Translations under genes and position numbers: made by a program | Assembly: GCA_958295715.1 (NCBI GenBank) | Contig: OY282371.1 | Location: forward strand, 1,406,267-1,470,266 | Source of the DNA: an uncultured Dehalococcoidia bacterium | Lineage (GTDB): Bacteria; Chloroflexota; Dehalococcoidia; Lucifugimonadales; GCA-2712585 | Length of the DNA: 64,000 nt | Direction of reading: 5' to 3' | Notes under the pieces: generated by a model | The model's input: only the letters and a program-made list of their open reading frames with translations | What the model was told of the DNA's origin: nothing | Database searches by the model: none | Shown: piece after piece, positions 1 to 64,000 of the stretch | Position numbering within the stretch: position 1 is the first letter of the stretch | How the letters are laid out: every line of letters begins with the position of its first letter

Positions 1-523
1 CTTTTCCGGCTTCCCGCCCTCATTCGCCGGCATTCCCGCCCCCATTCCGTCATTCCCGCGAAGGCGGGAATCCATCTTCCTTACCACGGCTGCGGCAATC
101 CAACGGCGCCGGTAAGAGCCGGCCCCGTTTCTTCACACCCGCGTTAGGGGCACACCTACGGGTGATGCCGGATAGGGGGGCGGTGGCGCACCGTGGGGCC
201 GTTGGCCCAAGCGTAACGGTGGGGAAGGGAGGGGATGGATTCCCGCCTGCGCGGGAATGACGGATAGGGGAGTGGGCGCAGCGGCGTTGTGCTACCAGAG
301 GACGCAGGACCAACCATATTCAAAACTAAGTGGGCACGTGTGCCCATTTCTGTTTTGGGGAGCGTTGGTCCTGCTGGCGCAGGGTTCCTGGATTCCCGCC
401 TGCCCGGGAATGACGGAAGGGGGGCGGGAATGAGGAGGAGGGCGCGGGGATGGCGGGATGGGGCGTGTGGGAATCGCGGGGTGGGGGCAAGTACCGATTA
501 TGTAAAGCCCCCGTAAGGGGGGG
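1..523. repeat. REP/NIME-like intergenic repeat cluster
   Basis: GTCATTCCCGCGAAGGCGGGAATCC at 49-76 (fwd). GGATTCCCGCCTGCGCGGGAATGAC at 237-261 (rev). Degenerate copy at 390-416, and half-units GCGGGAATGA from 425. Symmetric hairpin module at 304-374 (gcaggaccaac..GGGCACgtGTGCCC..gttggtcctgc). ORFs in the track here just translate the repeats (RHSRAGGNPS, DSRLPGNDG). Confidence 0.85.
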
Positions 524-1990
524 TTAGAGGCCCAGGAGAGCAGCGGCGGCGGCTATCAGCCCAGCGACCCGCTCCGGGTCGTCGGCCTCGGCATAGACGC
601 GGACCAGCGGCTCGGTGCCTGAGAACCGGACCATCAGCCACCCGTTGGCGAAGCGGAAACGCAGGCCGTCCACGGCGTCGGTGGAGGCCACCTTCATCCC
701 GCCTATCTCCGTCAGGGCGGCGGCGGCCCGCAGCCTGCCCTCCAACTCCGCCCGGTTCGCGGGGTCAAAGGCGATGTCGCGGCGGTCGTAGCTCCACTCC
801 CCAACCTTCCCGTACAGGTATTGCAGCAGTTCCGAGGGCCTCATCCCCTTGCGAGCCATGAATTCAAGGATGAACAGGCTGCTCAGTATGCCGTCCCGTT
901 CGGGGATATGTCCGCGAAAGCCGTAGCCGCCGCTCTCCTCGCCGCCCATCAGGGCGTTCTCCTTCATCATCAAAGGGCCGGCGTACTTGAAGCCGACCCC
1001 CGTCTCTAGAACGGGGACGCCGTAGATTTGGCCCAGCTTGAACAGCATGTCTGAGGAGGTGATGGACTTGACGATGGGGCCTCTCGCGCCCTTCACGTCC
1101 AGCAGGTAGAGGGCCAGGAGGGCGAAGACCTGGAGGGTGTTGAGATAGCGGCCCTTCTCGTCCACGACGCCTAGCCTGTCGGCGTCGCCATCGTAGGCGA
1201 TGCCCACGTCGGCCTTCCCGTTCGCCACCAGCTTTGAAAGGAGTTGGAGGTTGTCGGCGATGGGTTCGGGCTGCTGCATTCCCGGGAAGGCGGGGTTCAC
1301 CTCGCTTCTGATTTCGGCGACGGGGTCTTTCGCTCCCTCAAGGAGCATGGGCAGATACCCGGCGCCTGAGCCGTGCATGGCGTCGACCACTATGTCCAGC
1401 CCCGAATTTCTGATGGCGTCCAGGTCAACCAGGCGGCCTATCTGCTCCACGTAGGGAGGCGTCGGGTCAATCTCCCTCGCCAGGCCCTGAGCCGCCGCCT
1501 GAGAGAAGGGAATGGAGTTGACCCGGTTCGCGTCAGTTCCAGCGATAAGCTCTTCCAACCGCGCCACAATCTCGGGGGAGGCGCTGCCGCCGTAGTGGGG
1601 CTTGAACTTGAAGCCGTTCCACTGCGGGGGGTTGTGGCTGGCGGTTATCACCGCCGCGCCGCCCGCGTTGTGAACCAGCACGTTGTAGCTCGCCACGGGG
1701 GTGGGACAGGACTCGCGGCAGAGGAGGGTTGGAATGCCGTTGCCGGCGAACACCTGCGCGGCGCAGAGGGCGAACTCCCTGGATGCGAACCTGGTGTCGT
1801 AGGCCACCACCAGTCCCTTGCCGGGCGGGTGGACCTCGCGCGTGTAGCCGGCCACGCCCTGGGCGCAGAGGGCGACGTTCCGGAAGGTGAAGTCGTCGGC
1901 GATAATGGCCCGCCATCCGTCGGTGCCGAATTTGATTGTCACGAGTAAGTCCTCCAGGGTTGTTTGGGCTGTCGAGGGGTATTTTATCAC
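524..1990 (-). CDS. phosphoglucomutase/phosphomannomutase family protein
   Basis: 488-aa ORF. Catalytic Ser loop TASHNPPQWNGFK, metal site YDGDADR, sugar loop GGEESGG. Confidence 0.9.
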   Translation of the reverse strand: MIKYPSTAQTTLEDLLVTIKFGTDGWRAIIADDFTFRNVALCAQGVAGYTREVHPPGKGLVVAYDTRFASREFALCAAQVFAGNGIPTLLCRESCPTPVASYNVLVHNAGGAAVITASHNPPQWNGFKFKPHYGGSASPEIVARLEELIAGTDANRVNSIPFSQAAAQGLAREIDPTPPYVEQIGRLVDLDAIRNSGLDIVVDAMHGSGAGYLPMLLEGAKDPVAEIRSEVNPAFPGMQQPEPIADNLQLLSKLVANGKADVGIAYDGDADRLGVVDEKGRYLNTLQVFALLALYLLDVKGARGPIVKSITSSDMLFKLGQIYGVPVLETGVGFKYAGPLMMKENALMGGEESGGYGFRGHIPERDGILSSLFILEFMARKGMRPSELLQYLYGKVGEWSYDRRDIAFDPANRAELEGRLRAAAALTEIGGMKVASTDAVDGLRFRFANGWLMVRFSGTEPLVRVYAEADDPERVAGLIAAAAALLGL

Positions 1991-2017
1991 CTGTCGGGGC
2001 GTCGCGGCCCGTATTTC

Positions 2018-2046
2018 TGGACACGGCGGCGGCGGCGTACTAGGAT
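2018..2046 (+). promoter_or_regulatory. candidate sigma70-type promoter (TGGACA-17-TAGGAT)
   Basis: Hexamers at 2018-2023 and 2041-2046 with a 17-nt spacer, about 45 nt upstream of the 2092 ATG. AAGGAG RBS at 2082-2087. Confidence 0.3.
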
Positions 2047-2091
2047 GTAAGCCGCTAGAGACGAATAAATCTGAAACGATAAGGAGATTGC

Positions 2092-3729
2092 ATGAAAGGC
2101 GCGGACGCGGTGGCCAGGATTCTGAAGCAGGAGGGCGTTGAGTTCATGGGCTGCATACCCTACAACACCCTGGAGGAGGCCGCGGCGGTGGCGGGCATCA
2201 GGCCCATCATCTTCAGGCAGGAGCGAGTGGGGGTGAACCTGGCCGACGGGTACAGCCGGGTCACCAACGGCCGCGGGACGGGGGTGTTCACGATGCAGGC
2301 AGGCCCCGGGGCTGAGAACGCCTTCGCCGGGGTGGCCCAGGCCTACGCCGACTCGGCGCCCATACTTCTGCTTCCGGCCTCGGCGGGGCTGGACCGGGCC
2401 GGGGTGCGCCCGACCTTCAGCCCTTCCCAAAGCTATCGCGAGGTCACAAAGTGGTCCGAGCGCGTCAACCTGGTGGAGCGCATCCCGGAGATGATGCGGC
2501 GGGCCTTCAGCCAGTTGCGGTCCGGCAGGCCCAGCCCGGTGCTGCTGGAGCTTCCCACGGACATCCTGGGCGGAGACCTGCCGGAGTCGGCCTTGAATTA
2601 CCGGCCTGTGAAACGGTTCCGGGCGGCGGGTGACCCCCAGGAGGTGAGGGAGGCGGCCAAGGCCCTGACGCGGGCAAAGCGTCCCGTCATCCACGCCGGC
2701 CAGGGGGTGCTGTACGCCGAGGCGTGGAGGGAGTTGATAACCTTGGCGGAGCTTCTCCAGGCCCCGGTGATGACCACCCTGTCGGGCAAGAGCGCCTTCC
2801 CCGAAAACCACCCCCTGGCCCTGGGTACGGGCGGGGCCACCACAACGGGGCCGGTTGTCCACTTCCTCAAGCGCGCCGACGTGGTTCTGGGCATCGGGTG
2901 CAGCTTCACCAGGACCCATTTCGGGGTGGACGTGCCGCCGGGCAAGCTGATGATTCATTCCACCAACGATGACTCCGACATCAACAAGGACTACTCTATT
3001 GACCACGCCATTTGGGGCGACGCCAAGCCGGTCCTGACCCAACTCATTGAGGAGGTGAAGGCCCTGACCGGGGCCAGTGAGGATGGCGAGGCGGCCAAGG
3101 AGGTGAGGGCGGTTAAGGAGGAGTGGCTGCGGGAGTGGATGCCGAAGCTGACCTCCGACGAGACGCCCATCAACCCCTACCGGGTGATATGGGACCTGGC
3201 CCAGGCCATAGACAGGAAGCAGGCGGTGGTGACCCACGACTCCGGCAGCCCCCGCGACCAGATGATTCCCTTCTTCGAGGCCGTGTCTCCCAGGGGGTTC
3301 ATCGGGTGGGGGAAGTCAACCCAGCTTGGATACGGCTTGGGGCTGGCAATGGGGGCCAAGATGGCGGCCCCGGAGAAGCTGGCGGTGAACGTGATGGGCG
3401 ACTACGCCTTCGGGATGGTGGGGCTGGACGTCGAGACGGCGGTGCGCGAGCGTATCCCGCTGCTGACCATAGTTATGAACAACTCGGCCATGGGCATCTA
3501 CGACTCGGACAGGTTCCCGGTGGCCAACGAGCGGTACGGCACCAAGTATCTCACGGGGAACTACGCTGAGGTGGCCGCGGCCCTGGGTGGGTACAACGAG
3601 CGGGTGGAGTCTCCAAGTGAGATCATTCCGGCCATCGGCAGGGCGCGGCAGGCTATCGCGGCGGGGCAGCCCGCTCTGCTGGAGATAATCACCAGGGAGG
3701 AGCGCGCCTTCTCCCACAAGGACCGTTGA
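2092..3729 (+). CDS. thiamine-diphosphate-dependent enzyme (acetolactate synthase-like family)
   Basis: 545 aa. N-terminal TPP-pyrimidine-binding pattern (GADAVARILKQEGVEF..GYSR). C-terminal TPP motif GDYAF..(N27)..NN. Confidence 0.8.
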   Translation: MKGADAVARILKQEGVEFMGCIPYNTLEEAAAVAGIRPIIFRQERVGVNLADGYSRVTNGRGTGVFTMQAGPGAENAFAGVAQAYADSAPILLLPASAGLDRAGVRPTFSPSQSYREVTKWSERVNLVERIPEMMRRAFSQLRSGRPSPVLLELPTDILGGDLPESALNYRPVKRFRAAGDPQEVREAAKALTRAKRPVIHAGQGVLYAEAWRELITLAELLQAPVMTTLSGKSAFPENHPLALGTGGATTTGPVVHFLKRADVVLGIGCSFTRTHFGVDVPPGKLMIHSTNDDSDINKDYSIDHAIWGDAKPVLTQLIEEVKALTGASEDGEAAKEVRAVKEEWLREWMPKLTSDETPINPYRVIWDLAQAIDRKQAVVTHDSGSPRDQMIPFFEAVSPRGFIGWGKSTQLGYGLGLAMGAKMAAPEKLAVNVMGDYAFGMVGLDVETAVRERIPLLTIVMNNSAMGIYDSDRFPVANERYGTKYLTGNYAEVAAALGGYNERVESPSEIIPAIGRARQAIAAGQPALLEIITREERAFSHKDR

Positions 3730-3765
3730 ACCGCAACCAGAATCGGAGATAGGGGAGAGCGGCTT

Positions 3766-5154
3766 ATGTCAACCACCGTCATAACCAATGCGACTATTGT
3801 GACCTGCGACCCGGCCCGGACCGTCCTTCATGACAGCGCCATCGCCATCGCCGGCGGGCGAATCGCGGCGGTGGGGGCCGCGGCGTCGGAGGCGGCCCAG
3901 GTTCCAGGCGCGCGGGTGGTGGACGGCCGCGGCAAGGCGGTGTTTCCCGGGCTCATCAACTGTCACGCCCACCTCACGGCCAACCTGTTCAGGGGGATAG
4001 CCGAGGACTTTGGCTTCCCCTCCAGCTTCAGCTTCCCGGAGGACCCGCGCGACATGGTCTCCGACGAGGAGACGGTTGTCATGGCCCTGCTTGGGGCCAT
4101 CGAGTGCGCCCGGACCGGGTCCACCACCACCGTTGAGATAGCCGGGGGGATAGACCGGTACGCCGAGGACCTGTCGCGCACGGGGCTGCGGTGGGTCTTG
4201 GCGGAGAACACCGGCGACGGTATTGTGGAGCCGACCTTCCGCGCCGGGGAGCCGGTGTTCTCCTACTCGGAGGCGCGGCGGGAGGAGGACCTGGAGCGCG
4301 CCGGCCGCCTCTTTGAAGGGTGGCACGGCGGGAAGTCGGACAGGATAACGTGCATGGGTTCCACCAGCTTGGTGGAGACCAGTTCCCCCGCCCTGCTGCG
4401 CGGGGTGCGGGAGCTGGCCGAGAAGCACGACAGCAGGTATACGATTCACTTGAACCAGAGCCGCCTTGAGGTGGAATCGCTTACGCTTATGCGGGGCGTC
4501 CGTCCGACCCAGAGCCTTTTCCACAACGACTACCTGGGCCCGCGGCTGTTGGCGGCCCACTGCCGCTTCCTAGACCCGTCGGAGATATCGCTGCTGGGGA
4601 CGACGCGTTCCAACATCGCCCACCAGCCGGCCATGGCCGCGCGGCGGGCCGTGATTCCCCCCATTCCCGCCCTCAGGGACGCCGGATGCGTCATTGGCAT
4701 GGGCACGGACAACAACACGCAGGACATGGTGGAGGTGATGCGGACGGGGCTGTTCACCGAGCGGATACTGCGGCAGGACGGGACGAACCCACAGCCGGAG
4801 GACGTTCTTCAGATGACCACCATGGGAAGCGCGCGGGCCATCGGCATGGCCGGCGAAATCGGCTCTTTGGAGGTGGGCAAGAAGGCCGACCTGATGATTG
4901 TGAACGCGCGGCGGTCTAACCTGGCCCCGACCACGCGGATAGTCTCGGCCTTTGTCCACAACGGCCAACCCAGCGACATAGAGTCGGTGATGGTTGACGG
5001 GGAGTTCGTGATGCGGGACGGGAAGGTCCTCACCATTGACGAGGAGGCGGTTATAGAGGCGGCGGATGAGATTGGCCGCCGGGTCTGGCGGCGTCTGGTC
5101 GACAGGTACCCCAACGTGCCCTTCCCCGTGACGCTGCCGCCGGGGGGATGTTAG
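3766..5154 (+). CDS. amidohydrolase-1 family protein (chlorohydrolase/aminohydrolase-like)
   Basis: 462 aa. PGLINCHAHL (HxH metal ligands), later GMGTDNN. Resembles MTA/SAH-, guanine- or atrazine-type deaminases. Substrate is not inferable. Confidence 0.75.
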   Translation: MSTTVITNATIVTCDPARTVLHDSAIAIAGGRIAAVGAAASEAAQVPGARVVDGRGKAVFPGLINCHAHLTANLFRGIAEDFGFPSSFSFPEDPRDMVSDEETVVMALLGAIECARTGSTTTVEIAGGIDRYAEDLSRTGLRWVLAENTGDGIVEPTFRAGEPVFSYSEARREEDLERAGRLFEGWHGGKSDRITCMGSTSLVETSSPALLRGVRELAEKHDSRYTIHLNQSRLEVESLTLMRGVRPTQSLFHNDYLGPRLLAAHCRFLDPSEISLLGTTRSNIAHQPAMAARRAVIPPIPALRDAGCVIGMGTDNNTQDMVEVMRTGLFTERILRQDGTNPQPEDVLQMTTMGSARAIGMAGEIGSLEVGKKADLMIVNARRSNLAPTTRIVSAFVHNGQPSDIESVMVDGEFVMRDGKVLTIDEEAVIEAADEIGRRVWRRLVDRYPNVPFPVTLPPGGC

Positions 5155-5807
5155 CCGGCCAGGGCAGGTTCCGGGGAGAGGGGGTTGGAGACGCCTATCA
5201 TGCTGTCTCTGGTGACGAGTTTGGCCAAGGCCGCCTCATCAAGGCCGTCGGAGCCGCGGGGACGCATGGGCAGGACCAGATACCGGATGTCGGCGGCGCT
5301 GTCCAGGACCCTGACCTCTACGTCGTCATCCAACTCTAGGCCGAACTCCCGCATGACGCCGCGGGGGTCCGACACGGCGCGGGAGCGGTAGGCCAGGCTC
5401 TTGTACCAGTCGGGCGGGCGTCCCAGGAGCCAGGTGGGGTAGCAGGAGCAGAGGGTGCAGACGACCAGATGATGGGCCTTGCCGGTGTTCTCGGCGACGA
5501 CCACGTCGGGCAGGGATGCGGCGGCCTCGTATCCGAGTTCGGCCAGGGCCGCCTTGGCGTCAAGGAGGAGCCGGGCCTTGAAGTCCGGGTCCACCCAGGC
5601 GCGGGCCACCGCCTTGGCGCCGTCGGCGGGCGAGCGCGACTCGGCGGCGTCAACGGCCCTCTGAATCTCGCCGGGGGCGCAGACGCCCTTCTCAACGAGC
5701 AGGGCTTCAATGGCCTTGACTCGCAGGGCGTGGAGTCCCGGCTCCACGTCTTGGGAGACGCCGGGATGGCCGGAGCCGTGGTCGTGGGGGTGGTCGTGGC
5801 TGCTCAT
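5151..5807 (-). CDS. nitrile hydratase alpha subunit (Co-type CTLCSC centre)
   Basis: 218 aa. VVCTLCSCYPTWLLGRPPDWYKSLAYRSRAV metal-binding claw, then DPRGVMREFG..RYLVLP..TRDSMIGV. ATGA overlap with the upstream gene. Confidence 0.9.
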   Translation of the reverse strand: MSSHDHPHDHGSGHPGVSQDVEPGLHALRVKAIEALLVEKGVCAPGEIQRAVDAAESRSPADGAKAVARAWVDPDFKARLLLDAKAALAELGYEAAASLPDVVVAENTGKAHHLVVCTLCSCYPTWLLGRPPDWYKSLAYRSRAVSDPRGVMREFGLELDDDVEVRVLDSAADIRYLVLPMRPRGSDGLDEAALAKLVTRDSMIGVSNPLSPEPALAG

Positions 5808-6151
5808 GGGCTGCTCCTTTCGTCCTGAGTGGAGACCTTCGCAGGGGCATCGGAGGCGGGTTCAAGCCAGTGTTCAAAAACGTCGGCCAGCAGCTTATCG
5901 GAGCGTGGGCCAGAGTAGTCTTCCCACAGTTCGGACTGGTTGAACCTGACCAGGTACAGGGGTTGGGGCGGGAGGCCGGAGGCCCCGTACGCCAGGGACT
6001 CCGGGTTGAGATAGGGGCCGTGGAGCCTTTCCACGACGCCGGTCTTGCCCTGGATGTACCACGGGGTGCGGTGGTGGCCACGCACGTTAAGGCTGAGAAC
6101 CCGGACGCGGTCGCCCGGCTGGAATCTAGGGGTCGCGGCGGGGCCGGGCAT
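5804..6151 (-). CDS. nitrile hydratase beta subunit, C-terminal (SH3-like) half as a separate ORF
   Basis: 115 aa. FQPGDRVRV..RGHHRTPWYIQGKTGVVERLHG, typical of the NHase beta C-terminal barrel. Its start overlaps the stop of the upstream ORF (TGATG). Confidence 0.8.
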   Translation of the reverse strand: MPGPAATPRFQPGDRVRVLSLNVRGHHRTPWYIQGKTGVVERLHGPYLNPESLAYGASGLPPQPLYLVRFNQSELWEDYSGPRSDKLLADVFEHWLEPASDAPAKVSTQDERSSP

Positions 6152-6453
6152 CAGACGTTCCCGCCCTCAAAGTCCGCCATTTTGCGGTCTATCTCATCGG
6201 CGGCGAGGACGCCCTTCTCTATCAGAAGGGACTCTATAGACTCGGCCCACCTTTCGAAGTAGCCAAGGGTCTCGTAGCGGCCGGGGGCTATGGCTTCGAT
6301 GCCACGGCGCAGTTCGTCGCTGCTCAGGAGGCCCTTCTGCCCCAGTACTTGCCTGATGGCGTTGAGGCGTATCTCCCAGTCCATCGGCGGGTGGTCGTTC
6401 ATGTCTATCGCCTCGCCGGTGGGCCATCCACCGCGGTCGTGAACCTTTGGCAT
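6151..6453 (-). CDS. nitrile hydratase beta subunit, N-terminal half as a separate ORF
   Basis: Start moved to ATG 6453 (MPKVHDRGGWP, matching the M..HD.GG start of NHase beta) with a GGAGGA RBS 7 nt upstream. 100 aa. The track ORF start at 6537 would overlap metK. Confidence 0.75.
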   Translation of the reverse strand: MPKVHDRGGWPTGEAIDMNDHPPMDWEIRLNAIRQVLGQKGLLSSDELRRGIEAIAPGRYETLGYFERWAESIESLLIEKGVLAADEIDRKMADFEGGNV

Positions 6454-6476
6454 CGGCTTATCCTCCAATGGCGAGT

Positions 6477-7706
6477 CTACCGTCCATCCAACCCGGCGTC
6501 GGAGCGCAGGGCCTGGGCCTTGTCCGTCCTCTCCCAAGGAAGGTCCAACTCCTCGCGTCCGAAGTGGCCGTAGGCGGCGAGGTTTCCGTAGATGGGCCTC
6601 CGCAGGTCAAGGTCCCGGATGATGGCGGCAGGCCGGAGGTCGAACCGCTTGAGGACCAGTTCCTGGATGAGGTCGTCGGAGACCTTGGCCGTCCCGAAGG
6701 TCTCCACGCTTACGGAGATGGGGCGGGCCACGCCGATGGCGTAGGAGACCTGCACCTCGGCCCTCTCGGCCAGGCCGGCGGCGACGATGTTCTTGGCCAC
6801 GTAGCGGGCGGCGTAGGCCCCGGAGCGGTCAACCTTGGTGGGGTCCTTGCCTGAGAAGGCCCCTCCGCCGTGGCGCGCCAAGCCGCCATAGGTGTCAACC
6901 AGAATCTTCCTGCCGGTCAAGCCCGTGTCGGCGGCGGGGCCTCCGGAAACGAACCTGCCGCTGGGGTTGACGAATATCTTGGTGTCTTCGTCCATCAGAT
7001 GAGGAGGCGCGACCTCCTTGATGACCCTCTCGATGACGTCGCGCTCCAGGACGTGGGGTTCCACCTCGGCGGGGTGCTGGGCGCTGACCACCACCGCGTC
7101 AATGCGCTTGGGCGTCCCGTAGGAGTACTCCACCGTGACCTGGGACTTGCCATCGGGCCAGAGGTAGGGGATTATGCCCTCCTTGCGGACAAGGGCCAGG
7201 CGCTGGCACAGCCGGTGGGACAGGGCGATGGGAAGGGGCATCATCTCAGGGGTCTCGCTGCAAGCGAAACCGACCATCATGCCCTGGTCGCCGGCGCCGA
7301 TGAGGTCCAGGTTAGGGCCGTTCCCGCCGGAGGCGTCGTCGCTGCGGACCTCAAGGGCCTGGCTCACGGCCATGTCAATGTCCTTGGACTGCTCCTGAAT
7401 GGAGACCATGACGCCGCAGCTCTTGTAGTCAATGCCGCGCTCCGAGGCGGTGTAGCCGGCCCTCCTCAGGGTCTCCCTAACGACGGCCGGCACGTCCACG
7501 TAGGCGCTGGTGGTAATCTCGCCCATGACCACCACGAGGCCGTTAGTCGTGCAGGCCTCGCAGGCGATCCGGGCGTGGGGGTCCTCGGTGAGTATCCTAT
7601 CGACGATTGTGTCGGATATCTGGTCGCACAGCTTGTCGGGGTGCCCCTCGGTGACGGACTCCGAGGTGAGTAGGTAGTGAGATGAGTTCATGAATGCGGT
7701 GGACAA
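6477..7706 (-). CDS. metK: S-adenosylmethionine synthetase
   Basis: 409 aa. [48 protein letters not shown] start 9 nt after AAGGAG. Confidence 0.95.
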
Positions 7707-7736
7707 TTGGATGATCTCCTTGTTTGGATTAGGCGC

Positions 7737-9005
<1,269 letters not shown>

Positions 9006-9989
9006 TTAGTTGCTCCTTATATGCGCTTCACGGCGGGCGTCGTTGCCCTTGCGCCATGGCAGGGTCTCCCCGGGCTTGAGGCCGTCGAAGCGGGTTATGT
9101 CAATAAAGGCGTTAAATCTTTCAACCAGTTGGGAATAGGTGATGGAGGCGAGCCTGCCAACGCTGAACTCCTCCACGACAAAGGAACCCATCACGGATCC
9201 CAAGACCAGCGCGCGGCGAAAGGCCCCGGGGCTGAGGTCGCCGGCGGCGGCCAGACAGCCCATGAACCCGCCAGCGAAGGTGTCGCCGGCCCCGGTGGGG
9301 TCGACAACCCGCTCCAGGGGAAAGGCGGGCGCTACGAAAACGGCGTCTCCGGTCAGCATCAGGGCGCCGTACTCCCCCCGCTTGGCGATGACGGCGGTTG
9401 GGCCCATGTTTAGGATGACGCCGGCGGCCCTCAGCAGGTTGGACTCTTGGGCAAAGGCCCGGACCTCTCCTTGGTCCATGAACACGACGTCAACCCGCTT
9501 CAGGACCTCCGCAAGGACATCCCGCTTGCCCTGAATCCATACGTCTATGGTGTCGGCGGCCACCAGCTTGGGCCGGGCATCCATCTGGCTCAGGACGTGG
9601 AGTTGAAGGGCCGGGTCGCTGTTGGCCAGGAATAGGTAGTCGGCGCGTCTCTGTTCCCGCGTGAGGGTTGGCGTGAAGCCGTCGGACACGTTGAGTTGAA
9701 GGTCCAGGGTCTCCCGCAGATTGGCGTCCTCGCTGCTGTATCTGCCCGACCAGCGAAAGGTCCTCCCGTTGACGGTCTTCAGGCCGGAGGCGTCGATGCC
9801 GTGGTTATCTAGGAGGACGCGGTCTTCCTCCCTAAAGTCCTCGCCCACCACGCCGACGATGGCCACCTGGGTGAAGCAACTGGCGGCGATGGAGAAGAAG
9901 GTGAGGGAGCCGCCCAGGACGTTGGTTGCGGAGGCGTCAGGGGTGAACACGGTGTCGTAGCCCACGGAGCCAACAGCCAGGACGCTCAC
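9006..9989 (-). CDS. PfkB-family carbohydrate/nucleoside kinase (adenosine-kinase-like by context)
   Basis: GTG start at 9989, 7 nt after a GAGG RBS and 11 nt after the rhodanese stop. PfkB signature DPTGAGDTFAGGF. The 5' 468 nt of the 483-aa track ORF overlap the rhodanese gene in another frame and are rejected. Confidence 0.8.
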   Translation of the reverse strand: MSVLAVGSVGYDTVFTPDASATNVLGGSLTFFSIAASCFTQVAIVGVVGEDFREEDRVLLDNHGIDASGLKTVNGRTFRWSGRYSSEDANLRETLDLQLNVSDGFTPTLTREQRRADYLFLANSDPALQLHVLSQMDARPKLVAADTIDVWIQGKRDVLAEVLKRVDVVFMDQGEVRAFAQESNLLRAAGVILNMGPTAVIAKRGEYGALMLTGDAVFVAPAFPLERVVDPTGAGDTFAGGFMGCLAAAGDLSPGAFRRALVLGSVMGSFVVEEFSVGRLASITYSQLVERFNAFIDITRFDGLKPGETLPWRKGNDARREAHIRSN

Positions 9990-9999
9990 GGCCGCCTCG

Positions 10000-10353
10000 T
10001 TACTCTCCGTAGTCCGTGGGGAGGTTGTGCTCAATCCAGGCGGGGGAGCCGTCCTCAATGTTGTAGAGGTTCTCCGGGGCGAATCCCAGAGAGGCGGCCA
10101 TCTCGCAGGCCAGGCCGCTGCGGACCCCGGCGGCGCAGATGAAGAGGAGCTTCTTGTCGTTGGGCAGCTCGTCAATCCTGTCCAACAGGTCGTCCACCGG
10201 GATATGAATGGCGCCGGCGGCGTGACCCGTGACCCACTCGTCGAGGCGGCGCACGTCCACCACCACGGCGGCAGCCCCCTCCCTGTCCAGGATGGCCTTG
10301 GCCTCGGGCGAATCGACCCTGTAGTAGGGTTCTCCGGGTTCTTGTCTAGGCAT
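10000..10353 (-). CDS. single-domain rhodanese sulfurtransferase
   Basis: 117 aa. Active-site loop CAAGVRS preceded by VVDVRRLDEW. Confidence 0.85.
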   Translation of the reverse strand: MPRQEPGEPYYRVDSPEAKAILDREGAAAVVVDVRRLDEWVTGHAAGAIHIPVDDLLDRIDELPNDKKLLFICAAGVRSGLACEMAASLGFAPENLYNIEDGSPAWIEHNLPTDYGE

Positions 10354-10368
10354 GATGGACCTCCTGGT

Positions 10369-11235
10369 TCATGTGACGCGCCTGCGAATAATGGGGGCCA
10401 GCTTCCTCTTAAACTCCTCGGAAGCCAGGTCAAAGGGGGTGACGATGGCGGTGTCAAGGGCCGTGGCGCAGGGACAGTCCCGCTCCGTGGGCATCTTCGA
10501 TATGAGGCTGCGGAGTAGGTTGATGGAGGTGGCCGCGTTCTTCTGAAGGTTGGCTATCACCATCTCCACGGTCACGCCCTCGGTGGCCTCGCGCCAGCAG
10601 TCGTAGTCGGTGACGCAGGCAAGAATGGAGTAGCAGATCTCGGCTTCCCGCGCCAACTTGGCTTCGGGAAGGGCGGTCATGCCGATGATGTGGGCGCCCC
10701 AGAGCCGGTACAGGTTGGACTCGGCGCGGGTGGAGAAGGCGGGGCCCTCCATGGCGATGTAGGTCCCGCCCCGGTGGACGGACACCCCCTCCTCCACGGC
10801 GACTTGATGCAGCAGGCCGCTTAGAGAGGCGCAGAAGGGGTCGGAAAAGGCGACGTGGGCAACCAAGCCCTCGTCAAAGAAGGTGTGGTCCCGCTGGAAG
10901 GTGCGGTCGATTATCTGGTCGGGAACCACCATGTCGAGGGGCCGCATCTCCTCCTGGAGGCTGCCCACGGCGCTGACGGACACGATGCGCTCCACGCCAA
11001 GGGTCTTGAGGGCGTACACGTTGGCCTTCACCGGCAGCCTCGTCGGGGATATGCGGTGGCCGCGTCCGTGCCTGGGGAGGAACGCCACGGCGGTGTCTCC
11101 CACGGAGCCGACGGTTATCTTGTCGCTGGGACTGCCGTAGGGGGTGGATATATCCAACTCCCGGGCGCCGGTTAGCCCCTCCATGCTGTAGAGACCGCTG
11201 CCGCCTATAATGGCCAACTTAGCCTGGGTCATCAA
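10369..11235 (-). CDS. mtnP: S-methyl-5'-thioadenosine phosphorylase
   Basis: 288 aa. LAIIGGSGLY start, PRHGRGH, MTALPEAKLAREAE. Confidence 0.9.
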   Translation of the reverse strand: MMTQAKLAIIGGSGLYSMEGLTGARELDISTPYGSPSDKITVGSVGDTAVAFLPRHGRGHRISPTRLPVKANVYALKTLGVERIVSVSAVGSLQEEMRPLDMVVPDQIIDRTFQRDHTFFDEGLVAHVAFSDPFCASLSGLLHQVAVEEGVSVHRGGTYIAMEGPAFSTRAESNLYRLWGAHIIGMTALPEAKLAREAEICYSILACVTDYDCWREATEGVTVEMVIANLQKNAATSINLLRSLISKMPTERDCPCATALDTAIVTPFDLASEEFKRKLAPIIRRRVT

Positions 11236-11248
11236 ATACCGCTCCCGG

Positions 11249-12283
11249 TCATGGCCGCGACGGGGCCAGGTTGGTTGTGTAGGGACTGCGGACGACGCCT
11301 TCCTCGGTGATTATGGCGTCAATATACCGGTGGGGCGTCACGTCGAAGGCCGGGTTGCGAATCCCTATGCCGTCGGCGGCGGTCTTCACGCCTTCCAACC
11401 GGGACACCTCCAAGGGATCCCGTTCCTCAATGGGTATCTCGTCTCCGGAGGCGATGGAGAAGTCAATAGTGCTGGTCGGCGCCGCCACGTAGAAGGGCGC
11501 GCCGTTCTCCTTGGCGAGCACGGCCAGGGCGTAGGTGCCAATTTTGTTGGCCGTGTCCCCGTTGGCCGCGATGCGGTCGGCGCCGACTATGACGCAGCGG
11601 ACGGCCCCCTCTCGCATGAGGAGCCCGGCGGCGGAGTCCACCACCATGGTGGCGGGGATGCCCAGCCTCAGCATCTCCCAGGCGGTGAGCCGCGCGCCCT
11701 GAAGGAAGGGCCTGGTCTCGGTGTGAAAGACCTCAAAGCGGGCGCCCTCCTCCCAAGCGGCGCGTATCACGCCGAGGGCGGTTCCGTAGCCCGCCGTGGC
11801 CAGGGCGCCGGTGTTGCAGTGGGTGAGAACGGCCCCCTGGCTCCTGAGCAGCGCGGCCCCGTGACGTCCTATGCGCCTGTTCACCTCAACGTCCTGCTTC
11901 TGTATGGCCTTCGCCTCGGCCAGCAGGCGTTGGGCCGCATCCGCAGGGCCGGGCGTGGCTTCGGCCAAGGCCAAGAGTCGCTCAACGGCCCAGGCGAGGT
12001 TGACCGCGGTGGGCCGGGCCGCCCTAATCTCCTTGGCCGCCTCTCTGAGGAGGGGCAGGAACCGGGACGCGTCCTCACTCGCCACCTGCCGCGCGGCCAT
12101 GGCCATGGCGTAGGCGGCGGCGACGCCGATGGCCGGCGCCCCCCTGACCCGCATCTCCCGGATGGCGTCGACGACCTGCCGGTAGTCGGAAAGCTCCAGG
12201 GTCACCTCGTGGTGAGGCAACCTGGTCTGGTCCAACAGGGCCAGATTACCGGACACCCAGGCTATGGGTTGTATTTCATCCAA
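11249..12283 (-). CDS. mtnA: S-methyl-5-thioribose-1-phosphate isomerase
   Basis: 344 aa eIF-2B alpha/beta/delta family. LLDQTRLP, THCNTGALAT, GADRIAANGDTANKIGTY. Confidence 0.9.
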   Translation of the reverse strand: MDEIQPIAWVSGNLALLDQTRLPHHEVTLELSDYRQVVDAIREMRVRGAPAIGVAAAYAMAMAARQVASEDASRFLPLLREAAKEIRAARPTAVNLAWAVERLLALAEATPGPADAAQRLLAEAKAIQKQDVEVNRRIGRHGAALLRSQGAVLTHCNTGALATAGYGTALGVIRAAWEEGARFEVFHTETRPFLQGARLTAWEMLRLGIPATMVVDSAAGLLMREGAVRCVIVGADRIAANGDTANKIGTYALAVLAKENGAPFYVAAPTSTIDFSIASGDEIPIEERDPLEVSRLEGVKTAADGIGIRNPAFDVTPHRYIDAIITEEGVVRSPYTTNLAPSRP

Positions 12284-12399
12284 AGGCGCTTACCTGCACA
12301 GTGAATCTATGAGCGTGAACGGACGAATACATTTTATCTGTCCCACAGGCTTAAGGCAAGGCGAGGGGATGATAGCCGGGGCCTTTTTGCCTCCGGGGG

Positions 12400-12775
12400 G
12401 GCTCCCCTCTCGTCATTCCCGCGCAGGCGGGAATCCATCCCATCCCCTCTTTTACCTCAAGGCAATCGCACACCGGCGCAAAGAGCCAGTAAGAGCTAGT
12501 CTTGTTACGGACAAACCGGCTTAAGGTCTCCATCCCTCGTTAGGGGAGAGACGGGGGCGGGGGTCGCGGCGCAACGGGTGGCGGGTTGCCCAAGCACAAC
12601 GGAGTGGGGGGAGGGGATGGATTCCCGCCTTCGCGGGAATGACGGGAGGGGCGGCGGCGGGTATGACGGCGGCGGGCGGGCCGGAATCGGGAAGACCCCA
12701 ATCCAAAACCAACGCTCCGCAAAACAAAAATGGGCACACGTGCCCTTCCCGCCTGCGCGGGAATGACGGCGGGTA
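12400..12775. repeat. REP/NIME-like repeat cluster
   Basis: Fwd unit at 12412-12436 and rev unit at 12619-12643. Composite rev unit at 12697-12769 = hairpin module (GGGCACacGTGCCC at 12732-12745) fused to a REP. Confidence 0.85.
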
Positions 12776-12823
12776 GGCGGGCGTGACGAAGGGGACCGGG
12801 GCGGTGGCTTTGGCGGGCGGCTG

Positions 12824-12832
12824 TGCTAGAAT
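12824..12832 (+). promoter_or_regulatory. extended -10 box TGcTAGAAT
   Basis: TG at 12824-12825 and TAGAAT at 12827-12832. ATG codons at 12833 and 12839. The second is 6 nt after the box, suggesting a leaderless start. Confidence 0.35.
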
Positions 12833-13264
12833 ATGGTTATGGACGACACGGCTATTCTGCACAGCGAGCGCCATCGCACCAACTTCCTCACCAACCTGCT
12901 TGGGTACATGGGCTGGTTCATGGTGATTATCGCGATTCCCATAGGGGCCACCGGTACGGGCAGGTGGATAGACGTTCCCATTCTGTTGGCCTTCGGCTTC
13001 GCCCTGGCAGGCTCCCACTGGTTCCTCGCACCCAAGCGGTACAACGTCTTTGATAAGGAACTGGTGATAGCCTACGGGCGGCCGCGCCAGAAGGTGATAG
13101 CCTTTGACGACATTGAGGAGTTGGAGGTTAGAAGGCACGCCCTTGGCGCCGAGATACGGGTCCACCGCCGGGCGGCCAAGAGCTTCTCCCTCCAGCCCTG
13201 GAACCCGCGGCGGTTCCACGAGAGTTTGCAGGACGCCCTGAACCGGCACAGGGGCGCCGGGTAG
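12833..13264 (+). CDS. small membrane protein with bacterial PH-like (bPH/DUF304-type) C-terminal domain
   Basis: 143 aa. Two hydrophobic helices (GWFMVIIAIPIGATG, VPILLAFGFALAGSHWF), then a beta-rich segment. The real start may be ATG 12839. Confidence 0.5.
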   Translation: MVMDDTAILHSERHRTNFLTNLLGYMGWFMVIIAIPIGATGTGRWIDVPILLAFGFALAGSHWFLAPKRYNVFDKELVIAYGRPRQKVIAFDDIEELEVRRHALGAEIRVHRRAAKSFSLQPWNPRRFHESLQDALNRHRGAG

Positions 13265-13304
13265 CGGGAAGTTCTCCATCTCCCCCCAAAGGCGACACGG
13301 GAGT

Positions 13305-15530
13305 CTAGGGCGTTCCCCCGGTCAGGGCCTCCTCAAAGCCGCCGCGCCAGGCGTCATCAAGGCGGGAGAGAGGCAGGTTGATGAAGCCGCCGGCGCGGAA
13401 CTCCTCCCCTTCCACCCTTCCCAGGACGGTCAACGGCGCCCCGACCTCTTGGGCCATGGACTGTAGGCGGGGCAGGCGGCGGGGCGGCAGGGACGCGATG
13501 ACGCGGGACTGGGCCTCTCCGAAGAGGGCGGCGTCCCACCGGCCATTGTGATTGAAGTCGCCGTTGAAGCCCAGGCCGCCAAGGATGGCAGCCTCGGCGA
13601 GGGCCACTGCCAGGCCGCCGTCGGAGCAGTCGTGGGCGGAGGATATCAGGTCGTGGGCGATGGCGCGGCGGCACAGGGCCTGGACCCGGACTTCCATATC
13701 CAGGTCGATGGCCGGCCTCCCCGCCAAGAGGTCGTGGCACACCTCCAGATACTCGCTGCCGGCCATGCTTCCGGGGTTCCCCTCCACCGCCGAGGCCCCG
13801 ATGAGCACGACCAGGTCTCCCTCATTTCTGAAGCCCGCCGGCGAGCGCTTGCTAACGTCTTCGGTCAGGCCCAAGGCGCCGATGACGGGGGTGGGGAGGA
13901 TGGCGCGGCCCCCGGTCTCGTTGTAGAGGCTGACGTTGCCGCTCACCACCGGGACCTTCAGGGCGCGGCTGGCCCTGGCGATGCCCCGGACGCACCGCTC
14001 CAACTGGTGGTAGACTTCGGGGCGCTCCGGGCTGCCGAAGTTCAGGCAGTCGGTGAGGGCGATGGGCATGGCGCCAACGCAGGAAAGGTTGCGGCAGGCC
14101 TCGGCGACGGCGATTATCCCGCCCACGTAGGGGTCAAGATAGCAGAGCCGGCCGTTGCCGTCGGTGGACAGGGCTATGCCTTTGCTCGTGCCCTTTATCC
14201 GCAGCAGGGCGGCGTCGGCGGCCCCGGGGGGCAGGACGGTGTTGGTCTGCACCTGGCTATCGTATTGACGGTGGACCCACTCTTTGGAGGCGACGTTGGG
14301 GGACTTGAGGAGGCGCAGCAGCACGCCGGCGGGGGAGTCGCCGGGCAAGGGCAGGCGCGACAGGGGGAACCGGCGGGCCTTGCGGACATCCCTCGACATG
14401 GAGCCTTTGAGCCGGTAGAGGGTGGGTGACGCGAGGGCCTCGACGGGCAGGTCGGCCACGGGTTCCCGGCCGTTGAAGACCCGCGCCCTGCCGCCGCCTT
14501 CAACGCGTCCAAGCTCCGAGCAGGGGAGGTCCCACTTCTCCATGACGGCGGCGATGCGGTCCCTGGCCTCCGGCCTAACAATCAGGAGCATCCGCTCCTG
14601 GGACTCGGAGAGCATCACCTCGTAGGGGTCCATGGAGTCTTCCCGGCGCGGGACCTTGGAAAGGTCGATGCGGAAGCCGCCGTCGCCCCGGTGGGCGGCC
14701 TCGACGGTGGAGCTGGTCAGTCCCGCCGCGCCCAGGTCCTGAATGCCCACCAAGCCCCCGTCGCGGGCGGCCTCCAGACACGCCTCGATGAGCATCTTCT
14801 CCATGAACGGGTTTCCAACCTGCACCGTGGGCCGCATCTCCGCGCCTGACTCAAAGGCGCGGGAGGCGAGGGTGGAAGCGCCGTGTATCCCGTCGCGGCC
14901 CGTGTCGGAGCCGACGAGGAGCAGCAGATTGCCCTCGGAACCAACGGATGAGGAGGCCAGCTTTTCCTTCTCAACAAGTCCGACGCAGAGGGCGTTGACC
15001 AAGGGGTTTCCCGAGTAGGAGCCGGAGAAGGCTATCTCCCCGCCCACGTCGGGGACGCCGATGCAGTTGCCGTACCAGGATATCCCGCTCACCACGCCGT
15101 TGAGCAGGTGGCGGTTGCGCGGGTTGTCCAAGGGGCCAAAGCGCAGGGAGTTGAGCAGGGCGATGGGCCGGGCGCCCATGGCCAGGATGTCGCGGACGAT
15201 GCCTCCGACGCCGGTGGCGGCCCCGTGAAAGGGTTCAATGGCGGAGGGGTGGTTGTGGGACTCTATCTTGAAGACCACGGCCAGGCCGTCGCCAATGTCC
15301 ACGGCGCCGGCGTTTTCCTGACCCATCCGGAGCAGGGTTCTTGGGCTTTGAGAGGGAAGCAGGCGCAGCAGGGGCTTGGAATGCTTGTAGCCGCAGTGTT
15401 CGCTCCACAGGGCGCTGAACATGCCTAGCTCCACGGGGTTGGGTTCCCGGTCGAGGATGTCGAGAATGCGGTCGTACTCCTCGGGGGTCAGGGCCATCTC
15501 GGCCAGGGCCTCTTTGGATGGACGCGTCAT
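13305..15530 (-). CDS. purL: phosphoribosylformylglycinamidine synthase subunit PurL
   Basis: 741 aa. Typical PurL (SEHCGYKHSK, ESHNHPSAIEP, two AIR-synthase-like repeats). Confidence 0.95.
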   Translation of the reverse strand: MTRPSKEALAEMALTPEEYDRILDILDREPNPVELGMFSALWSEHCGYKHSKPLLRLLPSQSPRTLLRMGQENAGAVDIGDGLAVVFKIESHNHPSAIEPFHGAATGVGGIVRDILAMGARPIALLNSLRFGPLDNPRNRHLLNGVVSGISWYGNCIGVPDVGGEIAFSGSYSGNPLVNALCVGLVEKEKLASSSVGSEGNLLLLVGSDTGRDGIHGASTLASRAFESGAEMRPTVQVGNPFMEKMLIEACLEAARDGGLVGIQDLGAAGLTSSTVEAAHRGDGGFRIDLSKVPRREDSMDPYEVMLSESQERMLLIVRPEARDRIAAVMEKWDLPCSELGRVEGGGRARVFNGREPVADLPVEALASPTLYRLKGSMSRDVRKARRFPLSRLPLPGDSPAGVLLRLLKSPNVASKEWVHRQYDSQVQTNTVLPPGAADAALLRIKGTSKGIALSTDGNGRLCYLDPYVGGIIAVAEACRNLSCVGAMPIALTDCLNFGSPERPEVYHQLERCVRGIARASRALKVPVVSGNVSLYNETGGRAILPTPVIGALGLTEDVSKRSPAGFRNEGDLVVLIGASAVEGNPGSMAGSEYLEVCHDLLAGRPAIDLDMEVRVQALCRRAIAHDLISSAHDCSDGGLAVALAEAAILGGLGFNGDFNHNGRWDAALFGEAQSRVIASLPPRRLPRLQSMAQEVGAPLTVLGRVEGEEFRAGGFINLPLSRLDDAWRGGFEEALTGGTP

Positions 15531-15997
15531 AGCTGGGACCCGCCGAGTATGACCAGGACAACTCCAACAACGGCAAAGGTCGTTCCAAGGAGGACGCGGG
15601 GTGTGACGAGCTCAAGCCGCCTAAGAAAGAGGTGGGCCAGGACCAGGGTGAACAGGGGGTTGAGGGACATTATGGGCGTGACGACGGACACCGGCGCGCG
15701 GCTGACGGCGAATATCAGGAGGGTGACGGCCGTGGCCGAGGATACGCCGGCGGCCATCATGAAGCCGAAGTGACGCTTGGGCGCGGCGACGGTGAAGTCT
15801 ATGCTGCGGTGGAAGATGAGGTAGACGATGGCGGCCCCGAAGAGGAGGGAGAAGGCGGTGAAGACTATGGCGGAGATGTCGCTCTGCTCCAAGGCCGTCT
15901 TGGCTATCACCGTGCTGCCGCCGTAGAAGGCGGAGGCGGTGAGGGCGAAGCCGTATCCCATAAAAAGACGCCGCCGGTCGGAGAGTTTAGGACGCAT
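15527..15997 (-). CDS. EamA-domain (DMT) half-transporter, second ORF
   Basis: Start taken at ATG 15997 ([10 protein letters not shown]). About 5 hydrophobic segments. Overlaps the preceding EamA ORF by 11 nt in another frame and overlaps purL by ATGA. Confidence 0.6.
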   Translation of the reverse strand: MRPKLSDRRRLFMGYGFALTASAFYGGSTVIAKTALEQSDISAIVFTAFSLLFGAAIVYLIFHRSIDFTVAAPKRHFGFMMAAGVSSATAVTLLIFAVSRAPVSVVTPIMSLNPLFTLVLAHLFLRRLELVTPRVLLGTTFAVVGVVLVILGGSQL

Positions 15998-16463
15998 TGG
16001 AGCGCCTTTCGCTGAGGATAAGGCCCATGCCCAGGACGGTGACGAGGATGCCAAGGCCGATGAGCAGATTGGGCCTCTCTCCAAGGGCTATCATGGCTAT
16101 CACGGTGGCGAACACGGGGCTTACGGCCAGCATGGGCGTTGAGCGCGAGGCGCCGGCCAGCTGTATGGCGGTGTAGCTCAGGAGCCGCGCCAGGGGGAAG
16201 GTGACGATGGCGAAGATGAGGCACCACAGGAAGGCTATAGGGGTGAGGGAACGCACGTTGGCCGTTTGGGTGGTGAAGACCAGAACCAGGACCACCAGCG
16301 CGCCCGTGCACAGGGACACGAACACGCCCGTGGTCGGTGATATGCGTTGGAGTCCCAGCCGGGTGAAGATGGCCGAGGCGGCGAACCCGAAGGTGGCCAC
16401 GAAGGCGACGAGCACGGCCAGTATCACGTTACTCGCCCGCCAAGGCTTGAATGATGGACTCAA
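15987..16463 (-). CDS. EamA-domain (DMT) half-transporter, first ORF
   Basis: 158 aa, about 5 hydrophobic segments. An alternative GTG start at 16427 lies just after the purQ stop. Confidence 0.6.
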
Positions 16464-17124
16464 AGAGGTATCGCCCGTCGACGCCGCCCATAATCCCCTC
16501 GCAGCACCGTTCGGGGTGGGGCATCATGCCCATGACGTTGCCCCTTGCGTTGGTTATGCCCGCAATGTTCCGCAGAGAGCCGTTGGGGTTGGCCTCGGGC
16601 GTGACCTCTCCTTGGGGGGCGCAGTAGCGAAAGAGGACCTGGCCGTTGGCCTCCAAGCGGTCCGCCGAGGCGTCGTCCAGGTAGTAGTTGCCCTCGCCGT
16701 GGGAAACGGGAACGCGCAGGACCTGGCCCGGCCTACAGGCGCGGGTGAAGGGGCTGTTGGACGCCTCCACCCTGAGATGTGTCCACTGGCAGCGGAACTG
16801 TAGGTGCACGTTGCGCATGAGGGCGCCGGGCAGCAGGCCGGCCTCGCAGAGGGCTTGGAAGCCGTTGCAGATGCCCATGACGAGGCCGCCGCCGGATGCG
16901 AAACGCTCCACGGCGGCCATGATGGGGGAGAAGCGGGCGATGGCCCCGGCGCGCAGGTAGTCGCCGTAGGAGAAGCCGCCCGGGAGGACTACGCAGTCTA
17001 GGGCGGGGAGTTCGCGGTCCTTGTGCCAGAGGTACTGCACCTGCTGGCCTAAGACGTTCTTCAGGGCATGGAAGCAGTCGCCATCGCTCCAAGAGCCGGG
17101 AAAGATGACGACGCCAAACCGCAT
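16429..17124 (-). CDS. purQ: phosphoribosylformylglycinamidine synthase glutaminase subunit PurQ
   Basis: Start set at [11 protein letters not shown] by homology. Catalytic GICNGFQ Cys and HPE triad (MMPHPER). The upstream 72 nt of the track ORF are rejected. Confidence 0.9.
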
Positions 17125-17201
17125 ACGCGGGCGCAGAGGGGAAATGGACGCCGCCGCGTCCAACGCCGGGGCGTCTATTCTCGTGGGGGGAGGCACGGCG
17201 G

Positions 17202-17657
17202 CTAGGGGGCCGACCCGCTAAGCAGGCCGGTGACCACGCGGTTCACGGCGGAGCCTTCGGCCTTCCCCCGCGTCCGGGGCATGAGCAGTTTCATAACCCT
17301 CCCCTTGTCGCCGGGGCCAACGGCCCCGGCCTCGGCGATGGCCGCCTTGGCCAAGTCTTCCAACTCCTGGGGTGAGAGTTGGGCCGGGAGGTACTCCTGC
17401 AAAACGGCCAACTCCGCGGTCTCCTTTTCCACCAGGTCCTGGCGGCCTCCCTGACGGAACATCTCGATGCTCTCGCGGCGTTGGCGCGCCTGGCGGGAGA
17501 TGATGTCCACGATGGCGGGATCTTTCACCTCGCCCTTCTTCTCTATCTCCTCGTAGCCGATGCTGCTTTTGAGCATTCGCAGGACGGATACCCGGGTCTT
17601 GTCCCTGGCGCGCATGGCCTGGTGGAGGTCCGCTTGAAGCCTGTCTTTAAGGGTCAT
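17202..17657 (-). CDS. GatB/YqeY domain-containing protein
   Basis: 151 aa. [28 protein letters not shown], the YqeY pattern. Confidence 0.8.
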
Positions 17658-18196
17658 AGCTGAGACTCCTCCTCGAGGTTCTTAATCCGGGACCGCAGGT
17701 CGCGGACATCTGGGTCAAGAGAACCCTCATTCTTAATCCGGGACAGCAGGTTGGCCATCTCCACGGCGACCAGGGCGGCGTCGCGGCCCTTGTTGCCCAT
17801 CCTTCCCCCCGCCCTGTCCATGGCCTGCTCCTCGTTCTCGGTGGTGATGACGCCCATTCCGATGGGAACACCGGTGTCGAGGGCGACCCTGGCGAGGGCG
17901 GCGGTTCCCTGGGTCACGACCACGTCGTAGTGGCCCGTCTCGCCCCTGATGACACAGCCCAGGCAGACCAGGGCGGAGTAGGCCCCGGACCGGGCCAGGG
18001 CTTGAGCGACGACGCCAAGCTCCAAGGCGCCGGGGACCCGCGCCACCGTGACGTCCTCGTCTTCAACCCCGCAGGAGCGGAGGCCGTCGAGGGCGCCCTC
18101 AAGCAGCTTTGAGGTGATGTCGTCGTTGAACCGTGAGACCACGATGGCGATTCTGAGGCCCCGTCCCTGGGCGTTCACCTCCAACTCGCGGGGCAT
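17654..18196 (-). CDS. ribH: 6,7-dimethyl-8-ribityllumazine synthase
   Basis: 180 aa. IAIVVSRFNDDIT, VPGALEL, GCVIRGETGHYD. About 25 extra C-terminal residues relative to typical RibH. Confidence 0.9.
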   Translation of the reverse strand: MPRELEVNAQGRGLRIAIVVSRFNDDITSKLLEGALDGLRSCGVEDEDVTVARVPGALELGVVAQALARSGAYSALVCLGCVIRGETGHYDVVVTQGTAALARVALDTGVPIGMGVITTENEEQAMDRAGGRMGNKGRDAALVAVEMANLLSRIKNEGSLDPDVRDLRSRIKNLEEESQL

Positions 18197-18201
18197 AGGG
18201 G

Positions 18202-18900
18202 CTAGGCTCCCTTTGGGGCGGGCTGGGGTCGCACGTATCCCACCTGCATCACCTTTTCCAGCAGTTGGGCCTCCAATGGCGGGCCGGCGAGTTGCAGCGT
18301 CTCGTTTATCACCGTTTTGGGCACGGATGAGACGTTGTGGAGACGGGTCAGGTTGGGAAACTCCCGCGCCTCCACCACGTCGGCGGTTATCATGCCGCTC
18401 TCCAGGGCCACGGCGTAGGCCAGCGCGGCCGCAGAGGGGCAGGCCGGCGACGTGGCGGTCACGAACACCTGGATATGAACGGGTCGGTTGACCTTGCGAA
18501 GCTCCCGGCGGGTGGGCAGGGCCAAGGGGCTCACCCCGCGCGACATGGCGATGAGGGTCTGGACCAGGGCGGCTATCTGGTAGCCCGCCGGGAGGCCGTA
18601 GAACTTGAGCCGGGAGCCGGTGTCGCAGTCCATGACTATGGCCGGTATCCGCTCCACGCTGCGGCTTTCCCCCTGGGCGGCGGGAGAGAAGAAGTCGTAG
18701 GTCTCCAGGCGCAGCTTGGGGGAGAGGGCGGCCAAGTCCTGAAGGAGGCCCTGGGTCTGGGGGCAGGTGGGGCAGTCCCTCCCCGGCAGGGTCAGGGGCG
18801 AGGGGGTGGTGGTGAACAGTTTGATGGTTACGTCCCTCTTCAGTTCCTTGCGGAATCTGCGCTTGAGGTCAGCTTTGTCCTGGTCTGAGACTAGGGGCAT
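18202..18900 (-). CDS. glutaredoxin/thioredoxin-like two-domain protein (PDO-like)
   Basis: 232 aa. First fold has CPTC, second fold has CPSA (second Cys lost). Layout resembles archaeal/thermophile glutaredoxin-like proteins. Confidence 0.6.
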   Translation of the reverse strand: MPLVSDQDKADLKRRFRKELKRDVTIKLFTTTPSPLTLPGRDCPTCPQTQGLLQDLAALSPKLRLETYDFFSPAAQGESRSVERIPAIVMDCDTGSRLKFYGLPAGYQIAALVQTLIAMSRGVSPLALPTRRELRKVNRPVHIQVFVTATSPACPSAAALAYAVALESGMITADVVEAREFPNLTRLHNVSSVPKTVINETLQLAGPPLEAQLLEKVMQVGYVRPQPAPKGA

Positions 18901-18926
18901 TAAACCACCAACGGATTTTTGCCCCT

Positions 18927-19565
18927 CTAGTTTACATCAAGGGATTGGGTCTTGCCAGTTCCAAGGGCGCGGCGCAGGTGGAAGAGGCGCTGGAGGAGGG
19001 TCCAGAGGGAGAAGAAGGCGATGAAGCCCAGGGCAAGGGGCACGGTGGCCTCCCCCAGCAGGAGGCCGGCCGCCAGAATCGCCACGCGTTCGGGGCGGGT
19101 CATAAGACCGCCGCGGCTGTCGATGCCCAGGGCCTCGCCCCTGGCCCTGAGGTAGCTGACGGACTGGGAGAGGACCAGGGCCAGCAGAAGAATCGTGAGG
19201 TGGACCGTGAGGTCTCGCGAGCCGGGGTCTATGCGGATGGCGTAAAGGACCAGGGCCAGGTACAGGGCCGCCTCGCCAAGGCGGTCTAGGAGTGAGTCCA
19301 GCATGGCTCCGAAGCGGGTTACGCGGTTGGACAGGCGCGCCAACGCGCCGTCAAACAGGTCCAGGGCCGACCCCGCCAGGAAGACGAGCCCCCCGATTCT
19401 GAGATGCCCCATGGCCACCAGCGCCGCGCCGGCGACGACGACGATGAAGCCTATGACGGTTACGGCGTTGGGGGATAGGCGCAGGAAGTGAAGGAACCGG
19501 GCGCCCGGCTCCTCGACGCGCTTAAGGAGCAGGTGTCTTGCGCGTTCCCGCGCTCTTTGAGCCAT
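18927..19565 (-). CDS. CDP-alcohol phosphatidyltransferase (phosphatidylinositol-phosphate synthase-like by context)
   Basis: 212 aa. Signature DLFDGALARL..(8)..G..LDSLLD. Multiple TM helices. Overlaps the GT4 gene by 44 nt. Confidence 0.8.
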   Translation of the reverse strand: MAQRARERARHLLLKRVEEPGARFLHFLRLSPNAVTVIGFIVVVAGAALVAMGHLRIGGLVFLAGSALDLFDGALARLSNRVTRFGAMLDSLLDRLGEAALYLALVLYAIRIDPGSRDLTVHLTILLLALVLSQSVSYLRARGEALGIDSRGGLMTRPERVAILAAGLLLGEATVPLALGFIAFFSLWTLLQRLFHLRRALGTGKTQSLDVN

Positions 19566-20679
19566 TGGTCCTCTCGATGGTGTCGCGATAGAAGTCCACG
19601 ACCCGCAGGGCGACGGTCTTCCAGCCGTAGGCGTTGACCGTGTCCCTGCCCTTGGCCCCCATCCTTTGGCGCAGTCGCCGGCTGCGGATTAACCGGGCCA
19701 GGCCCTCGGCCAGGGCCTCCCCGTCTCTGGGCGGGACCAAGACACCCTGCTCCTCGTGGCTGACCACGGAGGAGTAGCCCTCTATGTCCGATGCGACGAT
19801 GGGCTTGCCGGCGGCCATGGCTTCGAGCAAAACGATGCCAAAGCTCTCCTTGCCGGTGGCGGGGGAGCAGAAGATGTCGGCGGTGCGGTAGTACCTGGGA
19901 AGCATGGCGTAGTCCACGGCGCCGGCGAACACCACGTCTTGCAGGCTCCGCTCCGCCAGTATCCGGTAGCAGTATCTATCGGGGTTGCCGGGGCCGACTA
20001 TAATCAGCCGGGTGTTGGGGAAGTCCCATTTGAGGCGTCCGTAGGCGTCTAGGAGGTAGCGGAGGCCTTTGCGCTTCTCCAGCCTTCCCACAAACAGGAT
20101 GTTGATCTTGTCGTCCCGCAGTTCAGGCACGGGGTCGGCATCGGCGGCGAAGAAGCCGAGGTCTACTCCGTTGGGGATTATCGTGTAGTCGTGGGGGAAG
20201 AACCGTTCTACGTGGCTGAGGGCCGCGCCGGAGACGGCGATGCGTCCATCCAAGCGTTTGAACCAGCGTTGCAGTAGGGGGCTGCTCCACCGGTACATGC
20301 GGGTGTTGCCGTGGAAGGCGTGGAAGGTGCCCACGTTTACGGATTCGGAGCACTGGAGCACGGCCAGGGGCAGGTAGGGGGTTAGGGGTTCGTGAAGGTG
20401 AATGACGTCGAACCGCTCCTGGCGAAGGAGGCTGCGCACCTTGCGATAGAGCCAGGCCGATAGGGATATGCGGGCTATGGACCCGCCGGTTGGTATGGGG
20501 AGGCTGCGGCCCAGAGGCACGAAGTTGAGGCCGGGGTTCTCAAGCCGGGAGGGCGAGAAGGGGGCCAGTATCTTTACCTCGTGGCCCATGACCACCAGTT
20601 GGTTGCCCAGCTGAGAGATGTGAGCGGTGACTCCACCGGGCCAGGTGAAGTCGTAGGGCGACACCAGGGCAATCTTCAT
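19522..20679 (-). CDS. GT4 glycosyltransferase, PimA-like
   Basis: 385 aa. N-terminus MKIALVSPYDFTWPGGVTAHISQL..GHEVKILAP parallels PimA. C-terminal FGIVLLEAMAAGKPIVASD. Confidence 0.8.
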   Translation of the reverse strand: MKIALVSPYDFTWPGGVTAHISQLGNQLVVMGHEVKILAPFSPSRLENPGLNFVPLGRSLPIPTGGSIARISLSAWLYRKVRSLLRQERFDVIHLHEPLTPYLPLAVLQCSESVNVGTFHAFHGNTRMYRWSSPLLQRWFKRLDGRIAVSGAALSHVERFFPHDYTIIPNGVDLGFFAADADPVPELRDDKINILFVGRLEKRKGLRYLLDAYGRLKWDFPNTRLIIVGPGNPDRYCYRILAERSLQDVVFAGAVDYAMLPRYYRTADIFCSPATGKESFGIVLLEAMAAGKPIVASDIEGYSSVVSHEEQGVLVPPRDGEALAEGLARLIRSRRLRQRMGAKGRDTVNAYGWKTVALRVVDFYRDTIERTNGSKSAGTRKTPAP

Positions 20680-20722
20680 TCAACGGCCTCGCGCGTCGTG
20701 ACGGGCTTAAGAATGTATACGG

Positions 20723-21793
20723 CTATTCTTGGGAAATGAAGTCCTCCACCATCTGTCTGGCCTCGTCGTCGCTGTACTGAGTGGGCGGCGACTTCATAAA
20801 GTAGGCGCTGGGGCCAACCACGGCTCCGGACTCCCCCCTGTCCATGGCCAGCTTGCAGCAGCGTATGGCGTCCACCACCACGCCGGCGGAGTTGGGGCTG
20901 TCCCACACCTCCAGCTTAAGCTCCATGTTCACCGGGGCGCCGCCAAAGTTATGCCCCTCAATGCGAATGTAGCACCACTTCCTATCGTCCAGCCACGGCA
21001 CGTGGTCGCTGGGGCCGATGTGGATGTTGCCCGGGCCGATGTCGTAGTCGATCTGGGAGGCCACGGAGTTGGTCTTGGATATCTTCTTGGAGACCAGCCG
21101 CTCCCGCTCCAACATGTTGAGGAAGTCGGTGTTGCCGCCGAAGTTGAGCTGGTAGGTCCTGTCAACGGTGACGCCCCTATCGCGGAACAGGCGGGTGAGG
21201 ACGCGGTGGGTGATGGTGGCGCCTATCTGGGACTTGATGTCGTCGCCCACAACGGGAAGGCCGCGGCTCTTGAAGCGGTTCTGCCAGTACTCCTCCCTGG
21301 CGACGAAAACGGGGATGCAGTTCACGAAGCCGCAGCCCGCGTTCAGGACCTGCTCTATGTACCACTTGGTGGCGTCCTCGCTGCCGACGGGGAGGTAGTT
21401 GATAACGACGTCGCACTCCCGCTCCTTCAGAATCCGGGTGACGTCGGCAGTGGAGCCGGGCGCCTTCTTCACGATGTCGGACACGTACTTCCCGATGCCG
21501 TCGTGGGTCATGCCCCTCTCCACCTGAACGCCCATGTGAGGCACCTCGGCGAAGGGTATCGTGTTGTTGGGCTTGGCGAAGATGGCCTCGGAGAGGTCCT
21601 TCCCCACCTTTTGGCCGTCGATGTCAAAGGCGGCCACCACGTTTATGTCGCCTATCTCGTAGTCCCCGATGCGGGGGTGCATGAGTCCGGGGATGGACTC
21701 GCCTTCCGGTATCTCGCGGTACTTGTGTATGCCCTGCACGAGGGACGAGGCGCAGTTCCCCACGCCTATAATGGCTACGTTTATCTTCCCCAC
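20723..21793 (-). CDS. ino1: myo-inositol-1-phosphate synthase
   Basis: 356 aa. [23 protein letters not shown] site, bacterial/archaeal MIPS pattern. GTG start 7 nt after AAGGAG. Confidence 0.85.
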
Positions 21794-21857
21794 TCAGTCA
21801 CTCCTTGCTGGCGCGGGGCCAGCGCTGATGTTGTGTTGTAAGGCGGCAAGGTTAGCT

Positions 21858-21866
21858 ATTCTAGCA
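21858..21866 (-). promoter_or_regulatory. extended -10 box TGcTAGAAT upstream of ino1
   Basis: Minus-strand TGCTAGAAT, about 65 nt upstream of the GTG at 21793. Confidence 0.3.
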
Positions 21867-21937
21867 AATTGGGGGGCGGTTCCTCAAGGCGGCGGGCGTG
21901 GCGCCTACGCTGTCTTTTCGTTTTGTCGGCGCCGGGG

Positions 21938-22540
21938 CTAGTCGGCGGGGTTGGAGAGCCACAGGTCGAAGGGGAGTTCGTAGCTCAGCAGCTTGCCGCC
22001 TATGATGTTTTCGAGGGGCACGGCGAAGTGGCCGTCCCAGTGGCGGGAGTCGTTGCTGTAGCGCCGGTTGTCCCCCATGACAAAGTACTCGTCCGGGCCC
22101 AAGGCCGGGAACGCCATGGTCTCGTCCCGCGGCCTAACGTCCAGGTACGGCTCGTTGAGGAGTTCCCCGTCTATGAAGGTGAGGCCGTGGGCTATGGTGA
22201 CCCGCTCGCCGGGTAGTCCGATAACCCGCTTCACAAAGCTGCGTTCGGGGTTTTGGGGGAAGCGGAACACCACCACGTCGCCTCTTTGGGGGCCGCCGGA
22301 TAGGAAGGGGTACACCACGCCCCTATCCGACGCGTCCCAGAAGGGGATGAGCCTTGAGAACCGGGCCATGTCCACCTTGGCGTACTTGACCTTGTTCACG
22401 GCCACGTATTCGCCGGGGTTAACCGTCGGCGACATGCTGGAGCCTTCGACCTGGAACTGCTGAACGCTCACCTGGAGGATTGAGAAGACTATCAGGGCCA
22501 TTATGAAGGCCTCGGTGAAGTCTTTTAGCAGCTTAAACAA
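21938..22540 (-). CDS. lepB: signal peptidase I
   Basis: 200 aa. N-terminal TM, GSSMSPT catalytic Ser box, KRVIGLPGE, GDNRRYSNDSR. Confidence 0.9.
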   Translation of the reverse strand: MFKLLKDFTEAFIMALIVFSILQVSVQQFQVEGSSMSPTVNPGEYVAVNKVKYAKVDMARFSRLIPFWDASDRGVVYPFLSGGPQRGDVVVFRFPQNPERSFVKRVIGLPGERVTIAHGLTFIDGELLNEPYLDVRPRDETMAFPALGPDEYFVMGDNRRYSNDSRHWDGHFAVPLENIIGGKLLSYELPFDLWLSNPAD

Positions 22541-22638
22541 GGGACGCCCTCGGCGGCAGAGGACCGGTTAGAGGAGACAGCGTTGGCATCGTTCCTGGCA
22601 TTGGGCCATGATAACACGCAATCGTAACACGGCGGCGG

Positions 22639-23520
22639 TCAGGGCCGGGCGCGGCGGCCCAGGAAGCTGAGTATCCAGTCGGAGAGCAGGTCCGGGCGGT
22701 CCTCCTGAAGCAGGTAGCCGCCGTCGTCCAGGACTTGAAGCTCCGACCGGGGAATGAGGCCCTGGAGTAGGGTGGCCTCGGCCCGGCCGGACGCGGGCCC
22801 CGCCCCGGAGCCGATGAGCAGGGTTGGCGCGTTCAGACCGGGCAAACTGCCGCGAATGGCCTTCATGCGGAGGGATACGTAGTCGTTTCCCGACCGGGGG
22901 GCCATGCGCGTGAAGGCCAGCAGGCCGGCGCGGGAGGCGTAGTCGGGGAAGGGGCTGCGGTACTCGGCCTTCACCTGCGGGTCCAGGTTCTCGCTGTAGT
23001 GGACCCGCCCCCGGAGGGACGCGTCTCTAAGGGAGAGGTTCAGGCGGCGAATCAGCAGGTCGCCCAGAAAGGAGCGGTGGAGCAGGCCCCGGAGCTTGGA
23101 GGCCGGGCTACGGAGGACGGGGGCTGTGTTCATCAGAACCAGGGCCCCGGTGTTGTCCGCGCGGTTGATGGCGTAGTCAAGGGCCATCAGGCCGCCCCAC
23201 TCCTGGCCCACCAAGACCAGGTTCCTCAGCCCCAACTCCCTTATGAAGATCTCCAGGTTGTCGCTGTGGAAGTCGAAGGTGTGGGCGCTGAGGGCGGCGG
23301 GTTTGTCGGAGCCGCCAAAGCCGATGCAGTCCGGGGCGAAGCATCCCCAGCCCGCTTGGGCCAGGCGGGAGAACAGGTGGCGGTAGGAGTAGCCGGAGGA
23401 GTAGTTGCCATGAAGGAGGACCACGGCGCACGACTCCTCGGCTCCCGAATGGAAATAGTGCATCCGGTAGCCGTTGACGATGACGTAGGAGTCGGGGTAG
23501 GGGAACCGGTGATGGCTCAT
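22639..23520 (-). CDS. alpha/beta-fold hydrolase (haloalkane dehalogenase/epoxide hydrolase-like)
   Basis: Start set at MSHHRFPYP (ATG 23520). HGNYSSGYSYRHL oxyanion region. Nucleophile elbow reads VGQEWGG. Confidence 0.75.
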   Translation of the reverse strand: MSHHRFPYPDSYVIVNGYRMHYFHSGAEESCAVVLLHGNYSSGYSYRHLFSRLAQAGWGCFAPDCIGFGGSDKPAALSAHTFDFHSDNLEIFIRELGLRNLVLVGQEWGGLMALDYAINRADNTGALVLMNTAPVLRSPASKLRGLLHRSFLGDLLIRRLNLSLRDASLRGRVHYSENLDPQVKAEYRSPFPDYASRAGLLAFTRMAPRSGNDYVSLRMKAIRGSLPGLNAPTLLIGSGAGPASGRAEATLLQGLIPRSELQVLDDGGYLLQEDRPDLLSDWILSFLGRRARP

Positions 23521-23591
23521 GGATAAGTTCCTAACCCGCGCCGGACCCGGCGAAGTTTGTCGTTGGGCTGAGAGGGGAACGACCCGCCGCT

Positions 23592-24548
23592 TTAGAAGAT
23601 GGCTATGGGGTTCACCGGGGCGCCGGTGCCGTTGGCCATTCGCAAGGGCGTCACCACGGTGAGGAACTCGTAGCGGCCCTCCTGCTTGCACATGCGGGCC
23701 ACCTCTTCAAAGTTGCAGTTGTCGAGTATCCAGCAGCCCATGGCGGTGAGGATGACCTGGTGAACGGGCAGGGGAAACTCCGGGTAACCGCTGGGCAGGA
23801 CGTCCTGGGCCAGGTCCCCGCCCAACATGGCGATGTCCCGCTCCCTCAGCCAGGGGAGGCAGGCGGCGTGAAGGCCGGAGGCCCCGCCGTCGGGGGCGCT
23901 GGGGTTCCTGGGGCCTATCGCGTTGCGCCGTTCCCAGTTCCCGGTGCGTATGAGGAGGAGATCCCCCGACTCTACGGTGACGCCTAACTCCTTCTCCGCG
24001 GCGTCCAAGTCTTCGGGGAAGATGGCCTCGCGCTCCTGCATGTAGTCGACGCCCTTGAGGGTTGGAAAGTCGAAGAGGACGCCCCTGGTGACCACGCCAT
24101 TCCTGAGCAGGTCGATGCTCTCCAAGGTGGCCCCGCCGCGGGTGTGGACGGCGTCGGCGGGATGGCCGTTGTACATCTTGTCGCCGTCGAACCAGTGGGA
24201 CAGGGCGTCAACGTGGGTCATCACGTAGCCGTGGAAGACGAAGCCGATATACTCGCTGGCGTTGTGGGAGGCCATCTCCTTCTTGCCGGGGGTGTCCCGC
24301 CACCCCTCGCCGCTCTCTATCATGTAAAGGGTTGGAGGCACCGGGCCGTCGGCGGTGGTTTCCGCCACGATGGGGCGGCCCATGGTGACGCTGATTCCCT
24401 TCTCGACCAGGTTCACGGCTTGGAGCCGCTTCTCCGGGGTAATCAGGTTCATGGCGCCCAACTGGTCTTCAGCGCCCCAGCGTCCCCAGTTGCTGAGGGA
24501 GCTGTGGTACTGGCGAATGTCCGCCGCGGTGGGGAGCGTTCTTGCCAT
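23592..24548 (-). CDS. cyclase-family protein (kynurenine formamidase-like fold)
   Basis: 318 aa. SNWGRWGAEDQLGAMN start and a THVDALSHW metal motif. Confidence 0.75.
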   Translation of the reverse strand: MARTLPTAADIRQYHSSLSNWGRWGAEDQLGAMNLITPEKRLQAVNLVEKGISVTMGRPIVAETTADGPVPPTLYMIESGEGWRDTPGKKEMASHNASEYIGFVFHGYVMTHVDALSHWFDGDKMYNGHPADAVHTRGGATLESIDLLRNGVVTRGVLFDFPTLKGVDYMQEREAIFPEDLDAAEKELGVTVESGDLLLIRTGNWERRNAIGPRNPSAPDGGASGLHAACLPWLRERDIAMLGGDLAQDVLPSGYPEFPLPVHQVILTAMGCWILDNCNFEEVARMCKQEGRYEFLTVVTPLRMANGTGAPVNPIAIF

Positions 24549-24606
24549 GACGCCTCCTTTAGGGGTGGATTTAGGTTTATGTTAACTGCCGTGGGTTGGT
24601 AGAAGT

Positions 24607-24635
24607 ATTCTAGGCTGGCGGGGTGAGGGTGTCAA
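24607..24635 (-). promoter_or_regulatory. candidate promoter TTGACA-17-TAGAAT for the cyclase gene
   Basis: Minus-strand hexamers at 24635-24630 and 24612-24607. AAGGAGG RBS before the ATG at 24548. Confidence 0.45.
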
Positions 24636-24715
24636 TGGAGGATGGACGACCATCCGCCTAGCCCCCCTATTGATAGGCCCTCTTGATAGGAATCAGGGGC
24701 TGCGCCGCGCGGCGG

Positions 24716-25456
24716 TTAGCCGGTGAGCTTGGGGCAAAGGTTGGTCAGAGGACAGCCCGGGCAGTCGGGAGCGGTGGGACGACACCACTCCTGGCCGATG
24801 TTCCAAGCCGGCCAGTCCAGTTGAGCCGGATAGTCGGGATTCAGACGCTGAGCGGCTTCCACGGCCGCGCCCTCGGATTCGGAAGACGCCAGGCCGGCGC
24901 GCTTGAACACCCGCATAACGTGAACGTCGGGCTTCACGTCAATCTCGCGCTCCTGCCCCTTGAACATGCCCCAATCGTCATGCAGAAGGCGAACGGCCAT
25001 GCTCGCTATGCCGGGGCCGACGCCGTGTATGCTCCGGAGCCGCCGCGACGCCTGGGTGGGGGAGACCCCTTCCCAGATGGCGGCGGCGTTGCCTCCATGT
25101 TTAACGACCAGGGCCGCCGCTTCCTTCAGGGTTCTGGCCCCGCCGCCGTAGCGGGGTCTCACGGGCAGGCTTTCCAGCAGCCGCTTCAGGCGAGCCTCCG
25201 ACGACGAGGCCAGCTTGAAGGGGTCCAGCATCCCCCGCTGGTCTATCCGGTAAGGGATCTCCCACGCGCTCTTCCAAGGCAGGCCCCTATCGAAGGCCGC
25301 GCCCACCAGGAAGGCGAAGGGGTTGGTGTAGACCAGGTCTCCCACGTGCTTGGGGAGCCTTTCCCTGTCGGGCTGGTAGTAGCGCTGGCCGTGCTCCTTC
25401 AGGGCTTCCACCACGGCCTTGGAGCCGTCCGGAGTTGCTGAGGTATGCCGCGTCAT
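24716..25456 (-). CDS. HhH-GPD superfamily protein with Fe-S cluster loop (DNA glycosylase-like)
   Basis: 246 aa. HhH segment IHGVGPGIASM. C-terminal CRPTAPDCPGCPLTNLC (C-X6-C-X2-C-X5-C). ATGA overlap with the upstream gene. Confidence 0.7.
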   Translation of the reverse strand: MTRHTSATPDGSKAVVEALKEHGQRYYQPDRERLPKHVGDLVYTNPFAFLVGAAFDRGLPWKSAWEIPYRIDQRGMLDPFKLASSSEARLKRLLESLPVRPRYGGGARTLKEAAALVVKHGGNAAAIWEGVSPTQASRRLRSIHGVGPGIASMAVRLLHDDWGMFKGQEREIDVKPDVHVMRVFKRAGLASSESEGAAVEAAQRLNPDYPAQLDWPAWNIGQEWCRPTAPDCPGCPLTNLCPKLTG

Positions 25457-25896
25457 CTTTGAGCCTCCTTCTTGAGCCAGGCCATCTGCTCGCCCTGCCT
25501 CATGTGCGCCAAGGGTGTCTCAACCGCCACTCCGCGCCTTTCCAGGGGCTGGAGCAGAAGCCCGTAGTAGTCCCTGCCGGCGAGGAAGCAGACGCGCCGG
25601 ACGCCGCCCAGATGCGGTTCCAACGCGCCCATGACGCCATCCGCCCACCGGCGCCGCTGGGCAATCGTAAGGGAACCCATGTAGGTGTCGTACGGCGCGA
25701 TGACCTCCTCCGGCGAAACTACCCCGTGCTTGGCCGACAGGATGAGCCACCGGCCGCCCAGTCCCTCCACGTAGCGGCGGCACAGCTTGAAGCGCGTCGA
25801 GTCGTAAAGCTCCTTGGCCGGCAGAGGCTCCGCCCGCTTCCCCTTTACGCAGGAGACGAGGTAGAGGGTGGACACGCAACCGCTATTCCTCATCAT
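25453..25896 (-). CDS. DUF6884-like protein (function unknown)
   Basis: 147 aa. Pattern LVSCVKGK..PAKELYDSTRFK..ILSAKHGVVSPEEVIAPYD, recalled as DUF6884-type. ATGA overlaps on both sides. Confidence 0.5.
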   Translation of the reverse strand: MMRNSGCVSTLYLVSCVKGKRAEPLPAKELYDSTRFKLCRRYVEGLGGRWLILSAKHGVVSPEEVIAPYDTYMGSLTIAQRRRWADGVMGALEPHLGGVRRVCFLAGRDYYGLLLQPLERRGVAVETPLAHMRQGEQMAWLKKEAQR

Positions 25897-27122
25897 GGCG
25901 CGTGGGCGGCCTCTATGGGAACCCGGCGCCGGTGGGTGGCCGGGTCCAGGTTCCAGAAGCGTATGGGGTTGTCGGAGAGGAACTTCTTCTTGCTTTCGTC
26001 GCTCAGTTCCGGGTGGTCCAGCACCTTTTGGACGGAGAAGGGGGAGAGGCAGTCGAAGTGGGAGTAGTCGGAGCCGATGATGATGCCGTTGGGCCCGACC
26101 TTCTTTTCCAGGAAGGGGAGGTAGTCGGCCTCCTCCGGCTCAAAGCAGATGAAAAGCTGGTCGCCGAAGTAGTCGTTGGGGTCCTGGTGGCGGGGGGTGG
26201 GAACCGAGTCCGGCATAATCTCGTAGTGCTCTTCCAGCCGGTCCATGTAGAAGGGAAGCCAGCCGCAGCCCTGCTCAATCCAGGCTATCTTAAGCTCCGG
26301 GAACCTGTCCAAGACGCCGCTGGCGATGAAGCCCACGACGGAGAAGGGGGCGTCGATGCCCATGAAGAGGTGCTTTAGGAACTCGTTGTCGAGGCGCCGC
26401 ATACCCACCGACTCGTGGAGCTGCTGGTGTATGGATATGGGCATCCCCAGGCGCTGGCACTCCTCCAAGATGGGCCAAAACCGCTCCTTGTAGGTCCACT
26501 CGCCCTTGAACTGGCAGGGGATGTAGGCCCCGCCCAGGCCCAGGTCGGCGGCGCGCCTGAGTTCCTTCACGGCTACGTCCACGTCGTGGAGGGGAAGGAT
26601 GGCCGTGCCCCGGATGCGGTGTGTGTAACCGTCGGTCCACTCGCTGATCCAGTCATTCCAACCCTTGGCGAAGTGGTAGGCCACCTCCGGGTTGTCCACG
26701 GTGTTGAGGAGGTTCTGGTGGAGGACGCAGAAGACGAAGGTGAGGTCGAAGCCCTCGTCGTCCAGGTCCTTGACGCGGCTCTTGGGGTCCCGCTCGCCCT
26801 CGCGGTCGTACCACTGGTCGGGGCTGTGGGGGGCGAAGTTGGCGAGCTTGCCGTGAGGCCCCGTGCGGAAGTCGGAGTTGGGGAAGACCTTGGAGTGCTC
26901 AAGCACCCAGATGTGGTCGTACTGCCGCATGGTCGACCGGCCGCTGCCGCGGGCCTCGGCGCCCAGGTCCTTCCAGTTGGAGTCAACGAACTTGCGGGGC
27001 GCGAAGGGCTGGAGGTGGGGCGGGAACCGGCGCCACAGTTCGCACAGGGTCTCATCGATGTGGGAGTCGGAGTCTACGATGTAGTAGTCGGGGAGTTCTC
27101 CTCCAAAATACTGTCTAGGCAT
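25893..27122 (-). CDS. amidohydrolase-2 family (ACMSD/decarboxylase-hydrolase-like) protein
   Basis: 409 aa. VDSDSHIDE N-terminal metal motif, later ISIHQQ and GSDYSHFD. Confidence 0.75.
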   Translation of the reverse strand: MPRQYFGGELPDYYIVDSDSHIDETLCELWRRFPPHLQPFAPRKFVDSNWKDLGAEARGSGRSTMRQYDHIWVLEHSKVFPNSDFRTGPHGKLANFAPHSPDQWYDREGERDPKSRVKDLDDEGFDLTFVFCVLHQNLLNTVDNPEVAYHFAKGWNDWISEWTDGYTHRIRGTAILPLHDVDVAVKELRRAADLGLGGAYIPCQFKGEWTYKERFWPILEECQRLGMPISIHQQLHESVGMRRLDNEFLKHLFMGIDAPFSVVGFIASGVLDRFPELKIAWIEQGCGWLPFYMDRLEEHYEIMPDSVPTPRHQDPNDYFGDQLFICFEPEEADYLPFLEKKVGPNGIIIGSDYSHFDCLSPFSVQKVLDHPELSDESKKKFLSDNPIRFWNLDPATHRRRVPIEAAHAP

Positions 27123-27187
27123 GGGGCCTCCTGTGAGATTTAGATTTGATGGATGGGCGAGAAATATCTATAGGTAGTTACTTAGCG

Positions 27188-27220
27188 CCAACGGCGGCAA
27201 AAGTCAATTGCCGCCGTTGG
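27188..27220. promoter_or_regulatory. perfect 13-bp inverted repeat (CCAACGGCGGCAA-N7-TTGCCGCCGTTGG)
   Basis: Arms at 27188-27200 and 27208-27220. On the minus strand it overlaps a TTGACT-17-TAAGTA promoter-like pair upstream of the 27122 start. Confidence 0.4.
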
Positions 27221-27224
27221 CCCG

Positions 27225-27701
27225 ACGCCTCTCGCCCCCTGCCGGCCATCGACCCTCCCTTCCGTCATTCCCGCGCAGGCGGGAAGGGCACGCGTGCCCG
27301 CTTAGGTTTGAAGAGCGTGGTTCTGCGTTGGAGGCTTTTGCCCACCCCTATCCGCATTCCCGCCCTCTTATCCGTCATTCCCGCGCAGGCGGGAATCGAT
27401 CCCCTCCTTCCGGCATTGCGACGGGGCAACGGCGCAACGGCTCGCAACCCCGGCCCTCTTTCCGTCATTCCCGCGCAGGCGGGAATCCATCTTCCACCCC
27501 TCTATTACGCCAAGGCGACCCGCGCAAATCGCCGGCAAACGCTTGCCCCCTTTCCGGCCAAGACCCTGAATGCCCCCCATATCGTCAAGGAGACAAGGAC
27601 GGCAGCGCCACGAGGGACGCGCCGGAAACGCCTCTGCGGGTGAGACCGGAATTCGGGGCGCCGGATTTGGGTCGGGGCCTCCCTGGATTCCCGCCTGCGC
27701 G
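27225..27701. repeat. REP/NIME-like repeat cluster
   Basis: Composite fwd unit at 27264-27335 (REP + GGGCACgcGTGCCC + T-rich tail). Fwd REPs at 27374-27398 and 27464-27488. Module C at 27556-27664. Truncated rev REP at 27685-27701. Confidence 0.85.
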
Positions 27702-27755
27702 TAGAAACCAGGGAGGGAGGCGGGCCTGGGAGAGCGAGCGACCCCCGTCCGGAGT

Positions 27756-28124
27756 CTAGAACTTCAGCCGGGTTTTGCGATGGGCTACTGTGATGACCTG
27801 GTATTCCATACAGCCAACGACGCCGCCTGTGGACTTCACGACAACCAGGTAAATGTTAAAGGCCTCGCTCTGCCTCTTATACCCCTCGGCGCCTATCTTA
27901 GAGCGGGCGCGCCTGCGGCATCTGCTATCCATTGAAACGATGTATACGTTCTTATTGTCACGCTTCTTATTAGACTTACGATATTTGTGGTGTCTGAGTT
28001 TGCCATTGAGCAACATGGTTTCTATGTGTTCCCGATTTATTCCGCGCTGCTGGAACCTCCTTTGAGCGTGATCCGAGAAAAAGTAACTGAAACCGGGGTC
28101 ATGGTAGAAATTCACCACGTTCAT
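27756..28124 (-). CDS. DUF4258-like small protein (toxin-type fold)
   Basis: 122 aa, low GC (line 27961 hand count 40%). FSDHAQRRFQQRGINREHIETMLLNG and a C-terminal NIYLVVV..VITVAHRK pattern. Confidence 0.55.
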   Translation of the reverse strand: MNVVNFYHDPGFSYFFSDHAQRRFQQRGINREHIETMLLNGKLRHHKYRKSNKKRDNKNVYIVSMDSRCRRRARSKIGAEGYKRQSEAFNIYLVVVKSTGGVVGCMEYQVITVAHRKTRLKF

Positions 28125-28264
28125 GTGAAACCTCCCTTAAGTTATGTTCTCTGAAGCTGCTGCGCCCAAACCTCGCCCACAGATTAACCATAAATCAGGC
28201 TGTGCGGGGATATTTACGACGGGGCGAGCGGCATGGCGCCGCGACTTCAATTCAGCGAAAAAGT

Positions 28265-28292
28265 ATTATAACACAAAAGAGCATTTTGTCAA
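28265..28292 (-). promoter_or_regulatory. near-consensus promoter TTGACA-16-TATAAT
   Basis: Minus-strand hexamers at 28292-28287 and 28270-28265. About 135-nt leader to the ATG at 28124 with a GGGAGG RBS. Confidence 0.5.
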
Positions 28293-28337
28293 GTACTTAT
28301 GCGCCGGATTTCAGGGGAAATAGGGGGATGGGGGGAT

Positions 28338-28443
28338 GGATTCCCGCCTGCGCGGGAATGACGGACAGGAGGCGGGAATGCGGACAGGGGTAGGCAGAAG
28401 CCTCCAACGCAGAACCGGCTCTCTTCAAAACTAAGTGGGCGCC
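28338..28443. repeat. REP unit plus reverse hairpin/terminator-like module
   Basis: Rev REP at 28338-28362. Reverse module B at 28399-28443 (ccaacgcagaaccggctctcttcaaaactaagtGGGCGCCC), about 60 nt downstream of the stop of the 590-aa gene and in terminator orientation. Confidence 0.8.
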
Positions 28444-28502
28444 CCGGTCCCCGCTTACCCGCAAGCGCCAGCTAGTCTACCCACCCCGGCAGCCGGCGCC
28501 GG

Positions 28503-30275
28503 CTAGGTCTGGCGGGTCTTCTGGTGGGGGCCGAGGTAGCCTATCAACACCTTCTGCCGCTCGTCGTCCCAGGCGAAGGCGATGCGGATGTTGTACTGCG
28601 GGTTGCCGCGCACGCCCTTCCCAACGTGGTGGTCCAGGTTATAGAGCCTGTCCTCCACGTGGGTGGTGTACCACTCGAGGAACTGCTCCCTCGTCACCTT
28701 GGTCTGGCCCGACTTGTAGGACCAGCCGGGGCAGGCCTCCTTTATCCCGCTCTTGAAGTCAGGCGCGGAGCCGGGGTTGGGGTTGACCCGGTGGGAACGG
28801 TACTCGGTGGCAAGCCAGGCCAGGGCGTCAAAGACCTCCTGCGGGTTCCGGAAGGGGTTGTCCTTGTCGGACTTGGAGTTGAGGGCAAAGAGCAGCTCGT
28901 CGGGGTAGGTCTTCTTGGCGTGGTCGATGGCCTCGTTGACGCTGGCGAAGGTCGGCGTCTGCGACTCGTCGTCCTGGCCGCCGGCCGCCTTCGCCGCGAC
29001 GTACATGTCGCGCCAGTACTCCTCCATCTGCTGGAGACGCGATATCTCGCTCCTGAACTCGCTGTTCTCAGCGTCAAGGAACTCCTTGTCATCCTGGAGG
29101 CCGGAGTTCTGCCGCTCCAACTCCTGGTTCCGCGACTCCAAGGCCCGGTAGTCCTCAGCCGGGACCACCTGGTCCTCCGGGGCGGGTCCGGCTTCAAGGC
29201 CACCGGCGCCGGCGGGGGAGCCCTCGGTTCCGTCTAACGGCTCGGACGGGTCTCCGCCGGCTTCTTGGGAAGCGGCTTCCGCGGCGGCGGCGGCCTTCTC
29301 CTGGGCGGCGTCGTAATCTGACATGAGGCCGCGCCAACTCTCCACGGCGGCCAGGATGCCATCCTCCTTTTCCGACCTCTGAGGGGCGCGGGCGACCTCC
29401 TCCGCCCTTGAGGGGGCCTGAGGGCGCAGGAGGCGGTACTCCTCCAACAAATCCCCCAGCCGGTTGGCCACGGCCAAGGCCTCCGGGATGACGCCGGCCC
29501 TTGAGGTGGCGTCGTCTAGCCAGGAGTCGAGGGAAACGTCCAGGTACAGCAGGTCGTCCCGGAACTCGCCGGCGGCCTTAGAGATGGCGTCTTTTAGGGC
29601 TTCTGTCTGAACGCCGGCGCGGTCGGCCTCCTTTGTCACCGCGATTTTCGCCAGAGCGTGAACGAAGCCTTCAACGTCGTCCCAGTCCGGCGCGTCTGGG
29701 GGAAGCGCGTCCAACTGCTGAAGGAAGCCGTCAAGGAGGGAAGAACTGGGCGGCGACGGCTCCCGGGAGTCCGGGACGCGGCCTGAAAGACAGCAGAGCA
29801 TGAGGTGAACGTCGTTCACGTTCAGGCCGTCGTCAGCCTCAAGGATGGCGGCTAAATGGGCCGTATAGTCCGCCCACTCCCACAGGGAGTCGAAACTGCC
29901 CTCCTTGAAGCCGGGGCAGCCGGCGGGGATGCCCGCGCCTTCGAGTCGTTCAGCCACGGCGCCGCGGAGTTGGGGGTGGGACTCGACCCACGTCTTGAGG
30001 ACGGCGCCCGCCAGTTTATCGGCTCCTTCGATAATCCCCACTAGGGCGGGAATTTTGAGTTGATTGGGCGACGCACGGTCCGCGTTCTGGAAGCCGTCCA
30101 CCTTCACGTTGTTGCGGATGGCGTAGTTGAAGGAGTCGCGGAGGCTTTTCGGCGCCTTGCCCCGGAATTCAAGGGCGCGTTTGACGACGGCTTGGGCATA
30201 TTCGGGGTCTAACCGGTGGAACATGGCGTTGATGGGCAGGTCTGGGCCGGTTGCGGTGGCGTTCTCGGTGGTCAT
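28503..30275 (-). CDS. hypothetical 590-aa protein, acidic linker + coiled coil + conserved-looking C-terminal domain
   Basis: Start set at ATG 30275 (AGGAGG 9 nt upstream). No catalytic motif recognised. Heptad-like ESRNQELERQNSGLQDDKEFLDAENSEFRSEISRLQQ. C-terminus ..NIRIAFAWDDERQKVLIGYLGPHQKT. Confidence 0.7.
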   Translation of the reverse strand: MTTENATATGPDLPINAMFHRLDPEYAQAVVKRALEFRGKAPKSLRDSFNYAIRNNVKVDGFQNADRASPNQLKIPALVGIIEGADKLAGAVLKTWVESHPQLRGAVAERLEGAGIPAGCPGFKEGSFDSLWEWADYTAHLAAILEADDGLNVNDVHLMLCCLSGRVPDSREPSPPSSSLLDGFLQQLDALPPDAPDWDDVEGFVHALAKIAVTKEADRAGVQTEALKDAISKAAGEFRDDLLYLDVSLDSWLDDATSRAGVIPEALAVANRLGDLLEEYRLLRPQAPSRAEEVARAPQRSEKEDGILAAVESWRGLMSDYDAAQEKAAAAAEAASQEAGGDPSEPLDGTEGSPAGAGGLEAGPAPEDQVVPAEDYRALESRNQELERQNSGLQDDKEFLDAENSEFRSEISRLQQMEEYWRDMYVAAKAAGGQDDESQTPTFASVNEAIDHAKKTYPDELLFALNSKSDKDNPFRNPQEVFDALAWLATEYRSHRVNPNPGSAPDFKSGIKEACPGWSYKSGQTKVTREQFLEWYTTHVEDRLYNLDHHVGKGVRGNPQYNIRIAFAWDDERQKVLIGYLGPHQKTRQT

Positions 30276-30484
30276 GGCGTTGAGCCTCCTATTTTGGCGA
30301 TGGTGAGCTATCATACCTGCTGCCAGCCCAACGCGCCACCCTTGGAGCGTCCCAAGGCCGGCCGGAGGCTTTACGCTGGCTTGAGGTTGTCGCTCTGACG
30401 GGATGGAGACGGGGACGCGGCGGGAGGAAACGACCCCTTGGCCGCCTTGCCGGTCAGTCGTGGAGGGCCAGCAAGGATAAGCGG

Positions 30485-32743
30485 CTACTTGCTAAGGAAG
30501 ACTTTGAATTGGGCCGGGTTCTGGCCGAATTTGGCGACAAGGTTTCCACAAGACAAAGTGATTCGCTTCGCCGACAACTGACTATTCAAGTACAATCCGT
30601 TTGTCAGTTGCTTAGGATTACCGAAAGGCCGTTTGCTTGGATGAACTGACGACGTATGAATCAAATACGTTTTGCTACTCTTCTTATCCGCAAGTTGGAT
30701 CCCCTTGCCACTCTCGGTAGTAAGCAGACCTCGTCTTATCGACCACTCGGCGGTCTCAAGGATGAGGCTAATCCAAACATCTTTAATCGCCTTCTCTTTT
30801 TCGCCTGGAAATCGAACGCGCTGCGGCTTTATCGACCTGTCTTTACTTCCCGTGCTCTTGTGCCACTGGCCAAGACCCTCAAAGGTCACCCACTCACCCG
30901 GACCGGTTGGAGGAAGGTCCGGGAGGTCTTGGGATGAGTCTTCAAGGACGCTTTCCTCCGATGAGCCGCCTGAGACCAGACCGACCTCCCTCGCTTCAGC
31001 CTCAAAGAGCCCCATCAGCCGGTCCCTAACCTTATTCAAGACAAGCCCTTTGTCTACCGGCTGGGCCTCTAGCTCGCCAAATTCTTTCTTCCAATCCGCA
31101 AGCTCTTTCCTGAAGCCCTCATCCCATTTAACGAATTGCCATGACCATTGTAGCCTAGTTCGTGGCTGTTCTGACGGTGGAAGCCCGGTAAGATGACGCT
31201 TAAACCGCTTTTCCAGCTTGTTCTCGTTGCTTAACTCCGACTCACGGGTCTCAATGTCGCGCTTCAACTCATCCATTCGCTGCTCACGAACTTTCACATG
31301 GCGTATCCGCTCATTCTTTATCAGGTTCTTAAGGAAGGGGTCACGGTCGGGTGAGAGTTCGTCATCGGGCTGCGGCATAGACGCCTCCTCTAGTTCTTTG
31401 GTAACAGACAATTTGGCCTTAATATGGGCGTCGTAGTGGCACCAATCGCAAACCGGGTCGTGGTTTTTAGGGCAGGATGCCTTCAACCCCCACCGCTTCC
31501 ACGCCCGCCACACGACACACCGGCCGCAGATTTCGCCGAAGGGCTCGCCGCAATGGCCGCACTGGTGGCTGGAGGCGGGAGATAGGCCTTTGCAGTCCGG
31601 GCAATGGACCACCGGGGATTCTCCGGATGGCCGCACATGTTCCCTAAGTTTTAACGACCACTCCCTGACTTCCTCCGGCAGCCCGTGGAGCGGCGCGTTG
31701 CCAGCCAAGTCCAGGACCAGACAGTCGCCACCGTCCTCTTTTGGACGCAGGCCGCGTCCCACCATTTGCAGGTAGAGGGATAGGCTCAGGGTGGGACGGG
31801 TCAACATGACACAGGCGGCGTCGGGCAGGTCGAATCCCTCGGTGGCTACGTCCACGTTGACCAGGGCTTTAAGGGTTCCCTGTTGGAACCGGGCTATGAT
31901 ATCAGCGCGCTCCTCGTCAGGAGTTTTACCCACCATACAGGCGGCGGGAATACCGGCGGCATTGAACTCTTCGACAAGGTTTTCGGCGTGTCCTACCGAA
32001 ACGGCGTAGACAACGGTTTGACGATCATCGCCATGGCTTTGCCAGAACCGCAAGGCGCCGGCGGTGAGAATGTCACGGCCTTCGTTCGCCCGTTCAATGC
32101 CCGGCTCGTTGTAGTCCCCCGTGCTGGCAACCGTCCCGCCCTTAATCCGCTCCTCCTCTGCCGGCGATAGGACCCGCGCCTTGCAGAGCCATTTGTCGGA
32201 CTGTAAGTCTACGACCTGAGGGCCAGAGAGCAAGGTTTTGAACAGGTGATCAAACCCTTCCTTCTCAGAGAGGCGCCACGGCGTGGCCGTCATGCCCAAT
32301 ACCGGACCGGGCCATTGCTCCATGGCCCTAGCCCAACCCTCGGCTGGGGCATGGTGGGCCTCGTCTATAATCATCAGGTCGCCGTCGTCGTAGCGGTCCC
32401 ACACGCTTCTATGGTCGTTGCGGCGGCTCACTGTCTGGGCCATGAGGATAACGACGCCGTTGGTTATTACCGGAGCGTCGGAGCTTGGAGTCCAAACGAT
32501 GTTAGCCGCGGCCGGAACCCCGGCTTGGCTCAACATGCTCTCCGTTTGTTTGGCCAACCCCTTGCGGTGGGTGAGCCAGACCGCTTTGCGTCCGTCTCCC
32601 AGCCACCGGTTCAACAGCGCGCCGGCGATTTGGGTTTTTCCGCCGCCGGTGGGGAGTTGCATCATAACCCTGGCGTCCGGACGAGCCAGGGCCTCATCCA
32701 CCTGCCTTAGCAACTCCTCCTGGTAGGGCCGTACTTCAATCAA
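30485..32743 (-). CDS. SF2 (ResIII/DEAH) helicase with Cys-rich zinc-ribbon and unassigned C-terminal domain
   Basis: 752 aa. RPYQ, PTGGGKT (aa 31-37), DEAH (127-130), MTATP, QMVGRGLR. 9 Cys in aa 381-435. The 3' third of the gene is low GC (45-47% in two hand-counted lines). Confidence 0.85.
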   Translation of the reverse strand: MIEVRPYQEELLRQVDEALARPDARVMMQLPTGGGKTQIAGALLNRWLGDGRKAVWLTHRKGLAKQTESMLSQAGVPAAANIVWTPSSDAPVITNGVVILMAQTVSRRNDHRSVWDRYDDGDLMIIDEAHHAPAEGWARAMEQWPGPVLGMTATPWRLSEKEGFDHLFKTLLSGPQVVDLQSDKWLCKARVLSPAEEERIKGGTVASTGDYNEPGIERANEGRDILTAGALRFWQSHGDDRQTVVYAVSVGHAENLVEEFNAAGIPAACMVGKTPDEERADIIARFQQGTLKALVNVDVATEGFDLPDAACVMLTRPTLSLSLYLQMVGRGLRPKEDGGDCLVLDLAGNAPLHGLPEEVREWSLKLREHVRPSGESPVVHCPDCKGLSPASSHQCGHCGEPFGEICGRCVVWRAWKRWGLKASCPKNHDPVCDWCHYDAHIKAKLSVTKELEEASMPQPDDELSPDRDPFLKNLIKNERIRHVKVREQRMDELKRDIETRESELSNENKLEKRFKRHLTGLPPSEQPRTRLQWSWQFVKWDEGFRKELADWKKEFGELEAQPVDKGLVLNKVRDRLMGLFEAEAREVGLVSGGSSEESVLEDSSQDLPDLPPTGPGEWVTFEGLGQWHKSTGSKDRSIKPQRVRFPGEKEKAIKDVWISLILETAEWSIRRGLLTTESGKGIQLADKKSSKTYLIHTSSVHPSKRPFGNPKQLTNGLYLNSQLSAKRITLSCGNLVAKFGQNPAQFKVFLSK

Positions 32744-32806
32744 GGGATTTCACCTTGTGGCGCATTATCAAACCCATCGCTGGGCGTTGTCAAGGCGTTG
32801 TGCTCT

Positions 32807-33724
32807 TCAGGGCCTTGGCGGGGAGAGGCGGTATTTGACGACGCGGCGCTTGGGGCCGAAGGCTCCGGGCTGAATGAAGTAGACGTCGCCTCGGGAGTCC
32901 ACCCAAACGCCGTGGCAGGCGCGGTTGGCCTCCGAACCCCACCGGGCCAGCCGTTCGCCCTCCAGGGTCAGGACGCTGAAGAAGCCGCCGTTGTGTTCCG
33001 GCACGTAGGCCACGTCGCTGCGGTCCAGGTGAACGAGGGCCGGGCCGACGAGAGGCGCGGGCCAGACGGACAGGAACTCGCCGTCCTGGGTGAATAGCTG
33101 CACGCGGTCGTTCTCCCGGTCGGAGACCAGGACCCGCCCATGCCGGTCTATGGACACGCCGTGGGGAAGGTTGAACTGGCCCGGGGCCGCGCCCGGGGTT
33201 CCCCAGGAGGTGATGAGTTCGCCTTGGGGGGAGAACCGGTGCACGCGGCAGTTTGCGTACCCGTCGGCGACGAACACGTCGCCTGAGGGGGCCACCGCGA
33301 CGCCGGCGGGGATGTTGAAGGGGCCGCCGGGGTGGGTGACGCGCAGATGGGTGTCGGAGCGGAAGTCGTTGGGGTCGACGCCGGTGTCGGAGCGGTAGCC
33401 CCTGACGCCGATGGTCATGAGGGGCTTGCCCTCGGTGGTGAACTTCATCACCTGCCCGCCGTGGCTGTCGACGAGCCAAACGTTGTCGTGGGCGTCGACG
33501 TGAATGGCGTGGGCCATCCTGATGAGGCCCTCGCCCCAAGAGTAGAGAAAGGCGCCATCCCTATCGAAGACCATAACGGGGTGGTCGCCACGGTCGAAGA
33601 CGTAGACGCGGTCATGGGAGTCTCCCGCAACGGCGGCGGCGGTCATCTCCCAGCCCTGGGGCAGCCGCGCCCACTCCTCGTCAACCTCATAGGTGAAGGG
33701 TCCGGAGCCAACAACGTTACGCAT
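32807..33724 (-). CDS. NHL-repeat beta-propeller protein (peptidylglycine-amidating-lyase-like)
   Basis: 305 aa. Repeated ..D..G.V.V.D..N.R.. blades (VYVFDRGDH, VWLVDSHGG, VFVADGYANCRVHRF, VLVSDRENDRVQLF). Confidence 0.75.
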   Translation of the reverse strand: MRNVVGSGPFTYEVDEEWARLPQGWEMTAAAVAGDSHDRVYVFDRGDHPVMVFDRDGAFLYSWGEGLIRMAHAIHVDAHDNVWLVDSHGGQVMKFTTEGKPLMTIGVRGYRSDTGVDPNDFRSDTHLRVTHPGGPFNIPAGVAVAPSGDVFVADGYANCRVHRFSPQGELITSWGTPGAAPGQFNLPHGVSIDRHGRVLVSDRENDRVQLFTQDGEFLSVWPAPLVGPALVHLDRSDVAYVPEHNGGFFSVLTLEGERLARWGSEANRACHGVWVDSRGDVYFIQPGAFGPKRRVVKYRLSPPRP

Positions 33725-33782
33725 TTCGCGCCTCCTCTGTGGGCGCGGCGTCCTTCCTCATGTACCGCGCCAGTGTCAGGGA

Positions 33783-33791
33783 TGCTATCAT
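33783..33791 (+). promoter_or_regulatory. extended -10 box TGcTATCAT
   Basis: About 60 nt upstream of the ATG at 33855. Confidence 0.25.
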
Positions 33792-33854
33792 TGGGAGTAT
33801 GAGCCGTCAAAGGGCGGAGTGGGACTTCCAACAAAACTCAAGGGGGAATGCGGG

Positions 33855-34625
33855 ATGAAGACGTTTAGAGTGGCGATTTTGTTGTGCGGCCTTGCGGCGG
33901 TCTTGGCGCTGACCGCGGCCTTTGTAAGGGCGGACGTGGCGGAACGGGGGAGCGGGGCGTCGGAGGCCGCGCTGGGAGACGGGTATTCGCAGCGCGGCAT
34001 TCGCGTGACGGGAACGGGCCAGGCGACGAAGCCGCCGAACCTGGCCACGGTGAATCTGGGGGTGCAGGTGACGGCGGATAGCGTGACGGACGCCCTTCAG
34101 CAGGCCAACGCCTCTCTCGACGCCGTGCTGGCCGTGCTGCCCCTGTATGGCGTGTCGGACGCGGACACGCAGACCAGCTACTTCAACATCAATCCCCAGT
34201 ACCGCTACACGCCGGATAACGAGCGGGTCCTTGCGGGGTACCAGGTCACCAACCATCTCAGAATTAAGACCAGGGACATGGACGGAATCGGCGCCCTGAT
34301 AACCGACGTTGTGAAGGCCGGGGGCAACGCGACGCAGGTTAACGGCATCGATTTTTCCATAGAGGACACCGACGCGCTGGTGCGGATAGCTCAGGCGGCG
34401 GCGGTGAGCAGGGCGACGGCCCAGGCGGAGGAGTTGGCAAGGCTGACGGGGGTGCGCCTCGGAAAGCCGGTGTACATATCGCAGGGCATTGGAGGGTCCC
34501 CGTCGCCGCGGTTGCAGTACGGCGCGGAGTTTGCCCGCGACGTGTATGAGGCGTCGACGCCCATAAACGTAGGCGAGTTGGAGGTGTCGGTGACGGTGGA
34601 GGCGCTGTTCGCCATTGAGTACTAG
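33855..34625 (+). CDS. SIMPL/DUF541 periplasmic protein
   Basis: Start at MKTFRVAILLCGLAAVLALTAAFVRA (signal peptide) with an AGGGGGA RBS. Body matches SIMPL-type 26-kDa periplasmic proteins. Confidence 0.75.
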   Translation: MKTFRVAILLCGLAAVLALTAAFVRADVAERGSGASEAALGDGYSQRGIRVTGTGQATKPPNLATVNLGVQVTADSVTDALQQANASLDAVLAVLPLYGVSDADTQTSYFNINPQYRYTPDNERVLAGYQVTNHLRIKTRDMDGIGALITDVVKAGGNATQVNGIDFSIEDTDALVRIAQAAAVSRATAQAEELARLTGVRLGKPVYISQGIGGSPSPRLQYGAEFARDVYEASTPINVGELEVSVTVEALFAIEY

Positions 34626-34680
34626 GCCGTGGGGGGAACGGTTGCGTCTCCCCCCATCCGCCCTTCCCGCCTACTATTCC

Positions 34681-34996
34681 GTCATTCCCGCGCAGGCGGG
34701 AAGGGCGCGTGCGCCCACTTTGTCTTGACGAGCGTTCGCCCTGCTTTGGGCTGCTAGATTCCCGCCTTCACCTCTGTTCCGTCATTCCCGCGCAGGCGGG
34801 AAGGGCGCGTGCGCCCACTTTGTTTTGAAGAGCGTTGGTCCTGCTTTGGGCTGCTAGATTCCCGCCTCCCCCATCCGTCATTCCCGCGCAGGCGGGAAGG
34901 GCGCGTGCGCCCACTTTGTTTTGAAGAGCGTTGGTCCTGCTTTGGGCTGCTAGATTCCCGCCTCCCCATCCGTCATTCCCGCGCAGGCGGGAATCC
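34681..34996 (+). repeat. tandem array of 3 composite units (100, 96, 95 bp) plus terminal REP
   Basis: Units start at 34681, 34781 and 34877. Each unit = GTCATTCCCGCGCAGGCGGGAA + GGGCGCgtGCGCCC + ACTTTGTTTTGA.. + tggtcctgctttgggctgctagattcccgcc. Closing REP at 34972-34996. Confidence 0.9.
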
Positions 34997-35146
34997 ATCC
35001 CCTCTTGACCTTGCGCCGGGACAACCGCTCCACGGCGCGCGCTCCCATCCGTATAAGCGTCCCGGGTTGGCGCCTTCCGGCTCTCGCCCACAGTTATTAT
35101 CCGTAATGGTTGGATGGTCTGTTCATCTGATGAGAGGAGGGAAGAT

Positions 35147-35225
35147 GGATTCCCGCCTGCGTGGGAATGACGGGAAGGGGGGCGGGAATGACGGAAGGGG
35201 GAGAAAAGGGAATGACGGATAAGAG
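35147..35225. repeat. reverse REP followed by tandem GGGAATGACGG half-units
   Basis: GGATTCCCGCCTGCGTGGGAATGACGG at 35147-35171, then gcgggaatgacgg and gggaatgacgg repeats. Confidence 0.8.
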
Positions 35226-35315
35226 GGCGGGAGAGGGCGCGGGCATGGTGGAAGGAAGGCATGACGGCGGCGGCGGGCCGGTGCCGCCCCCGCCGCCGGG
35301 CCACCCCCGCCGCGG

Positions 35316-35324
35316 TGGTATAAT
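35316..35324 (+). promoter_or_regulatory. extended -10 box TGgTATAAT, 6 nt before the nfi GTG
   Basis: TATAAT at 35319-35324, start codon at 35331. The geometry fits a leaderless transcript. Confidence 0.4.
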
Positions 35325-35330
35325 CAGGGG

Positions 35331-36029
35331 GTGAAGCTCAAGGACCTGCACCCCTGGAACGTGACCCCGGAGGCCGCCAGAGGCATACAACGGCGACTGG
35401 CGTCTCAGGTGTCGCTCACATCCGAGGTTCCCGCGGGGGCGCGGTGGATAGCAGGGGTGGACATTTCGGGGGCCAACCGCCAGGGTCTCGCCACCGGGGC
35501 CGTAGCGCTCCTCGACACCGTCACTCTGGCCGTGGGCGAGGTCCGGACGGCCCAGGCCATCCCTCCAATGCCCTACACGCCCGGCCTCCTATCCTTTCGC
35601 GAAATCCCCGTCTTGGCAGAGGCCCTCCGCTCCCTCTCCGTGACTCCCGACCTCATCATGGTGGACGGTCAGGGGTTGGCCCATCCGAGGCGCTTTGGCG
35701 TCGCCTGCCATCTCGGTCTGCTGACGGGCGTTCCCACCATCGGCTGCGCCAAGTCCATCCTCACGGGCAATCACTCGCCGCTTGGCCTTGAAAGAGGTTC
35801 CCAAGCCCCTCTGGTCGACCGCGGCGAGGGGGTGGGCGCGGCCCTGCGGACGCGAAGCGGCGTGTCGCCGGTGTACGTATCCGTTGGCCACAAGATAGAC
35901 TTGGAATCCGCCGTTCAGTGGGTTCTCCGGTGCGGCCGCGGCCTCCGCATTCCCGAACCCACCCGCCTGGCCCACCAAGCGGCCGCCGGGCGTTTGCCCT
36001 CAACCGCCGGACGCTCGGATATCGTATAA
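35331..36029 (+). CDS. nfi: endonuclease V
   Basis: 232 aa. IAGVDIS, PYTPGLLSFREIP, VDGQGLAHPRRFG, GCAKS. Confidence 0.9.
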   Translation: MKLKDLHPWNVTPEAARGIQRRLASQVSLTSEVPAGARWIAGVDISGANRQGLATGAVALLDTVTLAVGEVRTAQAIPPMPYTPGLLSFREIPVLAEALRSLSVTPDLIMVDGQGLAHPRRFGVACHLGLLTGVPTIGCAKSILTGNHSPLGLERGSQAPLVDRGEGVGAALRTRSGVSPVYVSVGHKIDLESAVQWVLRCGRGLRIPEPTRLAHQAAAGRLPSTAGRSDIV

Positions 36030-36082
36030 TCTACCAGGGAACCCATCACCCGGCCCCGGGCCGGCCCGTCAGGGAGGAACCA

Positions 36083-37190
36083 TTGCAGGAACTGAGGCAT
36101 CAACTCCAAGAGATGACCCTTAAGGTCGGCCGGGTGCTCTCCCGCCTTTGACGTCTCAGCCAAGGAACGGGAGATAGCGAAAATCGAAAAGGAGGCCTAT
36201 GAGCAGGCCTTCTGGGACGACCCCCAGTCCGCTCAGGCCCAAATGCGCCGCCTGTCGCGCCTCAAGGAGACGGTCGGCGTCTGGCGCGGCATGGAGGAGC
36301 AGGGCGCCGCCCTTCTGGAACTGGTGGACATGTCCTTGGCGGAACAGGACGACTCCCTGGCCCATCAGCTGGCCGACGAGACCCACGCCTTCTTCACGGC
36401 CTTGGAGGAGAAGGAGGTGGAGATAACCCTATCAGGCCCCTACGACGACCGCCCGGCCATCCTATCGATACAGTCGGGGGCGGGGGGCGTCGACTCCCAG
36501 GACTGGTCCCGGATGCTCCTCCGCATGTATTTGCGATGGGCCGAGCGCCACGGCTGCCACGCCCAGGTCCTTGACCTGTCCGAGGGGGAGGAGGCCGGCA
36601 TTAAGAGCGCGGCCCTTGAGATAGACGGCAGTCTGCCCTTTGGCTATCTCAAGGCTGAAAAGGGCGTGCACCGGCTGGTGCGCCTCTCCCCCTTCAACAG
36701 CGACCACCTCCGGCATACCTCATTCGCCCACGTGGAGGTGCTGCCGGCCGCCGGTGAGGAGGACGCCGAGGTGGACATACGCCCCGAGGACCTGAAGATA
36801 GACTTCTTCCGCTCCAGCGGCCCCGGGGGGCAGAACGTGCAGAAGGTGTCATCCGCCGTGCGGCTCACCCACCTGCCCACCGGCCTGGTGGTTTCCTGCC
36901 AAACGGAGCGCTCCCAACGCCAGAACCGGGAAAACGCAGCCACCATCCTGAAGGCGCGGCTCCTCCAGTTGCGTATGGAGGAGCGGGCCAAGGAGTTGGC
37001 GGAGTTGCGGGGCGAGCGCGCCCCCGCCGAGTGGGGCAGTCAGATTAGAAGTTACGTGCTTCACCCCTACAAGCTGGTGAAGGACCACCGCAGCGAGTTC
37101 CAGGTATCCGACGCCGACGCCGTGCTGGACGGCGACATCGACGACTTTCTCAAGGCGTATCTGCTGGCGACGGTGGCCGAACAGCCGTGA
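36083..37190 (+). CDS. prfB: peptide chain release factor 2 (join 36083..36148, 36150..37190; programmed +1 frameshift)
   Basis: TTG start 5 nt after AGGGAGG. 22-codon ORF0 ends CTT TGA C (36146-36152). The +1 frame continues DVSAKEREIAKIE... and contains SPF and GGQ motifs. Combined length about 368 aa. Confidence 0.9.
36146..36152 (+). promoter_or_regulatory. prfB +1 frameshift site CUU UGA C
   Basis: In-frame UGA at 36149-36151 after the Leu CTT codon. The downstream ORF is in the +1 frame (36150). Confidence 0.85.
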
Positions 37191-37191
37191 A

Positions 37192-37219
37192 GGGCGCCTA
37201 GGCGCCCCTTTAGTTTTGA
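37192..37219 (+). terminator. intrinsic-terminator-like hairpin after prfB (also a copy of repeat module B)
   Basis: GGGCGCC-TA-GGCGCCC starts 2 nt after the TGA and is followed by CTTTAGTTTTGA. Confidence 0.6.
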
Positions 37220-38110
37220 CGAGCGCCGGCCCTGCGTTAGGGGATGGATTCCCGCCCCTCCTTTCCGTCATTCCCGTGAAAACGGGAATCCAGGAACCCT
37301 ACACAGCAGAACCAACGCCCCAAACCCCGGCGTCGACCCGTCGGTTGCGCCCTCAACGCGGGTCTTGGCCGTAACGGGACTAGCGCTTACCGGCGATTTG
37401 CGCTGTTGCCCTAGTCTAATATAGGGAGGAAAGATGGATTCCCGCCTGCGCGGGAATGACGGAGTGGGGCAGGCGGGAAGGGCGCGGGTGCCCGCTTAAG
37501 TTTTGAAGAGGGCTGTTCCTGCGTTTGGGGGCTTCCTGGATTCCCGTTTTCACGGGAATGACGGATAAGAGGGCGGGAATGGCGATTGCGCTAGAGTCTT
37601 GCCAAGGGAGGCGTGGCCTCCCGCTTGCCTGCTAAGGGGCCGCCAAAGCGTTTACCCTTTCCCGTCATTCCCGCGCAGGCGGGAATCCATCTTCCTTACC
37701 GCTGCTGCGACGCCTTGGAGCCACGCGTTGGCCGCCCTCCGGCCATTGCCCGCCCCTCCCCTTTTCCGTCATTCCCGCGCAGGCGGGAATCCAGGAAGGT
37801 TTCGACTCAAAACCGGCGCCCCGAATTCCGGCCTCGCCCGTAGAGGCGGTTCCGGCGCACACGCCCCCTCGTGGACGCTGCCGTCCTTGTCCCCTTGACG
37901 AAATGGGGGCATTCAGGGTCTTGGCCGTAAGGCCCCGGCCCTTACCTGCGCGGCGCGGCCCTGTCGCAACCAAGTAAGGAAGATGGATTCCCGCCTGCGC
38001 GGGAATGACGGAGGGAGGGGAGCGGGAATGACGAAGTGGGGCAGGCGGGAAGGGCGCGTGGGGGAGCGGGAATGACGTGGGGGGTAGGCGCGGCCTCGCG
38101 CCGGGGGAGC
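37220..38110. repeat. largest REP/NIME-like mosaic cluster
   Basis: REP units at 37267-37291 (variant GTCATTCCCGTGAAAACGGGAATCC), 37436-37460 rev, 37528-37552 rev variant, 37664-37688 fwd, 37768-37792 fwd and 37985-38009 rev. Partial composite at 37469-37530. Module C at 37813-37926. Half-unit run at 38000-38080. Confidence 0.9.
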
Positions 38111-38116
38111 CGGGGC

Positions 38117-39322
38117 CTACTCCGGGTGGATGATGTGGCCCAGCTTTTCGCGTTTCGCCTTCAGGTACTTTTCGTTATCCTTGGTGGCCTTCACCTCAAT
38201 GGGTATCCGCTCCACCACCTCCAGGCCAAAGCCGCTAAGCTCTGTAATCTTCTGCGGGTTGTTGGTCAGGAGCCGCATACGGCCCACGCCCAAGTCCACC
38301 AGAATCTGCGCCCCGGCGCTGTAGTTCCGCAGGTCCGGCTCGAACCCCAACTCCTCGTTGGCCTCAACGGTGTCCAACCCGTCATCCTGCAAGTGATATG
38401 AGCGTATCTTGTTGTGAAGCCCAATGCCCCGCCCCTCCTGCCGCATGTACAGGAAGGCGCCCTTGCCCTCCGACGCGATGGCCTTCAGGGCCTGTTCCAC
38501 CTGCTCGCCGCAGTCGCACCGGACGCTGCGGAAGATGTCCCCCGTGAAGCACTGGCTGTGTATGCGCACCAGGATAGCCTCGTCCGGCCTCCACTCGCCC
38601 AAGGTCAGGGCCATGTGCTGCTCCTGCTCAAAGGCGCTCTTGTAGCCGTACACCGTGAACTCGCCGTACCTGGTTGGAAGCCGGGCCTCGCCCACCCTCT
38701 GAGCCAGCTTCTCCGTCCGTCTCCTGTAGGCTATCAGTTGAGCTATGGAGATGATCTTTATGCCGTGCTCGCTGGAGAAGGACTCCAAGTCCTCTATCCG
38801 CGCCATAGCCCCGTCCGGCTTCATTATCTCGCACACCACGGCGGCGGGACTCATGCCGGCCATCTTGGCCAAGTCCACGCTGGCCTCCGTGTGACCGGGG
38901 CGCGCCAGCACCCCGCCCTCCCTGTACCGCAGGGGGAAGGTGTGGCCCGGCTGGGCGAAGTCCTTGGGGCTGCTGCCGGGGTCTATCACCGCCTTAACCG
39001 TGGCCGCCCTGTCGTAGGCCGATATGCCGGTGCTGGTGTCCTTCATGTAGTCGATGGACATGGCGTAGGCGGTGCCGTGCATACTGCGCTCGCTGGCCTC
39101 CCCCATCATGGGGATGTTCAGCCGCTCTAGGTACTCGGCGGTGACCGGCATACAGGGCAGGCCGCGGGCGTGTTTCGTCATAAAGTTGATGGCTTCCGGG
39201 GTCACCGCGTCGGCGGCTATGCAGATGTCGCCCTCGTTCTCCCGCTTGGCGTCGTCAACGACTATAAGGAACTTACCCTCCTTGTAGTCCTTAAGGGCCT
39301 CTTCTATCGTCGCCAGAGCCAT
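38117..39322 (-). CDS. ribBA: bifunctional DHBP synthase / GTP cyclohydrolase II
   Basis: 401 aa. Both domains are recognisable (DDAKRENEGD..; HSQCFTGDIFRSVRCDCG). Confidence 0.95.
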   Translation of the reverse strand: MALATIEEALKDYKEGKFLIVVDDAKRENEGDICIAADAVTPEAINFMTKHARGLPCMPVTAEYLERLNIPMMGEASERSMHGTAYAMSIDYMKDTSTGISAYDRAATVKAVIDPGSSPKDFAQPGHTFPLRYREGGVLARPGHTEASVDLAKMAGMSPAAVVCEIMKPDGAMARIEDLESFSSEHGIKIISIAQLIAYRRRTEKLAQRVGEARLPTRYGEFTVYGYKSAFEQEQHMALTLGEWRPDEAILVRIHSQCFTGDIFRSVRCDCGEQVEQALKAIASEGKGAFLYMRQEGRGIGLHNKIRSYHLQDDGLDTVEANEELGFEPDLRNYSAGAQILVDLGVGRMRLLTNNPQKITELSGFGLEVVERIPIEVKATKDNEKYLKAKREKLGHIIHPE

Positions 39323-39325
39323 GAC

Positions 39326-39931
39326 TTATTCCGGGATCCCGGCTTCCCCTTGTCGCTGAAAGGGCAACAGACTTTCCACGTACTTGGCCAGAATGTCCAC
39401 CTCCAAGTTCACCAAGTCGCCCGCCCGATGCTCCTTTAGGTTGGTGTTTTCAAGGGTATATGGTATCACAGAGATGGTGAAAGAGGAACTGAAGGCCTTT
39501 ACCACAGTTAGGCTAATTCCCTCCACCGCCACGAACCCCTTCTCGACGATGTAGCGCATCAACTCCGTGGGGGCCTCGACCCGCGTCATCCCCCCCGACC
39601 CTTCCGGGTTCACCGCCCCGATGCGCCCGACGGCGTCCACGTGGCCCTGAACGACGTGTCCTCCCAGCCTGCCGTTGGCCGCCAAAGCCCGCTCAAGATT
39701 CACGGCGGCGCCGTCCTTCAGACCGCCCAAGTTGGAGCGTTGCAGGGTTTCGGGGGCCAGGTCCACCTCAAAGCCCCAGGGATGCAGGGCGACGGCGGTT
39801 AGACACGCCCCGTTAACCGATATGCTATCCCCGGCGGACAGGTCATCCATCACCCGCTCGGCCCGTACCCGGAGCCTGCCGGCCTCCGGGGAGTCCACTC
39901 TTCCCACCTCTTCTACTATGCCCGTAAACAC
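39326..39931 (-). CDS. ribE: riboflavin synthase
   Basis: 201 aa. MFTGIVEEVG start, duplicated lumazine-binding repeats (SISVNGACLT / GISLTV). Confidence 0.9.
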   Translation of the reverse strand: MFTGIVEEVGRVDSPEAGRLRVRAERVMDDLSAGDSISVNGACLTAVALHPWGFEVDLAPETLQRSNLGGLKDGAAVNLERALAANGRLGGHVVQGHVDAVGRIGAVNPEGSGGMTRVEAPTELMRYIVEKGFVAVEGISLTVVKAFSSSFTISVIPYTLENTNLKEHRAGDLVNLEVDILAKYVESLLPFQRQGEAGIPE

Positions 39932-39932
39932 G

Positions 39933-41024
39933 TTAGCTCCTCGTTTCAGGATACCCCTTCACCAGCAGGTCCCGCCCTATGCGCTCGACCTGGACCCGCT
40001 CCAGGGCCACCGTCGCCGGCAGATGCGCCGCGCCGCGACCCTCCACAGGCGATGGCGCGTCTCTGCCTCCTATGATAACAGGGGCGATGAAGGCCAGGGC
40101 CCTATCCACGAGGCCATGGTCGAAGAGGGAACCAAGCAGGGCGCCGCCGCCCTCCGCCAGGAGACTGACCACGCCCCGCCCGCCCAACTCTCGCAGCAGC
40201 GACTCCAGGTCCACGCAGCCGTCCCTCTGTGGGAGCGACAAGACCTTTGCCCCGGCCTTTTCCAGCCGCTCCGACGCCTGCCGGGAGGCCCCGGCGGTGG
40301 CGATGAGGGTCTTTCCCGGCTCCGATAGCATCTTGGCGGTGGAGGGAGTCCGGCCCTCGCTGTCCACCACCACCCTCAGAGGCTGGCGCGCGGCGGCCCG
40401 CCCGTCGTCGCCCCGGGCCGTAAGCCTGGGGTCGTCCCTGAGGGCCGTGTTGATGCCCACCATCACGGCGTCCGAGGCCCTGCGCCATTGATGGGCCACG
40501 CCCCGGGCCGCCTCGCCGGTTATCCACTGGGAATGCCCCGTCCGCGTGGCTATCTTGCCGTCCAGACTGACGGCGAACTTCGCGGTGACGAAGGGAATGC
40601 CCTTGTTGACGTGCTTGGCGAAGGGCGCGTACAACTCCTTGGCCTCCTCCCCCCCCTCACCCAACCGCGTCTCGACGCCCGCCGCTCGCAGGGCCGCCAT
40701 GCCCCTGCCCATAACCCGGGGGTTGGGGTCGATGGCGGCCACCCGCGCCTCCCGGACCCCCGCCGCGATGATGGCCTCGACGCAAGGCGGGGTTAGCCCG
40801 TGGACGCAGCACGGCTCCAGGGTCACGTAGAGGGTGGAACCCCGGGTCTCCTCGCCGGCCTGTCGCAGGGCCACTATCTCGGCGTGGTCCTGTCCCGGCG
40901 GCTGGGTGGCCCCCTCGCCCGCGACACGCCCGTCCTTCACCACCACCGCTCCCACGGGAGGATTGGGACTGGTTCCACCCTCAACCTCCCTGGCGAGGGC
41001 CAAGGCGTGACTCATGGGATTCAT
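39933..41024 (-). CDS. ribD: bifunctional pyrimidine deaminase / uracil reductase
   Basis: 363 aa. CMP/dCMP deaminase HAEI..PCxxC (TLEPCCVHGLTPPC) plus the reductase domain. Confidence 0.9.
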   Translation of the reverse strand: MNPMSHALALAREVEGGTSPNPPVGAVVVKDGRVAGEGATQPPGQDHAEIVALRQAGEETRGSTLYVTLEPCCVHGLTPPCVEAIIAAGVREARVAAIDPNPRVMGRGMAALRAAGVETRLGEGGEEAKELYAPFAKHVNKGIPFVTAKFAVSLDGKIATRTGHSQWITGEAARGVAHQWRRASDAVMVGINTALRDDPRLTARGDDGRAAARQPLRVVVDSEGRTPSTAKMLSEPGKTLIATAGASRQASERLEKAGAKVLSLPQRDGCVDLESLLRELGGRGVVSLLAEGGGALLGSLFDHGLVDRALAFIAPVIIGGRDAPSPVEGRGAAHLPATVALERVQVERIGRDLLVKGYPETRS

Positions 41025-41585
41025 CTAAAAGTTCTTGTAGTAGCGGCTCGCCGTCGGCCCCGTTTGGCCCTGGTACTTGCTCCCCAACGAGGTTGACCCG
41101 TAGAGCCGCTCTGCCGGGGTGGTCAGGTTGAGGAAGGATATCTGCCCGATTTTCATGCCCCGGTACAGGACTATGGGGAGCCGCGCAATGTTGGTCAACT
41201 CCAGGGTCAGGCGTCCCTTCCACCCGGGGTCGACGTAGCCCGCCGTGGAGTGAATGACCAGCCCCACCCTGCCCAGGGAGCTCTTCCCCTCCAGCCGGGC
41301 CACCAGGTCGTCTGGCACCTCGATATGCTCCACCGTGCCGGCCAGCACAAACTCGCCGGGATGCAGCGTCAACCCGCCGTCCTCCTCTATCTCCACCAAC
41401 TCCGTCAGGTCGTCGGTCCGGTCCCGCAGGTCGATGTAGGGCCTCCGGGCGTTGCGGAACACCAGGACTCGGTGGTCGAGGCGCACGTCCACGCTGGCGG
41501 GCTGAATGTCCTGCTCGTCCAGGGGGTCAATGACGATGCGCCCCTTGGAAATCTGCTCCTTGATGGTCCGGTCGCTCAGAACCAC
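41025..41585 (-). CDS. dcd: dCTP deaminase
   Basis: Start set at GTG 41585 (MVLSDRTIKE) after a GGAGGG RBS. Body has GKSSLGRVGL and the VDPGWKG pattern. The 5' 96 nt of the track ORF (containing the G17 run) are rejected. Confidence 0.85.
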   Translation of the reverse strand: MVLSDRTIKEQISKGRIVIDPLDEQDIQPASVDVRLDHRVLVFRNARRPYIDLRDRTDDLTELVEIEEDGGLTLHPGEFVLAGTVEHIEVPDDLVARLEGKSSLGRVGLVIHSTAGYVDPGWKGRLTLELTNIARLPIVLYRGMKIGQISFLNLTTPAERLYGSTSLGSKYQGQTGPTASRYYKNF

Positions 41586-41633
41586 CGCGTCTCCCTCCGT
41601 AACCCGTGATACGGCTTCAGGGGCCGGACGCCG

Positions 41634-41650
41634 CCCCCCCCCCCCCCCCC
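41634..41650 (-). repeat. G17 homopolymer (C17 on + strand) in the dcd-rib leader
   Basis: 17 consecutive C at 41634-41650, 48-65 nt upstream of the dcd GTG. Confidence 0.95.
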
Positions 41651-41693
41651 GCTCCACTCCCCCGACCGGCGACTGCCCCAAAGCGTTCTAGAG

Positions 41694-41722
41694 ATTGTAT
41701 CAGCAGCCCCCCGCCGCCACAA
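41694..41722 (-). promoter_or_regulatory. candidate promoter TTGTGG-17-TACAAT for dcd-ribD-ribE-ribBA
   Basis: Minus-strand hexamers at 41722-41717 and 41699-41694. This would place the G17 run inside the 5' UTR. Confidence 0.3.
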
Positions 41723-41914
41723 CACGGCCCCCGGCCCCGCGGCGTTGCCCTCTCCTACTCCTTTCCCATCACTCCTGCCTTCTGTTCGTCATTCCCCCTC
41801 CCCCCTCGTCGCGCCGGGCCAACCGCACTAGGGCGCGCCCACCCATATGACACCCGCCGGTAGGTCAGAGCCGAGGCGTGGTCTATGGGGTCTGTTCTAC
41901 GACGTGGCCTTCCT

Positions 41915-42025
41915 GGATTCCCGCCTACGCGGGAATGACGGAAGGGAGGGGGCGGGAATGCGGAGGGGTGGGGGCGGGAATGACGGAGGGGAGGGGGCGG
42001 GAATGCGGAGGGGAGAGGGGGGATG
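41915..42025. repeat. reverse REP plus about 4 tandem GGGGCGGGAATG(A/C)GGAGGGG half-units
   Basis: GGATTCCCGCCTACGCGGGAATGACGG at 41915-41941, followed by about 30-bp periodic half-units up to about 42025. Confidence 0.8.
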
Positions 42026-42155
42026 GTGGCGTGGCAGGGACGACGGCGGGGCAAGGGGAACAGCGGCGGGAGGGGAGGGGGCTGGCGGCGTGGCTTGGGG
42101 GATGGATGGCATGTATAGTAGTGTGCTGCCACGGAACGCCGGATGGACGGAGGCC

Positions 42156-43031
42156 ATGGGAGAGTTGACCCCCCTAATAGCCCTGGGGCTGGTGGCTTTG
42201 GGCATTGGAGCCAGCAGCTACGGCGTCCTCATCGGCTCCGGCGGCGGGTTCATCGTCGCGCCGCTGCTCATCATCCTATTCGGGGTGGACTACAACGTCG
42301 CGGTGGGAACGAGTCTGTTCACTGTGGCCCTGGCCTCCATCTCCGGCTCCGTGTCGTATCTGTACCTCCGGCGGGTGGACCTGCGGTCGGGGCTGCTGTT
42401 CAGCGCGGCGGCCGTCCCGGGGGCCGTGCTGGGCATCTTCGGGCTGAAGCTGGTGGCGGAGGGTTCCTTCGAGATACTCTTCGGGGCCTTCCTGTCGCTG
42501 CTGGGCTTCTACGTGGCCTTCCGTCCTGAGAGCGCGCGAAAGGGCATTGTGAAGACGACTCATAAGGAGGAGGGCGGCCACAGGTTCTCGGCGCCCAGGC
42601 GGTTCCAGGCCTTTGGAGTCACCAGACGAAGGATTTACACGTCGGACGTGGGCACCTACCGGTACCAGTACAACGAGCCGGGGGCGGTGGCCACCAACGG
42701 GTTGTTCGGGTTCCTATCCAGCTTCTTCGGCATGGGCGGCGGCCCCATACGCACGCCCACGCTGGTCTACCTGTTCCGGTTCCCGGTGCTGGTGGCCACC
42801 GCCACGTCGGTGTTCACCCAGGCCATCTACACCACCATCGGGACGGCGGGCCACCTGATAGACGGCAACGTAGACATAGTCAGGGCCCTGCTGGTGGGCG
42901 TGGGCGTCGTGGCCGGGGCCCAGGTTGGAGTGCATCTGTCGGGACTGTTCAGAAGCGCCTGGATCATGCGGCTGCTGTCCCTGGGCCTTCTGGGGATAGG
43001 AATCCAGCTAATACTGAAGGGCGCGTTCTAG
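42156..43031 (+). CDS. TauE/SafE family sulfite exporter-like membrane protein
   Basis: Start chosen at MGELTPLIALG (an alternative ATG at 42102 exists). Multiple TM helices with a GSGGGFIVAPLL motif. The upstream part of the track ORF is repeat translation. Confidence 0.75.
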   Translation: MGELTPLIALGLVALGIGASSYGVLIGSGGGFIVAPLLIILFGVDYNVAVGTSLFTVALASISGSVSYLYLRRVDLRSGLLFSAAAVPGAVLGIFGLKLVAEGSFEILFGAFLSLLGFYVAFRPESARKGIVKTTHKEEGGHRFSAPRRFQAFGVTRRRIYTSDVGTYRYQYNEPGAVATNGLFGFLSSFFGMGGGPIRTPTLVYLFRFPVLVATATSVFTQAIYTTIGTAGHLIDGNVDIVRALLVGVGVVAGAQVGVHLSGLFRSAWIMRLLSLGLLGIGIQLILKGAF

Positions 43032-43110
43032 GATGGACGGCAGGAGTTCCTGAACAGGGGCTAACCCGCCAGCGAGGCGGCAAGGGCGTTCAGTAAGACG
43101 CGGGTCGAGG

Positions 43111-43386
43111 TTAGCCGCCGGCGACGGCGGGAACGATGCTTATCTCGTCGCCGGACTGGGTGGAGGTGTCCACCCCCTGGAGAAACCGGACGTCCTCACC
43201 GTTGAGGTAGATGTTGACGAAGTAACGCAGCCCTCCGGCTTCATCCAGCAGACGCTCCTTGAATCCGGGGTAGTCGGCCTCCATGCGCTCGATGAACTCG
43301 GCGATGGTTGAGGCGTCTACCTCCACCTTGTCCTGATTGTTGGTCAGGCGCCTTAGGGGGGTGGGGACTCGCACAAGAACTGCCAT
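43111..43386 (-). CDS. ThiS/MoaD-family sulfur-carrier protein (C-terminal GG)
   Basis: 91 aa ending ..ISIVPAVAGG. Confidence 0.8.
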   Translation of the reverse strand: MAVLVRVPTPLRRLTNNQDKVEVDASTIAEFIERMEADYPGFKERLLDEAGGLRYFVNIYLNGEDVRFLQGVDTSTQSGDEISIVPAVAGG

Positions 43387-43437
43387 GGGACGGTTACCTC
43401 CTTGAATGAACGGGCTTGAATGAACGGGATGCGTGAA

Positions 43438-43680
43438 TCAGCCTTCTATAACGTCTCCTGAGATGGGGTCCACCCTAACGCCTACGGACTTCACCCAGGC
43501 GACGCCCTGCCGGATCTCCTGGTCGTCGCCTTCCAACTCCAGGATGACCCAACCCATCTCCTCGCGAACGTCGGCGCGCCGGATGTTGGTCACGAGGTTG
43601 AACCTCTGGCCGAGGTTGTAGATGATGGGCTGGGGAACCAGCGCGGCGGGAAAGGTGAACTTGACCCTCTGATTAGCCAT
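43438..43680 (-). CDS. NIL-domain protein
   Basis: 80 aa from ATG 43680 (MANQRVKFTFPAALVPQPIIYNLGQRFNLVTNIRRADV..). The rest of the 252-aa track ORF overlaps the thrC-like gene and is rejected. Confidence 0.7.
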   Translation of the reverse strand: MANQRVKFTFPAALVPQPIIYNLGQRFNLVTNIRRADVREEMGWVILELEGDDQEIRQGVAWVKSVGVRVDPISGDVIEG

Positions 43681-43685
43681 ATCGT

Positions 43686-44930
43686 TTACCTCGCCGAGGG
43701 TGAAAGGCCGTGGAGGGCCTCTTCGAACTCTCTCATGTTGGGCCTGATGGCGAGGGGATGGACCACGTCTCCCACCACCTCCTGAGTCTTTAGGCCGTTG
43801 CCGGTGATGTAGGCCACGGTCAACTCGTCCCTGCCGATGGCCCCCCTCTCCGTCAACCCCTTCAGGGCCGATATTACCACACCGCCCGCCGTTTCGGTAA
43901 ATATGCCCTCGGTTTCGGCAAGGAGCTTCATGCCCTGGGCCACCTCTTCTTCGTGGACGCCGTGGGCGCCGCCGCCGGAACTCGTCATGGCCCGAATGGC
44001 GTAGATGCCGTCGGCCGGGTTGCCGATGGCCAGGGACTTGGCCACGGAGTTGGGGCGCACGGGCATGACCATCTCCTCGCCGGCGTTGAAGGCGTCCACC
44101 ACCGGGGAGCAGCCTCGGGCCTGGGCGGCGTGCATCCGGGTGGGAACGGGGCCTTCCATCAGCCCAACGGAGACCATCTCGTTGAACCCCTTCCATATCT
44201 TGGAGAGCAGGGCGCCGGAGGCGACGGGGACGATGGCGTGGTCGGGGAAGCGCCAGCCCAGCTGCTCGGCGACCTCCAAGCCCAAGGTCTTGCTGCCCTC
44301 GGCGTAGAAGGGGCGCATGTTTATGTTAACGAAGGCCCACCGGTAGCTGTCGGCTATCTCGCTGCAAAGGCGGTTCACCTCGTCGTAGCCGCCCTGAACG
44401 GCGACGAGGGTGGAGCCGTAAATGGCGGCGCCGATTATCTTGCCGGCCTCCAGGTCCGCCGGCATGAAGACCACGGACCGCATACCCGCGCGGGCGGCGT
44501 GGGCCCCAACGGCGCAGGCCAGGTTGCCGGTGGAGGCGCAGCTGAGGGTGTCGAAGCCGAACTCCAGGGCCTTGGTGGCCGCCACGGATACGACCCTGTC
44601 TTTGAAGGAAAATGAGGGGTTTACGCTGTCGTTCTTCAGGTAGAGGTTATCCAGGCCCAGAACTCTGCCAAGGTTGTTGGCCTTGATTAGGGGGGTGAAG
44701 CCCGCGTGGATGTCTATGGCGTTCTCGGCGTCCACGGGGAGAAGGTCCCGGTAGCGCCATATGGTGAGGGGGCCGTTGGCGATGCGGCGGCGGCTGGTCG
44801 CTCTGGCGATGGCCTCGTAGTCGTAGGCCGTCTCCAAGGGGCCAAAGCAGAAGTCGCAGACGTTCAGAGGCTCAACGGGATATTCCCGAGCGCATTCTCT
44901 GCATCGTAGGCACGTTACGAAAGGCGCCAT
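43686..44930 (-). CDS. threonine-synthase-like PLP enzyme with N-terminal Cys4 zinc ribbon
   Basis: 414 aa. CLRCRECAREY..CDFC ribbon, PLP Lys region NPSFSFKDR, fold-type II PLP body. Confidence 0.8.
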   Translation of the reverse strand: MAPFVTCLRCRECAREYPVEPLNVCDFCFGPLETAYDYEAIARATSRRRIANGPLTIWRYRDLLPVDAENAIDIHAGFTPLIKANNLGRVLGLDNLYLKNDSVNPSFSFKDRVVSVAATKALEFGFDTLSCASTGNLACAVGAHAARAGMRSVVFMPADLEAGKIIGAAIYGSTLVAVQGGYDEVNRLCSEIADSYRWAFVNINMRPFYAEGSKTLGLEVAEQLGWRFPDHAIVPVASGALLSKIWKGFNEMVSVGLMEGPVPTRMHAAQARGCSPVVDAFNAGEEMVMPVRPNSVAKSLAIGNPADGIYAIRAMTSSGGGAHGVHEEEVAQGMKLLAETEGIFTETAGGVVISALKGLTERGAIGRDELTVAYITGNGLKTQEVVGDVVHPLAIRPNMREFEEALHGLSPSAR

Positions 44931-44998
44931 GAGCGCTCCTTAATCGCAAGTAAAAGGGGACTGGCGCTCAACGGCGCAGCCCCTAGTTTGGATTGAGG

Positions 44999-45027
44999 AT
45001 GTTAACAGGGGGATGGCGGCGTGTCAA
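44999..45027 (-). promoter_or_regulatory. candidate promoter TTGACA-17-TAACAT for the thrC-like operon
   Basis: Minus-strand hexamers at 45027-45022 and 45004-44999, giving a leader of about 60-65 nt before the ATG at 44930. Confidence 0.45.
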
Positions 45028-45156
45028 CGCGGGAAGCCGCGCGGGGCCGCGCGGTGGCTCTGCGGTCACAACGCTTTGACAGGCGCAAGGGGCAAAATAA
45101 AACAAGAGGACCAGTTGTGATTCCTCCTGGGAATCACCATCTGGCCCTTCATGTCC

Positions 45157-45185
45157 AACATAGCTGATGTCGCTTCTTTTGTCAA
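45157..45185 (-). promoter_or_regulatory. candidate promoter TTGACA-17-TATGTT (drives a short hairpin-terminated transcript or a long leader)
   Basis: Minus-strand hexamers at 45185-45180 and 45162-45157. The GTGATTCC/GGAATCAC hairpin and T-rich tract lie downstream, at about 45095-45138. Confidence 0.35.
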
Positions 45186-45209
45186 ATCTCTGCGTGGTGG
45201 CGCTATGCC

Positions 45210-45236
45210 AAAGCCCCCGACCGGGTCGGGGGCTTT
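45210..45236 (-). terminator. intrinsic terminator after hsp20 (bidirectional shape)
   Basis: AAAGCCCCCGAC-CGG-GTCGGGGGCTTT: a perfect 12-bp stem including A/T flanks, 50 nt downstream of the hsp20 stop. Confidence 0.6.
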
Positions 45237-45286
45237 GCGCCGTTCAGAGGCGGGGCCGGTTCATTGCCGCCGGGCTTAAGGCTCGG

Positions 45287-45730
45287 CTACGCCTTTATCT
45301 GAATCTTTTGGGCCTTGGCCTCCGGGGCCTTGGGGATGGTGACGGTCAGAATGCCGTCCTGGAAGGCGGCCTCCGCCTTGTGGGCGTCCAGGCCCTTGGG
45401 CAGGGCCACGGAGCGGTGGAAGGAGCCGAAGAGGCCCCATCTAGCCGTCATGCCGCTCTTCTCCCCCTCCTCCTTCTCCTTGACCTCGCCCTTGAGAACC
45501 AGGGCGCCGTCGACAACGGTCAGGTCCACGTCCTCGGCCCGGAAGCCGGGGATAACGACCCGCACCACAAAGGCGTCGTCGGTGAAGAAGGCGTCGGTGG
45601 GAACGAGGCGGCCCCCGTGACGAAGGCCGTACAGGGCGCTAAGGGGCAGAAGGTGAAGGGGCCACGCGCGGGCCGTCGCCTCACCCATTCTTCCCCGGTG
45701 TCCAAAGGGGTCCCAACGCTGAATCGCCAT
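45287..45730 (-). CDS. Hsp20/alpha-crystallin small heat-shock protein
   Basis: 147 aa. ACD pattern (VVRVVIPGFRAEDVDLTVVDGALVLKGE..FHRSVALP..GILTVTIPK). Confidence 0.9.
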   Translation of the reverse strand: MAIQRWDPFGHRGRMGEATARAWPLHLLPLSALYGLRHGGRLVPTDAFFTDDAFVVRVVIPGFRAEDVDLTVVDGALVLKGEVKEKEEGEKSGMTARWGLFGSFHRSVALPKGLDAHKAEAAFQDGILTVTIPKAPEAKAQKIQIKA

Positions 45731-45803
45731 ATCTAATACCTCCTGTTTTCTGTTTTTCGCCGGGTGAAGCCTCGCGGTGGAGTCTCCATTCCTGACATTT
45801 AGA

Positions 45804-45832
45804 ATTATACATAGTTGAGTTTATATTGTCAA
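45804..45832 (-). promoter_or_regulatory. perfect consensus promoter TTGACA-17-TATAAT for hsp20
   Basis: Minus-strand hexamers at 45832-45827 and 45809-45804 in an AT-rich divergent intergenic region. Confidence 0.6.
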
Positions 45833-45836
45833 CTAT
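45811..45836. promoter_or_regulatory. inverted repeat ATAGTTGA-N10-TCAACTAT overlapping the hsp20 -35/spacer (candidate HspR operator)
   Basis: 8-bp arms at 45811-45818 and 45829-45836. The TTGA..TCAA core resembles the HAIR operator (CTTGAGT-N7-ACTCAAG) with a one-nt spacing difference. Confidence 0.45.
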
Positions 45837-45884
45837 CATTATAATACTGCCAGCATGTTACATTATAAGAATACGCTAATTTAC

Positions 45885-45913
45885 TTGACATCTAACCCTG
45901 TTCCACCTACAAT
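45885..45913 (+). promoter_or_regulatory. promoter TTGACA-17-TACAAT for the dnaJ-like/hspR/clp operon
   Basis: Hexamers at 45885-45890 and 45908-45913, about 40 nt upstream of the ATG at 45956. Confidence 0.55.
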
Positions 45914-45955
45914 AACTATACCAGTTATCCCATCAGCAAGGCCGCGGGCAGCGTC

Positions 45956-46831
45956 ATGGCAAACTACTACGACATACTGGGCGTTGGAAGGGGGGCCTCG
46001 GAGGCGGACGTCAGGAAGGCCTACCGCCGGCTTGCGCGCGAGCATCATCCGGACGTCAACCCCAACGACAAGGAGGCCGAGGAGCGGTTCAAGGAGATAA
46101 ACGAGGCCTATCAGGTATTGTCGGACCCAGAGAGCCGCAAGAAGTACGACGCCTACGGCGAGAACTGGCGGCAGGCCCAGCGCATGGAGGAGGCCCGCGG
46201 CCCCCACAACCCCTTCTCCCGGTTCTCGTGGGATGGCGGCCCGTCCTTCTTCGGCGGGGCCTCGGCGGACATCTTCGAAGGGCTGTTCAACCGCCGGCGC
46301 AACGGCTCCGCCAGGACTACGATAGAGCGGCAGACCACGTTGACGCTGGAGGAGGCGTATTGGGGCGCGACCCGTCGTGTCTCGGTCCCGGGAGGCGCCG
46401 GCGAGGCGAGGGAGCGGCTGCTGGACGTGAAGATTCCCGCCGGGGTGGACAACGGTTCCCGCGTCAACGTGGTCTACGACAAGGAGGGCCGGCAGAGCGT
46501 CAGCCTGCGCGTCCGGGTCCAGCCCCATCCCCGCTTCCGGCGGGAGGGCGGCGACCTGCGAACGGAGGTGGAGGCCCCGGTGCTGGACATGGTGGTGGGC
46601 GGGGAGATCCCGGTGGACGCCATCAAGGGCAAGGTGGACCTGAAAATCCCGCCGGAGACCCAGAACGGCCAGACCTTCCGACTGGCGGGTCTGGGGATGC
46701 CGCGGCTGAACAGCCCCGGCGTCTACGGCGACCTCTACGTGAAGGTTAAGGTCAAGGTGCCCAAGGGCCTCAGCGACAGGGAGCGCGAGCTCTTTCAGCA
46801 GCTGAAGGACCTGGGCGCGGTGAGGAGATAG
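45956..46831 (+). CDS. DnaJ-class co-chaperone without zinc finger (CbpA-like)
   Basis: 291 aa. J domain [24 protein letters not shown]-like linker, C-terminal substrate-binding domains, no CxxCxGxG repeats. Confidence 0.85.
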
Positions 46832-46834
46832 CCA

Positions 46835-47191
46835 ATGGTTTTCGGCCAACACTCCAATACGGAGCCGTGCTACGTCATCAGCATAGCGGCTCGAATGGTG
46901 GGGCTGCACGCCCAAACCCTCCGGTACTACGAACGGGTGGGGCTGCTTTCCCCCTCCCGGTCCCTGGGGCGGCAGCGGCTCTACTCGGCGGTGGACGTCG
47001 AAAGGCTGCGCCGCATCAAGACCCTAACGGAGGAGATGGGCGTGAACCTGGCAGGCGCGGAGGTGGCCCTCCGGCTCATGGAGCAGATGAAGGGGATGCA
47101 GCGGGAAATAGACCGGCTGAAGGGCGAGGTCAGCCGGCTCCGGTTCCAAGACTCACGGGACGGTAAAAACTCCGAAAGGCGGGCAGGATGA
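46835..47191 (+). CDS. hspR: MerR-family heat-shock repressor HspR
   Basis: 118 aa. YVISIAARMVGLHAQTLRYYERVGLLSPSR wHTH. Sits downstream of dnaJ and upstream of a Clp ATPase, as in HspR operons. Confidence 0.8.
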   Translation: MVFGQHSNTEPCYVISIAARMVGLHAQTLRYYERVGLLSPSRSLGRQRLYSAVDVERLRRIKTLTEEMGVNLAGAEVALRLMEQMKGMQREIDRLKGEVSRLRFQDSRDGKNSERRAG

Positions 47192-49677
47192 TGCAACGAG
47201 GCCCTGAGCGATTCACGGAACAGGCGCGCCTGGCCCTGTCCAACTCCCAAGACATCCTGCGCCAGTACAAGCACAGCCAGTGGGACGTGGAGCACATCTT
47301 GTTGGCCCTTCTGCGGCAGGAGGACGGCCTGGCGGAGCAGATACTGAAGCGGTTGGACGTGTCGATGCCGGACCTGAAGGCCCAGGTGGAACGGGCCTTG
47401 GGCCAGTCGCCCAAGAGCGCCAATCCGGTGAGCCAGGTCTACAACACGCCCCGGTCGGCCAAGCTGCTGAAGAACGCCGAGGCCGAGGCCGGGCGCATGA
47501 AGGACGAGTTCATCGGCGTGGAGCATCTGCTGATTGCCGCCGCCATGGTGGAGGACGGCGCCGGGGCCGCGGCCCTGAAGGGCGCGGGCGTTACCCTGGA
47601 GCGGATTTACAAGGCGTTGGCCGAGATAAGAGGCCCCCACCGCGTCACCGACGCCCGGGCCGAGAGCAAGTACGGCTCTCTGAAGCGGTACAGCATCGAC
47701 CTGACGGAGTTGGCCCTCCAGGGGAAGCTGGACCCGGTCGTGTGCAGAGACGAGGAGATCCGGCGGGTGATGCAGACGCTGATTCGCCGCAAGAAGAACA
47801 ACCCGGTGGTCATCGGGGAGGCCGGCGTGGGCAAGACGGCCATCGCCGAGGGGCTGGCCCAGAGAATCGCGGCCGGAGACGTGCCCAACACGCTGAAGAA
47901 CCGCCGGGTGATGGCCCTGGACATGGGCGCGCTGGTGGCGGGCAGCAAGTTCCGCGGCGAGTTCGAGGAGCGCGTCAAGGCGGTGATAGACGAGGTGAAG
48001 GCGGCCAAGGGCGAGGTGTTCCTCTTTATCGACGAGATTCACACCATGGTGGGGGCCGGCGGCGCCGAGGGGGCCATCGACGCCAGCAACCTCCTGAAGC
48101 CGGCCCTCGCCAGAGGTGAGATGCAGACCATCGGGGCAACGACGGTCAGCGAGTACCGCAGGCACATTGAGAAGGACTCGGCCCTAGAGCGGCGGTTCCA
48201 GCCCATCTATCTGGAGGAGCCGTCCCTGGATGAGACCGTTGAGATACTGAACGCCCTGAAGCCTCGCTATGAGATACACCACAAGGTGACCATAGACAGT
48301 TCGGCCCTGAAGGCGGCGGCCAGTCTGAGTCACCGCTACCTGACGGACCGGCACCTGCCCGACAAGGCGGTGGACCTGCTCGACGAGGCCGCCAGCAAGC
48401 TGCGGCTGGACGCCGAAAGCCTCCCCGCAAGGCTCAAGGAGAAGGAGGGACGGCTTCTGGAACTGGGCGACATAGAGGAGGCCGCGGCCCAGCGAGGGGA
48501 CTATGAGCGGGCCGCGCAGATAAAGACGGAGAAGCTGCGCATCGAGCAGGAGTACGAGGCGGAGCGCAACGAGTGGTTCAAGGAGAAGCGTATCGACGCG
48601 GACATGCGGGTGGACGCCGAGGACATCGCCCAGCTGATTCACAGCTGGACCGGAATCCCGGTGGCCCGGCTGCTGGAGGGTGAGGCCGAGCGGCTCCTTC
48701 AGATGGAGGAGCGGCTACACCAGCGCATCGTGGGCCAGGATGAGGCCGTCAACGCCGTTTCCGAGGCCATACGCCGCTCCCGCTCCCGGCTCCAGGACCC
48801 GCGGAGGCCCATCGGCAGCTTCATATTCCTCGGGCCGACGGGGGTGGGAAAGACGGAGTTGGCCCGCGTCCTGGCCCAGTACCTGTTTGACGACGAGGAC
48901 GCCATGGTCCGGATGGACATGTCTGAGTACATGGAGCGGCACGCGGTGTCGCGGCTCATCGGCGCGCCGCCGGGCTACGTGGGCTACGAGGAGGGCGGCC
49001 AGCTGGCCGAGGCGGTGCGGAGCCGTCCCTTCCGGGTCGTCCTCTTCGACGAGATTGAGAAGGCCCATCCCGAGGTGTTCAACATCCTGCTCCAGATACT
49101 GGAGGACGGGCGGCTGACCGACGGCCAGGGCCGGACGGTGGACTTCCGCAACACGGTTATAATAATGACCAGCAACCTGGGCTCCAGAGAGGCGGGCCGG
49201 TCCCAGGTGGGGTTCCGCGCCTACGGGCGGGGCATCCTCGACGAGGAGCGGCTGAAGCGGTCCGTGGAGGCGGCCTTGAAGCAGGCCTTCCGCCCGGAGT
49301 TCCTGAATCGCATAGACGAGGTGATTGTCTTCAACGCCCTCACCCCGGCGCAGATTAAGGAAATCGTCACGTTAATGACCCAGGACATCCAGGAGCGGCT
49401 GGCGGAGCGCATGATAACCATTGAGATGACGGACGCCGCCCTCGATTGGCTGGTGCGGGAGGGGTACGACCCAGTGTACGGCGCCCGGCCCCTGCGCCGC
49501 GCCCTCCAGCGATACGTGGAGAACCCCATGTCCAAGAAGATCCTCGCCGGGGAGCTCAAGGAGGGCGACCACGTGACGGTGGTCCTGGAGGGGAACGCCC
49601 TGGCCTTCAGGGCCGGGGCGCCGGTGGCCGCCGCCGCCGTTCCCGCAAGCCCCGTGGGAGCCGAGGGGCAGGACTAA
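47188..49677 (+). CDS. Clp/Hsp100 AAA+ ATPase, ClpC-like (short UVR-type middle domain)
   Basis: 829 aa. Clp-N repeats, two Walker A boxes ([16 protein letters not shown]), short M-domain with a UVR-like [23 protein letters not shown], and a GFRA loop (QVGFRAYG) where ClpP-binding tripeptides sit. The M-domain is shorter than in canonical ClpB. Confidence 0.85.
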
Positions 49678-49946
49678 AGCGACGCCGCGCGATGGATGAA
49701 GGGGCGGCCCTTTCCATTCACCCTGCCCGTCAAGGGGCCTTTGTCACACGCCGCCCCAGCCGGGGCGCTATTCATAAGCGGCGGGCTATATGGTATGCTT
49801 GCGGTTACAGGTGTTTCACAACTCTCATCACGTTTAGGCCCACAAGAGAGAACACGGCTTACTTAAGCGCAATTCTTTTCTTTTTTACGGAACCCTCTCT
49901 TCCGGGCCGGAAGGGGTGGACGAGAGAAGTGGCGGGTTACTAGAAA

Positions 49947-50987
49947 GTGCTCGTTCGACTGCTAAGTCTCGTTCTGTTTGCCGTCATCGGCTGGCGGGTA
50001 AGCGTGGCTACGTCGGTGGCTCCCGAGGGGGCCGCCGGATATATCCCTTGGGGGCTGGTCTTCACAGTCACCGGGGCGGCCTTGGGCATCGCCGCCGGGC
50101 CGCATCTGACGATAAATCCCATCAAGCGGCTCATCGACGAGGCCAACAGAATGTCCCTGGCCACCATAGCGGCGGGCACCCTGGGGCTGATTGTGGGACT
50201 GGTCGTGGCCGCCCTCATATCCATACCCTTCTTCCAGTTGACCGGCGGGTTGAACTGGATAATCCCCCTCATTATAAGCGGCGCCCTGGCCTTCATTGGG
50301 TTCTCCGTGGGGGTGCACAGGGAACGGGACCTCCATCAGATAATACCCGTGGGCGGCAGGGGCCACCGGTCCGGCGGCCAGATAAGCGGGAACATCCTGG
50401 TGGACACCAGCGCCATCATCGACGGGCGGATGGGCGACCTGAGCGAGACGGGGTTTGTTCAGGGAACCCTGATAATTCCCCAGTTCGTGCTTGACGAATT
50501 GCGACACATTGCTGACTCCAGCGACTCGTCCCGGCGCACCCGCGGACGCCGGGGGCTGGAGGTGCTGTCTAACCTGCGGCGCAGCGGCGACATCCCCATG
50601 CGGGTGCTGGACGTTCAGGTGCCCGCCGGCGGGGAGGTGGACGCCGAGTTGGTGCGCCTCGCCAAGGACATGAAGGCCCACATCCTGACCACCGACTTCA
50701 ACCTGAACCGCGTCGCCGAGCTCAACGGCGTCAACGTGCTGAACGTGAACCAGTTGGCCAACGCCCTGAAGCCCATGGTCCTCCCCGGCGAGAACCTGGC
50801 GGTGAACATCATCCAGGAGGGCAAGGAGGTCGGGCAGGGGGTGGCCTTCCTGGACGACGGAACCATGGTGGTGGTGGACCGGGGAAAGCGGTACATCAAC
50901 TCGGTCCAGGAGGTGACGGTGACCCGCGTGCTTCAGACGGCGGCGGGCCGCATCATATTCGCCCAGATGCGCGGGCCATATAGATGA
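49947..50987 (+). CDS. yacL: PIN/TRAM-domain membrane-anchored protein
   Basis: 346 aa, GTG start. 3-4 N-terminal TM helices, PIN core LVDTSAIIDGR..ELRHIADS, C-terminal TRAM-like beta domain. Confidence 0.8.
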   Translation: MLVRLLSLVLFAVIGWRVSVATSVAPEGAAGYIPWGLVFTVTGAALGIAAGPHLTINPIKRLIDEANRMSLATIAAGTLGLIVGLVVAALISIPFFQLTGGLNWIIPLIISGALAFIGFSVGVHRERDLHQIIPVGGRGHRSGGQISGNILVDTSAIIDGRMGDLSETGFVQGTLIIPQFVLDELRHIADSSDSSRRTRGRRGLEVLSNLRRSGDIPMRVLDVQVPAGGEVDAELVRLAKDMKAHILTTDFNLNRVAELNGVNVLNVNQLANALKPMVLPGENLAVNIIQEGKEVGQGVAFLDDGTMVVVDRGKRYINSVQEVTVTRVLQTAAGRIIFAQMRGPYR

Positions 50988-51700
50988 CCCCGAGCTCGGC
51001 TCCCACCGGGGCCGCGGTAGGGGCCATAGTCCTGGGCGCCGGCCAAAGCAGCCGCATGGAGGGGATGGACAAGATATTCACCCTCGTTCATGGACACCCG
51101 CTAATCGCCCACTCCCTGCGCGTTCTGGCGTCGCTGCCCGGCCTTGACAGGATAGCCCTCGTCCTCCCGCAGGACCGTCTTCACGCGGGAAGGGAGCTTG
51201 CGGCGCGGTACGCTTGGGGAGGCAAGGTCCGGGTGTGCGCGGGCGGTCTGATGAGGCAGGACTCGGCGCGGGCCGGTCTGGAGGCCCTGGGGCCGTGCGA
51301 GTGGGTGGTGGCGCACGACGGGGCCCGTCCTCTGGTGGACGCGGCCATGGCCCTCCGCGGATTGGAGGCCGCCCGGGAGACGGGGGCGGCGGTGGCCGCG
51401 GTCCCGGCCAAGGACACGGTGAAAATCGTGTCGGAGGACGGAATCGTCCGGGAAACGCCGCCCAGGGAGTCGGTGTGGCAGGCGCAGACGCCGCAGGTGT
51501 TCCTGCGGTCCCTGCTTCTGGAGGCCCACCGCAAGGCCAAGGGCGTCTTTACCGACGACGCCGCCATGGTGGAGAGCCTGGGTCGCCCCGTCAAGGTGTT
51601 CCTGGGTTCCTACCGCAACATCAAGGTCACCACCCCCGAGGACCTGCTCCTGGTGAAGGCCCTCATGGAGGCGTCGGAGCCGGAGAGGGTCCGCCGGTGA
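50984..51700 (+). CDS. ispD: 2-C-methyl-D-erythritol 4-phosphate cytidylyltransferase
   Basis: 238 aa. AIVLGAGQSSRM, VAHDGARP, AVPAKDTVK. Confidence 0.9.
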   Translation: MTPSSAPTGAAVGAIVLGAGQSSRMEGMDKIFTLVHGHPLIAHSLRVLASLPGLDRIALVLPQDRLHAGRELAARYAWGGKVRVCAGGLMRQDSARAGLEALGPCEWVVAHDGARPLVDAAMALRGLEAARETGAAVAAVPAKDTVKIVSEDGIVRETPPRESVWQAQTPQVFLRSLLLEAHRKAKGVFTDDAAMVESLGRPVKVFLGSYRNIKVTTPEDLLLVKALMEASEPERVRR

Positions 51701-52176
51701 ACGCGCGGGTCGGGTTGGGATTTGACGCCCACCCGCTGGTGGAGGGCCGCAGGCTTGTCCTGGGAGGCGTCGACGTCCCCTTCGAGAAGGGGCTTTCGGG
51801 GCACAGCGATGGCGACGTGGCAGTTCACGCCCTGCTGGACGCGCTCTTGGGCGCGGCGGGGCTGGGGGACAAGGGGTTCCATTTTCCCTCAAATGACCCG
51901 GAGTTGAAGGGCGTGTCGAGCCTCGTTCTCCTGGGGCGTGTGCGGTCCATCCTGGCCGGTAACGGATGGCGAGTGGTGAACCTGGATGCTACAATACTTG
52001 CCCAGAGGCCCCGGCTGGAGGGGTTCATAGGAGCGATGCGGCAACGGGTGGCCGGAACCCTGAGAATAGAAGAGGCCAGGGTGAGCCTGAAGGCCACCAC
52101 CACCGACTTTATGGGGTTTACAGGCAGGGAAGACGGCATGGCGGCCTGCGCCGTGGCCTTGGTGGAGGCCGCGTGA
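51697..52176 (+). CDS. ispF: 2-C-methyl-D-erythritol 2,4-cyclodiphosphate synthase
   Basis: GTG start overlapping the ispD stop (GTGA). VGLGFDAHPL, SGHSDGDVAVHAL. The upstream part of the 320-aa track ORF is rejected. Confidence 0.9.
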   Translation: MNARVGLGFDAHPLVEGRRLVLGGVDVPFEKGLSGHSDGDVAVHALLDALLGAAGLGDKGFHFPSNDPELKGVSSLVLLGRVRSILAGNGWRVVNLDATILAQRPRLEGFIGAMRQRVAGTLRIEEARVSLKATTTDFMGFTGREDGMAACAVALVEAA

Positions 52177-53645
52177 TGCGGCTGTACAACACCCTATCGG
52201 GAAGGGTGGAGGAGTTTGCCCCATCCGGCGACCAGGCCCTGATGTACGTGTGCGGCATTACGCCCTACGCCTCGAGCCACGTGGGACACGCCCTGAGCTC
52301 CGTGGTCTTTGACGCCCTGAGGCGGTATCTGGAGTTCCGGGGTCTCAAGGTGCGCCACGTTCAGAATTTCACCGACGTCGACGATAAGATAATCGCCCGC
52401 GCCGCCGAGGAGGGCGTGAGTTTCCGGGACCTGTCCGACCGCTACACTCAAGAGTACAAGGCCGACCTGTCGCGCCTGGGCGTCCTGCCCGCTCACGCCT
52501 ACCCCATGGCCACGGAGTCTATTCCCCGTATGGTGGAGATTATCGCCGGCCTGATAGACAGGGGCCACGCCTATCCTTCCAAGGGAGACGTCTACTTCCG
52601 AGTGGCGAGTTACCGCGAGTACGGGAAGCTGAGCCGCCGCTCCCTTGATAGCATGGTGGCCGGCGCGCGGGTGGAGACCGCCGCGGGCAAGGAGCACCCC
52701 ATGGACTTCACCCTGTGGAAGGCGGCCAAGCCCAAGGAGCCTTCCTGGGAAAGCCCGTGGGGTCCCGGCCGCCCGGGGTGGCACATCGAGTGCAGCGCCA
52801 TAGCCTTGGACTACCTGGGCGAGTCGCTGGACATCCACGGCGGCGGCCTGGACCTGGTCTTCCCCCACCACGAGAACGAGATAGCTCAAAGCGAGTGTCA
52901 CACCGGCGGGGGGCCTTTCGCCAGGTTTTGGGTCCATAACGGGCTGTTGAACATGGGCGACGACAAGATGAGCAAGTCCCTTGGGAACCTGGTCAGCGTG
53001 TCGGAAGCCCTCGAGAACCACAGCGCCGACGCCCTGCGCCTCTACTTCCTCAGCTCCCACTACCGCACGCCCCTGAACTACAGCGATACGGGTCTGGCGG
53101 CCACGGAGCGCGCCATGGACAGGCTGCGGAACGCCCTCAGCCAGGATCCCGGCGCCGGCTCCTTTGACCCCGGCCCTTATGAGAAGCGGTTCGTTGAGGC
53201 GATGGACGCCGACTTGAACACTCCCCAGGCCATCGCCGCCCTCTTCGACCTGGCCCACGAGATAAACCGGGCCAAAGAACGGGGGGATGGGGTCGGCCCC
53301 GGCCAGGAGGCCCTGCGCCGCCTTGGTGGGGTTCTGGGCCTCACCTTTAAGGCGCGGGCGGACGCGGACCTGCCCTTGGAGCGGCTGTTGGGGCTGCTGG
53401 GAGAGGTGGGGGCCAAGCTCCACGCGTCGGGGCAGCACAAGCTGGCGGGCTGGGCCGACGCCCACTCCGGCGCCCAGGATGGGGGAGAGGTGGTGGAGAC
53501 CCTTCTGGCCGTCCGCCGGGAACTGCGGGCGGTCCGGGAATATGCCATGGCCGACGGCGTTCGCGCCGGGCTTGCCGGCCTGGGGATAGAATTGAAGGAC
53601 ACCCCGAAGGAGACGGTCTGGGAGCGCAGAAAACCGGCGCCCTAG
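52176..53645 (+). CDS. cysS: cysteine--tRNA ligase
   Basis: ATG overlapping the ispF stop (TGATG). MRLYNTLSG start, HVGHA (HIGH) and KMSKSLGN motifs. 489 aa. Confidence 0.95.
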   Translation: MRLYNTLSGRVEEFAPSGDQALMYVCGITPYASSHVGHALSSVVFDALRRYLEFRGLKVRHVQNFTDVDDKIIARAAEEGVSFRDLSDRYTQEYKADLSRLGVLPAHAYPMATESIPRMVEIIAGLIDRGHAYPSKGDVYFRVASYREYGKLSRRSLDSMVAGARVETAAGKEHPMDFTLWKAAKPKEPSWESPWGPGRPGWHIECSAIALDYLGESLDIHGGGLDLVFPHHENEIAQSECHTGGGPFARFWVHNGLLNMGDDKMSKSLGNLVSVSEALENHSADALRLYFLSSHYRTPLNYSDTGLAATERAMDRLRNALSQDPGAGSFDPGPYEKRFVEAMDADLNTPQAIAALFDLAHEINRAKERGDGVGPGQEALRRLGGVLGLTFKARADADLPLERLLGLLGEVGAKLHASGQHKLAGWADAHSGAQDGGEVVETLLAVRRELRAVREYAMADGVRAGLAGLGIELKDTPKETVWERRKPAP

Positions 53646-53698
53646 ACGCGGCGCGCCCGCGCGCGTCTGCCGGCGCCAACCCGAATCTAACGGCATCC

Positions 53699-53723
53699 GG
53701 ATTCCCGTTTCCACGGGAATGAC
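53699..53723. repeat. solitary REP variant (GGATTCCCGTTTCCACGGGAATGAC)
   Basis: Same arms as the family (ATTCCCG..CGGGAAT) with a different loop. Confidence 0.8.
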
Positions 53724-53923
53724 GGGAGCCGCCATGCCCCTAGACCCGCTATCCTCGCCCTCTCCCGCCCATAGACGGTTGCGTCACCCGCGAGGAATCC
53801 GCAGCGCCGGACGCGCGCCGGTTGGCGCCAACCCTCTTTTCCAACCGGAAAGGGGATGGACGCGGCGGCAGAATGAGAATGGGCATGGGCGCGTGGCCAT
53901 AGGCAAGATGAAAAGGGGGAGCC

Positions 53924-55297
53924 TTGGACGATAGCCTGATTGAAGAGCTTCGGAGCATCCTCGGTCCCTCCGGGGTCTTGACGGAGCCGCGGGACGTGGA
54001 GCGCTACTCCAGGGACGCCCTGACTCCCCGCGGGGCCTTTGGAGCCGCGCCCCTCCTCGATAGAATGGCCGACGTCGTGGTGAGGCCGGCGTCGGTGGAG
54101 GAGGTGGCGTCGGTGGTCAAGCTGGCGCGCCGGCGGCGGGCGCCGGTGGTCGCCTACGGCGGCGGCACCGGGGTGATGGGGGCCTTGGCCCCAGTGAAGG
54201 GCGGCGTGATGGTGGACATGGGCGCCATGAACCGGGTCTTGGAGGTGAACCCAAGAAACATGACCGCGACGGTGGAGTCGGGGGCCATCCTCGCAGACGT
54301 GGCCGAGGCCCTTGAGCGGGCGGGGCTTATGCTGGGCCACGACCCGTGGAGCGCGCCCATCGCCACGGTGGGCGGGGCCATATCCACCAACGGCGTGGGC
54401 TACCGGGCATCGGCGGTGGGGCCTATGGGTTCCCAGGTCCTGGGCCTTGAAGTCGTCCTGCCCACGGGCGACGTCCTGCGCACCAGAAGCGTGCCCAAAG
54501 GCTCCGCCGGCCCCGACCTGAACCGGCTCTTCACCGGCTCCGAGGGGGTTTTGGGAATCATCACCAAGGCCACCCTGCGAGCATTGCGGCAGCCGGAGGA
54601 GCGGCTCTTTTCCACCTTCCGTTTTCAGGACTTTGAGGAAGGATACGAGGCCGTGGTGGAGATGTTCGCCCTGGGGCTGCGTCCCGCCGTGATAGACCTC
54701 ACGGAGGACGCCGAAGGGGTGCATCTGTATCTGATATTCGAAGGGTATAAGGAGTTGGCGGCGGCTCAGCGTGAACGGTCGGGCCAAGTCTGTCGTTCGA
54801 AGGGCGGGCGGGACATGGGGCCAACGAAGGCCATCCTGTACTGGGACGCCCGGTATCACGTCGCGGAAGGCTATCAAGAGCGCCGGCAGAAGGCCCTGCG
54901 CGGAGAGAAGCCGCCCCAGCAGGGCCGGGCCTTCGACTATCTGCACGTGGCCGTTCCCGTAGAGAAGGCCTTGGAGTATCGCCGGCGATGCGAGGCGATC
55001 TTCAAGACCTACGACATCCGCACGCCGGAGTTCTCCATCTGGACGGAGCCGGAGCTTTTTTCCATGCTGCTAACGCCGGGAGACCTCACCAAGGAGGGGG
55101 AGAACGCCATCGCGGTGGACAAGGCCCTGAAGCTGGCCCAGGACATGGGCGGCATCATGGAGTACTGCCACGGCGTGGGCGTCAAGCTGTCCCACCTGCT
55201 GGGCCGGGAGATGGGCGCGGGGCTGGAGGTGGTGAGGGCCATCAAGCGCGCCCTGGACCCCGACGGCATTATGAATCCGGGGAAGCTGGGCCTGTAG
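53924..55297 (+). CDS. FAD-linked oxidase (GlcD/D-lactate dehydrogenase-like)
   Basis: 457 aa. FAD-binding PCMH pattern VVAYGGGTGVMG, C-terminal FAD-oxidase_C-like region, TTG start. Confidence 0.8.
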   Translation: MDDSLIEELRSILGPSGVLTEPRDVERYSRDALTPRGAFGAAPLLDRMADVVVRPASVEEVASVVKLARRRRAPVVAYGGGTGVMGALAPVKGGVMVDMGAMNRVLEVNPRNMTATVESGAILADVAEALERAGLMLGHDPWSAPIATVGGAISTNGVGYRASAVGPMGSQVLGLEVVLPTGDVLRTRSVPKGSAGPDLNRLFTGSEGVLGIITKATLRALRQPEERLFSTFRFQDFEEGYEAVVEMFALGLRPAVIDLTEDAEGVHLYLIFEGYKELAAAQRERSGQVCRSKGGRDMGPTKAILYWDARYHVAEGYQERRQKALRGEKPPQQGRAFDYLHVAVPVEKALEYRRRCEAIFKTYDIRTPEFSIWTEPELFSMLLTPGDLTKEGENAIAVDKALKLAQDMGGIMEYCHGVGVKLSHLLGREMGAGLEVVRAIKRALDPDGIMNPGKLGL

Positions 55298-55464
55298 CCG
55301 CCTCCCTTTGCGCCTCCCTTTACGGCGGCAGCGGTCGGGGTTGACGGGCTTCACGGATTCCCCTTTGCGCGGGACGGCCGGGAGGGTCAGAGAAGCGACG
55401 GCGGCCTCCGTCGCTGTGACCGATGTTGTGAATAGAACGGCGGGGTTGGTATCATTCCAGGGAG

Positions 55465-56154
55465 TTGAGATACGGCTCCAAGCTCATAGAGGCCCGCTTC
55501 ATCCGGCGGTTGAACCGGTTCGCCGCGCTGGTGGAGTTGGAGGGCGCGCACGTCCAGGCCCACGTGCCAAACTCCGGGCGTATGCGGGAGTTGCTGACGG
55601 AGGGCCGCCGGTCCCTGCTGCGGCGCGCCGGGAAGCCGGGCAGAAAGACGGCCTACGACCTGGCCCTGGTGGACCTGGGAGGCGTCCTCTGCTCGGTGGA
55701 CTCCCGTCTGCCGCCTCATTTGGTGGAGGAGGCCTTCGGCTCAGGCCGGCTGGAGCAGTTCGCCGGTTACCAGCAGGCGCGCCGGGAGGTGGGTCTGGGC
55801 GAGAGCCGCATCGACCTGGCCCTGTCGGGAGGAAGCGGGACGTGCTACGTGGAGACCAAGTCGGTGACGCTGGTGGAGGAGGGCGTGGCCCTCTTTCCCG
55901 ACGCGCCTACGGAGCGGGGGCGAAAGCATCTGGCCAGCCTGACGGAGGCCGTGAAGGCCGGCGACAGGGCCGCGGTGGTGTTCGTGGTCCAGCGCAGCGA
56001 CGCCGCCAGTTTCGTTCCTCACGACTCTGCCGACGAGCCATTCGGCCAGGCTCTGAGGGCGGCGGCGTCTCAGGGCGTGGAGGTCTATGCCTACCGGTGC
56101 CGGGTGAGCGCCGGGGCGATAACCTTGGAAAGCCGCATCCCGGTGAATCTCTAG
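55465..56154 (+). CDS. sfsA: SfsA-family nuclease-fold protein
   Basis: 229 aa. ARFIRRLNRFAALVELEGAHVQAHVPNSGRM. TTG start 9 nt after a TGgTATCAT box. Confidence 0.85.
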   Translation: MRYGSKLIEARFIRRLNRFAALVELEGAHVQAHVPNSGRMRELLTEGRRSLLRRAGKPGRKTAYDLALVDLGGVLCSVDSRLPPHLVEEAFGSGRLEQFAGYQQARREVGLGESRIDLALSGGSGTCYVETKSVTLVEEGVALFPDAPTERGRKHLASLTEAVKAGDRAAVVFVVQRSDAASFVPHDSADEPFGQALRAAASQGVEVYAYRCRVSAGAITLESRIPVNL

Positions 56155-56155
56155 G

Positions 56156-56857
56156 ATGACGGCCATGAACCATGAGAGCGCGGATATAGGCCCTCTGCTG
56201 AGGGAGGTGTACCGGCGCCTGCGCGAAGAGCACGGGGCGCAGAACTGGTGGCCGGCGGACTCCGCCTTCGAGGTGGCGGTCGGGGCCATCCTCACCCAGT
56301 CGGTGGCGTGGAGCAACGTTGAAAAGGCCCTGTCCAACCTGAAGAGCGCCGGGGTCCTGTCCCCCAAGGGTCTGTGGGACGTTCCAGTGGAGGAGTTGGC
56401 CGCGCTGATACGGCCTTCGGGCTACTTCAACGTGAAGGCCAGGCGGCTGAAGGCCTTCGCCGAGCGCCTGTGGACGGAGCATCAGGGCAGCTTGGAGGGG
56501 ATGTTCGCCATGGACGCGGCCTCCCTGCGGGAGGAGTTGCTGTCGATACACGGCATCGGCGAGGAGACCGCCGACGACATCATCCTCTACGCGGCGGGCA
56601 AGCCTCTGTTCGTCATTGACGCCTACACCCGCAGGGTGGTTGACCGGCTGAGGCCCGGCTGCGCGGGTCCCGGCTACGGGGAGTACCAGCGGCTTTTCCA
56701 CGACGCCCTGCCCAAGGATAGCTCCCTGTTCAACGAGTATCACGCCCTGCTGGTGCGCCACGGCAAGCACGTTTGCAGGAAGACGCCCCGGTGCGGGGAG
56801 TGCCGCCTCGTGGGGTTGTGCGTCACGGGCGGCGAGATGGCGGCGCGGAATGGCTGA
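56156..56857 (+). CDS. endonuclease III-related HhH-GPD protein with 4-Cys cluster
   Basis: 233 aa. NWWPADSAFEVAVGAILTQ, HhH IHGIGEETADDI, C-terminal CRKTPRCGECRLVGLC. Confidence 0.8.
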   Translation: MTAMNHESADIGPLLREVYRRLREEHGAQNWWPADSAFEVAVGAILTQSVAWSNVEKALSNLKSAGVLSPKGLWDVPVEELAALIRPSGYFNVKARRLKAFAERLWTEHQGSLEGMFAMDAASLREELLSIHGIGEETADDIILYAAGKPLFVIDAYTRRVVDRLRPGCAGPGYGEYQRLFHDALPKDSSLFNEYHALLVRHGKHVCRKTPRCGECRLVGLCVTGGEMAARNG

Positions 56858-58109
56858 GGAGAAGCGCGGGCCCAAGGACGTTGACCGCAGAATTGCCCAG
56901 TGGCTGGCGTCGGAATCCGAGACGTGGCAGCGGGACGGGCTGGTCAGCGCGGAGCAGGCCGAGGCCATCAGAGCCGGATACCGCTCCGACGCGCAGGCGC
57001 GGACGCAGAAGGCCCAGGCGCGGCTGATATCGGCCCTGGCCGTCTTCGGCGCCGTCCTGGTGAGCGTTGGCGTGTCCCTGTTCTTCGCGGCCAATTGGGG
57101 CGACATGCCGCGATGGTTCCGGCTGGCCCTGATTATGGTCGTCATACCGGCCATCTACGGCGCCTCCTACTGGCTCGGTTATGTAAAGGGCTATAGGCGG
57201 GTGGGCGTCGCGGTGACGCTGTTGGGGGCCGTCAGCTACGGAATCGCCATCCACCTGGTGGCTCAGGCCTACGACTCCCCGGTCGATGATCCCATGATCT
57301 TCACCTACTTCTTCCTTGGAATAGTCCCGCTGGCCTACCTAACCCGCTCCCAGGTTCTGACGGCGGCCGCCTTGGGTGTCTTTCTAGTCATGGCGGGGAT
57401 TTGGCTCGCCGACCAGATAGGGGAGACGGGAACGGATGAGAGCCAGGCCATATTCTCCCTTGCCACCTACGCCATGATAGGGCTGGGGCTGTACGGGCTG
57501 GGCAGGGCACAGAGGAGTTTCGGCTGGACGCGGCCCCATGCAAGCGTGTTCCAAGGCGTCGGGGCGGTGACGGTCTTGATTACCGTGTACATGCTCAGCT
57601 TCAGGTATCTGTACGAGCCGGCCGCATCAAGAGGGGACGCGGATTCCGTGGCCACGGCCGGGCTGTGGGTCCTGCTCTGCGGGATGGGCGCGGCGGGTCT
57701 GTTGGGACTGGCGGTGGCCACCGCCCGGTCGCGGGACAGGAACGGCTTGGCCTGGGAGTTGGTCGCCGCCGCCCTCTTGGCCCCGGCGATAATCGCGGCG
57801 GCAATCGTCCAGCAAGGCGGCGGCCTGACCTTTCCCATACTATTCAACGCCCTGCTATTCCTGGCGGTTATCGCTCTCGTCTTTGAGGGGTACAGGCGCG
57901 GGGAGCCGGCCCTCATCAACATAGGCGCCGGCCTCTTTATGCTGAACGTGGCCACCCGGCTCCTTGAGATAAGCTGGGGACTGCTGGACAGGTCCTTCGC
58001 CTTTCTCGCGACGGGGGTAGTTCTGCTGGCCGTGGCCCTGCTGCTGGAGCGGGGGCGCCGGCGGGTCATTGACCGGATGGCCGCAAGAGAGGGGAGGAAC
58101 GCGGGATGA
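56850..58109 (+). CDS. DUF2157-like polytopic membrane protein
   Basis: 419 aa. Soluble N-terminal helix (GLVSAEQAEAIRAGY) followed by about 10 TM segments. Confidence 0.65.
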   Translation: MAEEKRGPKDVDRRIAQWLASESETWQRDGLVSAEQAEAIRAGYRSDAQARTQKAQARLISALAVFGAVLVSVGVSLFFAANWGDMPRWFRLALIMVVIPAIYGASYWLGYVKGYRRVGVAVTLLGAVSYGIAIHLVAQAYDSPVDDPMIFTYFFLGIVPLAYLTRSQVLTAAALGVFLVMAGIWLADQIGETGTDESQAIFSLATYAMIGLGLYGLGRAQRSFGWTRPHASVFQGVGAVTVLITVYMLSFRYLYEPAASRGDADSVATAGLWVLLCGMGAAGLLGLAVATARSRDRNGLAWELVAAALLAPAIIAAAIVQQGGGLTFPILFNALLFLAVIALVFEGYRRGEPALINIGAGLFMLNVATRLLEISWGLLDRSFAFLATGVVLLAVALLLERGRRRVIDRMAAREGRNAG

Positions 58110-58474
58110 GTCCTAAGATGCGTTGGGTCTTCGCGGCCATAGTCGCGGGCCAACTCCTCCTGCTGACGGGCCTCATAGTCGAGAGGGAGGTCAGCTTGCG
58201 GAGTGACGCCGGCGCGGTCCTGGAGACGCCGCGCGATGGCGATGAGACGAGACGCGTAGGCGTTGGGTCAGCCCTTTCCCTTCCAAATCTCCTCCAGCAG
58301 GCTGGCGGGCGACATGGGGAGGGCGGTCATCCTGACGCCCACCGCGTCGTAGATGGCGTTGGCCACGGCGGCCATGGGCGGCACTATGGGCACTTCACCA
58401 ACGCCCCGCACGCCGAAGGGGTGCCCAGGGTTGGGCGTCTCGACTATAACCGTGTCTATCATGGGCAGGTCTAG
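58106..58474 (+). pseudogene. possible truncated GDYXXLXY-type gene remnant
   Basis: ATGA-coupled to the DUF2157 gene, as GDYXXLXY partners usually are. The TM start (WVFAAIVAGQLLLLTGLIV) is present, but no GDY..L.Y motif follows and the 3' 200 nt overlap the convergent Mo-enzyme gene. Confidence 0.3.
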
Positions 58475-60577
58475 GGAGGTGGGCATACGGTAGTCGAGGA
58501 AGGTGGGGTTGGTCATGCGGCCCGCGTCGTTGTAGAAGTACTCCTCGTTCAAGGCCCAACCGATGCCCTGAACGACCCCGCCCTGGATTTGGCCTTCCAC
58601 GTAGTCGGGATGCACCGCCTTCCCCGCGTCCTGTAGGGCGGTGTACCGGAGTATCTGCACCTTGCCCGTTTCCGGGTCCACCTCAACGTCCACGATGTTG
58701 ACGGCGAAGGCCGCGCCCACGCCCCGGGGGTCGACGGCGGCGCGCCCGACTATGGGGCCGCCCGTCGAGTTCAGCATTTCGGCCAACTCCTTGAAGGAGA
58801 GCCTGAGTTGGGGGTTGGTACGGTGAAGGAAGACGCCATCCTCCAAAACCACCTCGTCGGTGGGAACGTCCCACACCTCGGCGGCGCGCCGCGTCATCTG
58901 CCGCCTAATGTCCTGGGCCGCCTCCCAGCAGGCCCACCCGGTCTTGAAAGCCACGCTGCTGCCGCCGGTGCTGGAGGTGTAGCCGATGGAGCCGGTGTCG
59001 CCAATGGAGGGTATCACGTCGGTTACGGGTATCGTTAAGACCTCGGCCACGTGCATGGCCACGGCCACCCGGCTGCCGCCGATGTCGGGGGAGCCTTCCA
59101 CCAGACTGACGGAGCCGTCGGCGTTCACGCTGGCGAAGGCGGTGGATGGCCCGGTGTTGTTTCGCCAGAAGCCGGCGGCCACGCCCCTGCCCCGGTTCGG
59201 CCCCGTGAGGGGAGCGGCCAGATGGGGGTGGTCCTGAGCGGCCCGGACGGTCTCCACGAAGCCGATGCGGGGGAAGGACACGCCGCTAATCTGGCGCGTC
59301 CCCTCGGCGGCGGCGTTCAGGAGGCGAAACTCCAACGGGTCCATGCGCAGCTTCTCGCAGATGACGTCTATCACCGTCTCGGCGGCGAAGGCCGCGGCGG
59401 GGGCGCCCGGCGCGCGGTAGGCGGCGGTCTTGGGCTTGTTTATAACCACGTCGTAGGCCTCCACCCGGGCGTTGGGTATGTCGTAAGGGCCGAAGATGCA
59501 CTGGGCCCCGGCGCTTATGGGCGCGCCCGGGTAGGCGCCGGCCTCGTAGGCCAGGAAGGCGTCGGCGGCGGTGATGCGTCCCTCCTCGTCAACGCCCATC
59601 TTAACCCGCATGTAGCTCCCGGAGGTGGGGCCGGTTCCCTGAAACACCTCGGAGCGGTTCATGGTCATCTTGACGGGACGGCCGGACTTCTTCGATAGGA
59701 GGGCGGCCAGGGTTTCCAAGTAGGTGGAGAGTTTGCCGCCAAAGCCGCCGCCGATTTCCATGGGAATGACCCTGACGTTGGACACGGGTATCCCCAGGAT
59801 GATGGCCACGTTGTCGCGGATGGCGAAATGGCCCTGGGAACTGCACCACACGGTCAACTCGCCGGCGGGGTTCCAAAGGGCCGTGGCGCTGTGCGGCTCA
59901 ATGTAGCCCTGGTGCACGGTGGCCGTGCGGTACTCCCTGTCCACCACCACGTGGGCCTCGGCGAAGCCCTTCTCCGCGTCCCCCTTTTCCAGAATGAAAT
60001 GGTTGGAAACGTTGGTGCCCTTTCCGGCGTCGTCCTCGTCCCGGAGGCCGCCCGGCTGGATGCCCGCGAAGGAGAAGGTCGCCAGCCGGTCGTGGAGGAC
60101 CGGGGCGTCCTCCTCCATAGCCTTTAGAACGTCGGTGACCTCCGGGAGGGGCTGGTAGTCAACCTTTATGGCGGCGAGGGCCTCTTCAGCGACGTGGAGG
60201 CTGTCGGCGGCGACGGCGGCGACGGCGTGGCCCACGTAGAGGACTTTTTCGCCCGCGAGCACGTTGTTGCTCAGGAACTTGGGGTTCACCATGGCCCCCT
60301 CGCCCAGGTCCGCCGCGCGGCCGGAGGGCTGGGGCAGGTCTTGAGCGGTGGCCACGGCTCTGACGCCCGGGATGGCCAGGGCCGGGGTCGCGTCTATGGA
60401 GTTAACGCGGGCGTGGGGGTGAGGGCTTCTGAGGACAGCCCCGTAGATGAGGCCCGGCAGGTTGACGTCGGCCCCGTACTGGGCGCGGCCCGTCACCTTG
60501 TCGGCGCCGTCGTGTCGTATGGGCCTGGTTCCCACGACGTTGTAGCTTCCCGTGGCGAGAACGATGTTTGAGTCCAT
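58268..60577 (-). CDS. xanthine dehydrogenase/aldehyde oxidase/CoxL-family molybdopterin-binding large subunit
   Basis: 769 aa. Typical Ald_Xan_dh_C/C2 layout (GRAQYGADV, GGGFGGK, ..PGHPFGVRGVGE). Confidence 0.9.
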   Translation of the reverse strand: MDSNIVLATGSYNVVGTRPIRHDGADKVTGRAQYGADVNLPGLIYGAVLRSPHPHARVNSIDATPALAIPGVRAVATAQDLPQPSGRAADLGEGAMVNPKFLSNNVLAGEKVLYVGHAVAAVAADSLHVAEEALAAIKVDYQPLPEVTDVLKAMEEDAPVLHDRLATFSFAGIQPGGLRDEDDAGKGTNVSNHFILEKGDAEKGFAEAHVVVDREYRTATVHQGYIEPHSATALWNPAGELTVWCSSQGHFAIRDNVAIILGIPVSNVRVIPMEIGGGFGGKLSTYLETLAALLSKKSGRPVKMTMNRSEVFQGTGPTSGSYMRVKMGVDEEGRITAADAFLAYEAGAYPGAPISAGAQCIFGPYDIPNARVEAYDVVINKPKTAAYRAPGAPAAAFAAETVIDVICEKLRMDPLEFRLLNAAAEGTRQISGVSFPRIGFVETVRAAQDHPHLAAPLTGPNRGRGVAAGFWRNNTGPSTAFASVNADGSVSLVEGSPDIGGSRVAVAMHVAEVLTIPVTDVIPSIGDTGSIGYTSSTGGSSVAFKTGWACWEAAQDIRRQMTRRAAEVWDVPTDEVVLEDGVFLHRTNPQLRLSFKELAEMLNSTGGPIVGRAAVDPRGVGAAFAVNIVDVEVDPETGKVQILRYTALQDAGKAVHPDYVEGQIQGGVVQGIGWALNEEYFYNDAGRMTNPTFLDYRMPTSLDLPMIDTVIVETPNPGHPFGVRGVGEVPIVPPMAAVANAIYDAVGVRMTALPMSPASLLEEIWKGKG

Positions 60578-60639
60578 TTTCGGCTGCCTCCGGCGTTGGC
60601 GGTGTGGGGGTACGGGGGGATTTTACCACAGCGGCCCAT

Positions 60640-60986
60640 GGCTTTCATGGGCGGGGTTGCCTCCCGTCCGTCATTCCCGCTCTCACCCTCTTATCCGTCA
60701 TTCCCGCGCAGGCGGGAAGGGCGCGTGCGCCCACTTAGTTTTGAGTAGCGCTGGTTCTGCGCGTTAGGTGTCCGTCATCCGCCGCCGGGTTACCCCCGTT
60801 CCAACGCGCGCCCCTCCCTTCGTCATTCCCGCTCCCTCCCTTCCGTCATTCCCGCGCAGGCGGGAAGGGCGCGTGCGCCCACTTAGTTTTGAGGAGAGCC
60901 GGTTCTGCGTTGGAGGCTTCCCGGCGTTCCCACCTCCCCACTCGTCATTCCCGCTTCTCCCTCCCGTCATTCCCGCGAAGGCGGGA
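60640..60986. repeat. REP/NIME-like repeat cluster, right end interrupted by IS
   Basis: Composite fwd units at 60697-60768 and 60845-60917 (GGGCGCgtGCGCCC hairpins). Half-units at 60669 and 60830. REP at 60966-60986 is cut after GCGGGA. Confidence 0.85.
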
Positions 60987-61977
60987 TGTGAATTCACATT
61001 TCAAGTGCAACACCTTGTTCCGGAAAGTTTCGGCTGGGGTCCGGTAGTCCAGACACTTGCGAGGGGTGTGGTTGTAGGCTTGGACCAGTTGGGTGAAGCG
61101 CTCCTCGGACACCGCCGCCAGGTCGGTCTTGCGGGGCAGGGTCCTCCGCAGCCGGCCAATGGCGTTCTCCACGCCGCCCTTCTGCCAGGGGGAGCGGGTG
61201 TCGCAGAAGAAGGTCTGGATGCCGAGGGCGTGGAGAAGGTGGTGGCGGGCGAACTCCGTGCCGTTGTCGAAGGCGACCGTCTGGCGCCACTCCTGGGGCA
61301 AGGGCCCCAAGGGCCTCGGCGATAGCAGTGGCGATGGGTCCCGCGGCCTTCCCCGGGGGTCTGAGGGCTATGAGCAGGCGGGTGCAGCGCTCGTGGAGGA
61401 TGAGGACGACTTGGCCGTAGGCGCTGAAGAGCATGGTGTCGGCCTCCCAGTGGCCCGGCTTCTGGCGGTCATCCGCATCCTGAGGACGCTCTTCCAAGGG
61501 CAGGCGGTCGGGGATGAAGGACACGGAACTGCCGCCCCGGCGCCCCCGCCAGCCTCGTCTGGACTTGCGCCGGGGCAGGTAGAGCCGCCAGGAGTAGTCC
61601 TTCCTGCGGGCTATCTGGGCGTAAATGAACCGGTAGATAGACTCATGGGAGATGACCGTCCTTCCCTTCTCCAGGGCCAGCCGGCCGGACACCTGCTCCG
61701 GGGACCAGCCTAGCTCGAGACGGGCGAGGACATCCTCCCGAAGGGTGGGGTCGCGGGTCAGCCGGTGACCGTGCCAACGGCGGGCGTGGGCCTGTTGGTC
61801 GGCGTACTTGGGCCGGTAGCCGCCATTGGCCGAAGGATTGCGCTTCAACTCCCGAGCAACCGTTGATGGCGAGCGATCCAGAGCTGCCGCGATTTGGCGG
61901 AGGGAGTGTCCCGTGGCATGTAGTCGGGCAATTTCACACCGTTCCACAATGTCGAGCTGCGTGTAGTGGAGTCCCAT
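60945..61977 (-). pseudogene. IS30-family transposase, frameshifted
   Basis: N-terminal HTH + core in the frame of ORF 60994-61977 up to ..AIAEALG. C-terminal ..LPQEWRQTVAFDNGTEF..PWQKGGVENAIGRLR in the frame of ORF 60945-61310. The shift maps to a GGGG run near 61305. The distal frame has no stop inside the IS. Confidence 0.75.
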
Positions 61978-62021
61978 GGCAACACCTCAATTAAGTGTTG
62001 CACTTCGTTTGTGAGTTTAGC
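60987..62021 (-). mobile_element. IS30-family insertion sequence (about 1035 bp)
   Basis: Imperfect terminal IRs sharing ..TCACA....AAGTGCAACAC (left at 60987-61013, right at 61995-62021). An IS30-type DDE transposase lies inside. The flanks reconstitute one REP unit with a GA duplication (60985-60986 / 62022-62023). Confidence 0.8.
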
Positions 62022-62700
62022 GAATCCATCCCCCCTTATCCCCGTTGCGACAGGTGGCTGGCGCGGGATTGCCTCCCCGTCCGTCATTCCCGCGCCCTCC
62101 CTTCCGTCATTCCCGCGCAGGCGGGAATCCATCTCCTCTTATCCCCGTTTCGACAGGTGGCTGGCCCGTGGTTGCCGCCCCGTCCGTCATTCCCGCTTCC
62201 CTCTCCCGTCATTCCCGCGCAGGCGGGAATCCATCCCCTCTTATCCCCGTTGCGACAGGTGGCTAGCGCGTGGTTGCCGCCCCGTCCGTCATTCCCGCCC
62301 CCCTCCATCCGTCATTCCCGTGAAAACGGGAATCCAGGAACCCTTCATGGCAAAACCAGCGCTTCAACCCCTAGCGTCGCCTTGTGGGCGGCCCTCCGGC
62401 CCGCCGCTCGTAGGGGTTGGGTTGTCCGTTCATATGATTAGAGGGGGAAGATGGATTCCCGCCTGCGCGGGAATGACGGATTCGGGGGGCGGGGTTCGGG
62501 GCGCTGGCTCTGCGTTGAGGCCTTCCTGGATTCCCGCCTGCGCGGGAATGACGGGAAGGGAGGCGCGGGCGGTGGTAGCGAGCGTGACCGGTGGCCCCGG
62601 GGCTTGGGGCGTTGGCTTTGGGGTGTAAGGTTCCTGGATTCCCGTTTTCACGGGAATGACGGATAGGGGGGCGGCAATGACGGATTCGGGCGGGAATTCA
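62022..62700. repeat. REP/NIME-like cluster with a 3 x 102-bp tandem array
   Basis: Tandem units begin at 62022, 62124 and 62226 (..GAATCCATCCCCTCTTATCCCCGTTGCGACAGGTGGCTGGCGCGTGGTTGCCGCCCCGTCCGTCATTCCCGC..). REPs at 62106, 62208 and 62311 (variant) fwd. REPs at 62453, 62528 and 62636 (variant) rev. Confidence 0.9.
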
Positions 62701-62774
62701 GGGGGTGAAAGCGCAGGCGGCCTGTGGTATGCTCACTGTTGGGAGGAATCCAACAAAAAGTTTGGAGGTGAGCC

Positions 62775-63851
62775 ATGAAGTTGCCATTTGGAGTCGTTGA
62801 CGCCGACGGTCATATCAATGAGCCGGAGACCAAGCTGATGTCGTACCTGGAGGGGCCCTACGCCGACATCAAGAACTTTCACAGCTACATACCCGGCGGC
62901 GACGGCGCGGTGGGGGGAAGCGTGATTGCCGGCAAGGACTATATGGACTCGTCCCTGGGGGGCAGGCTCGGCGCCCACGGCGGGCCCGACTTCCCAACGC
63001 CCCAGGAGTGGCTCGATAACGCCGACGTGGGGAGCATGGAGACGGTTTTCGTCTTCCCAACAACCCTCTTGGGTTACGCCCGCATCATCGACCCGGACTA
63101 CCTCATCGCCCTGACGAGGGCCTACAACAACTACATCTCCGAGGAGTGGTTGAAGTTCAGCCCCAGGTTCAAGTCGGTGGCCCTGATGCCGATGATGGAC
63201 GTCGAGGAGTCGATTAAGGAGATGCGGCGGTGCGTCACCGAGTTGGGCTTCAACGGGGTTTTCCTCTCCGCCGTCGGGTTTGGGCTGCTGGGCGAGAAGC
63301 GGAATGACCCCTTCTACGCCGAGGCGGAAAGGCTGGGAACCACCGTGGCCGTCCACGGCGGCCACGCCACCGCCGAGTCTCAGAAGTACACCAAGTTCAT
63401 CCAGAGGCACACCATCGGGTTCCCGGTTTCCAACATGATGCAGATGATGCACATGACCTACGAGGGCGTCTACGAGAAGTTCCCCACCCTTAAGGTCGGC
63501 TACCTGGAGGCGGGATGCACCTGGGTCCCCTACCTCCTGGACCGCATGGATGAGGAGTGGGAGAAGCGGGGCTGGTTTGAGACCCCCAACTGCAAGAAGA
63601 AGCCCAGCGAGTACATTAAGGGCGGGAACGTCTTCATCCACGCGGAGCCCGGCGAGGAGCTAATCCCCGAGGTCATCCGGGTGATGGGCTCCAACCGGCT
63701 CTTCTACGCCTCGGACTGGCCCCACTGGGACAACGAGTACCCGGACAGCGTGTTCCACATCTGGCAGCGGGACGACCTGACGGAGGAGCAGAAGCGGGGA
63801 ATACTGCGGGGCAACGCCTCGGAGATGTACGGCTTGGCGAACGGCGGCTAG
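62775..63851 (+). CDS. amidohydrolase-2 family (ACMSD-like) protein
   Basis: 358 aa. VVDADGHINEPE, ..ASDWPHWD. Paralogous in type to 25893-27122. Confidence 0.8.
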   Translation: MKLPFGVVDADGHINEPETKLMSYLEGPYADIKNFHSYIPGGDGAVGGSVIAGKDYMDSSLGGRLGAHGGPDFPTPQEWLDNADVGSMETVFVFPTTLLGYARIIDPDYLIALTRAYNNYISEEWLKFSPRFKSVALMPMMDVEESIKEMRRCVTELGFNGVFLSAVGFGLLGEKRNDPFYAEAERLGTTVAVHGGHATAESQKYTKFIQRHTIGFPVSNMMQMMHMTYEGVYEKFPTLKVGYLEAGCTWVPYLLDRMDEEWEKRGWFETPNCKKKPSEYIKGGNVFIHAEPGEELIPEVIRVMGSNRLFYASDWPHWDNEYPDSVFHIWQRDDLTEEQKRGILRGNASEMYGLANGG

Positions 63852-63867
63852 GGCCGGCTAGGGCCGG

Positions 63868-64000
63868 CTAGGTAAGGTCCCAGGACACCCCGACGTCCTG
63901 GGCCAGTTCCTTCAGTTCGTCGACCACCGCCGGCAGCAGGGGCACGCCGTTGGCCCTGCGCCGCTGCTCGCTGGCGTGCTCCGGGTCCCCGGCCACCAGA
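63868..64000 (-). CDS. 3' end of a gene running off the window (Ldh_2/malate-lactate dehydrogenase-like C-terminus, tentative)
   Basis: Reverse translation reads ..LVAGDPEHASEQRRRANGVPLLPAVVDELKELAQDVGVSWDLT* with the stop at 63868-63870. Partial, not in the ORF track. Confidence 0.4.
   Translation of the reverse strand, partial: LVAGDPEHASEQRRRANGVPLLPAVVDELKELAQDVGVSWDLT

Follow-up and report, generated by a model that had tools for sequence, protein, structure and literature searches.

A predicted cobalt-type nitrile hydratase of the split-beta, activator-less type in a Dehalococcoidia genome

RESULTS

Three minus-strand genes within a 64-kb stretch of Dehalococcoidia DNA (the whole of which is referred to here as the window) are predicted, with a probability of about 0.85, to encode a functional cobalt-type nitrile hydratase (NHase) of the activator-less split type. 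They specify the N-terminal half of the beta subunit (N-half), the C-terminal half of the beta subunit (C-half) and a Co-type alpha subunit, and they are an uncharacterized Dehalococcoidia member of the known three-subunit activator-less NHases. The split of the beta subunit is real and ancient, neither a sequencing error nor a recent pseudogene.

The original prediction, made from the sequence, described the beta subunit as two coupled open reading frames (ORFs), and every feature it listed was recovered at the same positions. The N-half (6151..6453, minus strand; 100 aa, 11.3 kDa) begins with MPKVHDRGG, and is followed by the C-half with its SH3-like barrel (5804..6151, minus strand; 115 aa, 12.9 kDa) and by the alpha subunit (5151..5807, minus strand; 218 aa, 23.3 kDa). 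The stop codon of the N-half and the start codon of the C-half share 1 nt in a TGATG overlap (6149..6153), which is read as translational coupling of the two halves, and the C-half and alpha genes share 4 nt in an ATGA start/stop overlap (5804..5807); both junctions had been anticipated and lie on the minus strand. The stop codon of metK (6479-6477) is separated from the N-half ATG by a 23-nt gap, which holds a GGAGGA Shine-Dalgarno sequence (6461..6466, minus strand) 7 nt upstream of the ATG, and an AAGGAG sequence (5819-5814, minus strand) stands ahead of the alpha start. The products of 100, 115, and 218 aa were also obtained as independent gene calls on a 2.35-Mb public contig.

The alpha subunit matched Pfam PF02979 (NHase_alpha) with 258.7 bits (cut-off 27.2; E = 3e-77) and PDB 3qxe_A with an E-value of 1.5e-63, while its score against the NCBIfam equivalog TIGR01323 (nthA), 248.4 bits, fell 1.45 bits short of the cut-off of 249.85. 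The metal claw VVCTLCSCYP occupies aa 115-124, and the CTLCSC motif from which a Co-type alpha had been proposed is located at aa 117-122 (nt 5459-5442). The Co-type signature V-C-T-L-C-S-C-Y is present in full, and YRSR is also conserved. The N-terminus of alpha is rich in His (MSSHDHPHDHGSGHPG). It was considered as a marker of activator independence and rejected, because the alpha subunit of P. putida, which depends on P14K, has a His-rich N-terminus too.

The N-half was assigned to Pfam PF21006 (NHase_beta_N; 63.5 bits, E = 2e-17), and its best PDB match was the nitrile hydratase beta subunit 4zgd_B (E = 6e-13). Two of its motifs, DELRRGIE (aa 46-53) and GYFERW (aa 64-69), contain R49 and Y65 plus W69, respectively, all three of which were invariant when 26 family members were aligned. 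We take R49 to correspond to the catalytic betaArg52, Y65 to betaTyr68, and W69 to betaTrp72 in P. thermophila numbering. Where P. thermophila has betaL48 and betaF51 in the pocket, the window protein has Ser and Leu. The C-half matched Pfam PF02211 (NHase_beta_C; 90.8 bits, E = 8e-26), with residues 127-219 of the P. putida Co-NHase beta subunit (3qxe_B) as its best PDB match (E = 8e-17). Its sequence, foreseen as FQPGDRVRV..HHRTPWY, reads RFQPGDRVRV...GHHRTPWY; the second conserved beta Arg lies in GHHRTPWY (aa 25-32), is aligned with that of GHTRMPRY in 3qxe_B, and is presumably equivalent to betaR157 of P. thermophila. The two conserved Arg and the conserved Tyr of NHase beta subunits, which form hydrogen bonds to the oxidized Cys ligands of the metal and activate them, are thus all present, two of them (R49 and Y65) in the N-half and one (the Arg of GHHR) in the C-half. 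On the 226 positions of the NCBIfam model nitrile_beta, the N-half covers 1-96 and the C-half 134-226, and therefore about 37 residues of the canonical linker are absent.

The same arrangement was widespread among relatives. At least 574 matching stretches were found in species-representative genomes, and the architecture was confirmed in the top 80, all of which were Dehalococcoidia/Chloroflexota/SAR202 MAGs. In essentially all of the ~70-80 species-level Dehalococcoidia/SAR202 loci there are three separate genes in the order N-half, C-half, alpha, never fused, and the split also occurs in distant genomes with different neighbors. Of 70 related loci, 33 have a -1 or -4 overlap at the N-half/C-half junction, and in 28 others the two genes are at most 30 nt apart. 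The search for N-half homologues returned 434 proteins, and stand-alone N-halves made up 117 of the 150 best representatives of 50%-identity clusters; in RefSeq, three-gene NHase sets of the split-beta type are routinely annotated. The dN/dS values were 0.10-0.16 for the N-half, 0.14-0.18 for the C-half, and 0.14-0.15 for alpha, indicating that each of the three ORFs is under purifying selection (0.10-0.18 overall).

A phylogeny was built from the concatenated beta halves, with the plasmid cluster of Streptomyces sp. NBC_01176 (L094) standing in for AnhDEA and ToyJKL here and in the other comparisons. In this small tree, which was made by neighbor-joining only and with few canonical sequences, the activator-less split type was separated from the canonical two-subunit type in 100/100 bootstrap replicates; the split-type clade also took in beta halves from Streptomyces, Planktothrix, and Burkholderia, and the Dehalococcoidia formed a clade of their own (98/100). 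The beta halves of the window also gave higher scores with the split halves of Planktothrix, Streptomyces, and Burkholderia than with canonical beta. A neighbor-joining tree built from alpha alone gave a three-way split, without placing split and canonical types relative to each other. The Streptomyces cluster belongs to a sister clade; its N-half shares 36% identity with that of the window, its C-half 44%, and its alpha 45%.

In the search for an activator, every stop-to-stop ORF in the 64 kb was compared with four accessory proteins, CbtA, CbtB, two HoxN transporters, and one amidase. No accessory protein, CbtA/B, HoxN, or amidase was found in the window, the sole match being the N-half itself (E = 4e-5), which bears out the earlier observation that no P14K/NhlE-type activator ORF is adjacent. 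Likewise, no accessory gene occurred within 6 kb on either side of more than 80 related loci. An activator or a cobalt transporter could lie elsewhere in the 2.35-Mb genome. The N-half is weakly similar to NHase accessory proteins (TIGR03889, E = 0.0012, 18.8 bits), and P14K/NhlE-type activators resemble the N-terminal part of NHase beta subunits.

Upstream, the NHase genes are preceded by a string of SAM-cycle and methionine-salvage genes (6477..12283, minus strand), which comprises mtnA and the genes for MTA phosphorylase, a rhodanese (10000-10353, minus strand), a PfkB kinase, SAH hydrolase, and SAM synthetase, as identified from ORFs, Pfam matches, and synteny with loci L005-L008. Gaps within the string are about 40 nt or less, and the NHase genes stand at its end. 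The sequence scan placed a promoter-like site at 12359-12331; in the interval from metK to the N-half it detected nothing resembling a promoter or a terminator, and the promoter and terminator scan around the cluster gave nothing above chance. This string and the NHase genes probably share a transcript. A convergent gene for a deaminase-like amidohydrolase also abuts the NHase genes, with 5ʹ-deoxyadenosine deaminase as its best NCBIfam match, below the cut-off. REP-like repeats flanking a 12-kb block were considered as marks of a mobile element and rejected; they belong to a family spread over the whole genome, of which 23 copies lie in the window.

Neighborhoods differed among relatives. The CE4 deacetylase gene is the commonest neighbor (49 of 85 loci) and is absent from the window, which carries genes of the SAM cycle, purine and riboflavin metabolism, and other housekeeping functions. 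In the larger SAR202 group, genes of BhcC-like PLP enzymes are inserted between the NHase subunit genes.

DISCUSSION

The predicted enzyme would hydrate a nitrile to the amide (R-CN to R-CONH2), probably as an (alpha.betaN.betaC)2 heterohexamer. The Cys-Thr-Leu-Cys-Ser-Cys claw of alpha would bind Co(III), with two of the claw cysteines expected to be oxidized to sulfinate and sulfenate. A conserved Arg and the conserved Tyr of the N-half would hold the oxidized Cys ligands in place and activate them, and the C-half would contribute the second conserved Arg and an SH3-like barrel packing on alpha. Translational coupling would keep the two beta halves in a fixed ratio. By default, the expected substrate would be a small or medium organic nitrile that serves as a source of carbon or nitrogen.

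For maturation, the closest model is ScNHase of Streptomyces canus CGMCC 13662 (Guo et al. 2019, 2020; PMC7329996), a Co-type enzyme with three subunits whose genes anhD-anhE-anhA follow the same order of N-half, C-half, and alpha, and whose genome has no activator. Cobalt enters AnhA without an activator, the N-half is homologous to self-subunit-swapping chaperones, and the AnhD2A complex serves as both metallochaperone and self-subunit-swapping chaperone on the way to the D2E2A2 holoenzyme (PMC7329996). By analogy with AnhD-AnhE-AnhA, the N-half and alpha encoded in the window would probably form an N2-alpha complex, which would take up cobalt and then swap the matured alpha into the apoenzyme, making a separate activator gene unnecessary. 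The N-half thus probably doubles as a cobalt and swapping chaperone. This mechanism is an analogy, because the comparison used a 36-45% identical Streptomyces stand-in and not AnhDEA or ToyJKL themselves.

Two alternative readings concern the beta halves. A split produced by a sequencing or assembly error, or by a recent pseudogenizing break of an ordinary beta gene, has a precedent in Aminobacter MSH1, where a split beta of the canonical type, accompanied by an accessory gene, groups with the canonical enzymes in the neighbor-joining tree. The original prediction had raised the same doubts, namely that the stop at 6151-6153 might be an error and that the genes might be nested within two-subunit NHases after a recent split. 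However, the stop is kept in all ~70-80 species-level relatives, the best 120 of the 434 N-half homologues are all ~100 aa long, purifying selection acts on both halves, the linker is deleted and not merely interrupted, and the beta halves form a separate clade with full bootstrap support; we regard the chance of such an artifact as practically negligible. It is also very unlikely that the N-half serves purely as an activator of the P14K/NhlE type, with no structural role, and that the enzyme proper consists of alpha and the C-half. The weak matches of the N-half to TIGR03889 and to the Aminobacter accessory protein (E = 4e-5) point in that direction, and AnhD, the N-half of ScNHase, does serve as a chaperone (PMC7329996). 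Nevertheless, NHase_beta_N fits the N-half far better and over its whole length (63.5 vs 18.8 bits), the catalytic Arg and Tyr are retained and invariant in the family, and AnhD is a structural subunit and a chaperone at once.

The substrate has been read in other ways than as an ordinary nitrile. For a thiocyanate hydrolase (SCNase), an enzyme that converts SCN- to COS and NH3 and might act here after the rhodanese encoded on the same strand, the subunit pattern would be right: in the Thiobacillus thioparus enzyme (PDB 2DD4/2DD5), SCNase beta corresponds to the N-half, SCNase alpha to the C-half, and SCNase gamma to NHase alpha, with a Co center. The likeness that the original prediction drew stands for the three-subunit architecture, but not for the sequences, each of which lies closer to ordinary NHases. 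The alpha subunit scored 175.3 bits against TIGR03887 (SCNase gamma, which aligns with NHase alpha; cut-off 291.45), compared with 248 bits against the 250 of nitrile_alph, and PDB E-values favored NHase over SCNase for alpha (1.5e-63 vs 1.9e-42), for the N-half (6e-13 vs 0.03 for 2dd4_B, residues 48-137 of 157), and for the C-half (8e-17 vs 5e-7 for 2dd4_A, residues 30-126). Moreover, the window proteins lack the extensions that SCNase beta (~47 aa) and SCNase alpha (~29 aa) carry at their N-termini, and SCNase has its own downstream activator gene (PMC7193024), of which the 64-kb window has no counterpart. We consider this function highly improbable. Somewhat less remote, though still quite unlikely, is a nucleoside or deazapurine NHase like ToyJKL, acting on a toyocamycin- or preQ0-type substrate in adenosine/SAM-cycle salvage or detoxification. 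The subunit pattern and sizes agree with those of toyocamycin nitrile hydratase (TNHase), the enzymes of the SAM-cycle string and the deaminase-like amidohydrolase all handle adenosine-type nucleosides, and guaB, guaA, a deaminase gene, and purL are the neighbors in locus L004. Against this, the SAM-cycle adjacency was found in 7 of 80 species-level loci, restricted to close relatives, with variable spacing and, in L016, with an intervening DNA methylase gene; most relatives have the NHase genes beside serS and a CE4/PuuE-like deacetylase instead, a Pfam sweep of the window found no toy/que-type deazapurine genes, and housekeeping neighbors are expected by chance. A broader proposal, that the split activator-less NHases of Dehalococcoidia/SAR202 are dedicated enzymes for a specific metabolite and not generic nitrile scavengers, is likewise quite unlikely, if a shade less so. 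It would have this lineage handle a nucleoside-type (toyocamycin/preQ0-like) nitrile or a cyanide-derived compound with the SAM-cycle/methionine-salvage operon, and the larger SAR202 group an amino-acid-like nitrile with the CE4/PuuE-like hydrolase and BhcC-like PLP enzymes.

Reading the genes as an activator-less split-type NHase extends the three-subunit activator-less Co-NHases, so far characterized in Streptomyces and Microvirga only, to an uncultured group that is both large and of ecological importance. The distribution suggests that nitrile hydration is common among these oligotrophs, and it puts compact, self-maturing NHases on offer for biocatalysis. The three-gene activator-less design is not new, because ScNHase has the same gene order without an activator, and no new enzyme design or mechanism is revealed.

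Each of the known systems differs from the window genes. Structurally, alpha and the C-half are matched best by canonical Co-NHase (P. putida NRRL-18668, PDB 3QXE), which has the same claw and the same beta Arg and Tyr. In contrast to the split type, the canonical type, other examples of which are the nthB-nthA-accessory sets of Klebsiella and Haladaptatus, forms a clade of its own, has a single beta of 220-230 aa with the linker, requires a P14K/NhlE-type accessory gene, and in the N-region of beta reads DEFR[FHY] where the split type reads DE[LK]RRG. SCNase differs by its far more distant sequence, the extensions on both small subunits, its activator gene, and its substrate. ToyJKL of Streptomyces rimosus, a three-subunit (alpha-beta-gamma)2 complex with Co-type chemistry, has subunits of 21.2, 10, and 11.4 kDa (PMC8574189), a pattern that the 23.3, 11.3, and 12.9 kDa of the window proteins fit; unlike the window genes, which lie among housekeeping genes and end with alpha, it is encoded inside the toyA-M deazapurine cluster, with the alpha subunit ToyJ named first. 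ToyJ matures alone without an activator, according to Nelp 2014 as cited in PMC7329996.

The original prediction named SCNase and ToyJKL as the only characterized three-subunit members, and so missed ScNHase (PMC7329996) and the enzyme of Microvirga flocculans (PMC11573777). ScNHase comes from the Actinomycetota, whereas the window belongs to Chloroflexota/Dehalococcoidia, and its substrates acetamiprid and thiacloprid are xenobiotics (PMC7329996). In the Streptomyces NBC_01176 cluster, aquaporin and HoxN cobalt-transporter genes follow, both of which the window lacks. The three-subunit NHase of Microvirga flocculans, as described in a 2020 study cited in PMC11573777, is also a Co-type enzyme with a split beta, but its alpha gene sits between the two beta genes. 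The alpha gene likewise lies between the beta genes on a plasmid of Burkholderia PAMC 26561 (L098), where the order is C-half, alpha, N-half, HoxN.

Gene structure and reality of the split beta subunit

The nitrile hydratase (NHase) of the window is encoded by three minus-strand open reading frames (ORFs), which are the beta N-terminal half (N-half, 6453..6151, 100 aa, beginning MPKVHDRGGW), the beta C-terminal half (C-half, 6151..5804, 115 aa, with RFQPGDRVRV and GHHRTPWY) and the alpha subunit (5807..5151, 218 aa, with VVCTLCSCYP). The N-half/C-half junction, TGATG, is a 1-nt overlap and the C-half/alpha junction, ATGA, a 4-nt overlap, and GGAGGA and AAGGAG lie 5ʹ of the ATG of N-half and alpha, respectively. 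Pfam identified the three products as NHase_beta_N (63.5 bits), NHase_beta_C (90.8 bits) and NHase_alpha (258.7 bits), and the gene calls on record for the 2.35-Mb public contig match all three. On the NCBIfam whole-beta model of 226 positions, N-half spans positions 1–96 and C-half 134–226, indicating that the beta chain is more than interrupted, as a linker of about 37 residues is absent. The original prediction of three coupled ORFs was right in all details.

A split beta gene could also result from an erroneous stop codon or a recent pseudogenizing event. The N-half search returned 434 relatives, of which the top 120, reaching down to about 50% identity, were all about 100 aa long. In an exhaustive N-half search of 50%-identity cluster representatives, there were 1098 clusters at E ≤ 0.001, and 117 of the 150 best representatives were no longer than 160 aa, that is, stand-alone N-halves. 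Scanning species-representative genomes gave at least 574 matching stretches, and the top 80 of them all came from Dehalococcoidia, Chloroflexota or SAR202 metagenome-assembled genomes. The closest match had 76% identity, so the window belongs to a Dehalococcoidia genome whose species is not represented in that set. Throughout these best 80 loci, N-half, C-half and alpha kept the same order as separate ORFs and were never fused. The N-to-C junction was a −1 or −4 overlap in 33 of 70 loci and a gap of 30 nt or less in 28 more. Against the two closest orthologous loci, dN/dS was 0.10–0.16 for N-half, 0.14–0.18 for C-half and 0.14–0.15 for alpha. On this evidence, neither a false stop nor a recent split accounts for the two halves; the proposed split beta withstood both tests and is old and widespread.

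Some relatives departed from the stand-alone form. Three proteins of 186–202 aa (P0241, P0242 and P0245) and positions 5391–6008 of locus L075 were two N-halves joined in tandem, giving two matched stretches, and one representative of 1009 aa (P0263) had 11 matched stretches. Within the window, 5665–5716 in alpha (IEALLVEKGV) and 6191–6242 in N-half (IESLLIEKGVL) form a direct repeat of 52 nt with 73% identity, and N-half residues 67–96 also weakly matched Pfam NHase_alpha. The repeat stems from a distant homology, already known, of the beta N-domain to the N-terminal helices of alpha.

Relation to other nitrile hydratases

The best match of alpha was the Co-type NHase of P. putida (3qxe_A, E 1.5e-63), that of C-half was 3qxe_B (E 8e-17) and those of N-half were NHase beta chains (4zgd_B/4fm4_B, E 6e-13). 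Chains of thiocyanate hydrolase (SCNase) matched much more weakly (alpha 1.9e-42, C-half 5e-7, N-half 0.03). Since alpha scored 175 bits against the SCNase gamma model, under the cut-off of 291, the likeness to SCNase is one of architecture only, whereas in sequence the window proteins are nearer to NHase chains.

Split-beta systems in other phyla were surveyed by tblastn against plasmids. The gene order was N-C-alpha in Streptomyces sp. NBC_01176 (followed by an aquaporin and a HoxN cobalt transporter) and in Planktothrix, C-alpha-N-HoxN in Burkholderia and alpha-N-C-accessory in Aminobacter MSH1. RefSeq labels such trios 'nitrile hydratase', 'SH3-like domain-containing protein' and nthA. Canonical beta chains gave the window beta halves lower scores than activator-less split systems did. 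A neighbor-joining tree of the concatenated halves separated activator-less split systems from canonical two-subunit enzymes (100/100 bootstrap) and recovered a Dehalococcoidia clade (98/100), support that is not definitive given the few canonical sequences and the simple method. The alpha-only tree left relationships unresolved. At one site, the split family carries DE[LK]RRG, whereas canonical enzymes carry DEFR[F/H/Y].

Aminobacter MSH1, whose locus includes an accessory gene, grouped with the canonical enzymes in the concatenated-halves tree, and therefore its beta split or frameshift appears to have arisen independently and probably recently. Its plasmid pUSP2 (L101, 2375–4051) carries a canonical-type NHase and accessory gene, with beta annotated as ORFs of 103 and 118 aa.

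The alpha N-terminal tail (5760–5807, aa 1–16, MSSHDHPHDHGSGHPG) is His-rich, with six His within the first 30 aa, and such tails are common to split-type alphas of Dehalococcoidia, Streptomyces, Planktothrix and Burkholderia. The tail is not diagnostic, as the activator-dependent P. putida alpha also carries one.

Activator, maturation and proposed mechanism

All stop-to-stop ORFs of the window were queried with four accessory (activator) proteins, CbtA, CbtB, two HoxN transporters and one amidase. In the 64 kb there was no match except N-half itself (E 4e-5), which extends the earlier observation that no activator gene is adjacent, and the same query set gave the same outcome in 80+ related loci, each covered to 6 kb on either side. 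Among the remaining large window ORFs, Pfam revealed housekeeping functions only, including purL/purQ, riboflavin genes, ClpB, CysRS, a release factor, endonuclease V and a molybdenum hydroxylase.

As characterized three-subunit enzymes, the original prediction correctly named SCNase and toyocamycin NHase (ToyJKL), and missed those of Streptomyces canus (ScNHase) and Microvirga. ToyJKL is an (alpha-beta-gamma)2 enzyme of 21.2, 10 and 11.4 kDa (PMC8574189), whose alpha, as cited in PMC7329996, matures alone and is active. In Microvirga flocculans, the plasmid-borne alpha gene sits between two beta genes (PMC11573777). The ScNHase genes are ordered anhD-anhE-anhA, where AnhD corresponds to the N-terminal and AnhE to the C-terminal half of beta, and the genome lacks an activator gene; cobalt enters AnhA under reducing conditions with no activator needed, the AnhD2A complex serves both as metallochaperone and as self-subunit-swapping chaperone, and the holoenzyme has the composition D2E2A2 (PMC7329996). 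This activator-less N-C-alpha type does not appear among the NHase gene organizations in a 2020 review (PMC7193024), and our literature search found no paper on NHases of SAR202 or Dehalococcoidia. Both the split three-subunit design and a plausible route of maturation have thus been described before; what is new is a widespread, itself uncharacterized Dehalococcoidia clade of this type.

We propose that alpha, N-half and C-half, kept equimolar by translational coupling, would form a Co(III) NHase with the alpha claw as catalytic center, to which N-half would contribute Arg49, Tyr65 and Trp69 and C-half the Arg of GHHRTPWY. The claw and all these residues are conserved. By analogy with AnhD, N-half probably also chaperones cobalt loading, which would account for the absence of an activator gene from the window.

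Gene neighborhood and substrate hints

The commonest neighbor elsewhere was a CE4/PuuE-allantoinase-like 'polysaccharide deacetylase' (PF01522; PDB 3rxz, E 1e-61), present in 49 of 85 loci (for example L055 3799–4617, L063 5159–5977 and L001 6894–7751), directly upstream in 28; the 64-kb window lacks it. This deacetylase is a candidate for an amide hydrolase that works with the split NHase. About a dozen SAR202-type loci had two paralogous PLP enzymes between the C-half and alpha genes (L035 6603–9191; L063 6301–11441; also L046, L048, L058, L065, L068, L073, L076, L078, L083 and L086), and four had further genes between N-half and C-half. The inserted enzymes carry Ala_racemase_N and D-ser_dehydrat domains, with 3-hydroxy-D-aspartate aldolase BhcC as best NCBIfam model (192 bits, under cut-off), and may point to an amino-acid-like nitrile substrate. 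Together, these neighbors hint at amide-processing partners in other lineages and do not identify the window substrate.

In the window, the NHase genes terminate a tight same-strand string of mtnA, MTA phosphorylase, rhodanese, PfkB kinase, SAH hydrolase and SAM synthetase (metK). The metK to N-half gap is 23 nt, in which no promoter-like or terminator-like signals were found. This synteny was complete in the closest relatives and was found in only 7 of 80 species overall, with variable spacing. The alpha stop overlaps that of a convergent plus-strand deaminase-like amidohydrolase (3766–5154) at 5151–5154, leaving no intergenic room for a terminator. In one related locus (L016, 3381–5081), an opposite-strand ORF of 566 aa breaks the metK-NHase adjacency; judged by its sequence, it resembles a DNA methyltransferase with a fused HNH-type domain and is probably a mobile insertion of restriction-modification type.

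The window holds 23 copies of a 26-nt palindromic REP-like element, GTCATTCCCGCGMAGGCGGGAATCCA, against 0 expected by chance. The copies form intergenic clusters (49–414, 12412–12643, 27374–28362, 34972–35171, 37267–38009, 41914–41939 and 62106–62660) that lie on both sides of the 12-kb NHase and SAM-cycle block, and the family is genome-wide.

Follow-up and report, generated by a model that had tools for sequence, protein, structure and literature searches.

A mobile pair of genes for a DUF6884 protein and a predicted iron-sulfur DNA glycosylase, probably defensive, lies beside an unrelated amidohydrolase gene in a Dehalococcoidia genome

Introduction

The fold of DUF6884 proteins is a DNA-binding one like that of YaaA, and DpdC, which modifies a base within DNA, is among their number (PMC11701544; bioRxiv 10.1101/2025.02.24.639861; PMC10164549). 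DpdC converts preQ0-DNA to ADG-DNA in vitro (PMC10164549; bioRxiv 10.1101/2025.02.24.639861), and in an AF3 model of YfjM a base is flipped (PMC11701544). Among enzymes with a DNA-glycosylase fold, END nucleases use EndoIII-like domains to sense hypermodified phage DNA, and Brig1 glycosylases act in defence (PMC12191111).

The locus described here places a DUF6884 gene directly ahead of a predicted DNA glycosylase gene and behind a gene of the Amidohydro_2 family, which counts base decarboxylases among its members. An earlier note on this DNA read the three genes as one operon and conjectured that it serves the processing or salvage of an unusual or modified base. To our knowledge, a glycosylase partner has been reported for neither YaaA nor YfjM, and our literature search found no paper on an association of DUF6884 with a glycosylase, nor one on the PADLOC candidate PDC-M57.

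Results

The window, that is the whole stretch of 64,000 nucleotides that was analyzed, contains the three minus-strand open reading frames at exactly the coordinates first assigned to them. The features considered here are:

25893 to 27122, minus strand: Amidohydro_2 gene (ACMSD/PtmU3-like), 409 aa; core syntenic gene of the lineage that neighbours the cassette and is no member of it
25453 to 25896, minus strand: DUF6884 gene, cassette gene 1, 147 aa; predicted YaaA/DpdC-like fold; alternative start GTG at 25875-25873
24716 to 25456, minus strand: predicted [4Fe-4S] HhH-GPD DNA glycosylase gene, cassette gene 2, 246 aa
25453 to 25456, minus strand: ATGA stop/start overlap of the DUF6884 and glycosylase genes; the tight coupling of this pair is conserved
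25893 to 25896, minus strand: ATGA overlap of the amidohydrolase stop with the first ATG of the DUF6884 frame; a secondary junction
27187 to 27221, no strand: perfect palindrome with 14-nt arms and a 7-nt loop, 65 nt upstream of the amidohydrolase ATG; lineage-specific
24607 to 24635, minus strand: sigma-70-like promoter TTGACA-17-TAGAAT (11/12) in the 167-nt spacer between glycosylase and cyclase

The DUF6884/glycosylase junction is an ATGA (25456-25453, context caaagATGAcgcgg), and the two genes also overlap in other loci, by 29 nt in L005, 16 nt in L081 and 4 nt in L171; the glycosylase N-terminus, MTRHTS, is the same in the homologues P0002 and P0027. The amidohydrolase/DUF6884 junction likewise reads ATGA (25896-25893, context gcgccATGAtgagg). 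The 4-nt overlaps described earlier are thus present in the DNA at both junctions, but the one with the amidohydrolase exists as an overlap only because ATG 25896 was taken as the DUF6884 start. The closest DUF6884 homologues (P0122-P0125) begin at codon 8 of the window frame ('MGTLYLVSC'), the gene in L005 starts at the equivalent GTG, preceded by a GGGAG Shine-Dalgarno sequence, and the structural model of the window protein has low confidence over its initial ~8 residues. A start at GTG 25875-25873 is thus no less probable than one at ATG 25896; it would leave a 17-nt spacer behind the amidohydrolase and no overlap, and the overlapping ATG is probably not the start in use. Stoichiometric co-expression had been deduced from the overlaps, which support translational coupling but do not demonstrate stoichiometry. 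Neither promoter nor terminator was predicted between amidohydrolase and cassette in the window, and all three genes may be co-transcribed.

The palindrome upstream of the amidohydrolase is real and perfect, its arms (27187-27200 and 27208-27221) measuring 14 nt and not the 13 first reported for 27188-27220. Its loop carries a TTGACT hexamer on the minus strand (27207-27202), and as single-stranded DNA it folds with -21.6 kcal/mol (z = -5.95). In an alignment with seven relatives only CAATTGAC(A/T)TT, with the TTGAC(A/T) hexamer of the loop, is conserved, and the palindrome arms are not; with no T-run behind it, the element is not a canonical terminator. At the other end, the promoter at 24607-24635 marks the downstream limit of the cassette transcription unit, and the same element precedes the cyclase gene in L005 and in L169, where there is no cassette.

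Family annotation of all three proteins was correct from the start, and is now based on Pfam for two of them and on motifs, profile and structural model for the glycosylase. The middle gene, first assigned to a domain of unknown function, scores 141.7 bits (2e-41; cutoff 30) with Pfam DUF6884 (PF21818), whose 135 profile positions it covers from 2 to 135. Its motifs CxxxK (C16, K20) and LSAxxG (L53-S54-A55-x2-G58) are invariant or nearly so, and C16, K20, S54, A55, Y69 and further residues are invariant in 31 homologues. PADLOC PDC-M57A is matched over the full length (1.9e-30) and DpdC over residues 22-72 (4.9e-5). A Foldseek search with the AF2 model of the 147-aa protein (pLDDT 94.8) points to YaaA, at modest similarity (5caj; probability 1.0, TMq 0.50, E 6.5e-3), and also matched AF0587 and SMUG1.

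The glycosylase had no Pfam match at E<=0.01, stayed below the gathering score of PF00730 (HhH-GPD) and reached 42.4 bits with NCBIfam TIGR03252, below the cutoff of 136.5. Its profile nevertheless aligns over the entire length with endonuclease III (1orn), and the AF2 model of the protein, a two-domain all-helical fold (pLDDT 94.3), matches EndoIII, MutY and MIG structures with TM 0.6-0.77; 1orn was found with probability 1.0 and TM 0.67/0.75, and MUTYH was matched too. The helix-hairpin-helix and the C-X6-C-X2-C-X5-C loop that had suggested an EndoIII/MutY-type enzyme are both present: the hairpin IHGVGPGIASM aligns to LPGVGRKTANV of 1orn, with G145 and G147 invariant, and none of 26 homologues departs from C225, C232, C235 and C241, the cysteine motif occurring in 113 of 120 family sequences. 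The predicted catalytic Asp, D177, lies in KPDVHVMRV, which aligns to AVDTHVERV of EndoIII; at least 90% of A1 retains it, and the Asp motif is found in 106/120 family sequences. No Lys occupies the position of EndoIII Lys120 (GVGPGIA in the window, GVGRKTA in EndoIII), so the enzyme is predicted to be monofunctional and not Nth; across the family this position reads PG in 43/120 sequences and QK, with a Lys there, in 20/120. Nor is there a C-terminal NUDIX-like 8-oxoG domain, the 246-aa protein ending five residues past the last cluster Cys, and hence it is not MutY. At E<=1e-30 the family numbers at least 407 representatives of clusters made at 50% identity; these proteins form a distinct, so far undescribed subfamily of predicted iron-sulfur HhH glycosylases that has no Pfam model.

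The amidohydrolase matches Pfam Amidohydro_2 (5e-23, 82.7 bits, above the cutoff of 26.4). The solved structures that it matches best are those of PtmU3 (1e-23), DitZ (3e-19) and ACMSD (5e-18), and these nearest relatives act on diterpenoid or aromatic small molecules. Iso-orotate decarboxylase, named earlier as an example from this family, is absent among its 34 PDB matches at E<=1e-3, and the linkage to the glycosylase is not conserved. In this Dehalococcoidia lineage the amidohydrolase gene has variable gene-insertion sites on both sides.

Gene order in related genomes was compared across 14 loci whose amidohydrolase is 77-89% identical to that of the window. All 14 share the order amidohydrolase, X210 (a 210-aa protein), cyclase, and they are polymorphic at the site just ahead of the cyclase promoter: ten loci have nothing inserted there (L165-167, L169, L175-179, L182), two have a glycosylase alone (L180, L181; 52% identical) and two have DUF6884 plus glycosylase behind X210 (L005, L170). 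X210 is missing from the window, where the cassette sits in its place, and it is the deletion of X210 that created the amidohydrolase/DUF6884 junction. The three families occur together only in the window and its sister genomes L005 and L170, X210 intervening in the latter two, and of 80 glycosylase loci L005 is the only one that also has the amidohydrolase; elsewhere the pair has other genes upstream, for example a class-III aminotransferase gene in L081. A functional trio is thus not borne out, since ten related loci carry the amidohydrolase without either partner and the trio is not conserved. The idea of a glycosylase coupled to the amidohydrolase for base processing or salvage falls with it, as the families are not co-localised beyond these three genomes. 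By synteny, the amidohydrolase is a core gene of the lineage, with the DUF6884 and glycosylase genes a separate, mobile two-gene cassette.

Composition and divergence were also compared. In L005 and L170 the cassette has a GC3 of 0.50-0.64 against 0.81-0.87 in its flanks, marking it as foreign, and in the window its GC3 is host-like (0.81-0.85), so that here it would be an old resident or have come from a GC-rich donor. Identity between the window and these two loci is 60-69% for the cassette proteins and 86-89% for the amidohydrolase and the cyclase on either side. At 90% identity the amidohydrolase falls into a cluster of 113 members, and the window's DUF6884 protein and glycosylase are singletons.

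The two cassette proteins are one unit, being coupled, co-inherited and often fused. A DUF6884 or YaaA-like frame adjoins the glycosylase in 28 of the 80 loci (22/56 of those with enough flank on both sides), nearly always on the same strand and within ~100 nt or overlapping, in both gene orders and in Chloroflexota, Gammaproteobacteria, Acidobacteriota, Armatimonadota and Bathyarchaeota; in some of these partners, such as that in L037, the YaaA Pfam model outscores DUF6884. Pairwise identities of the two families correlate (Mantel r 0.59), with 0 of 2000 permutations as high. Moreover, the best 150 of the at least 407 family representatives include 94 long proteins, and in 36 of these DUF6884 and glycosylase are fused into a single chain, which in 35 cases keeps the gene order of the window; fusions are also found in L033 and L057. 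In 34 of the 56 informative loci there is no DUF6884 gene within +/-8 kb of the glycosylase, so the partnership is facultative or the partner is encoded elsewhere. That a glycosylase and its neighbour act on an unusual base, as first suggested, remains plausible for the DUF6884-glycosylase pair, but not for the amidohydrolase.

Links to defence genes were observed for both members of the pair. PDC-M57B, a GIY-YIG_3 nuclease, is the next gene in 44/80 metagenomic DUF6884 loci, and glycosylase, DUF6884 and M57B form trios in L010, L017, L019, L021, L022 and L107, as well as in L018 with DUF6884 on the opposite strand. In P0406 the glycosylase domain is fused to McrB_N and AAA_5, and P0407 is a DUF6884-glycosylase fusion with HEPN_Swt1. 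Neighbours of the glycosylase or the cassette include GmrSD (L005, L170), Type ISP restriction-modification, toxin-antitoxin and PLD-SNF2 genes and integrases, and in the window a HEC-07-like protein and a helicase make up an island just upstream. No immunity or self-protection gene is evident. The window also encodes a second, canonical HhH-GPD glycosylase (56156-56857) and an endonuclease V.

Discussion

Synteny splits the apparent operon into two units, which corrects a guilt-by-association inference on the amidohydrolase. The reading towards which we lean is that two unrelated units lie side by side and that the mobile DUF6884-glycosylase cassette reads or edits and then excises a DNA base, probably in defence. 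The cassette would have landed by horizontal transfer in a hotspot between X210 and the cyclase promoter; X210 would then have been lost in the window, bringing the cassette up against the amidohydrolase and forming the first ATGA. By homology, both proteins would act directly on duplex DNA: the DUF6884 protein, with its conserved Cys-Lys pocket, may flip and read, or chemically edit, a non-canonical base, and the glycosylase, with its Asp but no lyase Lys, would cut the N-glycosidic bond and leave an abasic site. Because that Asp is conserved, the glycosylase itself would probably be the effector. Genomic context gives moderate support to a type IV-like role in which foreign modified-base DNA is restricted with the glycosylase as effector, and we rate housekeeping repair or base salvage lower. 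The alternation of partners, namely glycosylase, GIY-YIG nuclease and DpdA, points to a function of DUF6884/YaaA-like proteins at a base-level DNA transaction. Should the defensive reading be true, it would add an active-glycosylase effector with a separate reader or editor protein to the known antiphage mechanisms. Independently of this, about a quarter of the subfamily's best representatives are fused to DUF6884, an association hitherto uncharacterized.

A bolder version, suggested by analogy and in our view improbable, is an immune effector that edits before it excises: DUF6884 would use its Cys-Lys pocket either to alter the base by hydrolysis or to engage it covalently, after the pattern of DpdC with its hydration of the preQ0 nitrile, and the glycosylase would remove the product to generate abasic sites, candidate targets being 7-deazaguanine or other hypermodified bases in invading DNA. 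If true, it would be a prokaryotic analogue of APOBEC/UNG logic and the first biochemical role for stand-alone YaaA-like proteins.

The main rival to defence, which we consider possible but rather doubtful, is a specialised base-excision-repair module in which the glycosylase removes an endogenous lesion (oxidised, alkylated or deaminated) and DUF6884 serves as lesion sensor or abasic-site handler, e.g. via Cys16/Lys20. With its catalytic Asp intact, the glycosylase falls within a superfamily of repair enzymes, EndoIII/MutY/MIG, and it often stands alone; since the window clade has no lyase Lys, a partner acting on abasic sites would make sense. B. subtilis YfjM, a DUF6884 protein, is enriched on DNA baits containing abasic sites or ribonucleotides (PMC10220248), and YaaA mutants are sensitive to H2O2, mitomycin C and UV (PMC10055390). 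This tie of YaaA and YfjM to DNA-damage responses fits repair as well as defence, and the absence of an immunity gene is in keeping with repair. However, the cassette comes and goes at one hotspot among near-identical genomes, is foreign by GC3 in L005 and L170, and its closest homologues, 50-65% identical, are spread across about six phyla. Nor is it typical of housekeeping repair that McrB and HEPN domains are found as fusion partners, or that a GIY-YIG nuclease takes the partner's place in a defence candidate, and the window already has a canonical HhH-GPD enzyme and endonuclease V.

Alternatively, the pair could mark host DNA in the manner of DpdA and DpdC, the HhH-GPD protein exchanging or removing a base that DUF6884 then converts, which appears very unlikely. 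In the Dpd system the transglycosylase DpdA comes first and DpdC, itself a DUF6884 protein, follows (PMC10164549). The start of dpdA is overlapped by a DUF6884 gene in Halorubrum tailed virus 29, and the queuine-salvage glycosylase DUF2419 (7u07) appears, low-ranked, in the Foldseek list of the glycosylase. We know of no HhH-GPD enzyme that exchanges bases in DNA. Moreover, the window and all pair loci are devoid of a DpdA homologue, no locus examined has dpdB or the precursor genes queC/D/E and folE beside the pair, QueF/Vut_1 neighbours occur in one locus only, and the window protein resembles DpdC only weakly, over 50 residues.

Hardly credible is a single operon for salvage or detoxification in which an unusual base, once freed by the glycosylase, is hydrolysed or decarboxylated by the amidohydrolase: three contiguous same-strand frames with no predicted internal promoter or terminator, and a family that includes base decarboxylases, speak for it, but the trio is not conserved, the conserved partner of the amidohydrolase is X210, the cassette was inserted and has a history unlike that of its surroundings, its other copies sit behind unrelated genes, and the nearest solved amidohydrolases use diterpenoid or aromatic small molecules.

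Comparison with known systems

The amidohydrolase shares the TIM-barrel amidohydrolase-2 domain of the ACMSD/PtmU3/DitZ branch at ~25-30% identity. Its N-terminus reads D19-S-H21, as PtmU3 has 'DSH', in contrast to the HxH of ACMSD, and its gene is linked to X210 and the cyclase and not to the glycosylase. The glycosylase resembles EndoIII, MutY and MIG in fold, GVG hairpin, an Asp ~30 residues past the hairpin and the cluster loop, yet is only 16-20% identical to them and has an N-terminal motif of its own (PFAFLxGAAFDRG); in contrast to these enzymes it is accessory and mobile, and DUF6884 is often its neighbour or fusion partner.

The DUF6884 protein is predicted to have an alpha/beta fold akin to the DNA-binding 'cantaloupe' fold of E. 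coli YaaA (DUF328) and B. subtilis YfjM (PMC11701544; 5caj in Foldseek), although YaaA, of ~260 aa, is a conserved gene of the OxyR regulon and the window protein has 147 aa. DpdC belongs to the same Pfam family and also acts on a base in DNA beside a breaker of the N-glycosidic bond, DpdA, but it has ~310 aa, matches over ~50 residues only and is partnered by DpdA where the window protein has an HhH-GPD glycosylase. In PDC-M57, a candidate defence system, DUF6884 is likewise coupled to a DNA-cleaving enzyme; that enzyme, M57B, bears no relation to the glycosylase by hhalign (probability 0.8%) and is absent from the window (best tblastn E 0.5), which places the pair outside PDC-M57 proper. Finally, in Brig1 and END, as proposed here for the pair, a DNA-glycosylase fold recognises non-canonical foreign bases, and the genes are accessory and lie in defence islands (PMC12191111). 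END nucleases fuse a catalytically dead EndoIII domain to a PLD nuclease (PMC12191111), whereas the window glycosylase keeps its Asp; Brig1 has a different fold (PMC12191111), and the partner in the window is DUF6884.

Organization of the three genes

The three contiguous minus-strand open reading frames described in the earlier note lie exactly where it placed them, and the ATGA overlaps at both gene junctions are present in the window sequence:

25893-27122, minus strand: gene 1, amidohydrolase, 409 aa (Pfam Amidohydro_2, 5e-23)
25453-25896, minus strand: gene 2, DUF6884 protein, 147 aa (full-length Pfam DUF6884, 2e-41)
24716-25456, minus strand: gene 3, glycosylase, 246 aa (EndoIII-like by profile and AF2 model)

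When aligned, close homologues of the DUF6884 protein start where the window gene has codon 8, and in L005, the homologous locus of a sister Dehalococcoidia genome, a GTG stands at this position behind a good Shine-Dalgarno sequence. Given these homologue starts, GTG 25875 may be the true DUF6884 start, in which case the ATGA between amidohydrolase and DUF6884 would be incidental.

The amidohydrolase belongs to a separate conserved block

A scan with the glycosylase profile, covering a single genome for each GTDB species, yielded 80 loci, and tblastn located the amidohydrolase beside the glycosylase in L005 only, where a gene for X210, a protein usually found between amidohydrolase and cyclase in relatives, separates amidohydrolase and DUF6884. 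Another copy of the DUF6884-glycosylase pair (L081) is preceded by an aminotransferase, not an amidohydrolase. A second search, seeded with the amidohydrolase, recovered orthologues 77-89% identical in a block of fixed order: dCTP deaminase or a variable region, amidohydrolase, X210, cyclase, alpha/beta hydrolase, signal peptidase, inositol-1-phosphate synthase, GT4 glycosyltransferase and CDP-alcohol phosphatidyltransferase. The part downstream of the amidohydrolase is common to the window and its relatives. When clustered at 90% identity, the amidohydrolase groups with 113 sequences in all, and the window DUF6884 and glycosylase are singletons.

The X210-cyclase site is an insertion hotspot. 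In ten relatives (L165-167, L169, L175-179, L182) it is empty; two loci (L180, L181) have only the glycosylase there, 52% identical, and two more (L005, L170) have DUF6884 plus glycosylase. In these last two the pair has a GC3 of 0.50-0.64 versus 0.81-0.87 for the flanking genes, and its proteins are 60-69% identical to those of the window, versus 86-89% for the flanking proteins. The cyclase promoter, TTGACA-17-TA(G/A)AAT, is kept with or without the cassette. The synteny of the amidohydrolase without the pair, together with the separate history of the cassette, thus argues against the proposal that the three genes form one functional operon for processing or salvage of modified bases: the trio is not co-localised beyond one sub-lineage, and the pair is very probably a self-contained cassette with no relation to the amidohydrolase. 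The nearest solved relatives of the amidohydrolase are PtmU3, DitZ and ACMSD; iso-orotate decarboxylase is not among them.

X210 (195-210 aa) follows the amidohydrolase in all relatives examined, for example:

L005, 6890-7522: X210
L169, 7255-7887: X210
L165, 6280-6867: X210

It is likely the true functional partner of the amidohydrolase and has been deleted in the window, where the pair is present and X210 absent. Pfam returned nothing for X210 or several other neighbours. A distant amidohydrolase paralogue (26% identity over 283 residues, E 1e-27) is encoded at approximately 63000-63836 on the plus strand.

DUF6884 and the glycosylase as one unit

By iterative HMM search, 28 of the 80 loci have a DUF6884/YaaA-like ORF next to the glycosylase, as do 22 of the 56 loci in which both flanks reach 1.2 kb or more. 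The two genes are almost always on the same strand and overlapping or no more than about 100 nt apart; both gene orders occur, in several bacterial phyla and one Bathyarchaeota genome. All confident DUF6884/YaaA-like matches in approximately 1 Mb of flanks fell within 1 kb of the glycosylase, and the pairwise identities of the two proteins are correlated (Mantel r = 0.59, a value that none of 2000 permutations reached). Of the best 150 of 407 glycosylase-family representatives, 94 are at least 300 aa long, and 36 of these carry a DUF6884 domain, which is N-terminal to the glycosylase in 35 of the 36, as in the window gene order; further fusions were found in L033 and L057. The partner DUF6884 proteins retain CxxxK (26/29) and LSA (29/29). 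These observations mark DUF6884 and the glycosylase as a real unit.

Other architectures of the glycosylase family (P0406, P0407, P0351, P0377, P0342, P0271) include DUF7662-DUF6884-glycosylase, DUF7669 occurs in six family proteins, and one fusion to an IS110 transposase may be a gene-call merge. Other upstream neighbours were rejected as a functional key, the 209-211-aa and 163-aa proteins of L171 and L173 being unrelated to each other and to X210.

Features of the glycosylase

The glycosylase has no Pfam match and, against NCBIfam, only a sub-threshold match to TIGR03252. Its assignment in the earlier note, from a helix-hairpin-helix and a C-X6-C-X2-C-X5-C loop, is borne out by an alignment of 26 homologues, in which C225, C232, C235, C241 and the GVG hairpin are invariant. 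The alignment of the glycosylase profile with endonuclease III (1orn) runs from end to end and places the catalytic Asp at D177, and the AF2 model (pLDDT 94.3) matched EndoIII, MUTYH, MIG and MutY at TM 0.6-0.77. Since the lyase lysine of EndoIII is replaced (GVGPGIA vs GVGRKTA), gene 3 is predicted to encode a monofunctional glycosylase.

Searched exhaustively with the profile, 1.84 billion representatives yielded 407 family members at E<=1e-30; the Asp motif is conserved in 106 and the Cys motif in 113 of 120 sequences. In a GVGQK subset (20/120), a Lys is retained where EndoIII has Lys120. The idea of a phage- or plasmid-borne family was discarded, as IMG/VR contained only two distant relatives and PLSDB no member.

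DUF6884, its relatives and other partners

According to the Pfam curators, DUF6884 adopts a 'cantaloupe' fold like that of YaaA, in which a basic cleft binds DNA, and the AF3 model that they present of B. subtilis YfjM, a DUF6884 protein, shows a nucleotide flipped into a conserved pocket (PMC11701544). YfjM was pulled down by abasic-site and ribonucleotide baits (PMC10220248). DpdC, which converts preQ0-DNA to ADG-DNA independently of DpdA/B (PMC10164549), is a member of DUF6884. The AF2 model of the window protein (pLDDT 94.8) gave modest Foldseek matches to YaaA, AF0587 and SMUG1 of the UDG superfamily.

The window protein also matches PDC-M57A, one half of a PADLOC candidate defence pair. 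Among 80 metagenomic DUF6884 loci, the other half, PDC-M57B, is immediately downstream in 44 and the glycosylase is present in five; loci combining glycosylase, DUF6884 and M57B occur in Pseudomonadales and Azotimanducaceae. PDC-M57B is a 246-aa GIY_YIG_3 protein by precomputed Pfam match, with no match in PDB or NCBIfam, and with an hhalign probability of 0.8% it was rejected as a divergent glycosylase. In Halorubrum tailed virus 29 (L184 3986-5111, MZ334526.1), a DUF6884 gene annotated 'YaaA' overlaps the dpdA start. With glycosylase, PDC-M57B and dpdA as partners, DUF6884 is thus a recurrent module linked to DNA-cutting enzymes, whether these act at the base or on the backbone.

DUF6884 homologues were found in 141 phage records, 126 of them from mycobacteriophages; in Caulobacter phage Kronos the surrounding genes were uninformative. 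Nine metagenomic DUF6884 loci without glycosylase and without M57B (L118, L121, L124, L126, L143-L145, L149, L151) share another conserved neighbourhood, made up of 292-, 186-, 150- and 212-aa proteins with no Pfam match. A link to queuosine metabolism was dismissed, QueF and a Vut_1 transporter adjoining DUF6884 in L082 and in no other locus, and DpdA was found neither in the window nor in any pair locus.

The region upstream of the amidohydrolase

Repeats and a small gene occupy the upstream region, and a repeat search placed further repeat clusters across the window:

27187-27200 and 27208-27221: perfect palindrome, 14-nt arms, 7-nt loop (z = -5.95)
27756-28124, minus strand: DUF4258 gene, low GC (0.49), within 27236-28440
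49-414: REP-like cluster
12412-12767: REP-like cluster
27264-27485: REP-like cluster
28341-28362: REP-like cluster
34681-35171: REP-like cluster
37439-38009: REP-like cluster
41918-41939: REP-like cluster
60697-60987: REP-like cluster
62106-62552: REP-like cluster

The palindrome had been reported earlier and is real and perfect, but its arms measure 14 nt (27187-27221), not 13. It has no further exact copies within the window and is not conserved in seven relatives, where only CAATTGAC(A/T)TT in the loop is kept, followed in most by TTCAAT approximately 17 nt later. The -10 region has diverged in the window, and a simple scan calls no promoter there; the palindrome does not qualify as a canonical terminator. 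Possible readings of the hairpin are an operator and a scar left at the border of the inserted island. Rfam and tRNA scans gave no hits anywhere in the window.

The 22-nt REP-like palindromic unit TTCCCGCCTGCGCGGGAATGAC, counted with up to 3 mismatches, has 27 copies against 0 expected, and these form intergenic clusters. In L169 and L177-179, a Y1 transposase (RAYT-like; faint Pfam match) lies beside the amidohydrolase. Long inverted repeats made of REP-like units flank the DUF4258 gene; in one example, the 46 nt at 27319-27364 are 93% complementary to those at 28371-28416. The stretch 27236-28440 resembles a small insert of mobile or recombined origin.

Defence or specialised repair

Directly upstream of the amidohydrolase, the window carries a low-GC island (DUF4258, HEC-07-like protein, ResIII helicase) that is absent from relatives. 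The part at 28503-32743 is a probable defence island, and two base-repair enzymes are encoded elsewhere in the window:

28503-32743: 603-aa protein (C-terminus matches PADLOC HEC-07, 3.5e-18) and adjoining 752-aa ResIII/Helicase_C protein (RadD-like, 3e-37; mREase_IV-like, 4e-22)
35331-36029, plus strand: endonuclease V (Pfam 5e-68), a further deaminated-base repair enzyme of the window
56156-56857, plus strand: canonical HhH-GPD glycosylase (PF00730, 53 bits), closest to MagIII 1pu6 (1e-18) and Deinococcus EndoIII-1, with a C-x5-C-x2-C-x5-C loop, directly after the SfsA gene (55465-56154)

The position of the 28503-32743 island is taken by GmrSD in L005 and L170 and by other genes in L169 and L180.

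We lean towards a role of the pair in conflict or defence, to which we give an even chance, based on hotspot variability, foreign composition, phyletic scatter, neighbours, fusions, the upstream island and the other base-repair enzymes of the window, and published precedents. The cassette varies in presence at a single hotspot, and in L005 and L170 it is of foreign composition. Its close homologues are spread over approximately six phyla, and integrases lie nearby in five loci. Among the neighbours are GmrSD (L005, L170), Type ISP R-M, MNT/HEPN-like, RelB/YafQ and a PLD-SNF2 protein. In P0406 the glycosylase domain is fused to McrB_N and AAA_5, and P0407 carries HEPN_Swt1 on a DUF6884-glycosylase fusion. 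Glycosylase folds have been described in antiphage defence, in END nucleases and Brig1 (PMC12191111). Against defence, the glycosylase often stands alone and no immunity gene is visible, and the biology of YaaA and YfjM fits repair; specialised repair is a possible but less likely role for the pair.

Proposed mechanism and relation to known systems

Coupling, co-divergence and fusions show that both cassette proteins act together. By homology, the substrate would be duplex DNA, on which the glycosylase is predicted to act as a D177-dependent monofunctional N-glycosylase producing abasic sites. More tentatively, DUF6884 could give specificity: its C16/K20 pocket would flip and read a non-canonical base, or edit it by hydrolysis. 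Alternatively, DUF6884 may handle the abasic product. The genomic context suggests foreign DNA with modified bases as the target.

Our literature search found no paper on a DUF6884-glycosylase association, DUF328 with glycosylase, PDC-M57 or DUF7662/DUF7669. The pairing, the distinct glycosylase subfamily and the mobile-cassette behaviour appear undescribed so far, and the components are of known kinds, namely HhH-GPD glycosylases and DUF6884/DpdC.

Follow-up and report, generated by a model that had tools for sequence, protein, structure and literature searches.

Neisseria genomes contain over 100 families of RS modules, ~50-150 bp in length and flanked by dRS3 repeats, and the NIME arrays formed in this way vary between strains (PMC1797815). 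In the same genus, the NTS motif serves as the single-stranded DNA (ssDNA) hairpin target of the GIY-YIG nuclease SsnA, which reads the flanks of NTS together with a hairpin whose loop varies freely, the C after the palindrome being the top base for binding; ssnA encodes a single-domain GIY-YIG protein of ~94 aa and is often flanked by the motif, and Ssn-related motifs are known from several phyla (PMC11893778). REPINs offer another point of comparison, as their spacers keep a hairpin structure while their sequence is variable, and one class of REP doublet with terminal A and T runs has been read as a co-opted terminator (PMC3337134). Other palindromic repeats have been related to transcript ends. 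TRIT of Mycobacterium occupies a narrow range of positions near stop codons and is closely linked to the ends of genes (PMC3152330), while inverted pairs of DUS/USS count among the repeated terminator motifs (cited in PMC2267715). For the REP/BIME elements of E. coli, stabilisation of mRNA 3′ ends has been proposed rather than efficient termination (discussed in PMC3993855).

In this study, we examined a repeat module, here called module B, in a 64-kb stretch of DNA (the window), in which an earlier note had seen a mobile terminator-like cassette. We consider it fairly probable that module B is one spacer ("RS") module family in NIME-like mosaic arrays on NTS/dRS3-type palindromes, and that it represents the tip of a REPIN-like doublet together with one of the arms. 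Judged from its sequence, module B would be new while its kind is known, namely that of RS modules in dRS3 arrays and of hairpin repeats resembling REPINs; no description of the module B sequence was found in the literature. The host is not Neisseria: the nearest named relatives of PurL are Dehalococcoidia and SAR202 cluster bacteria (68-76% identity), the relatives of an IS30-family gene in the window are named Chloroflexota, and the window has 65% GC. For comparison within the species we used two ENA metagenome contigs of a sister strain (L119 and L167), whose genes are ~93-98% identical to those of the window. The species sample thereby covers ~100 kb of a 2.35 Mb genome, in two strains.

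REP units of the NTS/dRS3 type

The REP units of the window read CCGTCA-TTCCCGC-GCAG-GCGGGAA-TCCAKG, and 33 REP stems are present. The dRS3 pattern (ATTCCC-N8-GGGAAT) has 24 exact matches in the window against 0.02 expected, and the 28-nt NTS consensus CGTCATTCCCGCGMAVGCGGGAATCYRG has 17 matches at one mismatch or fewer against 0 expected, these matches being REP units and not module B. An example of a REP stem-loop is the following:

34685-34702, plus strand: REP stem-loop TTCCCGC-GCAG-GCGGGAA, fused to module B; an exact NTS/dRS3 motif when unfused

The REP units also resemble NTS in that the flanks of the hairpin are constant and its interior covaries, here GC..GC changing to GT..AC. Module B itself, however, is not NTS, and the REPs fused to it are without the T and the C 3′ of the palindrome, where bases important for SsnA binding lie. 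When the 5′ flanks of the REPs are aligned in one orientation they form two classes, ..GATGGA and ..TTCCTGGA, and the tail of module B leads in every case into the latter (CCTGGA) class of REP(-) flank. Among the ORFs of the window and L119, a crude scan for the GIY..YIG motif found no single-domain GIY-YIG nuclease (ssnA), and the IS30-family copy, whose ends are unrelated to module B, is the only mobile-element gene in the window.

The resemblance to NIME extends to the arrays as a whole. They consist of 20-bp ATTCCC-N8-GGGAAT repeats around modules of ~50-150 bp, with module B and other families lying between REPs, their repeat number varies between strains, and an IS element has inserted at a repeat. 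Module B fits the definition of an RS element. The difference lies in the host, which here is a Dehalococcoidia/SAR202-like member of the Chloroflexota and not Neisseria, and in module B, which has no match in the N. gonorrhoeae chromosome included in a plasmid collection; a blastn comparison of the array with this collection returned the NTS part only, in N. gonorrhoeae, and nothing for module B.

Neither REP nor module B was found in ~298 kb of loci from related genomes (57-60% GC, many of these loci being orthologous to one another), so the repeat system looks like an expansion in this lineage. Across genome contigs, the 15-mer GCAGGCGGGAAGGGC had at least 118 chance matches, with no REP or module B at the loci among the matches listed. 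In metagenomes, the stem-independent pattern GTTTTGANGAGCGYYGGYYCYGC had 45 matches, all of them in one gut-bacterial coding stretch that we read as rplL, and viral contigs had no match to the tail of module B or to its junction with REP.

Copies, anatomy and turnover of module B

The hairpin GGGCRC-NN-GYGCCC (GGGCRCNNGYGCCC) is matched exactly at nine places in the window, where dinucleotide shuffles predict 0.19; these matches start at 332, 12732, 27286, 34703, 34803, 34899, 37480, 60719 and 60867, and a longer palindrome, GGGCGCC-TA-GGCGCCC, occupies 37192-37207. With a profile made of the hairpin and 45 nt of tail, an nhmmer search identified 12 copies of module B in the window. These counts confirm the repeated hairpin with a T-rich tail that the earlier note had described, as well as its list of stem variants (G-C, A-T, one G.T and one palindrome of seven pairs); its positions were exact at 332, 12732, 27286 and 37192, and off by 1-3 nt at 34706, 34806, 34902, 60717, 60866 and 37479. 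Module B is 55-60 bp long and combines a short GC hairpin with a stretch rich in T behind it; it has the consensus GGGCGC-GT-GCGCCC, ACTTWG, GTTTTGARGAG, CGYYGGYYCTGCG and TTGGRGGCTTCCTGG, after which comes a REP of opposite orientation. Eight copies are joined directly to a REP stem at GGGAA/GGGC. The array and the individual copies are located as follows:

294-375, both strands: two-armed copy, 178 nt downstream of the phosphohexomutase gene (pgm, minus strand); nhmmer matches on both strands
12687-12745, minus strand: copy fused to REP, with an A-T stem (GGGCACGTGTGCCC), separating the divergent genes mtnA (minus) and bPH-like (plus); nhmmer
27286-27338, plus strand: A-T stem copy (GGGCACGCGTGCCC), antisense with respect to its two minus-strand neighbours; nhmmer
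28396-28443, minus strand: truncated copy, 59 nt past the 590/603-aa gene; nhmmer match from model position 8
34678-34993, plus strand: tandem array (TRF: period 96 nt, 3.3 copies, 95% matches)
34703-34763, plus strand: copy in tandem unit 1, 77 nt past the SIMPL stop; nhmmer E=4.7e-13
34803-34863, plus strand: copy in tandem unit 2; nhmmer E=7.4e-16
34899-34959, plus strand: copy in tandem unit 3, 100% identical to unit 2; nhmmer E=7.4e-16
37192-37252, plus strand: copy starting 1 nt past the prfB stop codon, without REP fusion; nhmmer
37480-37536, plus strand: copy with a G.T pair (GGGCGCGGGTGCCC), 289 nt past the prfB stop; nhmmer
38052-38064, plus strand: remnant with the 5′ half of the hairpin only (GGGCGCGTGGGGG), fused to a half REP; read from the sequence
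60719-60774, plus strand: copy fused to REP, antisense to both of its minus-strand neighbours; nhmmer
60867-60922, plus strand: copy fused to REP, in the same spacer as 60719-60774 and likewise antisense; best nhmmer match, E=7.7e-17

Within the tandem array, each unit runs in the order REP(+) plus module B hairpin, T run, arm and half REP(-). The interval 34681-34780 is unit 1, and its copy has the hairpin GGGCGCGTGCGCCC (dG -7.9 kcal/mol) and the tail ACTTTGTCTTGACGAG. The strongest stem of the window is that of the copy after prfB (GGGCGCCTAGGCGCCC, -12.1 kcal/mol), while the second copy in that spacer, at 37480, leads into a REP(-) at 37541. The copy at 28396-28443, which the earlier note had listed as placed like a terminator after the 590-aa gene (28399-28443, reverse), retains its tail and the 3′ stem half; because the 5′ half is missing, it folds without the module B hairpin. 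The copies at 60719 and 60867 lie between a xanthine-dehydrogenase-like gene and the IS30-family gene (Pfam). The copy starting at 12732 sits in the divergent promoter region of mtnA and the small bPH-like gene, and this copy (12687-12745) is kept in the sister strain (L167 9479). Truncation or degeneration is seen in several copies that have nevertheless not been lost.

The symmetric two-armed version noted after the phosphohexomutase gene is indeed present. At 294-375, GCAGGACCAAC..TCAAAAC..hairpin tip..GTTTTG..GTTGGTCCTGC form a long imperfect palindrome, which folds into a hairpin of ~70 nt (RNA -40.9 and -45.4 kcal/mol, z -3.9 and -3.7; as DNA, z -3.4). This hairpin stops at a REP(-) at 390-419, and on its other side lies a degenerate REP remnant. 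The single-armed units fold no better than shuffled sequences (z -0.1 to -1.3). We read 294-375, the one good example of its kind, as the fullest form, in which a palindromic spacer would join the two inverted NTS units of a doublet. As in REPINs, there would be two inverted REPs and a variable spacer that keeps its hairpin, and abundance differs between close strains; unlike in REPINs, the REP is of NTS type, linked to Ssn and not to RAYT, no RAYT gene was seen in the window, and most copies of module B are single-armed within mosaic arrays. The outer GGGC/GCCC and the TTTTG..GAG of module B are nearly invariant, the variation falling inside the stem and in the bases closest to it. Further modules of the window have GC palindromes of their own in the equivalent position with respect to REP(-), for example GCCCCGGGGC at 62594, and CCGGAATTCGGGGCGCCGG followed by TTTTGAG. 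Since the GTTTTGA of the right arm is the complement of the TCAAAAC of the left arm, a single-armed copy reads as a hairpin plus Ts on one strand. On the most economical reading, module B owes its terminator resemblance to its palindromic architecture.

Between the window and the sister strain, copies of module B differ in number, place and orientation. The SIMPL-EndoV spacer has three tandem units in the window, compared with 1+1 in the sister strain, where the second is joined to a REP of opposite orientation; REPs thus join module B in either orientation. The prfB-ribBA spacer measures 1786 nt in the sister strain versus 926 nt in the window. Upstream of the amidohydrolase gene, the copy at L119 1866(-) has the opposite orientation to 27286(+) of the window, and the mtnA/bPH spacer of the sister strain holds two extra copies, one of them degenerate. 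In the divergent DCD/TauE spacer, the sister strain has a 141-nt block of REP, module B and REP that the window is without. This indel is flanked by half-REP direct repeats, with no obvious target-site duplication; compared with MITEs, inverted arms are found in one copy of module B, and the sole clean indel is this one of 141 nt, bounded by half-REPs. In a loose sense, then, the module is mobile, as had been proposed: it is gained, lost and inverted between two strains.

Pairing, placement and terminator-like features

Module B could also be a true portable intrinsic terminator, selected on RNA and spreading by supplying termination where canonical terminators are few. We regard this as unlikely, and as marginally less likely again the fuller proposal that its copies are working portable terminators, carried by NTS/Ssn-type arrays into a SAR202-like genome otherwise without hairpin-plus-U terminators. 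The idea has precedents in TRIT (PMC3152330), DUS pairs (PMC2267715) and the class of REP doublet read as a co-opted terminator (PMC3337134).

The earlier note had taken compensatory changes in the stem to argue for selection on pairing. In an alignment of 21 copies from the window and the two sister-strain contigs, two of the six stem pairs are invariant, one varies at both of its positions (12 distinct rows with G-C, five with A-U and one with G.U), one has two U.G rows, and two have unpaired exceptions, one of which stems from a misaligned 16-nt variant. Paired cells amount to 97.2%, compared with 94.2% in column shuffles, and when the eight distinct stem types are arranged in a 2x2 table, a one-sided Fisher test yields P of ~0.07. 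The A-T stem is found at three loci (332/345, 12745 and 27286) with differing tails, and could reflect one to three events. Two independent variants, GGGCGCCTAGGCGCCC at 37192 and GGGCGCGCGCGCGCCC in L167, add one stem pair and are still perfect palindromes, with a 6-bp stem and a 4-nt loop. Because the variants, whether G-C to A-T or longer stems, stay paired, the self-complementarity of the hairpin is maintained, with support that is thin and that does not point to the DNA level over the RNA level. That variants stay paired, and that both non-Watson-Crick variants are G.T and occur on the B-sense strand only, speaks for the portable terminator, as it fits RNA folding of that strand; it fits folding of ssDNA equally. 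Templated correction of quasi-palindromes is a known mutational process that could give paired changes as well. Moreover, paired changes of this kind are also seen in the adjacent REP hairpin, which is known as a target in ssDNA. Maintenance of the hairpin at the DNA level accounts for the pairing equally well as selection on RNA. What stands of the earlier argument is that pairing is kept; selection for an RNA terminator, with changes on both sides in one of six pairs, is unsupported.

Placement was assessed on a GC3-based gene map checked with Pfam. Module B lies co-oriented downstream of a gene in four of seven window regions (pgm, the 590/603-aa gene, SIMPL and prfB), at distances from the upstream stop of 1 and 289 nt for prfB, 59 nt for the 590/603-aa gene, 77 nt onward for SIMPL and 178 nt for pgm. 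These four regions, one of them with a copy from 1 nt past the prfB stop, count in favour of a portable terminator, and so does the 28125-28502 spacer, in which the module sits between the end of the upstream gene and a consensus promoter. Against it, two regions are antisense to both neighbours (27286; 60719 and 60867) and one is an ambiguous divergent spacer (12745, mtnA/bPH-like), while L119 adds one compatible region and one incompatible divergent-spacer region (17077). Overall, the orientation of module B is about even with random expectation in this small sample of seven regions, a number that gives an orientation test little statistical power. With about half of the regions antisense or in divergent promoter spacers, a terminator function behind the placement is not supported, and the range of stop distances (1-289 nt) is unlike the narrow distribution of TRIT. 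Like TRIT, module B is a many-copy palindromic motif that resembles or acts as a terminator, and its two-armed form would be bidirectional, but about half of its copies are not co-oriented with an upstream gene.

The copy at the prfB stop is the best placed of all. In L119, however, it has lost ~20 nt and with them the 3′ stem half and all of the T run, and the copy is thus dispensable within the species. Only 21 nt separate the stops of prfB and ribBA in a relative further removed, where there is no hairpin, from which we conclude that the prfB copy is an insertion and not an ancestral terminator. Together with the stemless copy after the 590/603-aa gene, this broken copy weighs against a portable terminator.

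The hairpin is also short and weak in comparison with typical terminators, being GC-rich with five to six pairs and a 4-nt loop. In most copies, the isolated stem consists of 5 bp plus a tetraloop at -6.1 to -7.9 kcal/mol, and only the two variants with a 6-bp stem reach about -12 kcal/mol. By the definition in PMC3993855, the stem of an intrinsic terminator leads directly into 7-9 nt rich in U. In module B, the first 8 nt past the stem contain three to six Ts and mostly open with AC or GC; the stem-proximal tail is the most variable part (ACTTTG, ACTTAG, GCTTAAG, ATTTTTG, ACTCATG and others), and the near-invariant TTTTG starts 5-7 nt past the stem, which differs from a U tract directly after the hairpin. 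A d'Aubenton-Carafa-type score was negative for all 21 copies, a rough result, as an approximate formula was combined with modern energies. A lenient terminator scan, on the other hand, recovered 32 sites in 60 kb, compared with ~40 expected from shuffles, of which 11 are copies of module B, ~5 are other intergenic sites and the remainder lie inside genes. With 11 of ~16 non-coding sites, module B is the main such motif of a genome that shows no general excess of terminator-like sites, and both observations favour a portable terminator. In this small sample, selection for terminator function in module B is not supported, whereas incidental weak termination or 3′-end protection at co-oriented copies is plausible on our analysis. 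In the latter respect, module B may be likened to the REP/BIME elements of E. coli, also extragenic palindromes in mosaic clusters, although their sequences are unrelated and another enzyme family is associated with them; with DUS/USS pairs it shares a palindromic, terminator-like motif in many genomic copies.

Two further readings place the function of the hairpin elsewhere. The hairpin might be a site for a protein that acts on folded ssDNA, such as a second Ssn-like nuclease, a RAYT or IS200/IS605-type transposase, or a recombinase, in which case the constant GGGC..GCCC and GTTTTGARGAG would be the protein contacts. An invariant outer GGGC/GCCC and TTTTG..GAG around a variable interior is the same pattern as in NTS, and the fusion to REPs without the C that counts most for SsnA would be compatible with a fused unit that serves a different enzyme. 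This too we think improbable, to the same degree as the portable terminator: no candidate gene was found in the window, the crude GIY-YIG scan was negative, the lone mobile-element gene belongs to the IS30 family with unrelated ends, and several truncated or degenerate copies have nonetheless been retained. Far less credible is a role of module B within a small RNA gene or in some other cis-regulatory RNA. A hairpin and a U run are the usual 3′ end of a small RNA, but searches of the arrays against Rfam gave no match at gathering scores and noise only at relaxed thresholds, and the copies are found in tandem, in both orientations and between unrelated genes. Promoter-like sites are likewise absent within and just upstream of the copies. 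The TTGAAG of module B was considered as a promoter element and rejected, as no -10 element lies at a usable spacing and module B contains no promoter-like match.

Origin of the module and its meaning

The reading that we prefer, of module B as an RS module family derived from an NTS doublet, would account for these features as follows. The full layout would be NTS(+), arm, tip hairpin, arm′, CCTGG and NTS(-), and the common form a derivative that has lost the left arm, so that the left NTS stem abuts the tip at GGGAA/GGGC. We infer that copies have been multiplied, deleted, inverted and re-joined via recombination or slippage at REP hairpins. The self-complementarity of the tip may be kept by its folding as single-stranded nucleic acid, either DNA in replication or recombination or RNA, or alternatively by the templated correction mentioned above. 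Co-oriented copies would then act at most as a weak terminator or 3′-end stabiliser, probably as a by-product and not as the raison d'être of the family.

If this conservative reading is true, its value is mostly descriptive. NIME-like arrays with the exact NTS/dRS3 motif of Neisseria would have expanded in one uncultured, marine-type lineage of Chloroflexota, and their spacer modules would include a hairpin that mimics a terminator. For annotation, this calls for caution, as a hairpin, a T run and one covarying pair are insufficient for calling a terminator. To our knowledge, transcript ends in the phylum Chloroflexota are little studied. Should module B terminate transcription after all, it would offer a handle on them, and the repeat arrays would be distributing regulatory punctuation, such that their shuffling would rewire transcript ends.

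Gene ends, promoter-like sites and prfB

Short G/C hairpins that carry no T run lie directly 3′ of several genes. They include CCCCCC-TTAC-GGGGG, 3′ of the phosphohexomutase gene, and CCGCC-AGCGA-GGCGG, carried by a convergent spacer. Hairpins of this kind may be the native gene-end form in the window organism. Promoter-like sites were about 3-fold above shuffles in two of three 20-kb segments, and terminator-like sites showed no enrichment over shuffles in any of the three.

490-523, minus strand: short G/C hairpin without T run
34626-34670: short G/C hairpin without T run
43060-43080: short G/C hairpin without T run
28265-28292, minus strand: perfect-consensus sigma-70 promoter (TTGACA, 16-17 nt spacer, TATAAT)
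45804-45832, minus strand: perfect-consensus sigma-70 promoter, same elements and spacer range
36084-37190: prfB, with CTTTGAC at 36146-36152
37790-37985 (L119: 11874-13285): ~215-nt module beginning GGAATCCAGGAAGGTTTCGACTCAAAACCGGCGCCCCGAATTCCGG and including CCCCTTGACGAAATGGGGG

CTTTGAC in prfB is a classical +1 programmed frameshift site, and the long ORF at 36243-37190 is the post-frameshift portion of the gene. The prfB-ribBA spacer holds one copy of the ~215-nt module in the window versus four in the sister strain (metagenome contig L119), where it is nearly twice as long.

Half-REPs, breakpoints and an IS30-family insertion

Many full REPs, the palindromic repeat units of NTS/dRS3 type, have a solo half-REP, CCGTCATTCCC(GC), some 20 nt upstream. 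Solo half-REPs also bound the 141-nt indel between the two strains, a REP+module B+REP block, and REP loops and stem edges are the sites of mosaic breakpoints.

35163-35201, 60668-60690, 41778-41805 (L119: 17030-17180): solo half-REPs
60988-62024: IS30-family element, gene at 60994-61977, minus strand

The IS30-family element interrupts the sequence precisely where a REP stem ends on its 3′ side (GCGGGA / IS / ATCCATC), the same edge at which REP joins module B, the repeated hairpin with a T-rich run. In Pfam the integrase (rve) domain is matched by P0085, a 336-aa paralogue elsewhere in the genome (97% identity across 69% of the query), but not by the element's own 327-aa ORF (60994-61977); this copy may therefore be defective.

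Density and spread of the repeats

REP units carry the exact Neisseria NTS/dRS3 motif (e.g. 37767-37794, 62526-62553) and are dense, with 24 dRS3 and 17 NTS matches across the whole 64-kb window. The nearest named relatives of the genome are Dehalococcoidia and SAR202. Since ~298 kb from related genomes (GC 57-60%) contained no NTS/dRS3 REP units, our data suggest that a repeat system of the Ssn type (Ssn being the GIY-YIG nucleases that target NTS in Neisseria) has recently expanded in this one lineage, or been imported into it.

Follow-up and report, generated by a model that had tools for sequence, protein, structure and literature searches.

What are the repeats that fill the spacers between genes in this 64-kb stretch of DNA from an uncultured Dehalococcoidia bacterium (hereafter, the window), and by what route did they come to be there? 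The question arises at positions 37192-38110, which make up the entire spacer between the convergent genes prfB (36243-37190, + strand) and ribBA (38117-39322, - strand). A preliminary description, made from the letters of the window, had read this spacer and nine other intergenic blocks as mosaics of one palindromic unit, with an architecture like that of the intergenic mosaic elements (NIME) and dRS3 repeats of Neisseria.

A tagged hairpin unit fills ten intergenic blocks

The palindrome at the core of the unit, ATTCCCNNNNNNNNGGGAAT (ATTCCC-N8-GGGAAT), occurs in 24 exact copies across the 64 kb, whereas dinucleotide-preserving shuffles predict 0.02. Matches to the 25-mer GTCATTCCCGCGCAGGCGGGAATCC at up to three mismatches number 26 where none is expected (16 +, 10 -). 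In another five copies the arms are retained and the loop varies (TGAAAA in four, TGGAAA in one), which brings the full or near-full units to about 31, in agreement with the preliminary count of more than 30 copies in both orientations. All of these units fall inside the ten intergenic blocks that had been delineated, at a density in the window of about 0.27-0.37 per kb. Additionally, the tag-plus-arm motif (GTCATTCCC/GGGAATGAC) is found 45 times in the window, and about 14 of these occurrences are orphan half-units. A lone GGGAATGAC 9-mer at 59762 is intragenic and probably a chance match.

The unit is composed of a CGTC tag, an 8-bp stem (ATTCCCGC), a 4-nt loop (GCAG), the arm GCGGGAAT and a CCA(T or G) tail. 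As single-stranded DNA it is computed to fold into a hairpin with an 8-bp stem and a 4-nt loop (-10.1 kcal/mol, z -4.6 relative to shuffles). The CGTC tag is present in all copies, and the non-palindromic flanks GTC (5' of the palindrome) and C (directly 3') are conserved in 26/26 matches. At a cut-off of one mismatch, as used to define NTS/SRM membership in PMC11893778, 17 window copies match the 28-nt sequence CGTCATTCCCGCGMAVGCGGGAATCYRG, compared to none in 100 shuffles; this sequence is the NTS, which contains dRS3 (Chenal et al., Nat Commun 2025, PMC11893778). We also considered a CRISPR array and rejected it because of the irregular spacing of the units and their occurrence in both orientations, and Rfam at gathering thresholds returned no RNA family in the window.

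Units, half-units and companion modules form mosaic clusters

The spacer between prfB and ribBA contains the following features, among them copies of a companion module that we term module B:

37192-37217, + strand: module B, hairpin GGGCGCCTAGGCGCCC then CTTTAGTTTT, starting 2 nt past the prfB stop codon; terminator-like, computed fold of -7.6 kcal/mol
37266-37293, + strand: NTS-type unit with a variant loop, CGTCATTCCCGTGAAAACGGGAATCCAG; 8-bp stem, 4-nt loop, -9.0 kcal/mol, z -3.4
37434-37461, - strand: NTS unit, inverted partner of the 37266 unit with tails inward; one mismatch to the NTS consensus
37480-37510, + strand: copy of module B, GGGCGCGGGTGCCC then GCTTAAGTTTTGAAGAG (dispersed-repeat family D11; terminator scan)
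37536-37563, - strand: NTS-type unit with variant loop TGAAAA, next to a degenerate half-unit at 37573-37583
37663-37690, + strand: NTS unit, matched to both the unit and the NTS consensus
37767-37794, + strand: NTS unit without mismatch to the published 28-nt consensus; fold of -10.1 kcal/mol, z -4.6
37983-38010, - strand: NTS unit by consensus match, inverted partner of the 37767 unit
37999-38077, - strand: orphan half-unit array (tag plus left arm, GCGGGAATGACGG-N10), period 23, 3.5 copies (TRF), with tag-arm matches at 38022 and 38066

The other blocks are built from the same parts:

4-465: cluster with NTS units at 48-75 (+), 235-262 (-) and 388-415 (-), two half-unit arrays and module B; lies downstream of the gene at 524-1990 (-), next to its 3' end
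12399-12793: cluster with an inverted NTS pair, 12411-12438 (+) and 12617-12644 (-), and a chimeric unit-module B fusion at 12743-12767
27251-27722: cluster of a unit-module B fusion (27264), two units (27374 and 27463-27490) and, near 27687, an inverted partner that is truncated
28336-28450, - strand: one NTS unit, a half-unit and module B
34668-35257: cluster with a 96-nt unit-module B composite in 3.3 tandem copies at 34678-34993 (family D4; TRF), an inverted pair, 34971-34998 (+) and 35147-35171 (-), and half-unit arrays
41788-42034: cluster in which an orphan half-unit (41788, +) precedes an NTS unit (41913-41940, -) and an array of 4.3 half-units with a period of 22 (41929-42023)
53699-53723, - strand: lone unit downstream of cysS, loop TGGAAA
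60660-60987, + strand: left part of a cluster, with half-units and two unit-module B fusions; an IS30-family insertion interrupts the last of its units (from 60966) after GCGGGA
62022-62700: right part of that cluster, opening with the remainder of the IS30-interrupted unit (GAATCCATCC); a 102-nt composite in 3.1 copies (62022-62336, TRF), NTS units at 62105 (+), 62207 (+), 62451 (-) and 62526 (-), and variant-loop units at 62311 (+) and 62636 (-)

The blocks at 12.4 kb and 41.9 kb lie between divergent genes, beside their 5' ends. Most coordinates of the preliminary description proved right to within a few bases. Its variant-loop copies were recovered as TGAAAA/TTTTCA palindromes at 37270, 37540, 62314 and 62638 and a TTTCCA palindrome at 53701, the copy it had placed at 37528 being off by 8-12 nt.

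Six pairs of units are inverted (49/237, 12412/12619, 34972/35147, 37267/37436, 37768/37985 and 62311/62453). Three of the four pairs described beforehand are confirmed (49/237, 12412/12619 and 37768/37985, 188-217 nt from start to start); in the fourth, only a truncated unit stands at 27685. The spacers within the pairs, at 140-195 nt, are longer than in most unit-bearing genomes and contain modules in both orientations. We considered whether they represent a single MITE family and rejected this in favor of a mosaic, as they align as loose sub-families with a mean column identity of 34%. Tandem half-unit arrays, which had also been reported, were found by TRF beside full units at six places with a period of 20-23 nt (4-59, 405-465, 35163-35201, 37999-38077, 41929-42023 and 60812-60855), and orphan first halves 19-23 nt upstream of full units occur in unrelated genomes as well.

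The window contains nine copies of module B, a hairpin GGGCGCGTGCGCCC with ACTTWGTTTTGARGAG after it. In many cases a copy is joined to a unit with its right arm shortened to GGGAA; the right arm is swapped for module B (GGGAAGGG...) in 7 of roughly 31 units.

Clusters differ between near-identical strains

The nearest named relatives of the window's RibBA, at 69-79% identity, are found in Dehalococcoidia, SAR202 and Chloroflexota MAGs. A far closer match, with a RibBA identity rounding to 100%, is encoded on contig L121 (19,992 bp) of the ENA assembly ERZ19489113, whose genes are 97-99% identical to those of the window; judged by these identities, L121 comes from a sister strain of the window's source. 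Comparison of strains had been named as a check on the repeat system, and between these two the clusters do differ in both number and arrangement. The ribBA-prfB spacer measures 1786 nt in L121 versus 926 nt in the window and is composed of reshuffled copies of the same modules, with the segment corresponding to 37754-38054 present four times in L121. Copy numbers also differ in the cluster at 34.6-35.3 kb. In the cluster at 41.7-42.1 kb, alignment reveals a clean 158-nt indel, the L121 version being the longer, with end-points in the GTCATTCCC of a half-unit and the ...GGGAATCCATCCC of a full unit. Because the indel ends inside a half-unit and a full unit, the orphan half-unit that the window carries in this cluster looks like a deletion scar.

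A more distant relative (79% RibBA identity, 58% GC) has the same gene order and contains no unit in 14-21 kb. Taken together, the rearrangements in L121 and the unit-free syntenic relative argue for an expansion of the unit that is confined to this lineage and whose turnover continues.

The unit belongs to the dRS3 family of Neisseria

Tagged REPs have been divided into two super-families, and the dRS3 of Neisseria was assigned to the CGTC-1 family, whose members carry a CGTC (or TGTC) tag and a CCA tail on either side of a hairpin with a 4-nt loop and an 8-bp stem that opens with AT, and are mainly paired as inverted dimers (Di Nocera et al., 2013, PMC3733652). The window unit has the tag, the AT-starting 8-bp stem, the 4-nt loop and the CCA tail, and the six inverted pairs supply the dimers, which are mostly arranged with tails inward as in CGTC-1 REPs elsewhere. 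Since 17 copies match the NTS consensus and the CGTC-1 tag, stem, loop and tail are all present, the sequence evidence places the window units within the NTS/SRM family, that is, the CGTC-1 REP or dRS3 family, rather than merely close to it. The likeness to dRS3 and NIMEs that was first noticed in the architecture is therefore borne out, and it is strengthened to membership in the same repeat family.

The window and Neisseria share the 20-bp palindrome ATTCCC-N8-GGGAAT with the same commonest centre, GCGCAGGC, as well as intergenic mosaics in which units surround repeat modules of 50-200 nt and clusters that are hypervariable among strains; the density in the window, about 0.37 per kb, is comparable to that in pathogenic Neisseria. 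An exact 20-mer of the window unit recurs in the REPIN preprint of Bertels and Rainey, where ATTCCCGCGCAGGCGGGAATC, at 241 copies, outnumbers every other 21-mer of N. meningitidis.

The host, however, belongs to another phylum with a much higher GC content than Neisseria, as had been pointed out (62-69%, or 0.62-0.69, over most of the span of the window). One island in the window departs from this range. No filamentous prophage or IS110-type integrase is found in the 64 kb, and the companion modules are unlike those of the two sampled Neisseria loci. When the window was compared by blastn with loci that included N. lactamica and N. mucosa, no match was found at 1e-10, and a marker search over the sampled loci found module B only in the window and in L121. 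The proposal that the modules correspond to Neisseria RS blocks is thus not upheld; they are not Neisseria RS elements and are confined to this lineage, so that the architecture is analogous and the modules are not homologous.

The unit itself is widespread. With one genome scanned per species, the exact 25-mer is present in at least 120 stretches from many phyla. Among the matches listed, the source records range from 37% to 71% GC, the hosts include Neisseria, Duganella, Cupriavidus, Azospirillum and Sphingomonas, together with Planctomycetes, Verrucomicrobia, Chloroflexi, Nitrospirae, candidate-phyla MAGs and others, and the units very often form inverted pairs with tails inward. The earlier CGTC-1 survey listed five phyla, without Chloroflexi, and found large clusters to be rare outside Neisseria and Wolbachia (PMC3733652), whereas most units of the window are clustered.

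A GIY-YIG nuclease gene accompanies the unit across phyla

To seek a partner gene of the unit, the ORFs of 120 unit-selected loci were clustered all-against-all. The resulting clusters were ubiquitous families (ABC ATPases, response regulators, SDRs), with the exception of a small GIY-YIG cluster, whose ORF adjoins a unit in 5 of the 120 loci. At locus L028, inverted units enclose the gene exactly, in the order GTCATTCCCGCGCAGGCGGGAATCCAG, 8 nt, ATG...TAA, 4 nt, CTGGATCCCCGCCTGCGCGGGGATGAC, and at locus L067 an internally deleted remnant of a GIY-YIG gene is bracketed in the same way. The encoded protein, Ssn, is about 95 aa long, consists of the GIY-YIG domain alone and retains 60-70% identity across very distant phyla.

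A separate set of 80 metagenome loci was picked by protein similarity alone, and because these are the best matches to one query, the figures describe the nearest subfamily. A unit lies within 150 nt upstream of ssn in 45 of the 80 loci, downstream in 42 and on both sides in 32. After leaving out one locus that is a giant unit array (L201), unit density across the remaining 79 metagenome loci is 4.3-4.4 per kb within 100 nt of the ssn ends versus 0.19 per kb in the remaining flanks, an enrichment of about 23-fold. The units are also oriented, with 27/33 in + orientation upstream and 31/34 in - orientation downstream. One ssn allele (P0122) is single-copy and occupies one syntenic locus in all ten contexts listed, which come from different metagenome samples; this resembles single-copy RAYTs and suggests that the ssn gene itself does not hop.

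These results are an independent reproduction, not a discovery, of the association reported by Chenal et al. (2025, PMC11893778), who found that the NTS and related motifs (SRM) flank homologues of NMV_0044 (ssnA, cd10448) across bacteria. In that study, SsnA bound its motif as single-stranded DNA only, and on the tagged strand only, cutting a few nucleotides upstream; it also cleaved a split motif with its halves on separate strands, and it lowered transformation by NTS-containing DNA. Strand-specific binding and cleavage were shown for the Neisseria and Wolbachia homologues only, and the NTS-ssnA-NTS arrangement was likened to an insertion sequence (PMC11893778).

The window shares with the published system the 28-nt sequence, its hairpin, the oriented flanks and a clustered, intergenic distribution, and the NTS-ssn-NTS arrangement is found in other genomes, as published. 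It differs in that its host is a free-living-type Dehalococcoidia of 65% GC, whereas the published account stresses Pseudomonadati, symbionts and pathogens (PMC11893778), and in that many window units are either joined to a module found only in this lineage or cut down to half-unit arrays.

No ssn homologue was found in the 64-kb window, and no GIY-YIG gene was called in 16.6 kb of L121. A 'Chloroflexota' homologue (P0225) was rejected as belonging to a different lineage, as it lies on a contig of 49% GC with a different unit variant. Because 81% of genomes with more than 200 motifs have an Ssn homologue and 19% lack one (PMC11893778), such a gene is likely, although not certain, to be present in the host.

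Origin and turnover of the clusters

Given these observations, we consider it probable that the blocks are clusters of NTS/SRM hairpin repeats whose cognate Ssn is encoded outside the window, which spread from an NTS-ssn-NTS element and now turn over by local recombination. The host would encode, or would recently have encoded, an Ssn homologue elsewhere in its genome, and this protein would recognize the CGTCATTCCCGCGCAGGCGGGAATCCAT hairpins whenever the DNA becomes single-stranded, as in replication, repair or the entry of incoming DNA. The repeat population would descend from an NTS-ssn-NTS element through a copying step of unspecified kind, after which local events between units (unequal recombination, slippage and microhomology deletion) would lengthen and shorten the clusters, and deletion from unit to unit would leave half-unit scars. 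We know of no transposition, copying or strand-transfer activity of the Ssn nuclease. It also counts against this explanation that an Ssn may not recognize the seven units with the right arm replaced by module B or the roughly 14 half-units, and that Bertels and Rainey ascribe these repeats, in Neisseria, to a RAYT of Group 2.

That attribution leads to the main rival, under which inverted REP pairs are copied by a single-copy, IS200/IS605-like tyrosine transposase encoded elsewhere in the genome. REPs/BIMEs and the REPIN-RAYT systems of Enterobacteria and Pseudomonas resemble the window in their short extragenic hairpins, unpaired tag, inverted pairs and mosaic clusters, and in both REPIN-RAYT and NTS/Ssn the partner gene is single-copy and lies between its own repeats, while the enzyme recognizes single-stranded DNA hairpins. 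Moreover, ATTCCCGCGCAGGCGGGAATC is the Neisseria REPIN master sequence that has been linked to the Group 2 RAYT NMAA_0235 (Bertels and Rainey), and inverted pairs with tails inward are common in the window and elsewhere. We nevertheless disfavor this rival and give it little credence. The unit carries a CGTC tag and not the GTAG of RAYT substrates, no tyrosine transposase gene flanked by CGTC repeats was found in any species surveyed (PMC3733652), and the gene that is actually flanked by units is ssn, whose product has a GIY-YIG nuclease fold and not that of an HUH/Y1 transposase. With the Group 2 RayT of E. coli as query, tblastn at E<=1 found no match in the window or in 125 other loci (about 0.9 Mb in all, with 120 of the loci unit-selected), although this was one query only and a single-copy RAYT would rarely fall in 8-kb samples. 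The suggestion in the preliminary description that a RAYT/IS200-605 or IS110-type recombinase might be the partner finds no support in these data; the gene that goes with the unit from phylum to phylum is ssn. Among 20 window ORFs scanned with Pfam and NCBIfam, the searches detected the IS30 transposase and no Y1 transposase; the remaining ORFs of the window we take to be housekeeping genes, on the weaker basis of recognition by eye from their translations.

Could the units instead be host regulatory hairpins (transcription terminators, stabilizers of mRNA 3' ends or protein-binding sites) that are maintained by selection, with neither nuclease nor mobility involved? REPs in E. coli have such roles (reviewed in PMC3733652), all copies in the window are intergenic, the spacer at 37192-38110 lies between convergent genes, and the module B directly past prfB resembles an intrinsic terminator. 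Yet terminator-like matches in this spacer are no more numerous than in shuffles (2 versus 1.7), units occur in both orientations, and several blocks, including those at 12.4 kb and 41.9 kb, lie between divergent genes beside 5' ends. A regulatory function would also have to accommodate clusters that differ wholesale between near-identical strains and are missing from a syntenic relative, and it leaves unexplained an identical 25-mer across phyla with 37-71% GC; we regard it as an improbable account of the clusters. An artefact of assembly or binning, from collapsed or chimeric repeats, was conceivable in a source that is apparently metagenome-derived, as repeats assemble poorly. This possibility, which the preliminary description had itself raised, is excluded with near certainty because L121, a contig assembled independently from another data set, has these unit types in the corresponding three intergenic spacers; in addition, the flanking genes are intact and syntenic, and the unit occurs in isolate genomes of many genera.

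Returning to the NTS/Ssn explanation, a bolder version of it, which we consider rather unlikely, holds that NTS-ssn-NTS is the autonomous form of a new class of mobile element that is still active here, with half-units driving the reshuffling as split substrates. The inverted unit pairs would be MITE-like deletion derivatives of NTS-ssn-NTS, and the deleted, unit-bracketed ssn remnant at L067 would represent an intermediate form. Orphan first-half arrays could then pair with a neighboring second half, allowing Ssn to cut at alternative positions. If this were true, a GIY-YIG single-stranded DNA nuclease would be used by a so far unrecognized class of prokaryotic element.

Implications

In summary, the feature is a set of NTS/SRM (CGTC-1 REP) clusters in a high-GC Dehalococcoidia lineage, and the system itself was already known. 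The observations extend the NTS/Ssn hairpin system to uncultured Dehalococcoidia (Chloroflexota) at a density like that of pathogenic Neisseria, whereas large expansions have been described mainly in symbionts and pathogens (PMC11893778). They go a little beyond the prior literature in the host lineage, the unit-module B fusions, the half-unit arrays and the two-strain break-points inside units. In a Dehalococcoidia host, Ssn could serve in the restriction of incoming single-stranded DNA or in genome plasticity, or it could have no role. The near-identical strain pair constitutes a natural experiment, with differences of whole modules and one indel whose ends lie inside units, and could help to explain how the repeats multiply, no copying activity being known for Ssn.

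For annotation, about 4 kb of the window yields spurious ORFs and should be masked. Their peptides include VIPAQAGI, SFPRRRES and DSRLRGNDG; the motifs listed in the preliminary description are, as it recognized, the unit translated in different frames, VIPAQAGI being one example.

Insertion and indel sites within unit clusters

The interior of one unit of the 28-nt Neisseria Transformation Sequence (NTS) hairpin has been the target of an insertion sequence:

60988-62021, IS30-family element
60994-61977, minus strand, its transposase (NCBIfam transpos_IS30, E 9e-39)

Across the boundaries of this element the sequence is ...GCGAAGGCGGGA|TGTGAATTCACA on the left and ...GAGTTTAGC|GAATCCATCC on the right; two base pairs, GA, appear to have been duplicated. 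Because the element lies inside an NTS unit, the intervals 60640-60986 and 62022-62700, listed as two blocks in the preliminary description, represent a single cluster that was split by the insertion.

Alignment with the sister-strain contig L121 revealed a clean 158-nt presence/absence difference at 41788-41800 of the window. The segment carried by L121 consists of a unit fused to module B, the lineage-specific companion hairpin, together with a full unit, while all that remains of it in the window is GTCATTCCCC. As both end-points of the indel have the short repeat TCCC in common, deletion can leave orphan half-units behind as scars.

Orphan first halves (GTCATTCCCG, with the right arm absent) also lie upstream of full units, at a distance of 19-23 nt and in matching orientation. 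Pairs in the window (first half/full unit) are as follows:

62083/62106
62186/62208
62288/62311

The same arrangement was found in genome loci from unrelated phyla, including L055, L068, L071, L074 and L111. Cleavage of split substrates has been published for the ssDNA nuclease Ssn (Chenal et al., 2025; PMC11893778), suggesting that an orphan first half could pair with the adjacent second half; genomic arrays of such halves are absent from the main text of that paper.

Genomic surroundings and distribution of the units

Unit clusters also flank a region of distinct composition:

27756-32743, lower-GC island (GC 0.57-0.63)

This island shares 92.8% identity with its counterpart in the sister strain, compared with 97-99% for neighbouring genes. 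It encodes a DUF4258 protein, a 752-aa ResIII/Helicase_C helicase and a protein of 603 aa that matches HEC-07 (E 3.5e-18), a candidate defence family in PADLOC. The region may be a defence island.

Elsewhere in the window, prfB carries at 36146-36152 the sequence CTT TGA C, the classic site of programmed +1 frameshifting, and its long ORF (36243-37190) starts at RF2 profile position 47. NTS units were not found in the more distant syntenic relative L122 (58% GC), whose ribBA-prfB spacer (11207-11552) holds two copies of another small palindrome family, CCCCGATGYGACATCGGGG, and terminates in CCCCGCCAGTAGGCGGGGATGGCGGG. Related lineages may therefore carry different hairpin repeats at one locus.

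Contigs assigned to an archaeal DPANN MAG (Nanoarchaeota, L008) and to a candidate-phyla-radiation bacterium (Candidatus Wolfebacteria MAG, L074) also carry the exact 25-mer of the unit, which could reflect either true horizontal spread or mis-binning. In a metagenome locus selected by Ssn protein similarity (L201, contig Ga0265293_10013693, 700-2800), the ssn gene sits inside an array of more than 35 unit variants, which alternate in orientation about 40 nt apart; this extreme cluster looks almost satellite-like.
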